This document shows, in pieces, positions 1-32,000 of a DNA stretch of 32,000 bases (the first letter of the stretch is position 1; the number at the start of each line of letters is the position of its first letter). The DNA is from Delftia acidovorans NBRC 14950. GTDB taxonomy: Bacteria; Pseudomonadota; Gammaproteobacteria; Burkholderiales; Burkholderiaceae_C. The position numbers and the translations under genes are program-made. Below the pieces are notes generated by a model that was not told the DNA's origin, did no database searches, and worked only from the letters and a program-made list of their open reading frames with translations. The DNA lies in NCBI RefSeq assembly GCF_001598795.1, contig NZ_BCZP01000025.1:48595-80594 (forward strand), written 5' to 3'.

Positions 1-470
1 TCAAGAACCTCATCACCTACGACTGGAACAGCGCCGTTCCCTGCAACTGCTACCGCAACTGGCAGAGCGTGGAGATCACCGGCCTGACGCTGTCGGGCAG
101 CACGCGCCTGGGCAGCGCCAACCTGGGCGCCTCGCTGGACTTCATGAACCCCGAGAACCTGGAGACCGGCAAGCTGCTGCCCTACCGCTCCAAGCGCATG
201 CTCAAGCTCAACGCCGACACCCAGGCGGCCGGCTGGACGCTGGGCGGCGAAGCGCAGCTGTACAGCGGCCGCTACGCAGACGAGGCGAATACCTTCAAGC
301 TGGGCGGCTACGGCGTGGTCAACCTCTACGCCCAGCGCCAGCTGACCAGGCAATGGGCGCTGCTGGCCCGCGTCAACAACATCGCCGACCGCGACTACGC
401 CCCCACGCGCGGCTACGCCAACGCAGGCCGCACCGTGTTCGTCAGCGTGCGCTGGACTCCCCTGCCCTGA
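1..470 (+). CDS. TonB-dependent outer-membrane receptor, C-terminal fragment (5' end upstream of window)
   Basis: Frame 3 is open from the window edge to TGA 468-470. The translation (NLITYDWNSAV...KLNADTQAAGWTLGGEAQLYSGRYADEANTFKLGGYGVVNLYAQRQL...ARVNNIADRDYAPTRGYANAGRTVFVSVRW) shows the amphipathic beta-strand pattern and the terminal aromatic barrel signature of TonB-dependent receptors. A BtuF-like binding protein starts 5 nt downstream, suggesting a BtuB-type receptor. Confidence 0.75.
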   Translation, partial: KNLITYDWNSAVPCNCYRNWQSVEITGLTLSGSTRLGSANLGASLDFMNPENLETGKLLPYRSKRMLKLNADTQAAGWTLGGEAQLYSGRYADEANTFKLGGYGVVNLYAQRQLTRQWALLARVNNIADRDYAPTRGYANAGRTVFVSVRWTPLP

Positions 471-475
471 CCGCC

Positions 476-1417
476 ATGCACCTGCTTGTGCGCCTTCCCC
501 GCCTTCTGCTGCTGATCGCCGCCCTGGCCTGCGCGGGCGGCGCCGTCGCGCAAAAGGCGGTGGATGCGAACCAAGGCAGCACAGGCGCGAGCACAGCCAC
601 GCCGTACACCGTCACCGACATGCGCGGGCGGCAGGTGCGCCTGGAGCGGGTGCCGCAGCGCATCGTCTCGCTGCTGCCCTCGCTGACCGAATCGCTGTGC
701 GCACTGGACGCCTGCGAGCGCATCGTGGGCGTGGACGAGTTCTCCAACCACCCGGCGCGTGTGGCCGCCTTGCCCAAGCTGGGCCACACCTTTGCCCCGC
801 TGGTCGAGGCCACCGTGCGGCTCAGGCCCGACGTGGTGCTGATGGCGTATTCCGCACCCGTCATCGCGCAGCTGGAGCGCTTCGGCATTCCTGTGCTGGC
901 GCTGGACGCCAATGACATGGCGCAGCTGGAGCAGGTGCTGCACAAGCTCGACCAGTTGCTGCAGGCGCAGCGCGCCAACGCCCTGCTGGCGCGCATGCAG
1001 GCCGAGGTGGACCAGCAGGCCAAGGCGCTGGCTGCGCACGCGCCCGCCGGGCAGAAGGTGTATTTCGAGGTGGACGCCACGCCTTACGCGGCAGGGCCGG
1101 ACTCCTTCATAGGCCAGCTGCTGCAGCGCCTGGGCGCGCGCAATATGCTGCCGCAGAAACTGGGTCCCTTCCCCCGCATCACGCCCGAATACGTGCTGCG
1201 CCAGCAGCCAGAACTCATCATCCACACGCCGCAGACTCCATCGGCCAGCTTTGCCACCCGCCCCGGCTGGAGCCGCATGCCCGCCGTGCGCTCCGGCCGC
1301 ATCTGCGCGCTGGACCTGGTCGAGACGGACGTGGTCTCCCGCCCCGGCCCGCGCCTGGGCGAGGCGGCGCGGGCGCTGGCCCGCTGCCTGCAGATGCCGG
1401 GCGCAGCGCCGCGTTGA
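476..1417 (+). CDS. Periplasmic substrate-binding protein, BtuF/FecB-like (cobalamin or iron-chelate ABC type)
   Basis: The listed ORF 353..1417 was trimmed to the in-frame ATG at 476, which gives a signal peptide MHLLVRLPRLLLLIAALACAGGAVA. IVSLLPSLTESLCALDA..RIVGVD.FSNHP and PDVVLM are typical of class III binding proteins. It lies adjacent to the TonB-dependent receptor. Confidence 0.8.
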   Translation: MHLLVRLPRLLLLIAALACAGGAVAQKAVDANQGSTGASTATPYTVTDMRGRQVRLERVPQRIVSLLPSLTESLCALDACERIVGVDEFSNHPARVAALPKLGHTFAPLVEATVRLRPDVVLMAYSAPVIAQLERFGIPVLALDANDMAQLEQVLHKLDQLLQAQRANALLARMQAEVDQQAKALAAHAPAGQKVYFEVDATPYAAGPDSFIGQLLQRLGARNMLPQKLGPFPRITPEYVLRQQPELIIHTPQTPSASFATRPGWSRMPAVRSGRICALDLVETDVVSRPGPRLGEAARALARCLQMPGAAPR

Positions 1418-1474
1418 CTTCGCTGGCCTGATTGGCCCGCTTGACCCGCTTGGCCTGCTTGCCCGATGACTTGC

Positions 1475-1795
1475 CTACTCCAGCACCACGGCCGTGCCGC
1501 TGGCAGACACCATCAACATGCCGTTGCCCTGGCCCAGCACCTCGTAATCCAGATCCACCCCCACCACGGCATTCGCGCCCAATTCCTGGGCGCGTTCCTC
1601 CAGCTCCTTGAGCGCAATCTCGCGCGCCCGCTGCAGCTCGCGCTCATAGGTGGCCGACCGCCCACCCACGATGTCGCGCAGCCCGGCAAACAAGTCCTTG
1701 AACACATTGGCGCCCAAAATCGCCTCGCCCGCGACCACGCCGCAGTAGCGGGTGATGCGGCGGCCTTCGATCTGGGGGGTGGTGGTGATGATCAT
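1475..1795 (-). CDS. ybjQ: YbjQ/UPF0145 family protein
   Basis: 106 aa. [55 protein letters not shown]...[15 protein letters not shown] matches the YbjQ family over its whole length. A GAGGA Shine-Dalgarno lies upstream on the minus strand. Confidence 0.85.
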
Positions 1796-2121
1796 GAGAA
1801 ATCCTCGGTGAGTGACGGAGATAAGCCTTGAGCGCCAAGCCGGCCGGCGATCGGTTCAAGGAAGAACTGAACCAGGGCAGTCTGCCATAGGCCTGGAGTA
1901 TCATCTCGCGCAAAGTGCTGAACACACTTCTTGCTAGCCGGTAAGCCGCTCCCGAAAGCATTGTTGGAAAAATGCTTGGAGGCCTTATGGCTATTTTCTT
2001 TGCGGGCGTTTCAAGGCCCTTCCCCATCTCAATTTCCACTGCGCCACAGCTCTCTGATCTGTACATCGCTTCTTACCCTTTCTCCGCGCCCGGCTCCAAG
2101 CCATTTCGCTAAGGAGTCGCC

Positions 2122-2592
2122 ATGTTGTACTTTCAGATGTCGGAAGATGAGTTCAACCAACTGAACCGCGTGCGAGAACAATGGGGACTCATCTCAAGCT
2201 TGCTGATTGGCGCTTACCCCAGCAATCCCATGGAGGTTGTCGATTCCAATGAGCTGCTTGCCTTTATCAATGCGCAGATTGAGGCGATGGAGGCAGTTGT
2301 GGGGGCGATAAGGCAAAGGGGCGTGATGAAACAGCTGACTGAGGAGAAAATCCTGGCGAAAGCCGTATCCGAGATCCGTCTTCTCCTGAGCGGATATCTG
2401 GGGAGCAACGTGGATGCGGATCCGAGCGTACGGATCGCAGCGCACCTGGCCTATGCCCTGCACAACGATGCATTGGCCGTGCTGGAGGGAAATGGCTTCA
2501 GCGCCGACGAAGCGCTGAAGCGGGTGGCGGCCGTGGACTCGCTTCTAGGAGTCGAGGTGGGGAGTGAATTCGTTCGCAGCTTGGAAGCTTAG
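2122..2592 (+). CDS. Hypothetical acidic all-helical protein (156 aa), no family recognised
   Basis: AAGGAG Shine-Dalgarno at 2110-2115 and ATG at 2122. It sits in a clearly lower-GC stretch, has a coding-like codon pattern and its own hairpin terminator. An alternative start exists at ATG 2137. Confidence 0.55.
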   Translation: MLYFQMSEDEFNQLNRVREQWGLISSLLIGAYPSNPMEVVDSNELLAFINAQIEAMEAVVGAIRQRGVMKQLTEEKILAKAVSEIRLLLSGYLGSNVDADPSVRIAAHLAYALHNDALAVLEGNGFSADEALKRVAAVDSLLGVEVGSEFVRSLEA

Positions 2593-2608
2593 AGCCCTCT
2601 CAAGACCA

Positions 2609-2640
2609 AGGGGCAATGACAGCATTGCCCCTTTCCTTCT
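2609..2640 (+). terminator. Rho-independent-like terminator of 2122..2592
   Basis: Perfect 10-bp stem AGGGGCAATG / CATTGCCCCT (2609-2618 and 2623-2632) with loop ACAG, followed by pyrimidine/T-rich TTCCTTCTT. It begins 16 nt after the TAG stop. Confidence 0.6.
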
Positions 2641-2873
2641 TCCCAAGCCGCCCCAGAATGCCCAGCCTCGACCTACAGTTCGCCTGCATGCGCACCAGCC
2701 AGACCTACAACGGTATGATGCCTGCCGGCACCGAACACCAACACTGATGCTTTGGAGCAGATAACAGCTCTTACCTGATTGATGCCATGGTGCGCTTGCG
2801 AGATCCGCCCCTTGAGAGCATGCGTTTATTCAATTAAAAACATCTCAGAAATGCATTCTTAATAGGAGTAGAA

Positions 2874-3176
2874 ATGCACTGCCAAAAATGTAGTCATGAA
2901 TTTCAAGCGACCGATGTTCGCTGCATCAACTGCGGAGCGACCTTGATCTATGAAGCAAACGGTCATTCCAAGGAATACAAGGAAGCCGCAAGCTTCCTGG
3001 ACTCAAAAATTTTTGCTGGAATGGGGGCCTTGATCGGATTTTCCATCGTGGCCTTTCTGTTGAAATTCATCTTTACTTCTCATTGGCTTTCAGATAGAGC
3101 AGTTTTCATGGCTGCGATGTGCGGCGGCTTGATCGGCGGTGTACTTGGACGCTTTATTCAAAAGCGCCAGCAATAA
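2874..3176 (+). CDS. Small zinc-ribbon membrane protein (100 aa)
   Basis: AGGAG Shine-Dalgarno at 2864-2868. The N-terminal CxxC-x13-CxxC (MHCQKCSHEFQATDVRCINCG) is followed by two hydrophobic segments (FAGMGALIGFSIVAFLLKFIF and AVFMAAMCGGLIGGVLG, the latter glycine-zipper-like). AT-rich upstream region and low-GC context. Confidence 0.6.
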   Translation: MHCQKCSHEFQATDVRCINCGATLIYEANGHSKEYKEAASFLDSKIFAGMGALIGFSIVAFLLKFIFTSHWLSDRAVFMAAMCGGLIGGVLGRFIQKRQQ

Positions 3177-3491
3177 TCAAAAAACGGAAGAAGGCACGAA
3201 GGCTTGGATCAGGGGTTGCATCTGTAGCCACAGTCGTTGCCTACAGGTCGTGATCGGTTCGTGCCGCATGGTGACGCGGGACATTCCGCCTAGCGTGATC
3301 GCTGCGGCCGTGCCTCACGGTGCGCGCGATCACGGATGAGGGCAAGACCGGCTTTCCTGCCCGGGCCTGCGGTCACCCGGCTCGGCAGCAGGCTCAGGCG
3401 GGCTGCCTTCCTTTCATCGGCCTGCATGATCCGGACACCACGCGGCTGCCCGAACAGCCCCATAATCTGGCTTCAAAATTTCACGACACCA

Positions 3492-3833
3492 ATGACACAG
3501 TCCCTCAAAGAACTCCTTGCGGCCAAGGCCGCGCTGGACATGGAAATTGCCAAGGCCCGCACCTCGGCGGCCGACGCTGCCCTGTCCAAGGTCCAGAAGC
3601 TGGTGACCGATTTCGGGTTCACCCAGCAGCAAGTGTTCCCCTACATCCCTGAAAAAACCAGTGCGCCGGCGAAGTATCGCGATCCGGCTACGGGAGCGAC
3701 GTGGACAGGTCGAGGCAAGCCTCCGAACTGGATCAAGGACCAGGATCGCGACGACTTCCTCATCGAAAGCAAACCCGAAGCGGCCCAAGGCCCGTTTCTC
3801 GCCGAAATGGCGGCAGCGGCAGCTCGCAACTGA
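3492..3833 (+). CDS. H-NS-like nucleoid-associated DNA-binding protein
   Basis: ORF 3336..3833 was trimmed to ATG 3492. The N-terminal coiled-coil MTQSLKELLAAKAALDMEIAKAR and the C-terminal YRDPATGATWTGRGKPPNWI match the H-NS/Bv3F-type DNA-binding motif (TW[ST]GRG..P.W). CATAAT (3459-3464) is a possible -10 box. Confidence 0.85.
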   Translation: MTQSLKELLAAKAALDMEIAKARTSAADAALSKVQKLVTDFGFTQQQVFPYIPEKTSAPAKYRDPATGATWTGRGKPPNWIKDQDRDDFLIESKPEAAQGPFLAEMAAAAARN

Positions 3834-3909
3834 AAGCGCTGCACACGGCGGCACGCAGGATGCCGTGCGGTGCGGTGGAGTTCCGATGCGAAGGAATCTG
3901 TGCCTGCCG

Positions 3910-3945
3910 AAAAAAAGCCCTCTGAGCATTCAGCGGGCTTTTTTT
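3910..3945. terminator. Bidirectional intrinsic terminator between convergent hns-like and ABM genes
   Basis: A7 tract (3910-3916), stem GCCCTCTGA / TCAGCGGGC (3917-3925 and 3930-3938, one T:C mismatch), loop GCAT, then T7 tract (3939-3945). The symmetric layout allows termination in both directions. Confidence 0.7.
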
Positions 3946-4046
3946 CCGGCCTGGCGCCGGCGACGTAGTCACTTCCGGCATCTTTCGAGGGCGTGCATCG
4001 CGCTCCGGCAGGGGGATCAGCCGGGCCTTTGCGGCACCGCAAGCGC

Positions 4047-4421
4047 TCAGGCGTGGCTGACCGGGCAGCTGCCCGCCTTGCCCATGATGCTGTCCGCAGG
4101 CGCCTGCGCGCGGTCATTCAGTCCGTAGTCGCGCAGCACCTGGGTGACGCGCACGCGGTAGTCCTTGAAGATCTTGTCGCGGCCGGCGCGCTGGGCGCTG
4201 AGGTGGGCTTCCACGTTGCGCCACTGGACGACGGCTTCCTCATCGCGCCAGGTGGTGACGGACATGACTTTCTCGGGGTTGAGCGTGCTCTGGAAGCATT
4301 CCACGGAGATAAACCCCTCCATGGGCTTGAGCATGGGGGTGAGCTTGTTGACCAGGTCCACATAGGTCTGGTTCTGGCCGGGCAAGGCCTGCAGTTCGAA
4401 CAGTACGACAACCATCTTCAA
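4047..4421 (-). CDS. Antibiotic-biosynthesis-monooxygenase (ABM) domain protein
   Basis: 124 aa. MKMVVVLFELQALPGQ...GFISVECFQS..NPEKVMSVTTWRDEEAVVQWRN..H is the ferredoxin-like ABM fold pattern. AAGGAGAG Shine-Dalgarno upstream. It is the last gene of a same-strand four-gene run. Confidence 0.8.
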   Translation of the reverse strand: MKMVVVLFELQALPGQNQTYVDLVNKLTPMLKPMEGFISVECFQSTLNPEKVMSVTTWRDEEAVVQWRNVEAHLSAQRAGRDKIFKDYRVRVTQVLRDYGLNDRAQAPADSIMGKAGSCPVSHA

Positions 4422-4509
4422 CTCTCCTTTTTTCGGGAACAGAGATTCCGGCGCCGCGCAGCGGCGGCTCCGGCGTGGGGGAAATGGGTGAATGGGCGGC
4501 GCCGCAGGT

Positions 4510-5214
4510 TCAGCGGCTGCGCGCCAGGTTGGTCAGCCAGGCGGCCAGCACATTGCGCGCGGCCAGGGCCAGCAGGCCGCCGTATTTCTGGGCATCGGCA
4601 CGCAGGGTGCGCGGGTCCACCTGGGCGACGCCCAGTTCACAGGCATGGCCGACCAGCCAGCGCTCCAGCCGGGCCGCGTCGGCCTCCAGATGGAATTGCA
4701 GGCCCAGCACCTGCGGGCCCACGGCGAAGGCCTGGTTGGCGCCGATGGCGGTGCCGGCCAGGTGCACGGCGCCTTCGGGAATGTCGAACTGGTCGCCATG
4801 CCAATGGAGCACGGGCACGCCGTCCAGTTTGGCGAGGGGCGAGGCCAGGCCGGCGTCGGTGAGCGTGAGCGGCGAAAAGCCGATTTCCTTGACGCCCAGC
4901 GGGTAGACCCTGGCGCCCAGCGCGCGCGCAATGAGCTGGGCGCCCAGGCAGATGCCCAGCAGCGGCTTGCCGCTGTCCAGCCAGCGGCGCACGGCCGCCA
5001 GCTCCTGGGCGACGAAGGGATAAAGCGCCTCGTCATAGGCACCTATGGGGCCGCCCAGCACGACAAGCAGGTCGGCACGGCCCAGGTCCAGGGTGTCAAG
5101 CTCGCCGATGCTGGGATCGACGTACTGCACTTCGTAGCCGCGGCTGGCGAACTCGGCATGCAGGGTGCCCAGGTCTTCGAAGTGGATGTGGCGCAGCGCG
5201 ATGGCTTTTTTCAT
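4510..5214 (-). CDS. Stand-alone class-I glutamine amidotransferase (GuaA-N/PuuD-like)
   Basis: ORF 4510..5856 was trimmed to ATG (CAT at 5212-5214), giving 234 aa. DLLVVLGGP, the nucleophile elbow LLGICLGAQL, then HWHGD and LGLQFHLE give a complete Cys-His-Glu triad context. Confidence 0.85.
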   Translation of the reverse strand: MKKAIALRHIHFEDLGTLHAEFASRGYEVQYVDPSIGELDTLDLGRADLLVVLGGPIGAYDEALYPFVAQELAAVRRWLDSGKPLLGICLGAQLIARALGARVYPLGVKEIGFSPLTLTDAGLASPLAKLDGVPVLHWHGDQFDIPEGAVHLAGTAIGANQAFAVGPQVLGLQFHLEADAARLERWLVGHACELGVAQVDPRTLRADAQKYGGLLALAARNVLAAWLTNLARSR

Positions 5215-5264
5215 GGGAAAACTCAGGTGGATACAGGAGGATGGCTTGGAACGTGCGGAGCCAG

Positions 5265-6344
5265 TCAGGCGCCGGGCTTGAGATCGACGTGGATATGGCC
5301 TGCCGAGGGGAAGGTGCAGCAGGCCAAGGCATAGCCGGCTTCCTTTTCCCTGTCGCTGAGGCAAAAGTCCGCCTCCAGCCGTGAACTGCCTCCCGTGATG
5401 CGGATGCGGCAGCTGCCGCAGATGCCGGCCCGGCACTGGCTGCGGATGGCAATGCCCACGCCTTCCAGGATTTCCAGCAGGCTTTTGCCGGACGCGGCTT
5501 CGACAATCTGCCCGCTGTGCGCGATCTGCAGCTGGCATGCCTGCGCGGTCTCGCCTGGCTGGGCAGTGGATGCGGCAGGCGGCGTGAAGGCCTCGATGTG
5601 CTGTATGGCACCGGGAAAGCAGGCCCGCGCATGCTCGCGAAAGGTCTGCGCAAAGGCGTGGCCGCCGCAGATGACCACCGCCTGGGGCTGGCCCAGCGCC
5701 AGCAGGGACTGCTGCGAGGGGCGGCCCGGCACGAAGGGGCCGTGGGCGGCAATGTCTTCGCGCGTGATGTGGATACGCAGGTCGAACCAGGGGGCCGTTT
5801 CGCACAGCTGCTGCAGCTCCTGCAGGAACGGAATGTCGGCCATGCGCGCAAAGCACAGCAGCAGCGTAGTGCGCGGCACGCGCCGGCCCTGCTGTTGCAG
5901 CCGGTCCAGTTCGCGCAGCAGCGCCAGCGGCAGGGTCAGGCCGATGCCGCCGGCCAGCATGACCAGGCAGTCCAGGCCCAGCACCAGGTCGGCCGTGATG
6001 TCACCGGCCACGTGGCCGAGCGGCAGCGTGGAGCCTGCGCGCAGCACCGCATGCATGTGGTCGGAGACGCTGCCCCGGCCCGAGCTTTTGACGGCAATGT
6101 CGAACTGGCCGGCGCCGTCGTGCTCGCTGCAGGGCTCGTAGCGGGTGATGGAGTACAGCCGCTGCTGCACGGCGCCACTGGCGTCGGGATGCTCGACGGC
6201 CACATGCCGACCGGGCCGCAGGCCGCCGAGGAACTGCGCCGAGGCGCCCTGCACGCGCAGGGTGTAGACCATGACGCCGCCCGCCTCTGCCCGTGCCGCG
6301 GCGCAGCGCGCCAGCGTGCTGCCTGCCTGGAGGGCGGCGCTCAT
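5265..6344 (-). CDS. FNR-like flavin reductase with C-terminal plant-type [2Fe-2S] ferredoxin domain (PDR/VanB/PaaE domain order)
   Basis: ORF 5265..7124 was trimmed to ATG (CAT 6342-6344), giving 359 aa. It has the flavin motif RLYSIT, the NAD(P) motif MLAGGIGLTLP, and the cluster motif CRAGICGSC...ALACC. Its start codon overlaps the stop of the upstream oxygenase (ATGA). Confidence 0.85.
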   Translation of the reverse strand: MSAALQAGSTLARCAAARAEAGGVMVYTLRVQGASAQFLGGLRPGRHVAVEHPDASGAVQQRLYSITRYEPCSEHDGAGQFDIAVKSSGRGSVSDHMHAVLRAGSTLPLGHVAGDITADLVLGLDCLVMLAGGIGLTLPLALLRELDRLQQQGRRVPRTTLLLCFARMADIPFLQELQQLCETAPWFDLRIHITREDIAAHGPFVPGRPSQQSLLALGQPQAVVICGGHAFAQTFREHARACFPGAIQHIEAFTPPAASTAQPGETAQACQLQIAHSGQIVEAASGKSLLEILEGVGIAIRSQCRAGICGSCRIRITGGSSRLEADFCLSDREKEAGYALACCTFPSAGHIHVDLKPGA

Positions 6345-7303
6345 GCCTGCATCTCCTCGAGGACCGAGGACACCAGCGCCACGCTGCCGCCCAGGTTGCG
6401 GCCCGCAAGGCCGATGCGGTCGATCAGGCTTTGCACCGAGTCGGTGTAGACGCCGATCTCGTTGCTGTCGCCCACGTCGTGCAGGATGTCGCGCGCATGC
6501 GGCATGCCGACCATGGTGAAGACGGTGGACCAGGCGCCCAGTTCGTTGTTGGCGAACATCTGCACGGTCTTGAGGATGATGGAGCGCAGGTAGCTGCGCT
6601 CGCGGTTGCTCAGGCCCTGGACGATGTCGGTGGCCACCGAGCTGAAGACGCTGGAGTGGCTCCATTCGTCCACGGCGTGGGTGCGCGTGACCTCGTGGCA
6701 GATGGGCTGGATGGAGCGGTCCTCGGCCATGGTCTTGAGGTAGTCGGTGATCAGGGTCTCGCTGGCACAGGCAATGGCGAAGCGGGCCAGGCGGCGCTCC
6801 CATTCCGCGCCGCACTGCGCCAGCACGCCGTTGCGCCAGCCGACGAGGTTGAAGTCCGCGTAGTCCAGCGGCGCCAGGCCGCGCATCTCGTAGATGTAGT
6901 TGCAGGCCATGATGGACATGCGGGTGTGCAGGGCCTCGTCCAGCAGGGCCTGGGACATGACGTCCTGCAGCAGCGCCCGGTTGGCGCTGGGCGGCGGGGT
7001 CTTGATGATGTCCTCGCAGGCCGGCGTGACCACGTTGCACTCGATGTAGATGGTCTTGAGGTTGTAGATGCCCCAGGCGTAGGACAGGCATTGGTCGCGC
7101 AGGTGCTGTGGCGCCTCCACCCATGCCTGGTGGTCGCGAAACGGCAGCAGCGAGGCGGTGAAGTCCTGCCGGGCGGGGTCGAACGCCAAGCCGCAGTAAT
7201 CAGGCAGGTCCTGATTCACGGCCGCTCTTGACTTCCAGAGCAGGGACAGCTTTTTGAGCGCATCGCGCACGGCGTCATCTGTCCGAGAGATATCGAGATT
7301 CAT
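6341..7303 (-). CDS. AurF/CmlI-family (PF11583-like) non-heme diiron oxygenase
   Basis: 320 aa. Ligand motifs appear in AurF order: IECNVVTPA (Glu), LLDEALHTRM (E..H), ACASETLITDYL (Glu), THAVDEWSHSS (H-x3-E-x2-H with the extra His typical of AurF). The N-terminal SRAAVNQDLPDY resembles AurF RRAAVVNKADI. GGAG Shine-Dalgarno lies 7 nt upstream. Confidence 0.8.
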   Translation of the reverse strand: MNLDISRTDDAVRDALKKLSLLWKSRAAVNQDLPDYCGLAFDPARQDFTASLLPFRDHQAWVEAPQHLRDQCLSYAWGIYNLKTIYIECNVVTPACEDIIKTPPPSANRALLQDVMSQALLDEALHTRMSIMACNYIYEMRGLAPLDYADFNLVGWRNGVLAQCGAEWERRLARFAIACASETLITDYLKTMAEDRSIQPICHEVTRTHAVDEWSHSSVFSSVATDIVQGLSNRERSYLRSIILKTVQMFANNELGAWSTVFTMVGMPHARDILHDVGDSNEIGVYTDSVQSLIDRIGLAGRNLGGSVALVSSVLEEMQA

Positions 7304-7384
7304 TTTTCAACTCCGTGTAATTGAACTTGGTTGATCTGAGTCAAATCGCCTATTCCCTCCCCCCGCTTTCTCCATCCGCCGCAA

Positions 7385-7456
7385 TCACCAATGGCGCTGC
7401 AAATGACGATGCAAATGACGATGCACATGGCGCTTCAAATGACGCTGCAGATGGCA
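7385..7456. repeat. Six degenerate tandem copies of a 12-bp unit (consensus approx. MTGCAAATGRCG)
   Basis: TCACCAATGGCG / CTGCAAATGACG / ATGCAAATGACG / ATGCACATGGCG / CTTCAAATGACG / CTGCAGATGGCA. The array lies in a low-GC divergent intergenic region, 82-153 bp upstream of the AurF-like start. Confidence 0.8.
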
Positions 7457-7821
7457 GATACGTTGTCATGGATTTCTTCACTCTGTCATATTCCGCCTTG
7501 AATCAATCTGCCCGACTGCAAATTGCGGATGATTCCTGGCGGTATTGAATCTCATGACTTTCAACGTCTGGCGGCGAATTCTATGGAGACAGCGTGGATT
7601 CAAACAGACCTATTTTCGTCAATGAACCAGACCGCTTTTTCAACGGTTTACATTGGCATGCCACCTTAATTGGTCTGCTCACCCGCTGAAACATGGTCGG
7701 AATCAAGGCAGCTGCACTTTGTAGACTGCCCATTACCGATGCGCCCTGGTTTCCAAATCCTTCCATAACCCGGGCGCTGCCGATTCCCGTGCTTCAGCGC
7801 CTCCAAGACAGCCAATGCGAC

Positions 7822-9102
7822 ATGGACGATTTATCGCTCCCCAAAATCAATTCACTGGATCTTCAACAGGCAGACAGCGAGGCCTGGGATGCCATCGCGG
7901 CCGAGCGGATTCGCCAGTCGCGCTCGATTGAATTGATTGCCTCTGAAAACTTCGTGAGCCGCGCGGTGATGGAGGCGCAGGGCTCGGTGCTGACCAACAA
8001 ATACGCCGAGGGCTATCCGGGCGTGCGCTACTACGGCGGCTGCGCCAATGCCGATGCCGTCGAGAACCTGGCCATTGCGCGTGCCAAGGCGCTGTTCGGC
8101 TGCGCGCACGCCAACGTGCAGCCGCATTCGGGCAGCCAGGCCAACCAGGGCGTGTACCTGGCCTTTCTGGAGCCTGGCGACAAGATCATGGGGCTGGACC
8201 TGCGCTCGGGCGGGCACCTGACGCATGGCTCCCGCGTGAGCGTGTCGGGCAAGTGGTTCCAGTCCATCAGCTACGAGGTGGACGCCCGCTCCCAGCGCAT
8301 CGACATGGACCAGGTGCGGCGCATTGCGCTGAAGGAGCGGCCCAGGCTCATCATTGCCGGTGGCTCGGCCTATTCACGGCAGATGGACTGGGCCGAGTTC
8401 CGGCGCATTGCCGACCGGGTGGGCGCCATCTTCATGGCCGACATCGCGCACGTGGCGGGGCTGGTGGCCGCGGGCGTGTTCCCCTCCCCCGTGGAGCACG
8501 CCCATGTGACCACGACCACCACGCACAAGACGCTGCGCGGGCCGCGCGGCGGCATGATCCTCTCGGCCGACGCCGAGATCGCCAGGCGCATAGACGCCGC
8601 CGTGTTTCCGGGCCTGCAGTCCGGGCCGCTGATGCATGTGGTGGCGGCCAAGGCGGTGGCGCTGGGCGAGGCGCTCAAGCCCGCCTTCCGCACCTATGCG
8701 CGGGCCGTGGTGGACAACGCCCGCGTGCTGTGCGACCGGCTTTCGCAGGGCGGACTGTCCGTGGTCTCCGCAGGCACGGACTGCCATCTGGGCGTGATCG
8801 ACCTGCGCCCCTGGGAGCTGACGGGCAAGGCCGCCGAAACGGCGCTGGAGCAGATCGGCATCACGGTCAACAAGAACGCCGTGCCCGGCGATGGCGCGCG
8901 GCCGCTGGTGACCTCGGGCATCCGCGTGGGCAGCGCGGCCTGCACCACGCGCGGCATGGGCGCCGACGAGTTCCGCGAGATCGGCGACATGATTCTTGCC
9001 ACGCTGGGCGGCATACGCAGCGGCACCATGAACGCGCGCACGCTCAAGTCCATCCACGAAGGCGTGTCCGACCTCACCGGGCGCTTTCCCCTGCCCTATT
9101 GA
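7822..9102 (+). CDS. Serine hydroxymethyltransferase-family PLP enzyme, divergent paralog (SHMT-1)
   Basis: ORF 7693..9102 was trimmed to ATG 7822 by alignment logic (17 residues before [12 protein letters not shown]...IELIASENF). It contains [16 protein letters not shown] and the PLP-lysine motif [14 protein letters not shown]. There is no clear Shine-Dalgarno, so the start is uncertain. QSGP and PGDGARP replace the QGGP and PNDPRSP seen in the second copy. Confidence 0.85.
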
Positions 9103-9132
9103 GGCATGCAGCGTCCGGCGTCTCCCAACCTG

Positions 9133-10647
9133 TCAGGGTTTTCGCAGCGCGTTGGCCAGGCGCAGCACGGCGGCCTCGATCTCGTAGGCCGTGAGGGAGG
9201 CATAGCCCAGCAGCCAGCCCGGCTGCCGCTGCTCGCCCGCGTACAGGCGGCTGAGCCCCTGCAGCAGCACGCCGGCCGCGGCGGCGCGGCGGATAGTGTC
9301 TTCCTCGGACCAGCCGGGCTCCAGCAGGCAGGGCACCTGCATGCCGCCCTGGGGCCGTGGCGCGGTGACGATGCCGGCCAGGTGCCTGCCTATGGATTCG
9401 AGGATGACCTCGCGCCGCCCCGCGTACAGCTTGCGCATGGCCCGCACGTGGGAGTTGTAGTGGCCGTCTTCCATGAAGCGCGCCAGCGTCAGCTGCTGGA
9501 TCTGGGGCGTGTGCCCGTCCATGATGCTGCGCGCCTGGACAAAGGCGCGCACCAGCTCCTGCGGCAAGGCCATGTAGCCCATGCGCAGGCCCGGGTACAG
9601 GGTCTTGCCGAAGGTGCCGATGTAGATGGTGCGCCCGTGCTTGTCCAGGCCTTGCACGCAGGCGGTGGGCATGCCGTCGTAGTGGAATTCGCTGTCGTAG
9701 TCGTCCTCGATGATCCAGCGCCCGCTCTCGAACGCCCATCGGATCAGGTCCAGCCGCCGCTCCAGCTGCATGGTGACGCCCGTGGGGTACTGGTGCGATG
9801 GCGTGACGTAGACGCAGGTGGCGCCGCTGCGGTCGGCATGCAGCAGGTCCGTGCGAATGCCTTGCGCGTCCACGTCGATGGGCAGGACCTTGGCCTCCGC
9901 CGACTCGAAGGCCTTGCGGGCGCCGAAGTAGCCGGGGTTCTCCAGCAGGATGGGCCGGCCCGCGTCCACCAGCAGCTGCGCGCACAGGAACAGCGCCTGC
10001 CGCGTGCTGCTGAGCACCACGATCTGCCCGGCGTCCACCTTGGCGCCGCGCTCCAGGTTGAGGTAAGTGGCAATGGCCTTGCGCAGCGGCTCGGCGCCCT
10101 GCGGGTCGCCGTGCAGCAGGACGCTGGCGCGGTAGTCCTTGAGCGCCTGCCGCTGCAGCCGCTCCCAGACATCGGTGGGAAAGGTTCGCGTCTCGGGCAG
10201 GCCGGTGGCAAAGGCCCGAATGGTCTGCTGGTCGGCGATGCCGCCGCCGTCAACAATGGCCTGGCCGCGCCGGCTCAGGCCGGCACCGGCCCTGCCCGCT
10301 GCGGCCACCTGGGCGCTGCGCTCGTGCTCGGGCGACCGGCCGCGCCGCGCCGCCCGGCCCCGCAGCTCGGTGCCGATGGTCTCGGAGACATAGCTGCCCG
10401 ATCCCTGGCGCCGCACGATGAAGCCGTCGCGGTGCAGCTGGGTGTAGGCGTTCTCCACCGTGTCGCGGGCAATGCCCAGCGAGTCGGCCAGCGAGCGCGT
10501 GGCCGGCAGCTTCAGGCCGGGCAGCAGAGCTCCGTCCAGGATGAGCGCACGCATGGCGCGCTGCACCCGCTGGTGCAGGTCCAGCTGGCGCAGGTCGGCA
10601 TCTCCCATGCGGATCTTCAGGGTCTCAAGCTCGAAGGTCTTGCTCAT
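9133..10647 (-). CDS. MocR/PdxR/GabR-type regulator (GntR wHTH fused to fold-type-I aminotransferase domain)
   Basis: 504 aa. The N-terminal L.LPATRSLADSLGIARDTVENAYTQLHRDGFIVRRQGSGSYV is a GntR HTH. A long C-terminal aminotransferase-like domain follows (YGDPQG, TPSHQYPTG, IYIGTFGKTLYPGLRMGY with the PLP Lys). Confidence 0.9.
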   Translation of the reverse strand: MSKTFELETLKIRMGDADLRQLDLHQRVQRAMRALILDGALLPGLKLPATRSLADSLGIARDTVENAYTQLHRDGFIVRRQGSGSYVSETIGTELRGRAARRGRSPEHERSAQVAAAGRAGAGLSRRGQAIVDGGGIADQQTIRAFATGLPETRTFPTDVWERLQRQALKDYRASVLLHGDPQGAEPLRKAIATYLNLERGAKVDAGQIVVLSSTRQALFLCAQLLVDAGRPILLENPGYFGARKAFESAEAKVLPIDVDAQGIRTDLLHADRSGATCVYVTPSHQYPTGVTMQLERRLDLIRWAFESGRWIIEDDYDSEFHYDGMPTACVQGLDKHGRTIYIGTFGKTLYPGLRMGYMALPQELVRAFVQARSIMDGHTPQIQQLTLARFMEDGHYNSHVRAMRKLYAGRREVILESIGRHLAGIVTAPRPQGGMQVPCLLEPGWSEEDTIRRAAAAGVLLQGLSRLYAGEQRQPGWLLGYASLTAYEIEAAVLRLANALRKP

Positions 10648-10838
10648 GCGGTCTGCTGCCTTTCATCTCATTACACCTCTTGGGCAGGCCATTGTACTGA
10701 CGCAAACGCTGCGCACCCATTGCAAAGTGGTCTGAAACAAGAGAGCGAAGTGTATGGATCATTCAGTCCACTTCGGCGCTCAAATACCCCTTTCCCCAGA
10801 CAGCCAGGAATCCAACCCCCAAGGAAAACGAGAAGACC

Positions 10839-12095
10839 ATGCCTTCATCAGACACACACTCACCCCTTCGCTTCAGAGACCTCATCCACCCCGTTGTGGC
10901 CGGGCTGATCTCGGTCATCGTCAACTACGGCGGCACCTTCATCCTGGTGTTCCAGGCCGCCAAGGTGGCCGGCCTGAGCCCGGAACTCACGGCTTCGTGG
11001 GTGTGGTCGATTTCGATTGGCGTGGGCGTCACCGGGCTGGTGCTGAGCTGGCTCTCGCGCGAGCCCATCATCACGGCCTGGTCCACGCCGGCCGCCGCTT
11101 TCCTGGTGACGGCCCTGGCCACCACGCCGTATGCCGAGGCCGTGGGCGCCTATGTGGTGTCGGCCGCGGCCTTCGTGGTGCTGGGACTGTCGGGCTGGTT
11201 CGAGCGCGTGATCCGGCTGATTCCGCCCGGCGTGGCCTCGGGCCTGCTGGCGGGCATCCTGCTGCAGTTCGGCATCAAGGCCTTTGGCGGCATGAGCGTG
11301 GACCCGCTGTTGGCCGGCCTGCTGATCGTGGCCTATGTGCTGCTCAAGCGGCTCACGGCGCGCTATGCGGTGGTCGGCATCCTGGCGCTGGGCATGGCGT
11401 TCCTGCTGGCGCAGGACCGTGTGGACCTGTCCGGGCTGCAGCTGCGATTCGCGGCGCCGGTGTTCACACGGCCGGAATTCACGCTCAACGCCCTGCTCAG
11501 CGTGGCCCTGCCGCTGTTCCTGATCACGCTGACCGGCCAGTACATGCCCGGCATGCTGGTGCTGCGCAACGACGGCTTCAAGACCAGCGCCAACCCCATC
11601 GTCACGCTGACGGGCCTGGGCTCGCTGCTGATGGCGCCGTTCGGCTCGCACGCCTTCAACATCGCCGCCATCACGGCCGCCATCTGCACGGGCAAGGAGG
11701 CGCATGAAGAGCCGTCCAGGCGCTGGATCGCGGGCATCGCTGCGGGCGTGTTCTACATCCTGGTGGGCGTGTTCGGCGTCACGCTGGCGGCCGTGTTCAT
11801 GGCGTTCCCGGCCACCTTCATCACCACGCTGGCGGGCCTGGCGCTGCTGGGCACCATCGGCGGCAGCCTGGCCAATGCGCTGGCCGACGCCAAAACCCGC
11901 GAGGCCTCGCTGATCACCTTCCTGGCTGCCGCAGCCAACATTTCCATGCTGGGCATAGGCGGCGCCTTCTGGGGCCTGGTCATCGGCCTGGTCGCCCATG
12001 CCGTGCTCAACGGCCAGTGGCCGCGCCGGGCCGCCCGCAGCGAGGCGGGCACCGGCAACGTGCCCGCCGCCGATGCCGCCATCAAAAGGAGCTGA
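10839..12095 (+). CDS. benE: BenE-family (benzoate:H+ symporter family) membrane transporter
   Basis: 418 aa and polytopic. VAGLISVIVNYGGTFILVFQAAKVAGLS...ASWVWSISIGVG and TAWSTPAAAFLV match BenE family signatures. It is divergent from MocR. Confidence 0.8.
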   Translation: MPSSDTHSPLRFRDLIHPVVAGLISVIVNYGGTFILVFQAAKVAGLSPELTASWVWSISIGVGVTGLVLSWLSREPIITAWSTPAAAFLVTALATTPYAEAVGAYVVSAAAFVVLGLSGWFERVIRLIPPGVASGLLAGILLQFGIKAFGGMSVDPLLAGLLIVAYVLLKRLTARYAVVGILALGMAFLLAQDRVDLSGLQLRFAAPVFTRPEFTLNALLSVALPLFLITLTGQYMPGMLVLRNDGFKTSANPIVTLTGLGSLLMAPFGSHAFNIAAITAAICTGKEAHEEPSRRWIAGIAAGVFYILVGVFGVTLAAVFMAFPATFITTLAGLALLGTIGGSLANALADAKTREASLITFLAAAANISMLGIGGAFWGLVIGLVAHAVLNGQWPRRAARSEAGTGNVPAADAAIKRS

Positions 12096-12099
12096 AACC

Positions 12100-12951
12100 A
12101 TGCTTTCGACACAAGACACCACCGGCGGCACCGCCCAAGCCGCCGACACCCTGACCCGCCACGACCAGCACGGCCGCTACCCCCAGGCCGAGACGGTGGA
12201 CGATTTCCGGCACAACCTGGCCACCGTGCAGGCGCGCATGGCCGCTGCGTGCCGCCGCGCAGGGCGCGACCCGGCCAGCGTGCGCCTGCTGCCCGTGAGC
12301 AAGACCAAGCCCGAATCCAGCCTGCGCCTGGCCCACGCGGCGGGCTGCCGCATGCTGGGCGAGAACAAGGTGCAGGAAGCCTTCGGCAAGTGGGAGGCCA
12401 TGCAGGACCTGGCCGATCTGCAGTGGTCCGTCATCGGCCACCTGCAGACCAACAAGGCCAGGCTGGTGGCACGCTTTGCCAGCGAGTTCCAGGCGCTGGA
12501 CAACCTGCGCGTGGCCGAGGCGCTGGACCGCCGCCTGCAGGCCGAAGGCCGGGCGCTGGACGTGTTCGTGCAGGTCAACACCTCGGGCGAGGCCAGCAAA
12601 TACGGCCTGCCGCCCGACGAGGTGCAGGGATTTGTCCAGGCCCTGCCCGCCTTCAGTGCGCTGCGCGTGCGCGGCCTGATGACGCTGGCCCTGTTCTCCA
12701 GCGAGGCCGAGCGCGTGCGCCAGTGCTTCGTGCTGCTGCGCAGCCTGCGCGACCAGCTGCGCCAGAGCGCGCCGGCGGGCATCTCGCTGGATGAGCTGTC
12801 CATGGGCATGTCCGGCGACTTCGAGATCGCCATCGAGGAAGGCGCCACCGTGGTGCGCGTGGGCCAGGCCATCTTCGGTGCCCGCGCCCAGCCGGACAGC
12901 TTTTACTGGCCCGCAGGCGGCCCCGATCCCGCGGCCCTGGCACTGCCCTGA
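12100..12951 (+). CDS. yggS: YggS/PLPBP-family PLP-binding protein (alanine-racemase N-terminal fold) with N- and C-terminal extensions
   Basis: ORF 11998..12951 was trimmed to ATG 12100, preceded by AAAAGGAG. It contains VRLLPVSKTKP (PLP Lys), GENKVQE, W..IGHLQTNK, LSMGMSGDFE.AIE.GAT.VRVG.AIFG. The start is 4 nt after the benE stop. Confidence 0.85.
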   Translation: MLSTQDTTGGTAQAADTLTRHDQHGRYPQAETVDDFRHNLATVQARMAAACRRAGRDPASVRLLPVSKTKPESSLRLAHAAGCRMLGENKVQEAFGKWEAMQDLADLQWSVIGHLQTNKARLVARFASEFQALDNLRVAEALDRRLQAEGRALDVFVQVNTSGEASKYGLPPDEVQGFVQALPAFSALRVRGLMTLALFSSEAERVRQCFVLLRSLRDQLRQSAPAGISLDELSMGMSGDFEIAIEEGATVVRVGQAIFGARAQPDSFYWPAGGPDPAALALP

Positions 12952-13008
12952 ACGCGCCCCCTCGCCACCCTTTTCGATTCAACCCTGACCCCGCTTGAGG
13001 ACCTTGAC

Positions 13009-14247
13009 ATGCAAAAAGCCATGCAACCCCTTGATTCCCGCCTGATGAAGGCCTATGCCCGCCAGCCCGTCTCCTTCGTCCGTGGCCGTGGAGCCCTGCT
13101 GTGGGACGAGCACGGCAACGAATACCTGGACGCCATTGCCGGCGTGGCAGTGACCGCCCTGGGCCACGCCCATCCGGAGATCGCCGCCGTGATCGCCGAG
13201 CAGGCCGGCCTGCTGCTGCACACCTCCAACGTGTTCCGCATCGACTGGCAGGAACGCCTGGGCCAGCGCCTGTGCTCCCTGGCCGGCATGGAGACGGCCT
13301 TCTTCTGCAACTCCGGCGCCGAGGCCAATGAGGCCGCGCTCAAGCTGGCGCGCCTGCACGGCCACCGCAGGCAGGTGGCGCGGCCGCAGATCCTGGTGAT
13401 GGACAACGGCTTTCACGGCCGCACACTGGCCACGCTGTCGGCCACGGGCAACCCGGCTAAGCAGCGCGGCTTCGAGCCGCTGATGCCGGGCTTCGTGCGC
13501 GTGCCCTATGACGACATCGCGGCCGTGCACCACGCCGCCGCCCAGCATGGCGACATCGTGGCCGTGCTGATCGAGCCCGTGCAGGGCGAAGGCGGCATCC
13601 GCCTGGCAAGCCCCGACTACCTGCGCCAGCTGCGCAGCCTGTGCGACCGGCATGGCTGGCTGCTGATGCTGGACGAGATCCAGACCGGCCTGGGACGCAC
13701 CGGCGCCTGGTTCGGCCACCAGCACGCGGGTATCACCCCCGATGTGATGACCCTGGCCAAGGCCCTGGGCAACGGCATTCCTATCGGCGCCTGCCTGGCG
13801 CGCGGGCCTGCGGCCGACCTGATCTCGCCCGGCCAGCATGGCTCCACCTTCGGCGGCAACCCGCTGGCCTGCCGCGTGGGGTGCACGGTGCTGGACATCA
13901 TGGAGAGCGAGGACATCCCCGGCCGCGCCAGGCAACTGGGCCGGCGCCTGCTCAACGGCCTGCAGCAGGCGCTGCACGGCCACCCCGACGTGCTGGCCGT
14001 GCGCGGCCAGGGCCTGATGGTGGGCATCGAGTTGAACCGCAACTGCCAGGACCTGGTGGGCCGCGCGCTGGCCCAGCAGCGCCTGCTGATCACGGTGACG
14101 CGCGAATCCACCATCCGCCTGCTGCCGCCGCTGATATGTGACGAGCGCCAGATCGACGACATCGTCGCCCGCGTAGCCTGCCTGCTGGAGCCGGCCAGCG
14201 CCGCGCAGGCAGGCGCCCCCGCCGCAGGCCAGCTGGCAGCTGCATGA
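13009..14247 (+). CDS. Class-III (ArgD/acetylornithine/omega-amine type) PLP aminotransferase
   Basis: 412 aa. [11 protein letters not shown]...[76 protein letters not shown] Shine-Dalgarno upstream. Confidence 0.9.
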
Positions 14248-14293
14248 CCATCGATTCCCCCAGCCCTTGCCCCGACACAGGAACCACTCACCC

Positions 14294-15568
14294 ATGTACG
14301 ACGCATCCCTGACCCTGGCCGACTTCGACCTGCAGCTGGCCAAGGCCATCCAGAGCGAGAAACGCCGCCAGGAAGACCATGTGGAACTCATCGCCTCCGA
14401 AAACTACGCCAGCCCGCTGGTGATGGCGGTGCAGAACTCGGTCTTCACCAACAAGTACGCCGAGGGCTATCCCGGCAAGCGCTACTACAGCGGCTGCGAG
14501 AACGTGGACGTGGCCGAGCGCCTGGCCGTGGAACGCGCCATGGCGCTGTTCGACTGCGACTACGCCAACGTGCAGCCCCATGCCGGCGCCCAGGCCAATG
14601 CCGCCGTGTTCCTGGCGCTGGCCCAGCCCGGCGACACCGTCATGGGCATGAACCTGGCCCAGGGCGGCCACCTGACGCATGGCAACCCGTCCAACTTCTC
14701 GGGCCGCCATTACCGCATCGTCCCCTACGGCCTGGACCCCGCCACGGGCCTGATCGACTACGACGAGATGGAGCGCATCGCCCTGGAGCACCGGCCCCGC
14801 ATGCTCATCGGCGGCTTCTCTGCCTACTCGCGCCACAAGGACTGGGCCCGCATGCGCGCCATTGCCGACAAGGTGGGCGCCGTGTTCTGGGTGGACATGG
14901 CCCATGTGGCAGGCCTGGTGGCTGCGGGCGAATACCCCAGCCCACTGCCCCACGCGCATGTGGTCACCAGCACCACGCACAAGACGCTGCGCGGCCCGCG
15001 CGGCGGCCTGATCCTGTCCAAGGGACAGGACGAAACCTTCAACCGCCGCCTGAGCTCGGCCGTGTTCCCCGGCGTGCAGGGCGGGCCGCTGATGCATGTG
15101 ATCGCCGCAAAGGCCGTCGCCTTCAAGGAGGCGCTGCAGCCCGGCTTCAAGACCTACCAGCGCCAGGTGCTGGCCAACGCCCGCGCCATGGCCGCCGTGA
15201 TCCAGCAGCGCGGCTACCGCATCGTCTCGGGCGGCACGGACAACCACCTGATGCTGATCGACCTGTCCGACCGCAGCTACACCGGCAAGGATGCCGACGC
15301 CGCGCTCAGCGAGGCGCACATCACCACCAACAAGAACACCGTGCCCAACGACCCGCGCTCGCCCTTCGTGACCTCGGGCCTGCGCATAGGCACGCCCGCC
15401 GTCACCACGCGCGGCTTCGGCCAGGCGCAGTGCGAACAGCTGGCCGGCTGGCTGTGCGATGTACTCGATGCGCTGGACGCGCAGGAAGGCGCCCGCTTTG
15501 CCAAGGTGGCGGCGCAGGTCAGGGAGCAAGTGACGGGGCTTTGCGCCCGCTATCCGGTGTACGGATAG
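14294..15568 (+). CDS. glyA: Serine hydroxymethyltransferase, canonical GlyA-like (SHMT-2)
   Basis: ORF 14267..15568 was trimmed to ATG 14294. It is close to collinear with enterobacterial GlyA as I recall it: [86 protein letters not shown], and C-terminal CARYPVYG. Confidence 0.9.
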
Positions 15569-15589
15569 CCCGAGCGCAGCCGTGGTGGA

Positions 15590-16648
15590 TCAGGGGTTGG
15601 CGTTGAGGTTGGGGTTGGCGCAGGCGCCGTCCATACCCGCCATCTCCGCCAGCTTCTGCATGCGCGAGCGCTGGTCCAGGCAGGCCTGGTGCTGGGCTTC
15701 GGCCGCCTTTTGCTGCGCCAGCTTCGCGGCCTTGGCGCGCTCGGCCTGCAGTTGGACGATGCGCTCGCGGATCTGGGGCATGGCGGCCACGGCGGCCTTC
15801 TCGCCTTCAAGAATGGCGCTGGCGCGCTGGGTGAAGTCGGCCGGGCCGATGTCCAGCACCTTGGGGCGGATGGTGATGTCGGCGCGGGCCAGCTCGGCCT
15901 GGCCCAGCTTCTGGCCCATGATGGCAATGGACTGGCCCAGTGCGCCCAGCATGTTCTCGGGCGCCTTGCCACGGGCCTTGTTGGAGATGTCCACGGCAAT
16001 CACCAGGTCGGCGCCCAGCTGGCGCGCGGCGTCCACGGGCACGGGGCTGGTGATGCCGCCATCGACGAAGTGGAACTTGCCGATGGCCACGGGCTGGAAC
16101 ACACCCGGAATGCTGCTGGAGGCACGCACCGCCTGCCCCGTATTGCCGCGCGCGAACACGGTGCGCTCGCCGTCTTCCAGCCGCGTGGACAAGGCCACGA
16201 AGGGCTTGGCCAGCTGCTCCAGCGGCTTGCGGCCCACCTGTTCGTTCACATAGTCTTCCAGCTTCTGCCCCACCAGCAGGCCGCCCGAGGACAGCTGGAG
16301 GTCGCGGATCCTGGTCTCATCCAGCGCCACGGCCTTTTCCTGCAGCTCGAAGGCGTTCATGCCGCTCGCATACAGCGCCCCCACCACGCTGCCCGCGCTG
16401 GTGCCGGACACCACCGCAGGCGCAAGGCCATTGGCTTCCAGCATCTTGATGACGCCGATATGGGCAAAGCCCTTCACGGCCCCGCCGCCCAGGGCCAGAC
16501 CGATCCTGATGGGCGCCACGGGCGTGCCCGGCGCGGTGGGCGTGGACTCGGGCGTGGCCGCCGAGGGGCTGGGCGGGTTGCTGCCGCAAGCGGCCAGCCC
16601 CGCCAGGCTCAGGTACACCAGTGGACGCAAAAGGGCTTGGAGGCGCAT
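15590..16648 (-). CDS. Patatin-like phospholipase, lipoprotein (RssA/YchK-like)
   Basis: 352 aa. Lipobox LSLAGLAAC, oxyanion GLALGGGAVKGFAHIGV, nucleophile GTSAGS, and catalytic DGG (FVDGGITSP). The C-terminal tail is Ala/Lys/Gln-rich and coiled-coil-like. Confidence 0.85.
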   Translation of the reverse strand: MRLQALLRPLVYLSLAGLAACGSNPPSPSAATPESTPTAPGTPVAPIRIGLALGGGAVKGFAHIGVIKMLEANGLAPAVVSGTSAGSVVGALYASGMNAFELQEKAVALDETRIRDLQLSSGGLLVGQKLEDYVNEQVGRKPLEQLAKPFVALSTRLEDGERTVFARGNTGQAVRASSSIPGVFQPVAIGKFHFVDGGITSPVPVDAARQLGADLVIAVDISNKARGKAPENMLGALGQSIAIMGQKLGQAELARADITIRPKVLDIGPADFTQRASAILEGEKAAVAAMPQIRERIVQLQAERAKAAKLAQQKAAEAQHQACLDQRSRMQKLAEMAGMDGACANPNLNANP

Positions 16649-16723
16649 GCCAGGGATCCTGCTGTCGGATGACGAGATTCGGGGCGGGCAGTATAGCGGC
16701 AGGGGCCTGACCGCCGCAGGCCC

Positions 16724-17626
16724 TCAGGCTCTGGGCTTCAGCAAGCCGCCCATCCCCTGCACAGCCTCCCGCAAAAACCCCCAGACCGCCTCAATGCGCT
16801 GAACCTGCCGGGCATCCGAGGGCATGCTCATCCAGAAGGTGCGGGTGAAGCAGGCCTCGGCGGGCAGGACGCGGCTGAGCACGGGGTCGCGGTCGGCGAT
16901 GAAGGCAGGCAGCACGGCCAAGCCGGCGCCTGCGCGCACGGCCTCATACTGGGCAGTGATGCTGGTGCTGCGAAAGGCAAATCGCTCGGGCTGGAACAGG
17001 GTGGACAGCAGCTGCAGCTCGCGCGTGAACAGCAGGTCGTCCACATAGTGGATGAAGCTGTGGTGGCGCAGGTCCTCGGTGCGCGCCACCAGGGGGCGGC
17101 GCGCAAGGTATTCGCGCTGGCCGTAGAGGAACAGCCGGTAGTCGGTGAGCTTGGTGACCACGGCCGAGCCGCGCGTGGGGCGCTCCAGCGAGATGACGAT
17201 GTCGGCCTCGCGCCGCGACAGGTGCAGCAGGCGCGGCAGGGCCAGCAGGTCGATGCTCAGCAGCGGATGGCGCTGCGTCAGCGCGGCCAGCTGCGGGGCC
17301 AGCAGCTGGGTGCCGAAGCCCTCGGTGGCGCCCACGCGCACCAGGCCGGACGGTCCCTGGCTGGTGGATTCCGCCGCCAGCGGCATGCGCTCCAGCCCGG
17401 CGGCGGCGCGCTGCATGGCGTCTGCCACGCCCAGCAGCTGTCGGCCGGCCTCCGTGGGCCGCCATTGGCCCGCTTCACGCTCGAAGAGCACGGCCCCCAG
17501 CTGTTTTTCCAGGGCCTGGATGCGGCGCGACACCGTGGTGTGCTCCACGCCCAGGCGCCGCGCGGCGGCGGCCATGCTGCCGCTGCGCGCCAGCTCGCCA
17601 AAGAATCTCAGGTGGTCCCAGTCCAT
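16724..17626 (-). CDS. LysR-family transcriptional regulator
   Basis: ORF 16724..18379 was trimmed to ATG (CAT 17624-17626), giving 300 aa. MDWDHLRFFGELARSGSMAAAARRLGVEHTTVSRRIQALE is a LysR HTH, followed by a substrate-binding domain. Confidence 0.9.
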   Translation of the reverse strand: MDWDHLRFFGELARSGSMAAAARRLGVEHTTVSRRIQALEKQLGAVLFEREAGQWRPTEAGRQLLGVADAMQRAAAGLERMPLAAESTSQGPSGLVRVGATEGFGTQLLAPQLAALTQRHPLLSIDLLALPRLLHLSRREADIVISLERPTRGSAVVTKLTDYRLFLYGQREYLARRPLVARTEDLRHHSFIHYVDDLLFTRELQLLSTLFQPERFAFRSTSITAQYEAVRAGAGLAVLPAFIADRDPVLSRVLPAEACFTRTFWMSMPSDARQVQRIEAVWGFLREAVQGMGGLLKPRA

Positions 17627-17640
17627 GGGTCGAGGCCGCC

Positions 17641-18132
17641 TCAGTCGGCTGCGGCGCGGCGCGCGGCCAGCGTGCTGGGCGCACGCGCCAGGTCGTCGTT
17701 TTGCCGCACCAGGACGGCCATCATGTCCATGAACAGGCCCCGCTGCTCCTGCGGCAGCGGCTCCAGCATGCGCTGCTGGGCCCGCAGCACCGAGGGCTCG
17801 GCAGCGGCCAGCAGCGCGGCGCCTTCTGCGGTGACCGACAGCAGGCGCACTCGCCGGTCGGCCGGGCTGGTGTTGCGCACCATGAGGCCGCGCGCCTCCA
17901 GCCGGTCGATGACGCTGCCGATGGTCGAGGTATCGAAGCCGATCATCCGCGCCAGCGTGCGCTGGTCCACGCCGGGCTGGCGCAGCACGGCCGACAGCGC
18001 CGCGTACTGCACGGGGGTCACGCCGAATTCCTGGGTCTCCTCCATGAAGACGGCTACCGCGATCTGCTGCAGGCGGCGGATGTGGTAGCCGGGGTAGTTT
18101 TCTAGTTCTGCGGGTTGGTAGTCCATGGCCAT
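17641..18132 (-). CDS. MarR-family transcriptional regulator (divergent from the gentisate operon)
   Basis: ORF 17641..18312 was trimmed to ATG (CAT 18130-18132), giving 163 aa. It has GYHIRRLQQ, GVTPVQYAALSAV, DQRTLARMIGFDTSTIGSVIDRLEARGL and DRRVRLLSVT winged-helix motifs. Its stop is 14 nt from the LysR start. Confidence 0.85.
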   Translation of the reverse strand: MAMDYQPAELENYPGYHIRRLQQIAVAVFMEETQEFGVTPVQYAALSAVLRQPGVDQRTLARMIGFDTSTIGSVIDRLEARGLMVRNTSPADRRVRLLSVTAEGAALLAAAEPSVLRAQQRMLEPLPQEQRGLFMDMMAVLVRQNDDLARAPSTLAARRAAAD

Positions 18133-18327
18133 TGCGCTCTTTTCCGGGTCCCTGCGGGCAAGCGCAGATGTTCGCATGAACCGCGCCCTCCGTTGGCGTT
18201 GGCTGGCGGACAGGTGATTCAACCGGACACGCTGTCCACCACCGTTTTGCCTGCATCCAGGGAAACCCCAGGCTGGCCTGATGCAAATCAACACTACACT
18301 CATCGTCAGCATACTGTTTAATTACTC

Positions 18328-18345
18328 GCGACGCAGCTGCCTCGC
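18328..18345. promoter_or_regulatory. Imperfect 18-bp palindrome, candidate operator upstream of the hydroxylase gene
   Basis: GCGACGCAGCTGCCTCGC is symmetric about CAGCTG with one mismatched pair, 37 nt upstream of ATG 18382. It sits next to the only AT-rich stretch (CATACTGTTTAATTAC) of the divergent MarR/hydroxylase region. Confidence 0.3.
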
Positions 18346-18381
18346 AGGCGGGCGACACGCACCACGAAGCACAGGACATCC

Positions 18382-19590
18382 ATGAGCACCAGCATTTCTT
18401 CCCGGGCGCTGCCCGTTCTTGTGGCAGGCGGCGGCATTGGCGGCGTGGCGGCCGCGCTGGCCCTGGCGCGCCAGGGATTCGCTGTCAAGGTGCTGGAGCA
18501 GGCGCCGCAGCTGGGCGAGATCGGCGCCGGCATACAGCTGGGGCCCAATGCATTCGCGGCCTTTGATGCGCTGGGCATTGGCGAGCTGGCCCGTGGCCGC
18601 GCGGTCTATACCGACGAGATGGTGATGCACGACGCGCTCGATGAAAGACTGGTCGGCCGCATTCCCACGGGCGAGGCGTTTCGCGCCCGCTTCGGCAACC
18701 CGTATGCGGTGATCCACCGCGCCGACATCCACACCTCGCTGCTCGAAGGCGCGCGCGCCCACGGCCATATCGAGACGCTGACGGGCACCCGCATCGAAGC
18801 CGTGCAGCAGGAGGGCGACACCGTCACCGTGCGCGACCAGCACGGCCAGATCCATGTGGGCCAGGCGCTGATCGGCGCCGATGGCGTGAAGTCCGTGGTG
18901 CGTCAGCAGTACGTGGGCGATGCGGCGCGTGTCTCCGGCCACGTGGTGTACCGCGCCGTGGTGGAGAAGAACGACTTCCCCGAGGACCTGCGCTGGAACG
19001 CGGCCAGCATCTGGGTCGGCCCCAACTACCACCTGGTGCACTACCCGCTGCGCGGCGGCGAGCAGTACAACGTGGTCGTCACCTTCCACAGCCGCGAGCA
19101 GGAGGAATGGGGCGTGCGCGAAGGCAGCCGCCAAGAGGTGCAAAGCTACTACAGCGACTGCTGCCCGCGCGCCCGCCAGCTCATAGACCTGCCCAAAAGC
19201 TGGAAGCGCTGGGCCACGGCCGACCGCGAGCCCATTGGCCAGTGGAGCTTCGGCCGCGCCACCCTGCTGGGCGATGCGGCCCACCCCACGCTGCAGTACA
19301 TCGCCCAGGGCGCCTGCATGGCGCTGGAAGACGCCGTGACGCTGGGCCAGGCGCTCAAGCGCGGCGGCAACGACTGGCCGCAGGCGCTGCGGCTGTACGA
19401 GCGCTCGCGCATCGCCCGCACGGCGCGCGTGGTGCTGTCCGCGCGCGAGATGGGCCGCATCTTCCACGCCAGCGGCGTGGAGCGCCTGGTGCGCAACGAC
19501 CTCTGGAAGGGCCGCACGCCCCAGCGTTTCTACGACGCCATGGAATGGCTGTACGGCTGGAAGGCCGAAACCTGCCTCGCCGAAGACTGA
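18382..19590 (+). CDS. FAD-dependent aromatic hydroxylase, most likely 3-hydroxybenzoate 6-monooxygenase
   Basis: 402 aa. GxGxxG (VLVAGGGIGGVAAALAL), ADGVKS, LLGDAAHP..QY.AQGACMALEDA. It lies directly upstream of gentisate 1,2-dioxygenase, as in known 3-hydroxybenzoate/gentisate clusters. The family call is firm; the substrate is inferred from context. Confidence 0.75.
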   Translation: MSTSISSRALPVLVAGGGIGGVAAALALARQGFAVKVLEQAPQLGEIGAGIQLGPNAFAAFDALGIGELARGRAVYTDEMVMHDALDERLVGRIPTGEAFRARFGNPYAVIHRADIHTSLLEGARAHGHIETLTGTRIEAVQQEGDTVTVRDQHGQIHVGQALIGADGVKSVVRQQYVGDAARVSGHVVYRAVVEKNDFPEDLRWNAASIWVGPNYHLVHYPLRGGEQYNVVVTFHSREQEEWGVREGSRQEVQSYYSDCCPRARQLIDLPKSWKRWATADREPIGQWSFGRATLLGDAAHPTLQYIAQGACMALEDAVTLGQALKRGGNDWPQALRLYERSRIARTARVVLSAREMGRIFHASGVERLVRNDLWKGRTPQRFYDAMEWLYGWKAETCLAED

Positions 19591-19606
19591 ACACAAGGAG
19601 ACCGCC

Positions 19607-20644
19607 ATGCAAGAACTTGGCCGCCTGGAAGACCTGCCCCAGGACTACCGCGACGAACTCACGCGCAACAACCTGGTGCCGCTGTGGCCCAGCCTGCGCA
19701 ACGTGATGCCGCCGCACACGCCGCGCCCGCGCACCCAGCCCATTGCCTGGCCCTACCAGGCCATCCGCCCGCTGCTCATGCAGGCCGGCGAGCTGACGCC
19801 CATCGAAAAGGCCGAGCGCCGCGTGCTGGTGCTGGCCAATCCCGGCCATGGGCTGGAGAAGATGCAGGCCAGCTCCTCCATCTACCTGGGCATGCAGCTG
19901 CTGCTGCCCGGCGAATGGGCGCCCTCGCACCGCCACACGCCCAATGCCGTGCGCATGGTGGTGGAAGGCCAGGGCGCATGGAGCCTGGTCGACGGCGAGA
20001 AATGTCCCATGGAGCGCGGCGACCTGATCCTCACGCCCACGGGCCTGTGGCACGAGCATGGCCACGACGGCGACGAGCCCGTGGTCTGGCTCGATGTGCT
20101 GGACCTGCCCTTGGCCTACTACCTGGAAGTCACCTACCACGTGGACGGCCCGCGCCAGCCCGCCCTGCCCGGCCGTGGCGACCGGGCGTATGCGCGCGGT
20201 GGCCTGGCGCCCACGCAGGTGTTCGCCCGCAGCGCCAAGGCCTACCCCATGCTGCGATACCCCTGGAAGGACGCGCGTGCCGCCCTGCTGGAGCTGGCCG
20301 CCGACCGCCCCGATCTGGACTGCGTGCAGCTGGCCTACACCAACCCCGAAACCGGGGCCGACTGCGAAAACATCCTGGGCTTTTACGCGCTGATGCTGCG
20401 CCCGGGCCAGACGCTGCAGCTGCCCGCGCGCTCGCCGGCCTGCGTGTTCCACGTCATCGAGGGCGGCGCCAGCGTGGCCGCCGTGGACCGCCATTTCGAC
20501 CTGGCCCCGGCCGACACCTGCTGCGTGCCCGGCTGGGCGCCCGCCACGCTGGCCAATGCCAGCGCCAGCGAGCCCGCCTTCCTCTTCCTGGCCGACGAGG
20601 CCCCGCTGCACCGAAAGCTGGGCCTCTACGAGGTCCGGCCTTGA
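19607..20644 (+). CDS. Gentisate 1,2-dioxygenase (bicupin)
   Basis: 345 aa. [17 protein letters not shown], and [23 protein letters not shown]...LWHEHGH (cupin His ligands). AAGGAG Shine-Dalgarno. Pathway context supports the call. Confidence 0.9.
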
Positions 20645-20682
20645 ATCCTCCGATTTCTCTTACCTCCCCCATCGCCAATACC

Positions 20683-21390
20683 ATGACCGCCCCCCAATAC
20701 CTCTGGACCCCGCCCCCCGTCCAATCCCTGCCCGTGCGCGGCAGCACGCAGCGCCTGCCCGTGAACCGCCTGTTCTTCGTGGGCCGCAACTACCACGCCC
20801 ATGCCGTCGAGATGGGTCGCCCGGTGGACAAGAGCGTGGAGCGTCCCTTCTACTTCACCAAGGCCCCCTCCACCCTGACCGAATCGGGTGCCACGGTGGC
20901 CTACCCGCCCGAGACGAACAACTACCACTTCGAGATGGAACTGGTGGTGGCCATCGGCAAGGCGGGCTTTCGCATTGCGGCGGACCAGGCGCATGAACAC
21001 ATCTACGGCTACGCCTGCGGCCTGGACATGACGCGCCGCGACCTGCAGCTGGTGGCGCGCGACAAGGGCCGGCCCTGGGACCTGGGCAAGGATGTGGAGC
21101 AGTCCTCGGTGGCCAGCGAGATCGTGCCCATGCCGGGCCAGGTGATCGAATCCGGCGCCATTGCACTGGCCGTCAATGGCGAGACCAGGCAGCAGTCCGA
21201 CGTGGACAAGCTGATCTGGAACATCCGCGAAATCATTGCCGACCTCTCGCTGTTCTATCACCTGCAACCCGGCGACCTCATCTACACGGGCACGCCCGAG
21301 GGCGTGGGCGCCGTGCTGCCGGGCGACCGCATCACCGGCCATGTGCAGGGCGTGGGCGAGATCGCGCTCACCGTGGGCCAGCCTGAATAA
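20683..21390 (+). CDS. Fumarylpyruvate hydrolase (FAH family)
   Basis: ORF 19684..21390 was trimmed to ATG 20683, giving 235 aa. [54 protein letters not shown] are FAH-fold motifs. Gentisate context supports the call. Confidence 0.85.
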
Positions 21391-21409
21391 GACCGAGGAG
21401 ACCACCACC

Positions 21410-22051
21410 ATGAAGCTCTACAGCTTTTTCCGCAGCGGCACCTCGCACCGCCTGCGCATCGCGCTCAACCTCAAGGGCCTGCGCCCTGACTACTTTCCCG
21501 TGGACCTGCGCGTGGACGAGCAGGCCCAGGCGCCGTTCAATCAGGTCAACCCGCAGGGCCTGGTGCCGGCGCTGACGCTGGACAACGGTCGCACGCTGAT
21601 CCAGTCGCCGGCCATCATCGAATGGCTGGAGGAGCGCCACCCCGAGCCGCCGCTGCTGCCCGCCGACCCCGAGGACCGCGCCCAGGTGCGCGCGCTGGCC
21701 GCCATCGTGGGCTGCGACGTGCATCCCATCAACAACCGCCGCATCCTGCAGACCCTGCGCCGCCAGTTCGGTGCGGACGAGGCCGCCATCAACGCCTGGT
21801 GCGCCACCTGGATTGCCGACGGCTTCGACGCCATCGAGGCCCTGTTGACCCGCGACACGCGGCGCGGCGACTTCTGCTTCGGCCACGCACCCACGCTGGC
21901 CGATGTCTACCTCGTGCCCCAGATCGAAAGCGCACGCCGCTTTGGCGTGGACCTGGACCGCTGGCCGCTGATCAGCGCAGTGGACAGGGCCTGCGCCGCC
22001 CTGCCCGCCTTTGCGCAGGCTGCGCCCCTGGCCCAGCCTGACGCCGGTTGA
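21410..22051 (+). CDS. Maleylpyruvate isomerase (zeta-class glutathione S-transferase)
   Basis: ORF 21236..22051 was trimmed to ATG 21410 with GAGGAG upstream, giving 213 aa. MKLYSFFRSGTSHRLRIALNLKG, NPQGLVPAL, QSPAIIEWLEE.HP are GST-zeta motifs. Confidence 0.85.
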   Translation: MKLYSFFRSGTSHRLRIALNLKGLRPDYFPVDLRVDEQAQAPFNQVNPQGLVPALTLDNGRTLIQSPAIIEWLEERHPEPPLLPADPEDRAQVRALAAIVGCDVHPINNRRILQTLRRQFGADEAAINAWCATWIADGFDAIEALLTRDTRRGDFCFGHAPTLADVYLVPQIESARRFGVDLDRWPLISAVDRACAALPAFAQAAPLAQPDAG

Positions 22052-22167
22052 ACTTCGCCTGAACCTCGCCGCGCCTTTGCCGGCAGACCGACCTCGCCCC
22101 GAGTCCTCGCCAGAAGGACCGGGGCATTGCAAGCAGTGAAAAAAGCAGATCCAACAGGAGACAGACT

Positions 22168-23205
22168 GTGAAAGCATCCCCATCCAGCCGCCTCGGCACC
22201 GCCCCCTCCTGCCGCAAGGCCCTTGCAGGCGCAGCCCTGCTGCTGGCCTCCATCGCCCCGCTGCATTGCGCCTGGGCACAGGCAGGCTCCAGCAGCACCG
22301 CCAGCTTTCCCACGCGCCCCGTCACCGTGATCACGGCCTTTGCCGTGGGCAGCGGCCCTGACGCCGTGCTGCGCATCGTGGGAGAAAAGCTTTCCGCCCG
22401 CTGGAAGCAGGGCGTGACCGTGGACAACCGCCCAGGCGGCGGCGGCTTTGTCGCCATCGAAGCCGCACGCCGCGCCAAGCCCGACGGCTACACCCTGCTG
22501 CAGCTCGACAGCGAACATGTCTCCGCCCTGCCCTACCTCTACAAGCAGCGCAACTTCCATCCGCTGCAGCACTTCGACCCGGTGGCGCCGCTGTTCCTCA
22601 CACCCTTCTTCGTCGCCGTGCCCACGAACTCGCCCTGGAAGAGCATGGGCGATCTGATCAAGGCGGCCAAGTCCGAGCCCGGCAAGGTCAGCTACGGCTC
22701 CTGGGGCGTGGGCAGCCCCGGCCATCTGGGCGGTGAATGGCTGGACTTCCTGACCGGCAGCAAGATGACGCATGTGCCCTACCGCGAGGTCAGCCAGCTC
22801 TACACCTCGGTGGCCAATGGCGATCCGGCCTGGAGCTTTGCCAGCATTCCCTCCAGCCAGGGCATCTACAAGTCCGGCAAGATCCGCTACCTGGCCGTGG
22901 CCGCGCCCCTGCGCATCGCCCAGATGCCCGACGTGCCCACCGTGGCCGAGTCGGGCGGCCCCGCCGACCTCATCGTGAACTCCTTCGTCTCCCTGCTGGC
23001 GCCCAAGGGCGTGGACGCCGCCCTGCGCGACAGGATCCATGCCGACGTGGTCGCCGTGCTGCAGGACCCGCAAGTGCGCGAGAAATTCGCCACCTTCGCC
23101 TTCCAGCCCATCACCTGGGAGGTGCCGGAAATGGAGAAATTCGCCAGGACCAAGGCGGACCAGTACAAGCTGCTGATCCAGAAGGCGAACATCAGCCTGG
23201 ATTGA
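22168..23205 (+). CDS. Bug-family (TctC-like) periplasmic solute-binding protein, orphan
   Basis: GTG start with AGGAGA 6 nt upstream and a signal peptide ending CAWAQA. FPTRPVTVITAFAVGSGPD, VDNRPGGGG, PDGYTLL are Bug/TctC signatures. No tctAB genes occur in the window. Confidence 0.85.
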   Translation: MKASPSSRLGTAPSCRKALAGAALLLASIAPLHCAWAQAGSSSTASFPTRPVTVITAFAVGSGPDAVLRIVGEKLSARWKQGVTVDNRPGGGGFVAIEAARRAKPDGYTLLQLDSEHVSALPYLYKQRNFHPLQHFDPVAPLFLTPFFVAVPTNSPWKSMGDLIKAAKSEPGKVSYGSWGVGSPGHLGGEWLDFLTGSKMTHVPYREVSQLYTSVANGDPAWSFASIPSSQGIYKSGKIRYLAVAAPLRIAQMPDVPTVAESGGPADLIVNSFVSLLAPKGVDAALRDRIHADVVAVLQDPQVREKFATFAFQPITWEVPEMEKFARTKADQYKLLIQKANISLD

Positions 23206-23274
23206 GAGCACCGAATAGACAAAGCAACGGGGCGTAGCGCCCTGTCGCCCCCGCACCCCGGCCCCTCCTCCCCA

Positions 23275-23460
23275 TATGCCCGCGCCTGCGTCGTGGCGGT
23301 TGCGAGGTTGCAGTCCTGGCGAAGGACAGGACTGCTTCGTCAACTGACTCGCCGTGATTGTCTGAACGTAGCGCGCAGCGCGAAGTGAGTTTCACGGCGA
23401 ACCCCGCAACCGCCACGACGCAGGTTGCCCCGTAGCGAAGCGAAGGGGACGCGGGCATTT
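23275..23460. repeat. Structured inverted-repeat element (MITE/REP-like), copy A
   Basis: A 25-nt arm CCTGCGTCGTGGCGGTTGCGAGGTT (23285-23309) pairs with 23400-23424 (24/25). An outer 9-bp pair joins ATGCCCGCG (23277-23285) and CGCGGGCAT (23450-23458). Two internal hairpins: GCAGTCCTG/CAGGACTGC (23310-23335) and CGCCGTGA/TCACGGCG (23350-23357 and 23392-23399). The left arm recurs at 31952-32000. Confidence 0.75.
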
Positions 23461-23475
23461 GGGCGCGTTTCTTTG

Positions 23476-23507
23476 CCTCCTTTCTTGTCGCGCGACAAGA
23501 AAGGAGG
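23476..23507. repeat. Perfect 32-nt palindrome
   Basis: CCTCCTTTCTTGTCGC|GCGACAAGAAAGGAGG is a 16-bp perfect self-complement with no loop and no flanking U-tract. It sits between convergent genes. Confidence 0.85.
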
Positions 23508-23619
23508 TCGGCCGCCGGGCCGAAACCCGGCCTCGAAAAACAACCGCCCGGCAGGGACCCAAAAAAGAGTCGGGATGCAATACTGAATACCTGCCAAGCC
23601 AGCTCATTGCCCAACCACT

Positions 23620-24873
23620 TCACCCTTGCGACTGCGGATTCGCAAACCCCGCCACCTGCTCGTAATGGCGGGCAATGGCACGCAGCTCGTCCTGGCTGAT
23701 CAGCTCGTCGATATGGCCGAAGGGCTGGCCGCCACTGAGCTCGTCGGCCTTCATGATGATGAAGTCGGGCGGCGTGGAGCGGTTGGTCAGCACCACCTGG
23801 CTGGTGGCGGGCAGGCGGCTGGCCTCATAGGCGGCCAGCAGCGCCAGCGGGTCGCCTTGCGGATCGGCAGCAAGCAGGTCGGCCAGCACCCGCGCATCGC
23901 GCATGGCCTGGGCCGAGCCGTTGGAGCCGCGCGGATACATGGGGTGGGCGGCATCGCCCAGCAGGGTCACGCGGCCGAAGCTCCACTGGTCCACGGGGTC
24001 CTTGTCCACCATGGGGTACTCGAAGATGGTCTCGGCCGAGCGGATCAGGGCCGGCACATCCAGCCAGTCGAAGCTCCAGCCGCCGAAAATCTCCAGCACA
24101 TCCTCCATGCGCCCGGCGCGATTCCAGTCGTTCATGCGCATCTGCGGGTCGCGGATCTCGGCCACCCAGTTGATGCGCTGCATGCCCTGGCCATCGACGT
24201 TGTCCTCGATGGGATAGATCACCATCTTGCCGGTATCGACCGAGCCGATGCGCAGATAGCTCTTGCCCGTGAGGATGGGCTTGAAGCGCGAGACCCCGCG
24301 CCAGGTGTTGATGCCGCCGAAGGCCAGCTCCTCCTGCGGATAGAACTGGCGCCGCACGGCGGAGTTGACGCCATCGCAGGCCACGACGATGTCGGCCGTG
24401 GCGGACGGCGGCACATGGCCCTGGGCATCCGGCGCGAAATGCACGGTGGCGCCATGGGCCGACTGGTCCACGCGCACGCAGCGGTGGCCCGTGTGCACGG
24501 CACCCGGGCCCAGGCGCTGCACGGCGGCCTCGAAGAGAACGCGGTGCAGGCGGCCCCGGTGTATGCCCAGCTCCGGCAGCTCGTAGCCCGCATGGCGGCC
24601 GCGCGGCTCGCGGTAGACGAACTGGCCGTAGCGGTTGAAGAACACGCTCTCCAGGTTCTCGATCGCCAGGGCCTCCAGCTGCGGCTGCAGGCCCAGGTCG
24701 CTGAGTTCGCGCATGGCATGCGGCAGCAGGGTAATGCCCGCGCCGATCTCGCGGACCTCGGGCACGGCCTCGAAGACTTCGCAGGCAATGCCTCTTTGAT
24801 GCAGGGCCAATGCCAGGCACAGGCCTCCGATGCCGCCCCCCACGATCGCTACTTTCATCCGCTGACTCTCCAT
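23620..24873 (-). CDS. FAD-dependent aromatic-ring monooxygenase (PhzS/salicylate-hydroxylase-like class A flavoprotein)
   Basis: 417 aa. VAIVGGGIGGLCLALAL, ACDGVNSAVR, LLGDAAHPMYPRGSNGSAQAMRDA. GGAGA Shine-Dalgarno. An alternative start exists at 24858 (MKVAIVGGG). Confidence 0.85.
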   Translation of the reverse strand: MESQRMKVAIVGGGIGGLCLALALHQRGIACEVFEAVPEVREIGAGITLLPHAMRELSDLGLQPQLEALAIENLESVFFNRYGQFVYREPRGRHAGYELPELGIHRGRLHRVLFEAAVQRLGPGAVHTGHRCVRVDQSAHGATVHFAPDAQGHVPPSATADIVVACDGVNSAVRRQFYPQEELAFGGINTWRGVSRFKPILTGKSYLRIGSVDTGKMVIYPIEDNVDGQGMQRINWVAEIRDPQMRMNDWNRAGRMEDVLEIFGGWSFDWLDVPALIRSAETIFEYPMVDKDPVDQWSFGRVTLLGDAAHPMYPRGSNGSAQAMRDARVLADLLAADPQGDPLALLAAYEASRLPATSQVVLTNRSTPPDFIIMKADELSGGQPFGHIDELISQDELRAIARHYEQVAGFANPQSQG

Positions 24874-24908
24874 GCTTTCTCCAGGGGCGCTGTTGGCGTC
24901 CGCCCCGC

Positions 24909-25889
24909 CTACTCGGCGGTAATCCCCCGCGCCTTGACCAGATCGGCCCAGCGCCGGGCGTCCTTTTGCACCAGGGCCTTGAACTCGGCCGGCGTGCTGC
25001 CGGCCGGATCCATGCCCTGGGGCGCGAAGGCATGCCGGACTTCATCCGACGCCAAAATCGCGCGGATCTCGCGATTGAGGGCATCGACCTGGTCCGCCGG
25101 CATGCCGGCCGGCGCAAACACGCCGTACCACATATCCACGTTCACATCGCCCGCCTTGGCCTCCTTGAGCGTGGGCACATCGGGCAGCAGCGGGTGGCGC
25201 CGCTGGCTGCCAATGCCCAGCGCGCGCAGCTTGCCGGCCTTCACATGCGTCAATGCCACATGAATGGGCAGGAACATGCATTCCACCTGGCCGCCCAGCA
25301 GGTCCGTCAGCGCCGGCCCTGTTCCGCGATACGGGATGTGCGTGATCGACACCCCGGCCGTGCTCTTGAAAAGCTCCATCGCCATATGGTGCGGAGTGCC
25401 CACTCCCGGCGACGCGTAATTGATGCGGCCCGGCGAGGCCTTGGCGGCCTTCACCAGATCGGCCGCCGTCTGATAGGCCGAGGCCGTGGGCGTCACCAAA
25501 ATCAACTGCCCCCAACTGGTCAGCGTCACAGGTTCGAGGTCTGTCAGCGGATTGAATGGCAATTTGGGATACAGCGATGCATTCATCACCAGGGTATTCA
25601 CTGTCACCAAAAGCGTCTGGCCATTGGCGGGCGAGCGCACAACGGCCTCGGTGCCGATATTTCCAGAGGCGCCCGGCTTGTTCTCCACCACCACGGGCCG
25701 GCCCTGGCGCTTGGCCAGCAAAGGTCCGATGGTTCGCGCTATCGTGTCGATTCCAGTCCCCGGAGTGAAAGGCACAATCAATTTCAGAGGCACACTCTCG
25801 GTACTGGCGATGGCACCTGCTACGGGTAAACCCAATACTCCCAATCCGCTCGTCTTCAAAAATTGCCGTCTGCCAACAAAATTTCGCAT
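24909..25889 (-). CDS. Bug-family (TctC-like) periplasmic solute-binding protein, orphan
   Basis: ORF 24909..25913 was trimmed to the ATG giving MRNFVGRRQFLKTSGLG (Tat-like RRxFL). IVPFTPGTGID, VENKPGASGNIG, ANGQTLL, YRGTGPALTDLLGGQV are family signatures. It ends 35 nt upstream of the monooxygenase. Confidence 0.85.
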   Translation of the reverse strand: MRNFVGRRQFLKTSGLGVLGLPVAGAIASTESVPLKLIVPFTPGTGIDTIARTIGPLLAKRQGRPVVVENKPGASGNIGTEAVVRSPANGQTLLVTVNTLVMNASLYPKLPFNPLTDLEPVTLTSWGQLILVTPTASAYQTAADLVKAAKASPGRINYASPGVGTPHHMAMELFKSTAGVSITHIPYRGTGPALTDLLGGQVECMFLPIHVALTHVKAGKLRALGIGSQRRHPLLPDVPTLKEAKAGDVNVDMWYGVFAPAGMPADQVDALNREIRAILASDEVRHAFAPQGMDPAGSTPAEFKALVQKDARRWADLVKARGITAE

Positions 25890-25964
25890 GTAGACCTCTT
25901 TTGTAGTTAGCATGCAAACGCATGGTAATCATGCACCAAAATGGGCACAATTGGTGGAAATCGA

Positions 25965-25998
25965 ATGAATACTGGACACTTCTGCAAGAATACTAGAC
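25965..25998. promoter_or_regulatory. Candidate operator: direct repeats GAATACTGGAC / GAATACTAGAC spaced 21 bp
   Basis: Repeats at 25967-25977 and 25988-25998 lie in the AT-rich divergent region between the Bug/monooxygenase operon and MarR (ATG 26003). A 13/14 match of ATGAATACTGGACA recurs at 26633-26646. Confidence 0.4.
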
Positions 25999-26002
25999 GC
26001 AT

Positions 26003-26551
26003 ATGGACACGATGACGCCTGCACCACTGCCGCTATATCAGCGCCCTGGCTTTTTGCTGCGGCGCGCCCACCAGATTTCGGTCGGCATTTTTGAAGAGCA
26101 ATGCCGCCCCCTGGGACTGACGCCGCCACAGTACGGCGCCCTGGTCCTGATCGACGCCTCCCCCGGCTCCGACCAAAGCTCCCTGGCGCGCGCCATGGGC
26201 TTTGACAAGGTGACCACGCTGCGCCTGGTGCGCGGGCTGGAAGAGCGCGAATACGTGCACCGCGCCCTGAGCACGCGTGACCGCCGCCAGCACGAACTGA
26301 CGCTGACCGACAAGGGCCGCGCCCTTCTGGCTGCCAGCGTGCCGCTGGTGGACCAGGCCTACCACCGCTTGGTGTCCCCGCTGGAAGACGGCGAGCTGCA
26401 GGAGCTGCTGCGCCTGCTGGCCAAGCTGGAGTCCGGCCTGGGCGCCAATGCCCGCGTGAAGCTGGAGCCGCTGCGCAAGCCCGGCGCCCGCTCCGTTCAG
26501 ACCCCGGCTCCTGCCGACGACGCCCGCCTGCCGGCCACCGGCACGGACTGA
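26003..26551 (+). CDS. MarR-family transcriptional regulator
   Basis: 182 aa. PGFLLRRAHQ, GLTPPQYGALVLI, DQSSLARAMGFDKVTTLRLVRGLEEREYV, DRRQHELTLT. The C-terminal tail is Pro/Ala-rich. Confidence 0.85.
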   Translation: MDTMTPAPLPLYQRPGFLLRRAHQISVGIFEEQCRPLGLTPPQYGALVLIDASPGSDQSSLARAMGFDKVTTLRLVRGLEEREYVHRALSTRDRRQHELTLTDKGRALLAASVPLVDQAYHRLVSPLEDGELQELLRLLAKLESGLGANARVKLEPLRKPGARSVQTPAPADDARLPATGTD

Positions 26552-26570
26552 GCCGCTGACCGCCTGAACC

Positions 26571-26608
26571 AGCATGGCCTGCGCCTGCCGCAGGCCATGC
26601 TCTTTTTT
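26571..26608 (+). terminator. Rho-independent terminator after MarR
   Basis: Perfect 13-bp stem AGCATGGCCTGCG / CGCAGGCCATGCT (26571-26583 and 26589-26601), loop CCTGC, then CTTTTTT. Confidence 0.85.
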
Positions 26609-26741
26609 GCGCCAGCCTGTGCAAAAACGCACATGAATACTGCACATATCTCCATTGCTTGCGAAAAACCGCACAGCTACCATGCGATGAACGCCCGGCG
26701 CACGCATGCCGGGCTGACACCACCGCAACAGGAGACAAGCC

Positions 26742-28265
26742 ATGAATGCATCCACGTCCGCCAAGGTTTTGGCGCCCACGGTCAAGCTGCTGATCAACGG
26801 CAAGCTGGTCGAATCCCAAAGCACCCAATGGCGCGATGTGGTCAACCCGGCCACGCAGGAAGTGCTGGCCCGCGTGCCCTTTGCCACGCCCGACGAGGTC
26901 AACGCCGCCGTCGCCAACGCCAGGGAAGCCTTCAAGACCTGGCGCAAGACCCCCATTGGCCAGCGCGCCCGCATCTTCCTGAAGCTGCAGCAGCTGATCC
27001 GCGAGAACATGAAGGAGCTGGCCGCCCTGCTGACCGCAGAACAGGGCAAGACCCTGCCTGACGCGGAGGGCGACGTCTTCCGCGGCCTGGAAGTGGTGGA
27101 GCATGCAGCCAACATCGGCTCGCTGCAGCTGGGCGAGCTGGCCAACAACGTGGCCAACGGCGTGGACACCTATTCCGTGCTGCAGCCCCTGGGCGTGTGC
27201 GCGGGCATCACCCCCTTCAACTTCCCGGCCATGATTCCGCTGTGGATGTTCCCCATGGCCATTGCCACGGGCAACACCTTCGTGCTCAAGCCCTCCGAGC
27301 AGGACCCCATGGTCACCATGCGCCTGTGCGAGCTGGCCCTGGAAGCCGGCATTCCACCCGGCGTGCTCAACGTGGTGCACGGCGGTGAGGACGTGGTCAA
27401 CGCCATCTGCGACCACCCCGACATCAAGGCCATCAGCTTCGTGGGTTCCACCAAGGTCGGCACCCATGTCTACAACCGTGCCAGCCTGGCCGGCAAGCGC
27501 GTGCAATGCATGATGGGCGCCAAGAACCACGCCATCGTCATGCCTGACGCCAACAAAGAGCAAACGCTCAACGCCCTGCTGGGCGCAGCCTTCGGCGCGG
27601 CAGGCCAGCGCTGCATGGCGCTGTCGGTGGCCGTGCTGGTGGGCGATGCACAGAAGTGGATTCCCGAGCTGGTCGAAAAGTCCAAGACCCTGAAGGTCAG
27701 CGGCGGCACCGAGCCCGGCACCGACGTGGGCCCGCTGGTGTCCTGCGCGGCGCTGTCGCGTGTGGAAAGCCTGATCGAACGCGGCCTGGCCGACGGCGCC
27801 AAGCTGGAGCTGGACGGCCGCAAGCCCCAGGTGGCCGGCTACGACAAGGGCAACTTCGTCGGCCCCACCGTGTTCAGCGGCGTCAAGCCCGGCATGAGCG
27901 TGTATGACCAGGAAATCTTCGGCCCCGTGCTCTGCCTGGCGGCTGCCGACAGCCTGGACGAGGCCATCGAGTTCATCAACGCCAACCCCAACGGCAACGG
28001 CACGGCCATCTTCACGCAGTCGGGCGCCGCGGCGCGCAAGTTCCAGGAAGACATCGACGTGGGCCAGGTCGGCATCAACGTGCCGATTCCCGTGCCGGTT
28101 CCGCTGTTCTCCTTCACGGGCAGCCGCGCCTCCAAGCTGGGCGACCTGGGCCCCTACGGCAAGCAGGTCGTGCTGTTCTACACGCAGACCAAGACCGTCA
28201 CGGCGCGCTGGTTCGACGACAGCACCACCAGCCAGGGCGTGAACACCACCATCAGCCTGCGCTGA
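26742..28265 (+). CDS. mmsA: Methylmalonate-semialdehyde dehydrogenase (CoA-acylating)
   Basis: 507 aa. [50 protein letters not shown] (catalytic Cys), EIFGPVL, and [23 protein letters not shown], which is typical of MMSDH. AGGAGA Shine-Dalgarno. Confidence 0.9.
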
Positions 28266-28326
28266 TGCACGGGTGGGCGGGCCTGGATTGATCCGGGGCA
28301 GGCCCCGGCTCTGGGATGATGGCGGC

Positions 28327-28728
28327 ATGCGTTTTCCAATGACCGCCTCCCTCTCCCGGGGCCTGGGTGTCGCCTTGCTCACCGCCCTGACCGCCCTGCC
28401 CCTGACCCTTCACGCGCAGGCCGGTGCAGCCTGCGACCCGGCCTCCACCGCCGCCGCCAGCCGCAATGCCTGCGCGGTCCAGGCCTTCCAGGAGGCCGAC
28501 ACCGCGCTCAACATCCGCTACCTGGACGTCATGCAGCAACTGCCCCAGGGCAAGCGCACGGGCCTGCGCCACGACCAGAACGGCTGGATCAAGGGCCGCA
28601 CGGCACGCTGCAAGGCCGCCACGCGCGACAGCGAAACCCAGCCCGAAGGACCGCGCCTGTACCACGAATGCCTCACGGCCGCGACACAGGAGCGCATGCA
28701 GGCGCTGGAGCGCTGGCTGCAGCACTGA
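28327..28728 (+). CDS. DUF1311 / LprI-like secreted protein
   Basis: ORF 28273..28728 was trimmed to ATG 28327, giving 133 aa. Signal peptide ending LHAQA, then C..........C...A...AD..LN..Y......L........L...Q..W...R...C and a C-terminal R...L..W pattern typical of DUF1311. Confidence 0.65.
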   Translation: MRFPMTASLSRGLGVALLTALTALPLTLHAQAGAACDPASTAAASRNACAVQAFQEADTALNIRYLDVMQQLPQGKRTGLRHDQNGWIKGRTARCKAATRDSETQPEGPRLYHECLTAATQERMQALERWLQH

Positions 28729-28801
28729 CCGCCGCACGCCCCCCACAGCCACCCCCAGAACAACAAGGGCCCCAGAGCCCAACGCAGGAGACAAGCCAGC
28801 C

Positions 28802-29968
28802 ATGGACTTCGAACTCAACGACGACCAGCGCGCCTTTGCCGAATCGGCCCGCGCCTTTGCCCAGGCCGAACTCGCGCCCCATGCCGCGCACTGGGACCGT
28901 GAATCCATCTTCCCGCGCGAGGCCATCGCCAAGGCGGGCGAACTGGGCTTTTGCGGCCTGTACGCGCCCGAGAACGCCGGCGGCCTGCAACTGCCGCGCC
29001 TTGACGCCACCATGGTCTTCGAGGAACTGGCCGCCGTCGATCCCTCCACCACCGCCTTCATCACCATCCACAACATGGCCACCTGGATGCTGGGCACCTG
29101 GGCCACCGACGCCGTGCGCGCCGAATGGGGCGAGGCCCTGACCAGCGGCCGCAAGCTGGCCAGCTACTGCCTGACCGAACCCGGCGCGGGCTCGGACGCC
29201 GGCTCGCTCAAGACCCGGGCCGAACTGGCGGGCCATGAATACATCATCAACGGCGCCAAGGCCTTCATCAGCGGCGCGGGCAGCACCGACATGCTGGTGC
29301 TGATGGCCAGAACGGGCGACGCAGGCTCGGGCGCCAGCGGCATCTCCGCCTTTGCCGTGCCCGCCGACCTGCCCGGCATCAGCTACGGCAAGAAGGAAGA
29401 AAAAATGGGCTGGAACAGCCAGCCCACGCGCGTCATCAGCTTCGACAACGTGCGCATCCCGGCCCAGAACCTGCTGGGCCGCGAGGGCGAAGGCTTCAAG
29501 ATCGCCATGAAGGGCCTGGACGGCGGGCGCATCAACATCGCCACCTGCTCCGTGGGCGCCGCCCAGGGCGCGCTGACCCAGGCCCAGCAGTACATGCACG
29601 AGCGCAAGCAGTTCGGCAAGCCCATCGCCAGCTTCCAGGCGCTGCAGTTCAAGCTGGCCGACATGGCCACCGAACTCGTGGCCGCTCGCCAGATGGTGCG
29701 CCTGGCCGCCTCCAAGCTCGATGCCGGCGCACGCGACGCCTCCACCTACTGCGCCATGGCCAAGCGCTTTGCCACCGATGCCGGCTTCATGGTCTGCAAC
29801 GAAGCCCTGCAGCTGCACGGCGGCTACGGCTACATCCGCGAATACCCGTTGGAGCGCCTCATGCGCGATGCCCGCGTGCACCAGATCCTCGAAGGCACGA
29901 ACGAAATCATGCGCGTCATCATCGCGCGGCGCATGCTGGAAGGCGATGCGCCGGACATGATCCGCTGA
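28802..29968 (+). CDS. Acyl-CoA dehydrogenase (isobutyryl-CoA dehydrogenase-like)
   Basis: ORF 28424..29968 was trimmed to ATG 28802, giving 388 aa. YCLTEPGAGSDA, GWNSQPT, QFGKPIASFQALQFKLADM, LQLHGGYGYIREYPLERLMRDARVHQILEGTNEIMR. Valine-catabolic context supports the call. Confidence 0.9.
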   Translation: MDFELNDDQRAFAESARAFAQAELAPHAAHWDRESIFPREAIAKAGELGFCGLYAPENAGGLQLPRLDATMVFEELAAVDPSTTAFITIHNMATWMLGTWATDAVRAEWGEALTSGRKLASYCLTEPGAGSDAGSLKTRAELAGHEYIINGAKAFISGAGSTDMLVLMARTGDAGSGASGISAFAVPADLPGISYGKKEEKMGWNSQPTRVISFDNVRIPAQNLLGREGEGFKIAMKGLDGGRINIATCSVGAAQGALTQAQQYMHERKQFGKPIASFQALQFKLADMATELVAARQMVRLAASKLDAGARDASTYCAMAKRFATDAGFMVCNEALQLHGGYGYIREYPLERLMRDARVHQILEGTNEIMRVIIARRMLEGDAPDMIR

Positions 29969-29991
29969 TCCATCCACAGCCAGTCCACGCC

Positions 29992-30456
29992 ATGCCCGCC
30001 CGCCCGCTCTCCGACACCACGCTGCACCTCATAGACGCCGTGCGCGAAGCCCTGGCCGGCTGCGACGACGTGCAGGAAAAGCGCATGTTCGGCTGCCATG
30101 TCTTCATGGTCAACGGCAAGCTGTGCCTGGGCGTGGAAGACGACGAACTGCTGGTGCGCCTGCCGCCCTCGCAGCACGCGGCCGTGGCCGAGACGCCGGG
30201 CCTGCGCCCGCTCTCGTCCAAGGGCCAGATGGACGGCTACTTCTTCATCGGCCCCGCCGCCTACGCCACGCGCCAGCAATGGCAGCACTGGATTGCCCAG
30301 GCCCTGGCCTTCAACCCCCACGCCAAGGCCACGCCCCCAAAAAAGCGCAAGGCCCAGGCCAGCGAACCCGCGCCCGCCGACGCAAAGACACCGCCAGCGC
30401 CGCCCGCCCCGGCCGGGCGCCGCACACGCAAGCACCCCATCTTCGGCGACGAATAA
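29992..30456 (+). CDS. TfoX N-terminal-domain-like protein with basic Pro/Lys-rich tail
   Basis: 154 aa. V.EKRMFGCHVFMVNGKLCLGVEDDELLVRL resembles the TfoX_N core. The tail is KATPPKKRKAQASEPAPADAKTPPAPPAPAGRRTRK. No obvious Shine-Dalgarno. Confidence 0.6.
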   Translation: MPARPLSDTTLHLIDAVREALAGCDDVQEKRMFGCHVFMVNGKLCLGVEDDELLVRLPPSQHAAVAETPGLRPLSSKGQMDGYFFIGPAAYATRQQWQHWIAQALAFNPHAKATPPKKRKAQASEPAPADAKTPPAPPAPAGRRTRKHPIFGDE

Positions 30457-30478
30457 GCCCCCTTTGCAGGAGAGCCCC

Positions 30479-30946
30479 ATGCCCATCCGCATCGTCCAGC
30501 TAGGCAGCCCCCGCCACGCCGATGAAGGCCTGCGCATAGGCACCGTGCGCCGCCCGCCGCGCGGCGTGCCCAAGGCCGAATTCGCCAGCCGCGACTACTA
30601 CGACGTCTGGTACCCCGAACTCTCGCCCCAGCCCGACACCATGCACACCGCGCTCGAATCGCACCGGCTGCAGGACCACGGCCAGCAGGCCGAGGCAGAC
30701 AAGCTCTGGCAGCAATTCGTGCGCAAATTCCGCAAGGAAATGGCCGAGCCCGCCGCCAGCCGCACGCTGGACCTGCTGGCCGCCCTCTCGCAGCACAGCG
30801 CCTTTGCCATCGGCTGCTACTGCGAGCAGGAGGCGCGCTGCCATCGCGGCATCCTGCGCTCCCTGCTCAAGGAACGTGGCGCCGACATTGCCAATGGCGA
30901 CACGAACACTGGCGACACCAACGTCACCAGCGACACCGGCCACTGA
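30479..30946 (+). CDS. DUF488 family protein
   Basis: ORF 30098..30946 was trimmed to ATG 30479 with AGGAGAG upstream, giving 155 aa. G.RI.TVRR.PRGV.K, W.P.LSP, F...F..EM, and A..CYCE....CHR..L match the DUF488 pattern. The C-terminus carries GDTN-type short repeats. Confidence 0.7.
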   Translation: MPIRIVQLGSPRHADEGLRIGTVRRPPRGVPKAEFASRDYYDVWYPELSPQPDTMHTALESHRLQDHGQQAEADKLWQQFVRKFRKEMAEPAASRTLDLLAALSQHSAFAIGCYCEQEARCHRGILRSLLKERGADIANGDTNTGDTNVTSDTGH

Positions 30947-30983
30947 GACACACCACAAGCTTCACAACACAGGAGACAAGCAC

Positions 30984-31880
30984 ATGCAGATCGCATTCAT
31001 CGGACTCGGCAACATGGGCGGCCCCATGGCCATCAACCTGCACAAGGCAGGCCACACGGTCAAGGCCTTCGACCTCGCCAAGGACGCCTGCGCCAAGGTC
31101 GCTGCAGAGGGCGTGAGCATTGCCCCCAGCGCCGAAGACGCCGTGCAGGGCGCCGAAGCCGTGGTCTCCATGCTGCCCGCCAGCCAGCACGTGGAAGGCC
31201 TCTTCCTCGGCCGTGACGGCGCGGCCGGCCTGCTGCAGCGCATTGCCAAGGGCGCGCTCATCATCGACAGCTCCACCATCGCCGCCGCCACCAGCCAAAA
31301 GGTCGCCAAGGCCGCCCAGGCCGCAGGCATCGCCTTCATCGACGCCCCCGTCTCCGGCGGCACGGGCGGCGCCATTGCTGGCACCCTCACCTTCATGGTG
31401 GGCGGCAGCAACGCCGACCTGGAACGCGCCCGCCCCCTGCTCGAAAAAATGGGCGCAAACATCTTCCACGCCGGCGCCGTGGGCGCGGGCCAGACCGCCA
31501 AGATCTGCAACAACATGCTGCTGGGCATCCTCATGATCGGCACCAGCGAAGCCATCGCCCTGGGCGTGGCCAACGGCCTGGACCCCAAGGTCCTCAGCGA
31601 AATCATGCGCCGCAGCTCGGGCGGCAACTGGGCCCTGGAAAAATACAACCCCTTCCCCGGCGTCCACGAAAACGCCCCCGCCTCCAAGAACTACGCAGGC
31701 GGCTTCGGCACCGACCTCATGCTCAAGGACCTGGGCCTGGCCCAGGAAAACGCCATGGCCGTCAAGGCCTCCACGCCCCTGGGAGGCATGGCCCGCGCCA
31801 TGTACGCCATGCACTCCATCGCCGGCAACGGCGCCCTGGACTTCTCCAGCGTCATCCGCTCCCTGCAAAAGAACGGCTGA
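30984..31880 (+). CDS. mmsB: 3-hydroxyisobutyrate dehydrogenase
   Basis: ORF 30804..31880 was trimmed to ATG 30984, giving 298 aa. IAFIGLGNMGGPMA, IDSSTI, DAPVSGG..GA..GTLTFMVGG, GAGQ.AKICNN are motifs of the beta-hydroxyacid dehydrogenase family. AGGAGA Shine-Dalgarno. Confidence 0.9.
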   Translation: MQIAFIGLGNMGGPMAINLHKAGHTVKAFDLAKDACAKVAAEGVSIAPSAEDAVQGAEAVVSMLPASQHVEGLFLGRDGAAGLLQRIAKGALIIDSSTIAAATSQKVAKAAQAAGIAFIDAPVSGGTGGAIAGTLTFMVGGSNADLERARPLLEKMGANIFHAGAVGAGQTAKICNNMLLGILMIGTSEAIALGVANGLDPKVLSEIMRRSSGGNWALEKYNPFPGVHENAPASKNYAGGFGTDLMLKDLGLAQENAMAVKASTPLGGMARAMYAMHSIAGNGALDFSSVIRSLQKNG

Positions 31881-31912
31881 CCGCCAGGCTCAGGCCAGCG
31901 GGCAATGCCCTG

Positions 31913-31936
31913 CACCCGCACCCGCACCCGCACCCG
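31913..31936. repeat. Hexanucleotide microsatellite (CACCCG)x4
   Basis: Four perfect tandem CACCCG units lie immediately 5' of repeat copy B. Confidence 0.9.
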
Positions 31937-31951
31937 CCCCCCTCAATCCCG

Positions 31952-32000
31952 TATGCCCGCGCCTGCGTCGGGCCGCCTGCGGGGTTGCAGTCCTGCCGCA
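31952..32000. repeat. Structured repeat element, copy B (truncated by window end)
   Basis: TATGCCCGCGCCTGCGTCG (31952-31970) is identical to 23275-23293, and GGTTGCAGTCCTG (31983-31995) is identical to 23306-23318. The 12 nt between them are diverged. Like copy A, it begins about 70 nt after a plus-strand stop codon. Confidence 0.75.

What the first reader, a model, noticed from the sequence alone, without database searches (positions are those of the whole stretch)
4047..7303. AurF-family diiron oxygenase translationally coupled to its own reductase, plus a GATase and an ABM protein: an uncharacterised four-gene oxidative cassette
Seen in sequence:
- 6341..7303 carries all AurF-type ligand motifs in order, including the H-x3-E-x2-H (HAVDEWSH) that separates AurF/CmlI-type enzymes from most ferritin-like oxygenases.
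- Its TGA overlaps the ATG of a 359-aa FNR-like/[2Fe-2S] reductase (ATGA at 6341-6344).
- A stand-alone class-I glutamine amidotransferase with an intact triad follows 50 nt downstream, and an ABM monooxygenase 88 nt after that.
- All four are on the minus strand and closed by a bidirectional terminator.

Established knowledge: AurF/CmlI-type enzymes are arylamine N-oxygenases found in natural-product clusters, and to my knowledge they are usually not encoded with a dedicated reductase. The FNR plus C-terminal ferredoxin layout is that of PDR/VanB/PaaE partners of catabolic oxygenases. Stand-alone GATase-like proteins act as gamma-glutamyl-amide hydrolases in amine catabolism (PuuD, TdnT/AtdA2-type).

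Inference: this looks like a minimal two-component diiron oxygenase system wired like a catabolic oxygenase rather than a biosynthetic tailoring enzyme. There is no NRPS, PKS or PABA-synthase context. It may N-oxygenate or hydroxylate an amino-aromatic or amino acid substrate, with the GATase making or removing an amide or gamma-glutamyl handle and the ABM protein handling a reactive quinone or hydroxylamine product. I do not recognise this gene combination as a described pathway.
Basis: partly seen in the sequence, partly recalled or inferred. Interest (0 to 1): 0.78.

Follow-up and report, generated by a model that had tools for sequence, protein, structure and literature searches.

The report
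Delftia dnfABC hydroxylamine-forming gene cluster
The four genes are real, but three of them are the Delftia copy of dnfABC, the already published "dirammox" genes that let heterotrophic bacteria turn glutamine/ammonia nitrogen into hydroxylamine and N2, so only the fourth gene and a link to vitamin B6 genes are undescribed.

Summary
Four minus-strand genes encode an AurF-family diiron oxygenase (6341-7303), an FNR/[2Fe-2S] reductase that starts in an ATGA overlap (5265-6344), a class-I GATase (4510-5214) and an ABM protein (4047-4415). A hairpin terminator with A7/T7 flanks closes them.

The cassette is not uncharacterised. The window is Delftia, and the first three genes are orthologues of dnfA/dnfB/dnfC of Alcaligenes ("dirammox"). 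DnfA is 79% identical to the Alcaligenes-type protein, has the seven metal ligands at the published positions, and shares the neighbours (divergent SHMT, MocR regulator DnfR). The ISME J 2024 paper (PMC11440038) already lists a Delftia among dnfABC carriers.

Published work gives glutamine-dependent hydroxylamine formation: NADH → DnfB → DnfA N-oxygenation, then DnfC hydrolysis. The direct DnfA substrate is still disputed.

What I could add:
- The ABM gene follows dnfC in 17 of 23 dnfC-type loci that reach past dnfC. No held paper links it to dnfABC.
- The GATase and the ABM protein also occur without dnfAB, inside MocR/YggS/BenE/aminotransferase/SHMT modules. These were earlier predicted to be a PdxR (vitamin B6) regulon, including in Delftia.
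- dnfAB therefore looks like a two-gene insertion into a PLP-linked operon.
- A candidate operator, GGTCTG-N17-GGTCTG, is shared by Delftia and Alcaligenes-type loci.

Novelty is low; interest is modest.

The parts
6341..7303 (-). dnfA orthologue: AurF-family diiron N-oxygenase, 320 aa
   Evidence: PF11583 E=1.1e-57. Ligands E88, E123, H126, E182, H209, E213, H216 have the same numbering as published for HO-1 DnfA. 79% identical to the Alcaligenes-type locus L019. Ligands plus Y80 and K83 are invariant in 118 family members.
5265..6344 (-). dnfB orthologue: FNR-like FAD/NAD(P)H domain plus C-terminal plant-type [2Fe-2S] ferredoxin, 359 aa; start overlaps the dnfA stop (ATGA)
   Evidence: Fer2, FAD_binding_6 and NAD_binding_6. 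Best solved relatives are 7ylr and phthalate dioxygenase reductase 2pia. The ATGA overlap is conserved in all 24 dnfC-type loci checked. The protein sequence shows RLYS, GGIGLT and C-x4-C-x2-C motifs.
4510..5214 (-). dnfC orthologue: stand-alone class-I glutamine amidotransferase, 234 aa
   Evidence: NCBIfam PRK07053 340 bits, above the cut-off of 250; PF00117. Read from the sequence, the motifs GICLGAQ at 87 and LQFHLE at 172 place the triad at C89/H175/E177. 66% identical to solved chain 9xfs_A, which is 84% identical to the Alcaligenes locus L019 protein.
4047..4415 (-).
   Evidence: PF03992 E=4e-16. AAGGAG lies before ATG 4415. 81-86% identical orthologues follow dnfC in Pseudomonas, Serratia and Microvirgula, and an ABM-domain gene does so in Burkholderia. 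Also present without dnfABC nearby in Tistrella. AlphaFold pLDDT 88.6, generic ABM fold.
3910..3945 (.). Hairpin with A7 and T7 flanks: bidirectional intrinsic-terminator-like element closing the operon
   Evidence: Sequence. The fold of 3905-3965 gives -31.5 kcal/mol, z = -3.2.
7304..7821 (.). Divergent control region between dnfA and the SHMT gene
   Evidence: Lower G+C. One sigma-70-like site faces the SHMT gene at 7463-7492. Most of the region is conserved among three Delftia sequences. No Rfam family matched.
7605..7633 (-). Candidate DnfR/PdxR-type operator: direct repeat GGTCTG-N17-GGTCTG; a third, inverted GGTCTG lies at 7672-7677
   Evidence: Only match in the window; 0.04 expected by chance. 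The same repeat with the same spacing lies upstream of dnfA in Delftia L001/L002 and in Alcaligenes-type L003/L019, where a second copy abuts the dnfR start. Inferred, not tested.
7390..7453 (.). 12-nt tandem repeat, 5.3 copies, 87-150 nt upstream of the dnfA start codon
   Evidence: TRF score 79. About two repeat units (23 alignment columns) are missing in D. tsuruhatensis NBRC 16741 (L001) and the array is absent in D. acidovorans L002.
7822..9102 (+). Serine hydroxymethyltransferase paralogue, divergent from dnfA (position of dnfT2 in Alcaligenes); the ORF opens at 7693 but the likely start is M44 at 7822
   Evidence: PF00464 E=5e-161; NCBIfam SHMT 595 bits. Conserved next to dnfA in Pseudomonas and Alcaligenes-type loci and in Microvirgula; Burkholderia L033 has only a 108-aa fragment.
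9133..10647 (-). MocR-family regulator (GntR HTH plus aminotransferase-like PLP domain): dnfR orthologue, PdxR-type
   Evidence: GntR plus Aminotran_1_2. NCBIfam PdxR NF052282 427 bits, above the cut-off of 320. 74-78% identical in Pseudomonas and Alcaligenes-type loci. DnfR is described as the MocR regulator of the dnf cluster.
10650..10734 (.). dnfR-benE intergenic region with two more GGTCTG boxes (10650-10655, abutting the dnfR start codon, and 10729-10734)
   Evidence: The context catgcGGTCTGCT is the same as at the dnfR start in L003/L019.
10839..12095 (+). BenE-family transporter
   Evidence: PF03594 E=9e-128. Conserved in Pseudomonas loci and in Microvirgula, Serratia and Burkholderia. 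Called a putative pyridoxine transporter of PdxR regulons in PMC5320631.
12100..12951 (+). YggS/COG0325-family PLP-binding protein (ORF opens at 11998; likely start 12100)
   Evidence: TIGR00044 196 bits, above the cut-off of 106. A YggS-like gene recurs in dnf loci of Herbaspirillum, Jeongeupia, Serratia, Burkholderia and MAG L009.
13009..14247 (+). ArgD-like class-III aminotransferase
   Evidence: PF00202 E=3e-111. The same family is in the Tistrella, Halomonas and Jeongeupia modules.
14294..15568 (+). Second SHMT paralogue (likely start 14294)
   Evidence: PF00464 E=1e-165.

Best explanation
**What it is.** The cassette is the Delftia orthologue of the dnfABC ('dirammox', heterotrophic ammonia oxidation) genes, with an extra ABM gene. 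It sits inside a PdxR/DnfR-type MocR regulon.

**How it most likely works.**
1. DnfB takes electrons from NAD(P)H through FAD and its [2Fe-2S] cluster to the diiron site of DnfA.
2. DnfA uses O2 to N-oxygenate glutamine-derived nitrogen. The published proposal is that the amide N of L-glutamine is oxidised to L-glutamate gamma-hydroxamate.
3. DnfC, a Cys-His-Glu amidotransferase-type hydrolase, releases hydroxylamine and glutamate.
4. Hydroxylamine is then converted to N2, either by DnfA or abiotically.
5. The MocR regulator at 9133-10647 controls the divergent operons.

**Shown here:** orthology, the metal and catalytic residues, conserved translational coupling of dnfA and dnfB, and synteny.

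**Taken from the literature on Alcaligenes and E. coli:** hydroxylamine and N2 production, dependence on glutamine synthetase, and the DnfC hydrolase activities.

**Inferred and unsettled:** the direct DnfA substrate, the role of the ABM protein, and the role of the PLP-related neighbours.
For: **Orthology**
- The window is Delftia: 100% identity of the oxygenase to D. tsuruhatensis NBRC 16741.
- DnfA, DnfB and DnfC are 79%, 51% and 73% identical to the proteins of an Alcaligenes locus. That locus has the published order SHMT-MocR-SHMT-oxygenase-reductase-GATase; in its close relative L003 the next gene is a pyridoxal-kinase-like gene.
- The seven ligands have exactly the residue numbers published for HO-1 DnfA.
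- The GATase is 66% identical to solved chain 9xfs_A, which is itself 84% identical to the Alcaligenes protein.
- The oxygenase-stop/reductase-start ATGA overlap is present in all 24 dnfC-type loci checked.

**Function, from the literature**
- dnfABC alone lets E. coli make hydroxylamine and N2 (PMC9136411).
- glnA is required and glutamine is an intermediate (PMC11440038).
- DnfAB are reported to hydroxylate the glutamine amide, and DnfC to hydrolyse the hydroxamate (Miao 2023, via PMC11160463).
- A MocR regulator, DnfR, governs the cluster.
- dnfABC homologues are listed in Delftia lacustris, Pseudomonas cedrina, Xanthobacter, Jeongeupia and others. These are the same genera my searches returned.
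Against: - No experiment has been done on any Delftia cluster, so activity is extrapolated from 51-79% identical proteins.
- The ISME J 2024 authors found no binding of glutamine to DnfA and argue for an unidentified intermediate.
- The Sci Adv 2024 authors argue that conversion of hydroxylamine to N2 is largely abiotic and that the cluster may serve secondary metabolism.
- Some Alcaligenes strains that carry dnfABC do not oxidise ammonia.
- DnfC-type GATases of equal similarity occur without dnfAB, so DnfC may not be specialised for hydroxamate hydrolysis.
- The Delftia operon has an ABM gene in place of the Alcaligenes dnfD kinase.
Confidence: 0.8

Rival explanations
1. Glutamine-dependent ammonia N-oxygenase. 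DnfC acts as a true amidotransferase subunit that hydrolyses glutamine and hands nascent NH3 directly to the diiron site of DnfA. DnfA hydroxylates it to NH2OH, and no gamma-glutamyl hydroxamate is formed.
For: - DnfC is a bona fide class-I GATase with an intact triad.
- Neither free ammonia nor glutamine binds isolated DnfA, yet glnA and glutamine are required in vivo.
- dnfC deletion nearly abolishes NH2OH production, and dnfABC gives more NH2OH than dnfAB in E. coli.
Against: - dnfAB alone still gives some NH2OH in E. coli.
- In vitro hydroxamate formation and hydrolysis have been reported.
- The Pantoea-type DnfA relatives (68% identical) have no GATase partner.
- DnfC homologues exist without DnfA.
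- No complex has been shown.
Confidence: 0.12
2. Vitamin B6-linked function. The GATase, the ABM protein and perhaps DnfAB act on a B6 vitamer or PLP-bound amine, for example N-oxygenation of pyridoxamine(-phosphate) to the oxime with release of NH2OH. Alternatively, the surrounding PLP genes exist to protect and replenish the PLP pool, which hydroxylamine attacks.
For: - The regulator passes the PdxR model cut-off.
- A Delftia acidovorans MocR regulator (Daci_3711) was predicted to be PdxR, with an ArgD, BenE, COG0325 and GlyA regulon. That gene set matches the genes next to this window's regulator. GuaA-family amidotransferases were placed in PdxR regulons of Thauera and Paracoccus.
- YggS-like and pyridoxal-kinase-like genes are interleaved with dnfABC in Herbaspirillum, Jeongeupia, Microvirgula and Alcaligenes-type loci.
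- The GATase and ABM protein occur in such modules without dnfAB.
- That hydroxylamine forms oximes with PLP is established chemistry (my own knowledge).
Against: - No biochemical evidence exists.
- dnfABC alone is sufficient for NH2OH production in E. coli.
- The PdxR assignment is itself a comparative-genomics prediction.
- Co-regulation would equally fit a purely protective role.
Confidence: 0.15
3. One reading: a catabolic two-component oxygenase for an amino-aromatic compound or amino acid. The GATase would remove a gamma-glutamyl handle, as in aniline degradation, and the ABM protein would detoxify a quinone or hydroxylamine product.
For: - The AurF family includes arylamine N-oxygenases, and the reductase has the PDR/VanB layout.
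- Tyr80 and Lys83 align with AurF Tyr93 and Arg96. As I recall, those residues bind the substrate carboxylate; I could not verify this.
- A BenE-family transporter is nearby.
Against: - The score against the curated AurF equivalog model is 107 bits against a cut-off of 620.
- The cluster contains no glutamine-synthetase-like gamma-glutamyl ligase, ring-cleavage genes or aromatic pathway genes.
- The orthologous cluster has a demonstrated role in hydroxylamine formation from ammonia/glutamine.
Confidence: 0.04
4. Secondary-metabolite supply. The cluster makes hydroxylamine or a hydroxamate donor for a small bioactive molecule, in analogy to TsnB7/TsnB9 of trichostatin biosynthesis. Free NH2OH would then be overflow.
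For: - This was proposed in PMC11160463 on the basis of the co-induced amino- and hydroxymethyl-transferases.
- The Pantoea-type relatives pair the oxygenase and reductase with an ATP-grasp ligase, an N-acetyltransferase, a hydrolase and an MFS exporter. That looks biosynthetic.
Against: - No acceptor-specific transferase, NRPS or PKS is present in the Delftia locus.
- NH2OH and N2 are produced in quantity by E. coli carrying only dnfABC.
- The accessory genes also occur without dnfAB.
Confidence: 0.08

Closest known systems
dnfABC / dnfT1RT2ABCD 'dirammox' cluster of Alcaligenes ammonioxydans HO-1 and A. faecalis JQ135 (Wu et al. 2021; PMC9136411, PMC9478400, PMC11440038, PMC11160463)
   Same: - Same three enzymes in the same order, with the same ATGA coupling of dnfA and dnfB.
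- Identical ligand positions; 79%, 51% and 73% identity.
- Divergent SHMT and MocR regulator next door.
- The same candidate operator repeat.
   Different: - The fourth gene is an ABM protein instead of the pyridoxal-kinase-like dnfD.
- Delftia adds a benE-yggS-aminotransferase-SHMT operon.
- No experiments exist for Delftia.
TsnB7/TsnB9 of trichostatin A biosynthesis (Kudo et al. 2017, as described in PMC11160463)
   Same: An AurF homologue N-hydroxylates the glutamine amide to glutamate gamma-monohydroxamate, and an amidotransferase-type enzyme then cleaves it.
   Different: TsnB9 transfers the hydroxylamine to a polyketide acid inside a biosynthetic cluster. Here there is no acceptor pathway, the partner is a small stand-alone class-I GATase, and a dedicated reductase is encoded. 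I did not compare the sequences.
AurF / CmlI arylamine N-oxygenases (PDB 3chh, 5hyg)
   Same: Same Pfam family and the same 3-His/4-carboxylate diiron site. These are the best solved relatives, at E=2e-32 and 1.5e-25.
   Different: - About 28-30% identity as published.
- Fails the curated AurF model: 107 bits against 620.
- Not in a natural-product cluster, and has its own reductase.
Predicted PdxR (Proteobacteria) regulon of MocR-family regulators (Suvorova & Rodionov 2016, PMC5320631)
   Same: The gene set ArgD, BenE, COG0325/YggS and GlyA (plus a GuaA-family amidotransferase in Thauera) is listed for Delftia acidovorans SPH-1 Daci_3711. It matches window 9133-15568. The regulator passes the NCBIfam PdxR cut-off.
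   Different: That study did not list the diiron oxygenase and reductase, and predates dirammox. I did not verify by sequence that Daci_3711 equals the window's regulator.
Class IA oxygenase reductases (phthalate dioxygenase reductase, VanB, PaaE, GbcB)
   Same: FNR-like FAD/NAD domain followed by a C-terminal plant-type [2Fe-2S] domain.
   Different: Well below every equivalog cut-off (best 85 bits against 383). It serves a ferritin-like diiron enzyme rather than a Rieske or PaaA-type oxygenase.

Membership tests
DnfA (dirammox diiron N-oxygenase) | AurF-family (PF11583) fold with ligands Glu88, Glu123, His126, Glu182, His209, Glu213 and His216 | tested here: met
   PF11583 E=1e-57. The motif positions give exactly these residues, matching the list published for HO-1 DnfA.
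DnfA (dirammox diiron N-oxygenase) | Close sequence orthology to the Alcaligenes cluster protein | tested here: met
   79% identity over residues 1-303 to the oxygenase of Alcaligenes sp. WGS1538 locus L019, which has the published gene order. The HO-1 sequence itself was not available to me.
dnfABC cluster | Oxygenase, then FNR/[2Fe-2S] reductase, then class-I GATase in one operon | tested here: met
   The order is conserved in 21 of the 23 dnfC-type loci that reach past dnfB. The exceptions are Xanthobacter L018 (GATase upstream of dnfA) and Jeongeupia L023 (YggS-like gene between dnfB and dnfC).
dnfABC cluster | MocR-family regulator (DnfR) and SHMT-type 'dnfT' gene adjacent | tested here: met
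   Regulator at 9133-10647 and SHMT at 7822-9102. Both are conserved in Alcaligenes-type and Pseudomonas loci. DnfR is described.
dnfABC cluster | dnfD (pyridoxine/pyridoxal/pyridoxamine kinase) downstream of dnfC, as in dnfT1RT2ABCD | tested here: not met
   The gene after dnfC is an ABM protein. None of the window ORFs that were scanned hit a kinase family. The kinase is present in Alcaligenes-type L003, Jeongeupia and Microvirgula. The literature treats dnfABC, not dnfD, as the sufficient core.
dnfABC cluster | Confers formation of hydroxylamine and N2 from ammonia or glutamine | not testable with these tools
   Needs expression and 15N assays. It is known only for Alcaligenes genes in Alcaligenes and E. 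coli.
AurF sensu stricto (4-aminobenzoate N-oxygenase, NCBIfam NF045603) | Score at or above the curated cut-off of 620 bits | tested here: not met
   107.5 bits.
DnfC / PRK07053 glutamine amidotransferase | Curated model cut-off and a Cys-His-Glu triad | tested here: met
   339.9 bits against a cut-off of 250. The conserved motifs at 87 and 172 place the triad at C89, H175 and E177, read from the sequence. This family is much wider than Dnf: more than 7,900 hits, including loci without dnfAB.
PdxR-type MocR regulator | GntR HTH plus fold-type-I aminotransferase domain, and NCBIfam PdxR (NF052282) cut-off of 320 bits | tested here: met
   427 bits; GntR plus Aminotran_1_2. The effector and DNA site were not tested. 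The GGTCTG-N17-GGTCTG operator is my inference.
IsdG/HmoA-type haem-degrading ABM monooxygenases | Curated model cut-offs | tested here: not met
   18 bits against cut-offs of 119-130. The structural neighbours are generic ABM proteins such as PA3566, YgiN and LsrG.

The most novel reading that the evidence does not exclude
dnfAB is a mobile two-gene insertion into an older, widespread PLP-homeostasis operon. That operon comprises a MocR/PdxR regulator, YggS, a GATase, and variably BenE, an aminotransferase, SHMT, a pyridoxal kinase and an ABM protein. In this reading the disputed 'unidentified intermediate' of dirammox is a vitamin-B6-linked amine, for example pyridoxamine(-phosphate) or a PLP adduct loaded with glutamine-derived nitrogen by DnfC. 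DnfA N-oxygenates it, and hydroxylamine is released from the resulting oxime. The ABM and YggS proteins would then be working parts of the pathway rather than bystanders.
Probability: 0.1. Interest if true: 0.8.

Novelty: already known. Interest (0 to 1): 0.3.

Why it matters
The practical result is a corrected label. This is the dirammox (heterotrophic ammonia oxidation) cluster, not an unknown oxidative cassette, and its presence in Delftia has already been published.

The system itself matters for the nitrogen cycle and for wastewater nitrogen removal, and its chemistry is still argued over. The residual value of this window is comparative:
- The GATase (DnfC) and a conserved ABM protein belong to a PLP-linked MocR regulon that also exists without the oxygenase.
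- YggS-like and pyridoxal-kinase-like genes are interleaved with dnfABC in several genera.

If followed up, that pattern could help identify the true DnfA substrate or explain how producers tolerate hydroxylamine, which inactivates PLP enzymes.

Tried and rejected
- **Other ferritin-like families** (PaaA, desaturase, MiaE) for the oxygenase: only AurF scored.
- **AurF equivalog membership:** fails the curated cut-off.
- **Haem-degrading (IsdG/HmuQ) assignment for the ABM protein:** 18 bits against cut-offs of 119-130.
- **Structure prediction and Foldseek for the ABM protein:** a confident model, but only generic ABM neighbours and no functional pointer.
- **Sequence search of solved structures for DnfA:** nothing closer than CmlI and AurF.
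- **Rfam scan of the whole window:** no RNA family, so no riboswitch in the long dnfA-SHMT spacer.
- **Consensus terminator scan:** missed the real hairpin, which I found by reading the sequence and folding it.
- **Papers that were not held:** the DnfR papers (Xu et al. 2022, 2023) and the AurF structure paper. As a result, the published DnfR binding motif and the AurF substrate contacts (Tyr93/Arg96) could not be checked and rest on inference or memory.
- **Literature searches:** none linked dnfABC to ABM proteins. For pyridoxal, the only hit was the dnfD annotation.
- **Supplement of the ISME J paper:** no searchable text on cluster maps.
- **Plasmid search:** only Pantoea-type relatives and a distant (32%) Tistrella AurF homologue.

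Full report

Yes. The minus strand carries four consecutive ORFs.

- **6341-7303 (320 aa):** matches only Pfam AurF (PF11583, E=1.1e-57, nearly full length). It carries E88, E123/H126, E182 and H209-x3-E213-x2-H216.
- **5265-6344 (359 aa):** has FAD_binding_6, NAD-binding and Fer2 domains. Its ATG overlaps the upstream TGA as ATGA.
- **4510-5214 (234 aa):** a class-I GATase that passes NCBIfam PRK07053 (340 bits against a cut-off of 250). Reading the sequence around the motifs located gives the triad Cys89/His175/Glu177.
- **4047-4415 (122 aa):** an ABM-domain protein.
- **3910-3945:** a hairpin flanked by A7 and T7, 100 nt downstream of the ABM stop, folds strongly (-31.5 kcal/mol for the 61-nt segment, z = -3.2). 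It can serve as a bidirectional terminator.

**2. What is it?**

The window is from Delftia. The oxygenase is 100% identical to that of D. tsuruhatensis NBRC 16741, although the neighbouring genes are only 95-98% identical, so it is a related strain.

A literature search on AurF, diiron and SHMT led to the "dirammox" papers. In Alcaligenes ammonioxydans HO-1 and A. faecalis JQ135 the cluster dnfT1RT2ABCD is annotated as follows:

| Gene | Annotation |
|---|---|
| dnfT1 | transaminase |
| dnfR | MocR-type regulator |
| dnfT2 | SHMT |
| dnfA | diiron N-oxygenase |
| dnfB | [2Fe-2S] reductase |
| dnfC | glutamine amidotransferase |
| dnfD | pyridoxal kinase |

The window's genes are orthologues of dnfA, dnfB and dnfC:
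- They are 79%, 51% and 73% identical to the proteins of an Alcaligenes genome. That locus has the order SHMT-MocR-SHMT-oxygenase-reductase-GATase; in its close relative L003 the next gene is a kinase-like gene.
- The DnfA ligand residue numbers are identical to those published for HO-1 DnfA.
- The GATase is 66% identical to the solved chain 9xfs_A, which is 84% identical to the Alcaligenes protein.
- The ISME J 2024 paper lists dnfABC homologues in Delftia lacustris, Pseudomonas cedrina, Xanthobacter, Andreprevotia, Jeongeupia and Pokkaliibacter. My homologue and locus searches returned the same genera.

**3. Synteny**

- I checked 24 loci that carry a DnfA orthologue of the dnfC-linked type. 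All show the ATGA overlap of dnfA and dnfB: 23 (L001 read from the printed sequence, because the script's pick there was an artefact) and Burkholderia L033 from its called-gene coordinates.
- One locus (L013) is cut just after dnfB.
- In 21 of the other 23, the GATase directly follows dnfB. The exceptions are Xanthobacter L018, where it lies upstream of dnfA, and Jeongeupia L023, where a YggS-like gene intervenes.
- An ABM gene follows dnfC in 17 of those 23: Delftia, 12 Pseudomonas genomes, Burkholderia, Serratia and, after a kinase gene, Microvirgula. It is absent from the three Alcaligenes-type loci (Alcaligenes sp. WGS1538 and two related proteobacterial MAGs), Herbaspirillum, Jeongeupia and Xanthobacter.
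- The ABM protein is the best conserved protein of the set, at 83-86% identity between Delftia and Pseudomonas. It has a distinctive conserved C-terminal tail, RDYG-x3-R-x-QAP-x-DS.
- Its predicted structure is confident (pLDDT 88.6) but resembles only generic ABM proteins.
- No held paper links an ABM protein to dnfABC.

**4. The wider locus**

The neighbours are a divergent SHMT (7822-9102), the MocR regulator (9133-10647), and a benE - yggS-like - argD-like aminotransferase - second SHMT operon (10839-15568).

The regulator passes the NCBIfam PdxR cut-off (427 bits against 320). Suvorova & Rodionov (2016) had already assigned a Delftia acidovorans MocR regulator (Daci_3711) to a proteobacterial "PdxR" group. 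Its predicted regulon of ArgD, BenE, COG0325 and GlyA matches the genes next to this window's regulator. They called BenE a putative pyridoxine transporter, and placed GuaA-family amidotransferases in PdxR regulons of Thauera and Paracoccus.

PLP-related genes are interleaved with dnfABC in other genera:

| Genus | Arrangement |
|---|---|
| Herbaspirillum | yggS-dnfA-dnfB-dnfC |
| Jeongeupia | dnfA-dnfB-yggS-dnfC-pdxK-like, then an 87-aa ORF and a class-III aminotransferase |
| Microvirgula | dnfABC-pdxK-like-ABM |

The accessory genes also occur without the oxygenase and reductase:

| Genus | Arrangement |
|---|---|
| Halomonas | SHMT-aminotransferase-YggS / MocR-GATase (GATase 66% identical) |
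| Rubrivivax | MocR / YggS-GATase |
| Tistrella | MocR / BenE-aminotransferase-SHMT-ABM (ABM 72% identical) |

The GATase family has more than 7,900 members at E<1e-20. The DnfA family has 184 at E<1e-5.

My reading is that dnfA-dnfB is a tightly coupled pair inserted into an older PLP-linked MocR operon. The "four-gene cassette" is therefore a composite. This is inference from gene neighbourhoods.

**5. Regulation (inferred)**

- A direct repeat, GGTCTG-N17-GGTCTG, lies at 7605-7633. It is the only match in the window, against 0.04 expected by chance.
- The same repeat with the same spacing recurs upstream of dnfA in the other Delftia loci and in Alcaligenes-type loci. There, a second copy abuts the dnfR start codon.
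- In the window, catgcGGTCTG likewise abuts the regulator's start, and another box lies 79 nt away.
- This is a candidate DnfR operator. I could not read the papers that define the DnfR sites.

**6. How it most likely works**

These points come from the literature on Alcaligenes:
- dnfABC suffices for E. coli to make hydroxylamine and N2 from ammonia.
- Glutamine synthetase is required, and glutamine is an intermediate.
- DnfA is a diiron enzyme that binds hydroxylamine and converts it slowly to N2 with NADH, FAD and O2.
- DnfAB were reported to N-hydroxylate the glutamine amide, and DnfC to hydrolyse glutamine and glutamate gamma-hydroxamate. This parallels TsnB7/TsnB9 of trichostatin biosynthesis.

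I adopt that scheme as the best-supported one: NADH → DnfB → DnfA; glutamine amide → hydroxamate; DnfC → NH2OH + glutamate.

It is not settled:
- One group finds no glutamine binding to DnfA and postulates an unidentified intermediate.
- Another regards N2 formation as largely abiotic and suspects a biosynthetic role.

Two observations here bear on this:
- Tyr80 and Lys83 are invariant in 118 family members and align with AurF Tyr93 and Arg96. As I recall, those residues contact the substrate carboxylate; I could not verify it. If correct, it fits a carboxylate-bearing substrate such as an amino acid.
- DnfC-type GATases are no more similar inside Dnf clusters than outside them. This argues against a specialised hydroxamate hydrolase.

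**7. Rivals**

- Ammonia channelling from DnfC to DnfA (0.12).
- A vitamin-B6-linked role or substrate (0.15).
- Supply of a secondary metabolite (0.08).

The arylamine model lacks a gamma-glutamyl ligase or any aromatic pathway genes in the cluster, and the oxygenase fails the curated AurF model.

**8. Verdict**

What appears undescribed in the papers I could search:
- the conserved ABM gene;
- the fact that DnfC and the ABM protein belong to a PdxR-type PLP module that exists without DnfAB;
- the candidate operator.

Interest is modest (0.3). The most novel reading not excluded, a B6-linked intermediate, has low probability (about 0.1) but would be of high interest if true.

Noticed in passing
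window 7390-7453: A 12-nt tandem repeat (consensus AATGACGCTGCA, 5.3 copies) lies 87-150 nt upstream of the dnfA start. About two repeat units are missing in D. tsuruhatensis NBRC 16741 (L001) and the array is absent in D. acidovorans (L002). It is therefore a strain-variable repeat in the dnfA control region.
   Followed up: partly
L020 and L021 (Pantoea agglomerans), 5435-11218; also plasmid hits H1-H3: A second type of locus holds a 68%-identical DnfA-like oxygenase with a divergent reductase (29% identical). It has no GATase. The order is arylamine N-acetyltransferase (PF00797), serine hydrolase, MFS, oxygenase, reductase, ATP-grasp ligase. Related 301-aa proteins (67-69% identical) are widespread in Pantoea, Serratia and Pectobacterium; their gene contexts were not examined. 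It looks like a different, possibly biosynthetic, use of the same oxygenase.
   Followed up: partly
L024 (Tistrella mobilis) 2479-8345; L030 (Halomonas) 1759-7693; L032 (Rubrivivax) 4823-7717: MocR-regulated modules (BenE, YggS, class-III aminotransferase, SHMT, GATase, ABM in varying combinations) that lack dnfAB. The function of this widespread PLP-linked module is unknown.
   Followed up: partly
L018 (Xanthobacter sp. NM-59) 5782-10953: Rearranged and probably decayed dnf locus. The GATase is upstream of dnfA, the reductase matches only in two fragments (residues 22-109 and 251-351), and a phage-type integrase gene follows.
   Followed up: no
window 2000-4000: A stretch of lower G+C (0.54-0.59, against about 0.69 elsewhere). 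Its ORFs have no Pfam or NCBIfam match: 2122-2592 (+), and the overlapping pair 3414-3929 (-) and 3336-3833 (+). The overlapping pair is conserved at about 80% identity in other Delftia. It lies just beyond the terminator and could be a lineage-specific or acquired segment.
   Followed up: no
window 17641-25041 and 25997-31880: Unrelated neighbours. The first stretch holds MarR, an FAD monooxygenase, a cupin dioxygenase, a GST-type isomerase and TctC; I read this as a gentisate-type aromatic pathway. The second holds MarR, an aldehyde dehydrogenase, an acyl-CoA dehydrogenase and a 3-hydroxyisobutyrate dehydrogenase; I read this as valine catabolism. A patatin-like phospholipase gene lies at 15590-16723 (-).
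   Followed up: no
L004, L006, L015 (Pseudomonas), directly upstream of dnfA: These three Pseudomonas loci (the only ones where I scanned this gap) carry an MFS transporter gene between the SHMT gene and dnfA on the dnfA strand. P. cedrina L005 carries a class-V (SerC-like) aminotransferase between benE and the regulator. Neither gene is present in Delftia.
   Followed up: partly

Follow-up and report, generated by a model that had tools for sequence, protein, structure and literature searches.

The MocR-linked benE-yggS-aminotransferase-SHMT module of Delftia acidovorans NBRC 14950 (Comamonadaceae) is probably a version of the proteobacterial MocR regulon of the PdxR/DnfR type that serves PLP homeostasis and B6 salvage; its regulator appears to control the neighbouring dirammox genes as well. 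The module lies in a 32,000-nucleotide stretch of contig NZ_BCZP01000025.1 (the window; Table 1). The arrangement is not new: its gene set was predicted in print in 2016, when Suvorova and Rodionov assigned ArgD, BenE, COG325 and GlyA to the "PdxR (Proteobacteria)" regulon of D. acidovorans SPH-1 (Daci_3711), with Tmz1t_0986 of Thauera sp. MZ1T as another example of the regulog (PMC5320631). To call it "not a textbook arrangement", as the preliminary description did, is fair, but the gene set already stood in that prediction. What the present analysis adds is the predicted DnfR orthology of the regulator, an exact DnfR box, and a half-site shared with the putative benE operator.

The genes benE and yggS and those of a class-III aminotransferase and an SHMT are transcribed away from the regulator gene, and domain and family profiles bear out this five-gene layout as first described. 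Each of the four PLP-fold proteins has its PLP lysine (MocR K348, YggS K68, aminotransferase K251, SHMT K230), and the likely start of the SHMT gene, ATG 14294, yields a canonical N-terminus. Co-transcription of the four plus-strand genes is predicted from their short gaps (4, 57 and 46 nt), from a plus strand in which no terminator-like sites were found across them, and from overlapping genes in orthologous operons. On the other side of the regulator lie dnfABC (4510-7303), dirammox hydroxylamine-forming genes that were not yet known in 2016 and that are syntenic with an Alcaligenes-type cluster in a related locus (L099). Between them and the regulator is a second SHMT gene, which diverges from dnfA, converges on the MocR gene and is 62% identical to the SHMT sited between dnfR and dnfA in L099; the frame of the preliminary description had left out this gene and dnfABC beyond it.

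Table 1. Genes and predicted control elements of the locus (positions in the window)
Feature	Position	Strand	Evidence or remark
dnfC, class-I glutamine amidotransferase	4510-5268	-	Pfam; PDB 9xfs match, E 7e-99
dnfB, FNR-like reductase with 2Fe-2S domain	5265-6344	-	Pfam
dnfA, AurF-family diiron N-oxygenase	6341-7303	-	Pfam
DnfR-type box GGTCTG-N17-GGTCTG	7605-7633	-	in dnfA/SHMT divergent region
Third GGTCTG of dnfA/SHMT region	7672-7677	+	
SHMT paralog SHMT-up, dnfT2-like	7822-9102	+	PF00464, 536 bits; PLP motif present
MocR-family regulator, PdxR/DnfR type, 504 aa	9133-10647	-	GntR HTH and Aminotran_1_2 domains
Divergent control region, 191 bp	10648-10838		between MocR gene and benE
GGTCTG	10650-10655		abuts MocR start codon
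GGCCATT	10687-10693		
Box 1, AAAGTGGTCTG	10724-10734		
Box 2, AAGTGTAT	10748-10755		
Box 3, CAGTCCACTT	10764-10773		inverted
-10-like TCAAAT	10780-10785		
BenE-family permease, 418 aa, putative B6-vitamer transporter	10839-12095	+	PF03594, 427 bits; TIGR00843, 380 bits (cut-off 203)
YggS/PLPHP paralog YggS2, 283 aa, N- and C-terminal extensions	12100-12951	+	TIGR00044, 196 bits (cut-off 106)
Class-III aminotransferase, ArgD-like paralog	13009-14247	+	TIGR00707 argD, 455 bits (cut-off 410)
SHMT paralog SHMT-dn	14294-15568	+	NF000586, 630 bits; ORF opens 14267

The regulator is predicted to be a PLP-binding MocR protein: it passes the NCBIfam PdxR equivalog (427 bits; cut-off 320), scoring as PdxR and not as GabR, EhuR or TauR, and its PLP lysine aligns with GabR K312. 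Over its full length it is 77% identical to the MocR protein of the L099 cluster, whose order SerC-MocR-SHMT-dnfABC-pdxK is that of the Alcaligenes-type dnfT1-R-T2-ABCD, and we therefore regard it as a DnfR orthologue; both proteins score as NCBIfam PdxR. The published DnfR motif, GGTCTG-N17-GGTCTG (cited in PMC13689441), occurs in exact form only once in the 6.63-Mb genome, before the dnfA/SHMT divergon, and the chance of its landing in that 518-bp region is about 1.5e-4.

The half-site of this box is also that of the benE control region, which contains two of the seven genome-wide copies of the 10-mer half-site. A search of the region (10648-10838) for MocR-box repeats found an inverted repeat and a predicted three-box operator, in the order AAAGTGGTCTG, AAGTGTAT some 24 nt on, and then the inverted CAGTCCACTT, ending 6 nt before the -10-like hexamer (in related loci the distance to TATAAA is about 8 nt). 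The boxes and TATAAA are kept in L090, L091, L092, L007, L029 and L019. The three-box operator has no second copy in this genome and is conserved at seven type-I loci, in six other genomes. We derived this operator ourselves because the motif of the "PdxR (Proteobacteria)" group was not found in the accessible supplement text of PMC5320631.

The possibility raised in the preliminary description, that these are simply sole-copy housekeeping genes, does not hold. All four of its genes have counterparts elsewhere in the genome: a glyA-nrdR copy (contig C32; 58% identity to SHMT-dn), argD-argF (C3; 48%) and yggS-pilT (C2; 37%), all housekeeping, and a second benE (C4; 43%). As accessory paralogs, the operon genes have a patchy distribution and occur on plasmids too. 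SHMT-dn is 81-88% identical to SHMT genes closing MocR-linked operons in other loci; the aminotransferase has acetylornithine aminotransferases as its nearest solved structures, and in the dirammox literature this Delftia neighbour goes by the name 'bioA'. The ATG of yggS follows an AAAGGAG Shine-Dalgarno sequence. The terminal extensions of its product are genuine and conserved: the alignment with E. coli YggS is confined to residues 34-263, and N-terminal TRHDxHGxYPxA and C-terminal LPDSxYWP motifs recur among YggS2 orthologues. The protein (AlphaFold2 pLDDT 91.8) has K68 at the position of E. coli K36, and its profile match covers the N-terminal barrel only; a racemase C-domain is absent.

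Conservation of the operon beside MocR, raised as a question in the preliminary description, is seen in related and fuller versions in other genomes, the fuller ones gaining pdxK, a DnfC-like amidotransferase and trpBA: the Acidovorax facilis operon reads benE-yggS-GATase-pdxK-AT-trpA-glyA, and that of the conjugative plasmid pBYT1-1 reads benE-yggS-GNAT-GATase-pdxK-AT-trpBA-glyA. Of 80 related loci, 13 have the kinase gene directly behind yggS2; it partners benE in L062, L064 and L066, and three alphaproteobacterial loci show BenE-PdxK pairs in divergent orientation to MocR. BenE itself is 77-90% identical to the BenE proteins of MocR-linked loci. To our knowledge, B6-vitamer carriage has been demonstrated for no BenE-family protein. 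PMC5320631 names BenE a putative pyridoxine transporter, and BenE is not among the mere three prokaryotic B6 transporters that a 2023 survey counted as characterised (PMC9997740). Since the genome is that of a B6 prototroph, coding for de novo PLP synthesis (pdxJ) and a pdxK, it is not evident why uptake would be needed. On sequence grounds, BenE here is a probable B6-vitamer permease; the uptake and homeostasis reading put forward earlier, in which BenE is the transporter, is in line with the PMC5320631 regulon, the linked pdxK, the BenE-PdxK pairs and the conserved operator.

Among known systems, the "PdxR (Proteobacteria)" regulog is identical in its ArgD, BenE, COG325 and GlyA content and predicted MocR control, and has a GuaA-family amidotransferase and PdxK as extra members, like the related loci here; it differs in being a computational regulon table, in which the dirammox genes do not figure. 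The DnfR system (dnfT1RT2ABCD; Alcaligenes faecalis JQ135 and A. ammonioxydans HO-1) shares dnfABC and a dnfT2-like SHMT gene adjoining the regulator, the exact box before dnfA and the regulator's close identity. However, its regulator faces the SerC-like dnfT1 and then glyA rather than benE, yggS, aminotransferase and SHMT genes, the cluster here lacks pdxK (dnfD), and DnfR-type regulators with the benE-yggS2 operon occur also in dnfA-less genomes. PhpR of A. faecalis JQ135 is likewise a MocR protein divergent from yggS, apparently of the same N-terminally extended subfamily (PLP lysine K55 in Alcaligenes, K58 in the Paenalcaligenes orthologue, K68 here), which it represses PLP-dependently (PMC13689441, 2026); it belongs to a different lineage (PhpR-like regulators in related loci have about 430 aa and are about 25% identical to the present one), recognises one site that is not repeated, TATGTCATAGGTCAAAATG, and reportedly has yggS as its sole target. 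PdxR-pdxKU and PdxR-pdxST of Firmicutes and Actinobacteria similarly place a PLP-sensing MocR over B6 salvage (kinase and transporter) or synthesis, with operators mixing direct and inverted repeats, but their transporter is PdxU (ECF/COG4720), not BenE, and their regulons lack spare PLP enzymes and YggS.

Three other readings were weighed. A rather unlikely one is protection against the cell's own dirammox: endogenous hydroxylamine would trap PLP as oxime and poison PLP enzymes, so that a DnfR-type regulator would induce the carrier, the replacement enzymes and the permease (importing B6 or expelling oxime) together with dnfABC. The half-site common to both divergons and the DnfR orthology of the regulator are consistent with this, as are the pdxK (dnfD), SHMT (dnfT2) and SerC/PdxF-like (dnfT1) genes of published dirammox clusters (PMC9136411), the yggS and bioA noted next to the Delftia cluster (PMC13753816), and the stable oximes that hydroxylamines form with enzyme-bound PLP (PMC11557217; established biochemistry). 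Moreover, yggS2, dnfA, dnfB, dnfC, pdxK and an aminotransferase gene form one co-directional string in Pokkaliibacter (L032) and one cluster in Jeongeupia (L052). However, dnfA or dnfB lies near only 2 of 80 MocR-benE-yggS2 modules, the module persists without any dnfA in five further species of the genus, and in the closest relative dnfA, the upstream SHMT gene and most of dnfB are gone while the benE operon is intact; protection from self-made hydroxylamine thus cannot be the general function, and is at most a local use.

Catabolism of an imported omega-amino or beta-hydroxy amino acid (BenE import, transamination, SHMT-type retro-aldol, extended YggS as racemase) is highly improbable, and this suggestion of the preliminary description is unsupported. 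One MocR-linked operon does combine genes for a transporter, an aminotransferase of omega type and an SHMT capable of aldolase action, amino compounds are sensed by some MocR regulators (GabR, TauR), and the conserved YggS extensions lack an assigned role. Against this, the module in related loci has no conserved companion gene for a dehydrogenase, a deaminase or any other downstream step of catabolism, the variable members being pdxK, trpBA, GNAT and GATase; the joining enzymes are biosynthetic (ArgD-like, TrpBA, GlyA), the regulator scores as PdxR, and YggS, besides lacking the racemase domain, apparently shares its subfamily with a homeostasis protein that binds PLP and whose role E. coli and mouse orthologues can take over (PMC13689441). 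Also improbable, if less so, is a response to PLP excess, with BenE exporting surplus or damaged B6 vitamers and YggS and abundant PLP enzymes serving as sinks for free reactive PLP. Sequence cannot give the direction of BenE transport, and deletion of the MocR-controlled yggS of Alcaligenes raises intracellular PLP 7.5-fold, so YggS of this type keeps free PLP in check; but PLP strengthens PhpR binding and yggS repression, so that yggS expression falls at high PLP (PMC13689441), PLP-making pdxK is often in the same operon, and the characterised BenE is an importer by family annotation.

For the favoured homeostasis and salvage module, we hypothesize that one PLP-state-responsive regulator would co-control benE-yggS2-argD2-glyA and the hydroxylamine-forming dirammox genes, operon expression rising at low PLP by analogy with PdxR and PhpR. 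The benE product would bring B6 vitamers across the membrane, YggS2 may act as a PLP carrier handing cofactor to apo-enzymes, and argD2 and glyA would be back-up copies for two PLP enzymes that are abundant and essential; since the operon in the window lacks pdxK, the salvage logic is borrowed from the fuller operons of other genomes. At times when free PLP runs short or is being trapped, the module would most likely sustain the supply of PLP and the biosynthesis that depends on it.

The five genes of the preliminary description, a MocR-type regulator divergent from benE, yggS, an aminotransferase gene and a serine hydroxymethyltransferase (SHMT) gene, were all recovered, each above the curated cut-off for its family (see table). 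The yggS gene (yggS2, encoding YggS2) does begin with an ATG 4 nt past the benE stop, with AAAGGAG ahead of the start; the following gaps are 57 nt (yggS2/aminotransferase) and 46 nt (aminotransferase/SHMT, if ATG 14294 is the start). The terminator scan found no plus-strand terminator-like hairpin within the operon; the three terminator-like sites of the window are all on the minus strand, a count not above that of shuffled sequences. The PLP lysine is retained in all four PLP-fold proteins, including K251 of the aminotransferase and K230 in the T-T-T-H-K PLP motif of the operon SHMT (SHMT-dn). The regulator consists of a GntR winged helix-turn-helix domain (PF00392, residues 25-87) and a fold-type-I aminotransferase-like domain (PF00155, residues 159-445), and its GTFGK (K348) aligns to GTFSK (K312) of GabR (4n0b). 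It scores 427.1 bits against NF052282, the NCBIfam PdxR equivalog (cut-off 320), and falls under the cut-off of each of the MocR, GabR, EhuR and PtsJ models.

Genes of the locus in the window, and the second copies of operon genes on other contigs of the same genome
Feature	Location	Strand	Match or neighbours
dnfA, dnfB, dnfC	4510-7303	-	
SHMT-up	likely 7822-9102	+	
MocR regulator	9133-10647	-	family assignment above curated cut-off
BenE permease	10839-12095	+	PF03594 426.8 bits; TIGR00843 380 bits (cut-off 203); full-length match
YggS2	12100-12951	+	TIGR00044 196.5 bits (cut-off 106.25)
Class-III ArgD-like aminotransferase	13009-14247	+	TIGR00707 455 bits (cut-off 410)
SHMT-dn	ORF 14267-15568, likely start ATG 14294	+	NF000586 629.9 bits, full-length
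Patatin-like phospholipase (RssA-like)	15590-16648	-	convergent, directly after SHMT-dn stop
LysR-type regulator ORF	16724-18379	-	HTH and substrate domains at residues 254-540 only
benE second copy	contig C4		43% identity; outside any benzoate cluster
yggS second copy	contig C2		37% identity; neighbours pilT-like genes
Aminotransferase second copy	contig C3		48% identity; neighbour ornithine carbamoyltransferase-like gene
SHMT-dn second copy	contig C32		58% identity; neighbour nrdR-like gene

The interval first described stops short on the left, where a second SHMT gene (SHMT-up) is convergent with the MocR gene and is followed by a 518-bp AT-rich region (7304-7821) and then by the dirammox (hydroxylamine-forming) genes, which encode an AurF-family protein (dnfA), a reductase (dnfB) and a glutamine amidotransferase (dnfC). 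No Rfam family or tRNA gene was detected in the window, so no riboswitch accounts for the AT-rich region; the consensus promoter scan gave a single promoter-like site at about 7463-7492. About five head-to-tail 12-bp units resembling GCAAATGACGAT occupy 7397-7460, within the same region and upstream of the DnfR box described below. Just outside the dnf cluster, G+C content falls to 54-59% at 2001-4000 (about 68% elsewhere in the window), and this stretch may be the edge of acquired DNA. At the other end, the true start of the LysR ORF is probably internal, given the confinement of its domains; a LysR gene also closes the module described below in Acidovorax, in the closest relative (G411) and on plasmid pBYT1-1.

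That the operon might simply be housekeeping, its genes being sole copies, was rejected, as every gene of the operon is duplicated on another contig (two yggS and three SHMT genes in total; the neighbours of the second copies were judged by translated sequence rather than by family search). The glyA type of contig C32 and the argD type of contig C3 were detected in nearly all of 30 relatives searched, and since the argF-adjacent argD sits on C3, a role in arginine synthesis is not implied for the ArgD-like paralog of the operon. The genome also encodes pdxJ and pyridoxal kinase, and is thus capable of both PLP synthesis and salvage.

The arrangement itself is already known: the gene set matches a Delftia prediction published ten years ago. 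In their reconstruction of MocR regulons, Suvorova and Rodionov (PMC5320631) list in their supplement a regulator "PdxR (Proteobacteria)" of Delftia acidovorans SPH-1 (Daci_3711) with ArgD, BenE, COG325 and GlyA, the same genes as in the window operon, together with variants from Thauera, Comamonas, Rhodospirillum and Rhodopseudomonas with added PdxK, BioF or GuaA; a search of the supplement text for the operator motif of this regulator found the regulon table only. A 2026 survey of dirammox clusters (PMC13753816) reports Delftia clusters with a DnfR homologue, DnfR being the dirammox MocR regulator, and notes beside them hmoA, yggS and "bioA", genes that have received little study.

To place the operon among its relatives, 80 loci encoding close YggS relatives were retrieved and their neighbouring genes clustered. 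Across Burkholderiales, Xanthomonadales, Pseudomonadales and Enterobacterales, YggS, BenE, aminotransferase and SHMT are 74-90% identical to those of the window. As to the conservation of the benE-yggS-aminotransferase-glyA order, raised in the preliminary description, the MocR-benE-yggS block is distributed patchily within the genus, being present in about 7 of 17 species, and the full five-gene unit is found in one of the 17. About 33 of the 80 loci have a MocR gene close to yggS2, in most cases of a type only about 50% identical to that of the window; BenE is present in 16, aminotransferase in 14, pyridoxal kinase in 13 and SHMT in 11. Three loci from Alphaproteobacteria have benE and pdxK paired, in divergent orientation to MocR-SHMT-YggS; vitamin-salvage loci typically combine a transporter and a trapping kinase in this way. 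Longer versions include the Acidovorax facilis operon (benE-yggS-amidotransferase-pdxK-aminotransferase-trpA-glyA-LysR) and, on the conjugative Pseudomonas plasmid pBYT1-1 (NZ_CP072560.1, 160960-171349), a MocR gene divergent from benE-yggS-GNAT-glutamine amidotransferase-pdxK-aminotransferase-trpB-trpA-glyA, then LysR (RefSeq annotation), in which the genes overlap and are translationally coupled. In all, 21 plasmid records carry this type of YggS. From these variants and their carriage on plasmids, the window operon is an abridged form of a module that is mobile.

Two readings of the operon had been offered, a catabolic route for an imported amino acid with YggS acting as a racemase, and a module for the uptake and homeostasis of vitamin B6. 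Judged by the encoded families, the variable cargo of the module is B6-salvage functions and biosynthetic PLP enzymes, with no single catabolic route, and the former is best abandoned; the latter is the better of the two and matches the 2016 regulon prediction. As for the racemase, the domain search found in YggS2 an Ala_racemase_N match only and no Ala_racemase_C domain; the idea was dropped, there being no beta-domain to supply a second catalytic base, and Alcaligenes YggS being a PLP-binding protein that affects PLP levels (PMC13689441).

The N- and C-terminal extensions noted for YggS2 are real features of a subfamily. Residues 34-263 align to E. coli YggS (1w8g), with K68 at the position of K36, and an N-terminal TRHDxHGxYPxA and a C-terminal LPDSxYWP, which we newly identify as subfamily motifs, are conserved in 25 of the 69 family members examined, including Stenotrophomonas copies without a MocR neighbour. 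The C-terminal tail is 20 residues long and carries the short LPDSxYWP motif and no domain; no solved structure among the structure matches covers the extensions. The AlphaFold2 model is confident (pLDDT 91.8), with alternating strands and helices; mean pLDDT is 87 for residues 21-30 and 80 for residues 261-270, with disorder at the extreme ends. The Paenalcaligenes orthologue is 84% identical, with its lysine at K58; that of Alcaligenes YggS is K55 (PMC13689441), and Alcaligenes YggS is very probably a member of the same extended subfamily. It binds PLP, and E. coli, yeast and mouse orthologues can substitute for it (PMC13689441). Domain search, alignments and literature gave no sign of a catalytic role.

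The MocR-box repeats that had been anticipated in the MocR/benE control region were found as a three-box operator. An inverted repeat, AAGTGGTCTGAA / TTCAGTCCACTT, was confirmed there; the 10-mer A[AG]TGG[AT]CTGA has seven copies in the genome, two of them in this region, inverted and 37 bp apart. Control regions were aligned from the seven loci with a MocR that shares 68-94% identity with that of the window (the loci aligned being from three species of the same genus, a Comamonadaceae MAG, Delftia sp. PS-11 and Halomonas garicola), and all seven share one layout: AAAGTGGTCTG, 12-13 nt, AAAGTG(T/C)A, about 10 nt, CAGTCCA(C/T)T, 8 nt, TATAAA. A further GGTCTG directly abuts the regulator start codon. 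The MocR type of about 50% identity is accompanied by a short inverted repeat, AA(A/G)TGGC-N12-GCCATT, at an equal distance from TATAAA.

The operator shares its half-site with the DnfR box, GGTCTG-N17-GGTCTG as quoted in PMC13689441. The 6.63-Mb genome has a single exact copy of the box, at 7605-7633 in the region between dnfA and SHMT-up, with a third GGTCTG 39 nt beyond it. As chance alone would give about 1.9 copies per genome, genome-wide uniqueness alone is not significant, and the significance of the box lies in its position (P about 1.5e-4 for this region). A class-wide DnfA search (400 genomes) returned distant homologues only; a search centred on a Paenalcaligenes genome reached the locus L099, with the order SerC-like / MocR / SHMT / DnfA (75%) / DnfB / DnfC / PdxK. 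This is the published order dnfT1RT2ABCD (PMC9136411), and it is gene order that links L099 to Alcaligenes. Its MocR is 77% identical to that of the window over residues 1-503 and likewise scores as NCBIfam PdxR; the leader of its dnfR has CAGACCGCATG at its end, exactly as in the window, and the GGTCTG-N17-GGTCTG element lies ahead of dnfA, where the region reads AAGTGGTCTG-N13-AAATGGTCTG. Together, identity, shared sites and gene order make the "PdxR (Proteobacteria)" of 2016 and the DnfR described for dirammox an apparent single group of orthologues; the DnfR orthology of the regulator, the shared operator and its conserved three-box architecture are newly identified here.

In L099 (3741-6206) an extra SHMT gene, 77% identical to SHMT-dn, lies downstream of the SerC-like dnfT1 in the same orientation, so that the operon divergent from dnfR is dnfT1-glyA, one gene beyond the name dnfT1RT2ABCD; the L099 dnfA leader also holds TTGTCATAGGA, resembling a PhpR site. 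PhpR, another MocR protein, represses the divergent yggS of Alcaligenes in a PLP-dependent manner, in a module stated to be restricted to that genus (PMC13689441, 2026). Beside yggS2, five loci (L012, L032, L043, L045, L056) encode a short MocR (about 430 aa, about 25% identical to that of the window) with boxes such as TTTGTCCTATGACA or TTTTGTCATAGGACAAA, which resemble the published PhpR site TATGTCATAGGTCAAAATG; the loci of this kind are from Pantoea, Pokkaliibacter, a Halothiobacillaceae MAG and a Proteobacteria MAG. From these boxes, the yggS-phpR module may not be confined to Alcaligenes.

The association of the module with dirammox genes is occasional. Both dnfA and dnfB lie near yggS2 in two of the 80 loci (Pokkaliibacter and Jeongeupia), where yggS2, dnfABC, pdxK and aminotransferase are together in one cluster. 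A DnfC-like class-I glutamine amidotransferase, 45-66% identical to the DnfC of the window, is encoded just downstream of yggS2 in 18 of the 80 (including L006, L015, L018, L021, L025, L026, L028, L029 and L042), and at 16 of these 18 there is no dnfA or dnfB within 7 kb. DnfC homologues thus seem to be primarily members of the PLP module, a tendency also newly identified. In five other species of the genus with MocR-benE-yggS2, a genome-wide search found no DnfA; three of the five have a DnfR-type regulator. The closest relative (L090, regulator 94% identical) keeps the benE-yggS-aminotransferase-SHMT operon and dnfC intact, and between the MocR gene and dnfC (12210-13140) has fragments only of SHMT-up, of the dnfA/SHMT control region and of dnfB. 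By this comparison its dirammox cluster is decayed, with dnfA, most of dnfB and SHMT-up lost. L090 also lacks the patatin-like gene, which in the window separates SHMT-dn from the LysR gene. The frequency of modules without dnf genes and the losses in L090 indicate, on comparative grounds, that the PLP module is the older and more general unit, joined by dirammox genes in some lineages.

By analogy with PdxR, PhpR and DnfR, and given its PLP lysine, the regulator would respond to PLP, and it would bind both control regions. The putative B6 transporter BenE would carry a vitamer, YggS2 might load PLP onto apo-enzymes, and the extra ArgD-like and SHMT enzymes could keep essential reactions running under limitation or trapping of PLP. 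Hydroxylamine is a classical reagent for the trapping of PLP. This property (cf. PMC11557217) supplies a reason for the local coupling of the operon to dnfABC, and we hypothesize, as an alternative or a special case, that the two are coupled because of it; the literature search found no published link of this kind. A bolder proposal, which we consider improbable, is that dirammox is an offshoot of a PLP-homeostasis regulon rather than a stand-alone nitrogen pathway. DnfR could then be a PdxR-type PLP sensor whose real signal is cellular PLP status (such as PLP-oxime arising from hydroxylamine), the nitrogen intermediate made by DnfC and oxidised by DnfA could be either a vitamer of B6 or an amine bound to PLP, and BenE, YggS2, the aminotransferase and SHMT would be working parts or guardians of that chemistry.

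Most B6 transporters of Gram-negative bacteria are still to be identified (PMC9997740); the prediction for BenE dates from 2016, and this locus and its plasmid relatives are straightforward material for testing it. The literatures on PdxR regulons and on dirammox appear to treat one orthologous regulator, and this link is a concrete lead to the ligand of DnfR and the substrate of DnfC. What the accessory genes of these clusters all have in common is cofactor B6, and, if the proposed mechanism is true, a PLP-sensing regulon with spare copies of the essential enzymes ArgD, TrpBA and GlyA would be a response to cofactor shortage, analogous to metal-sparing paralogs.
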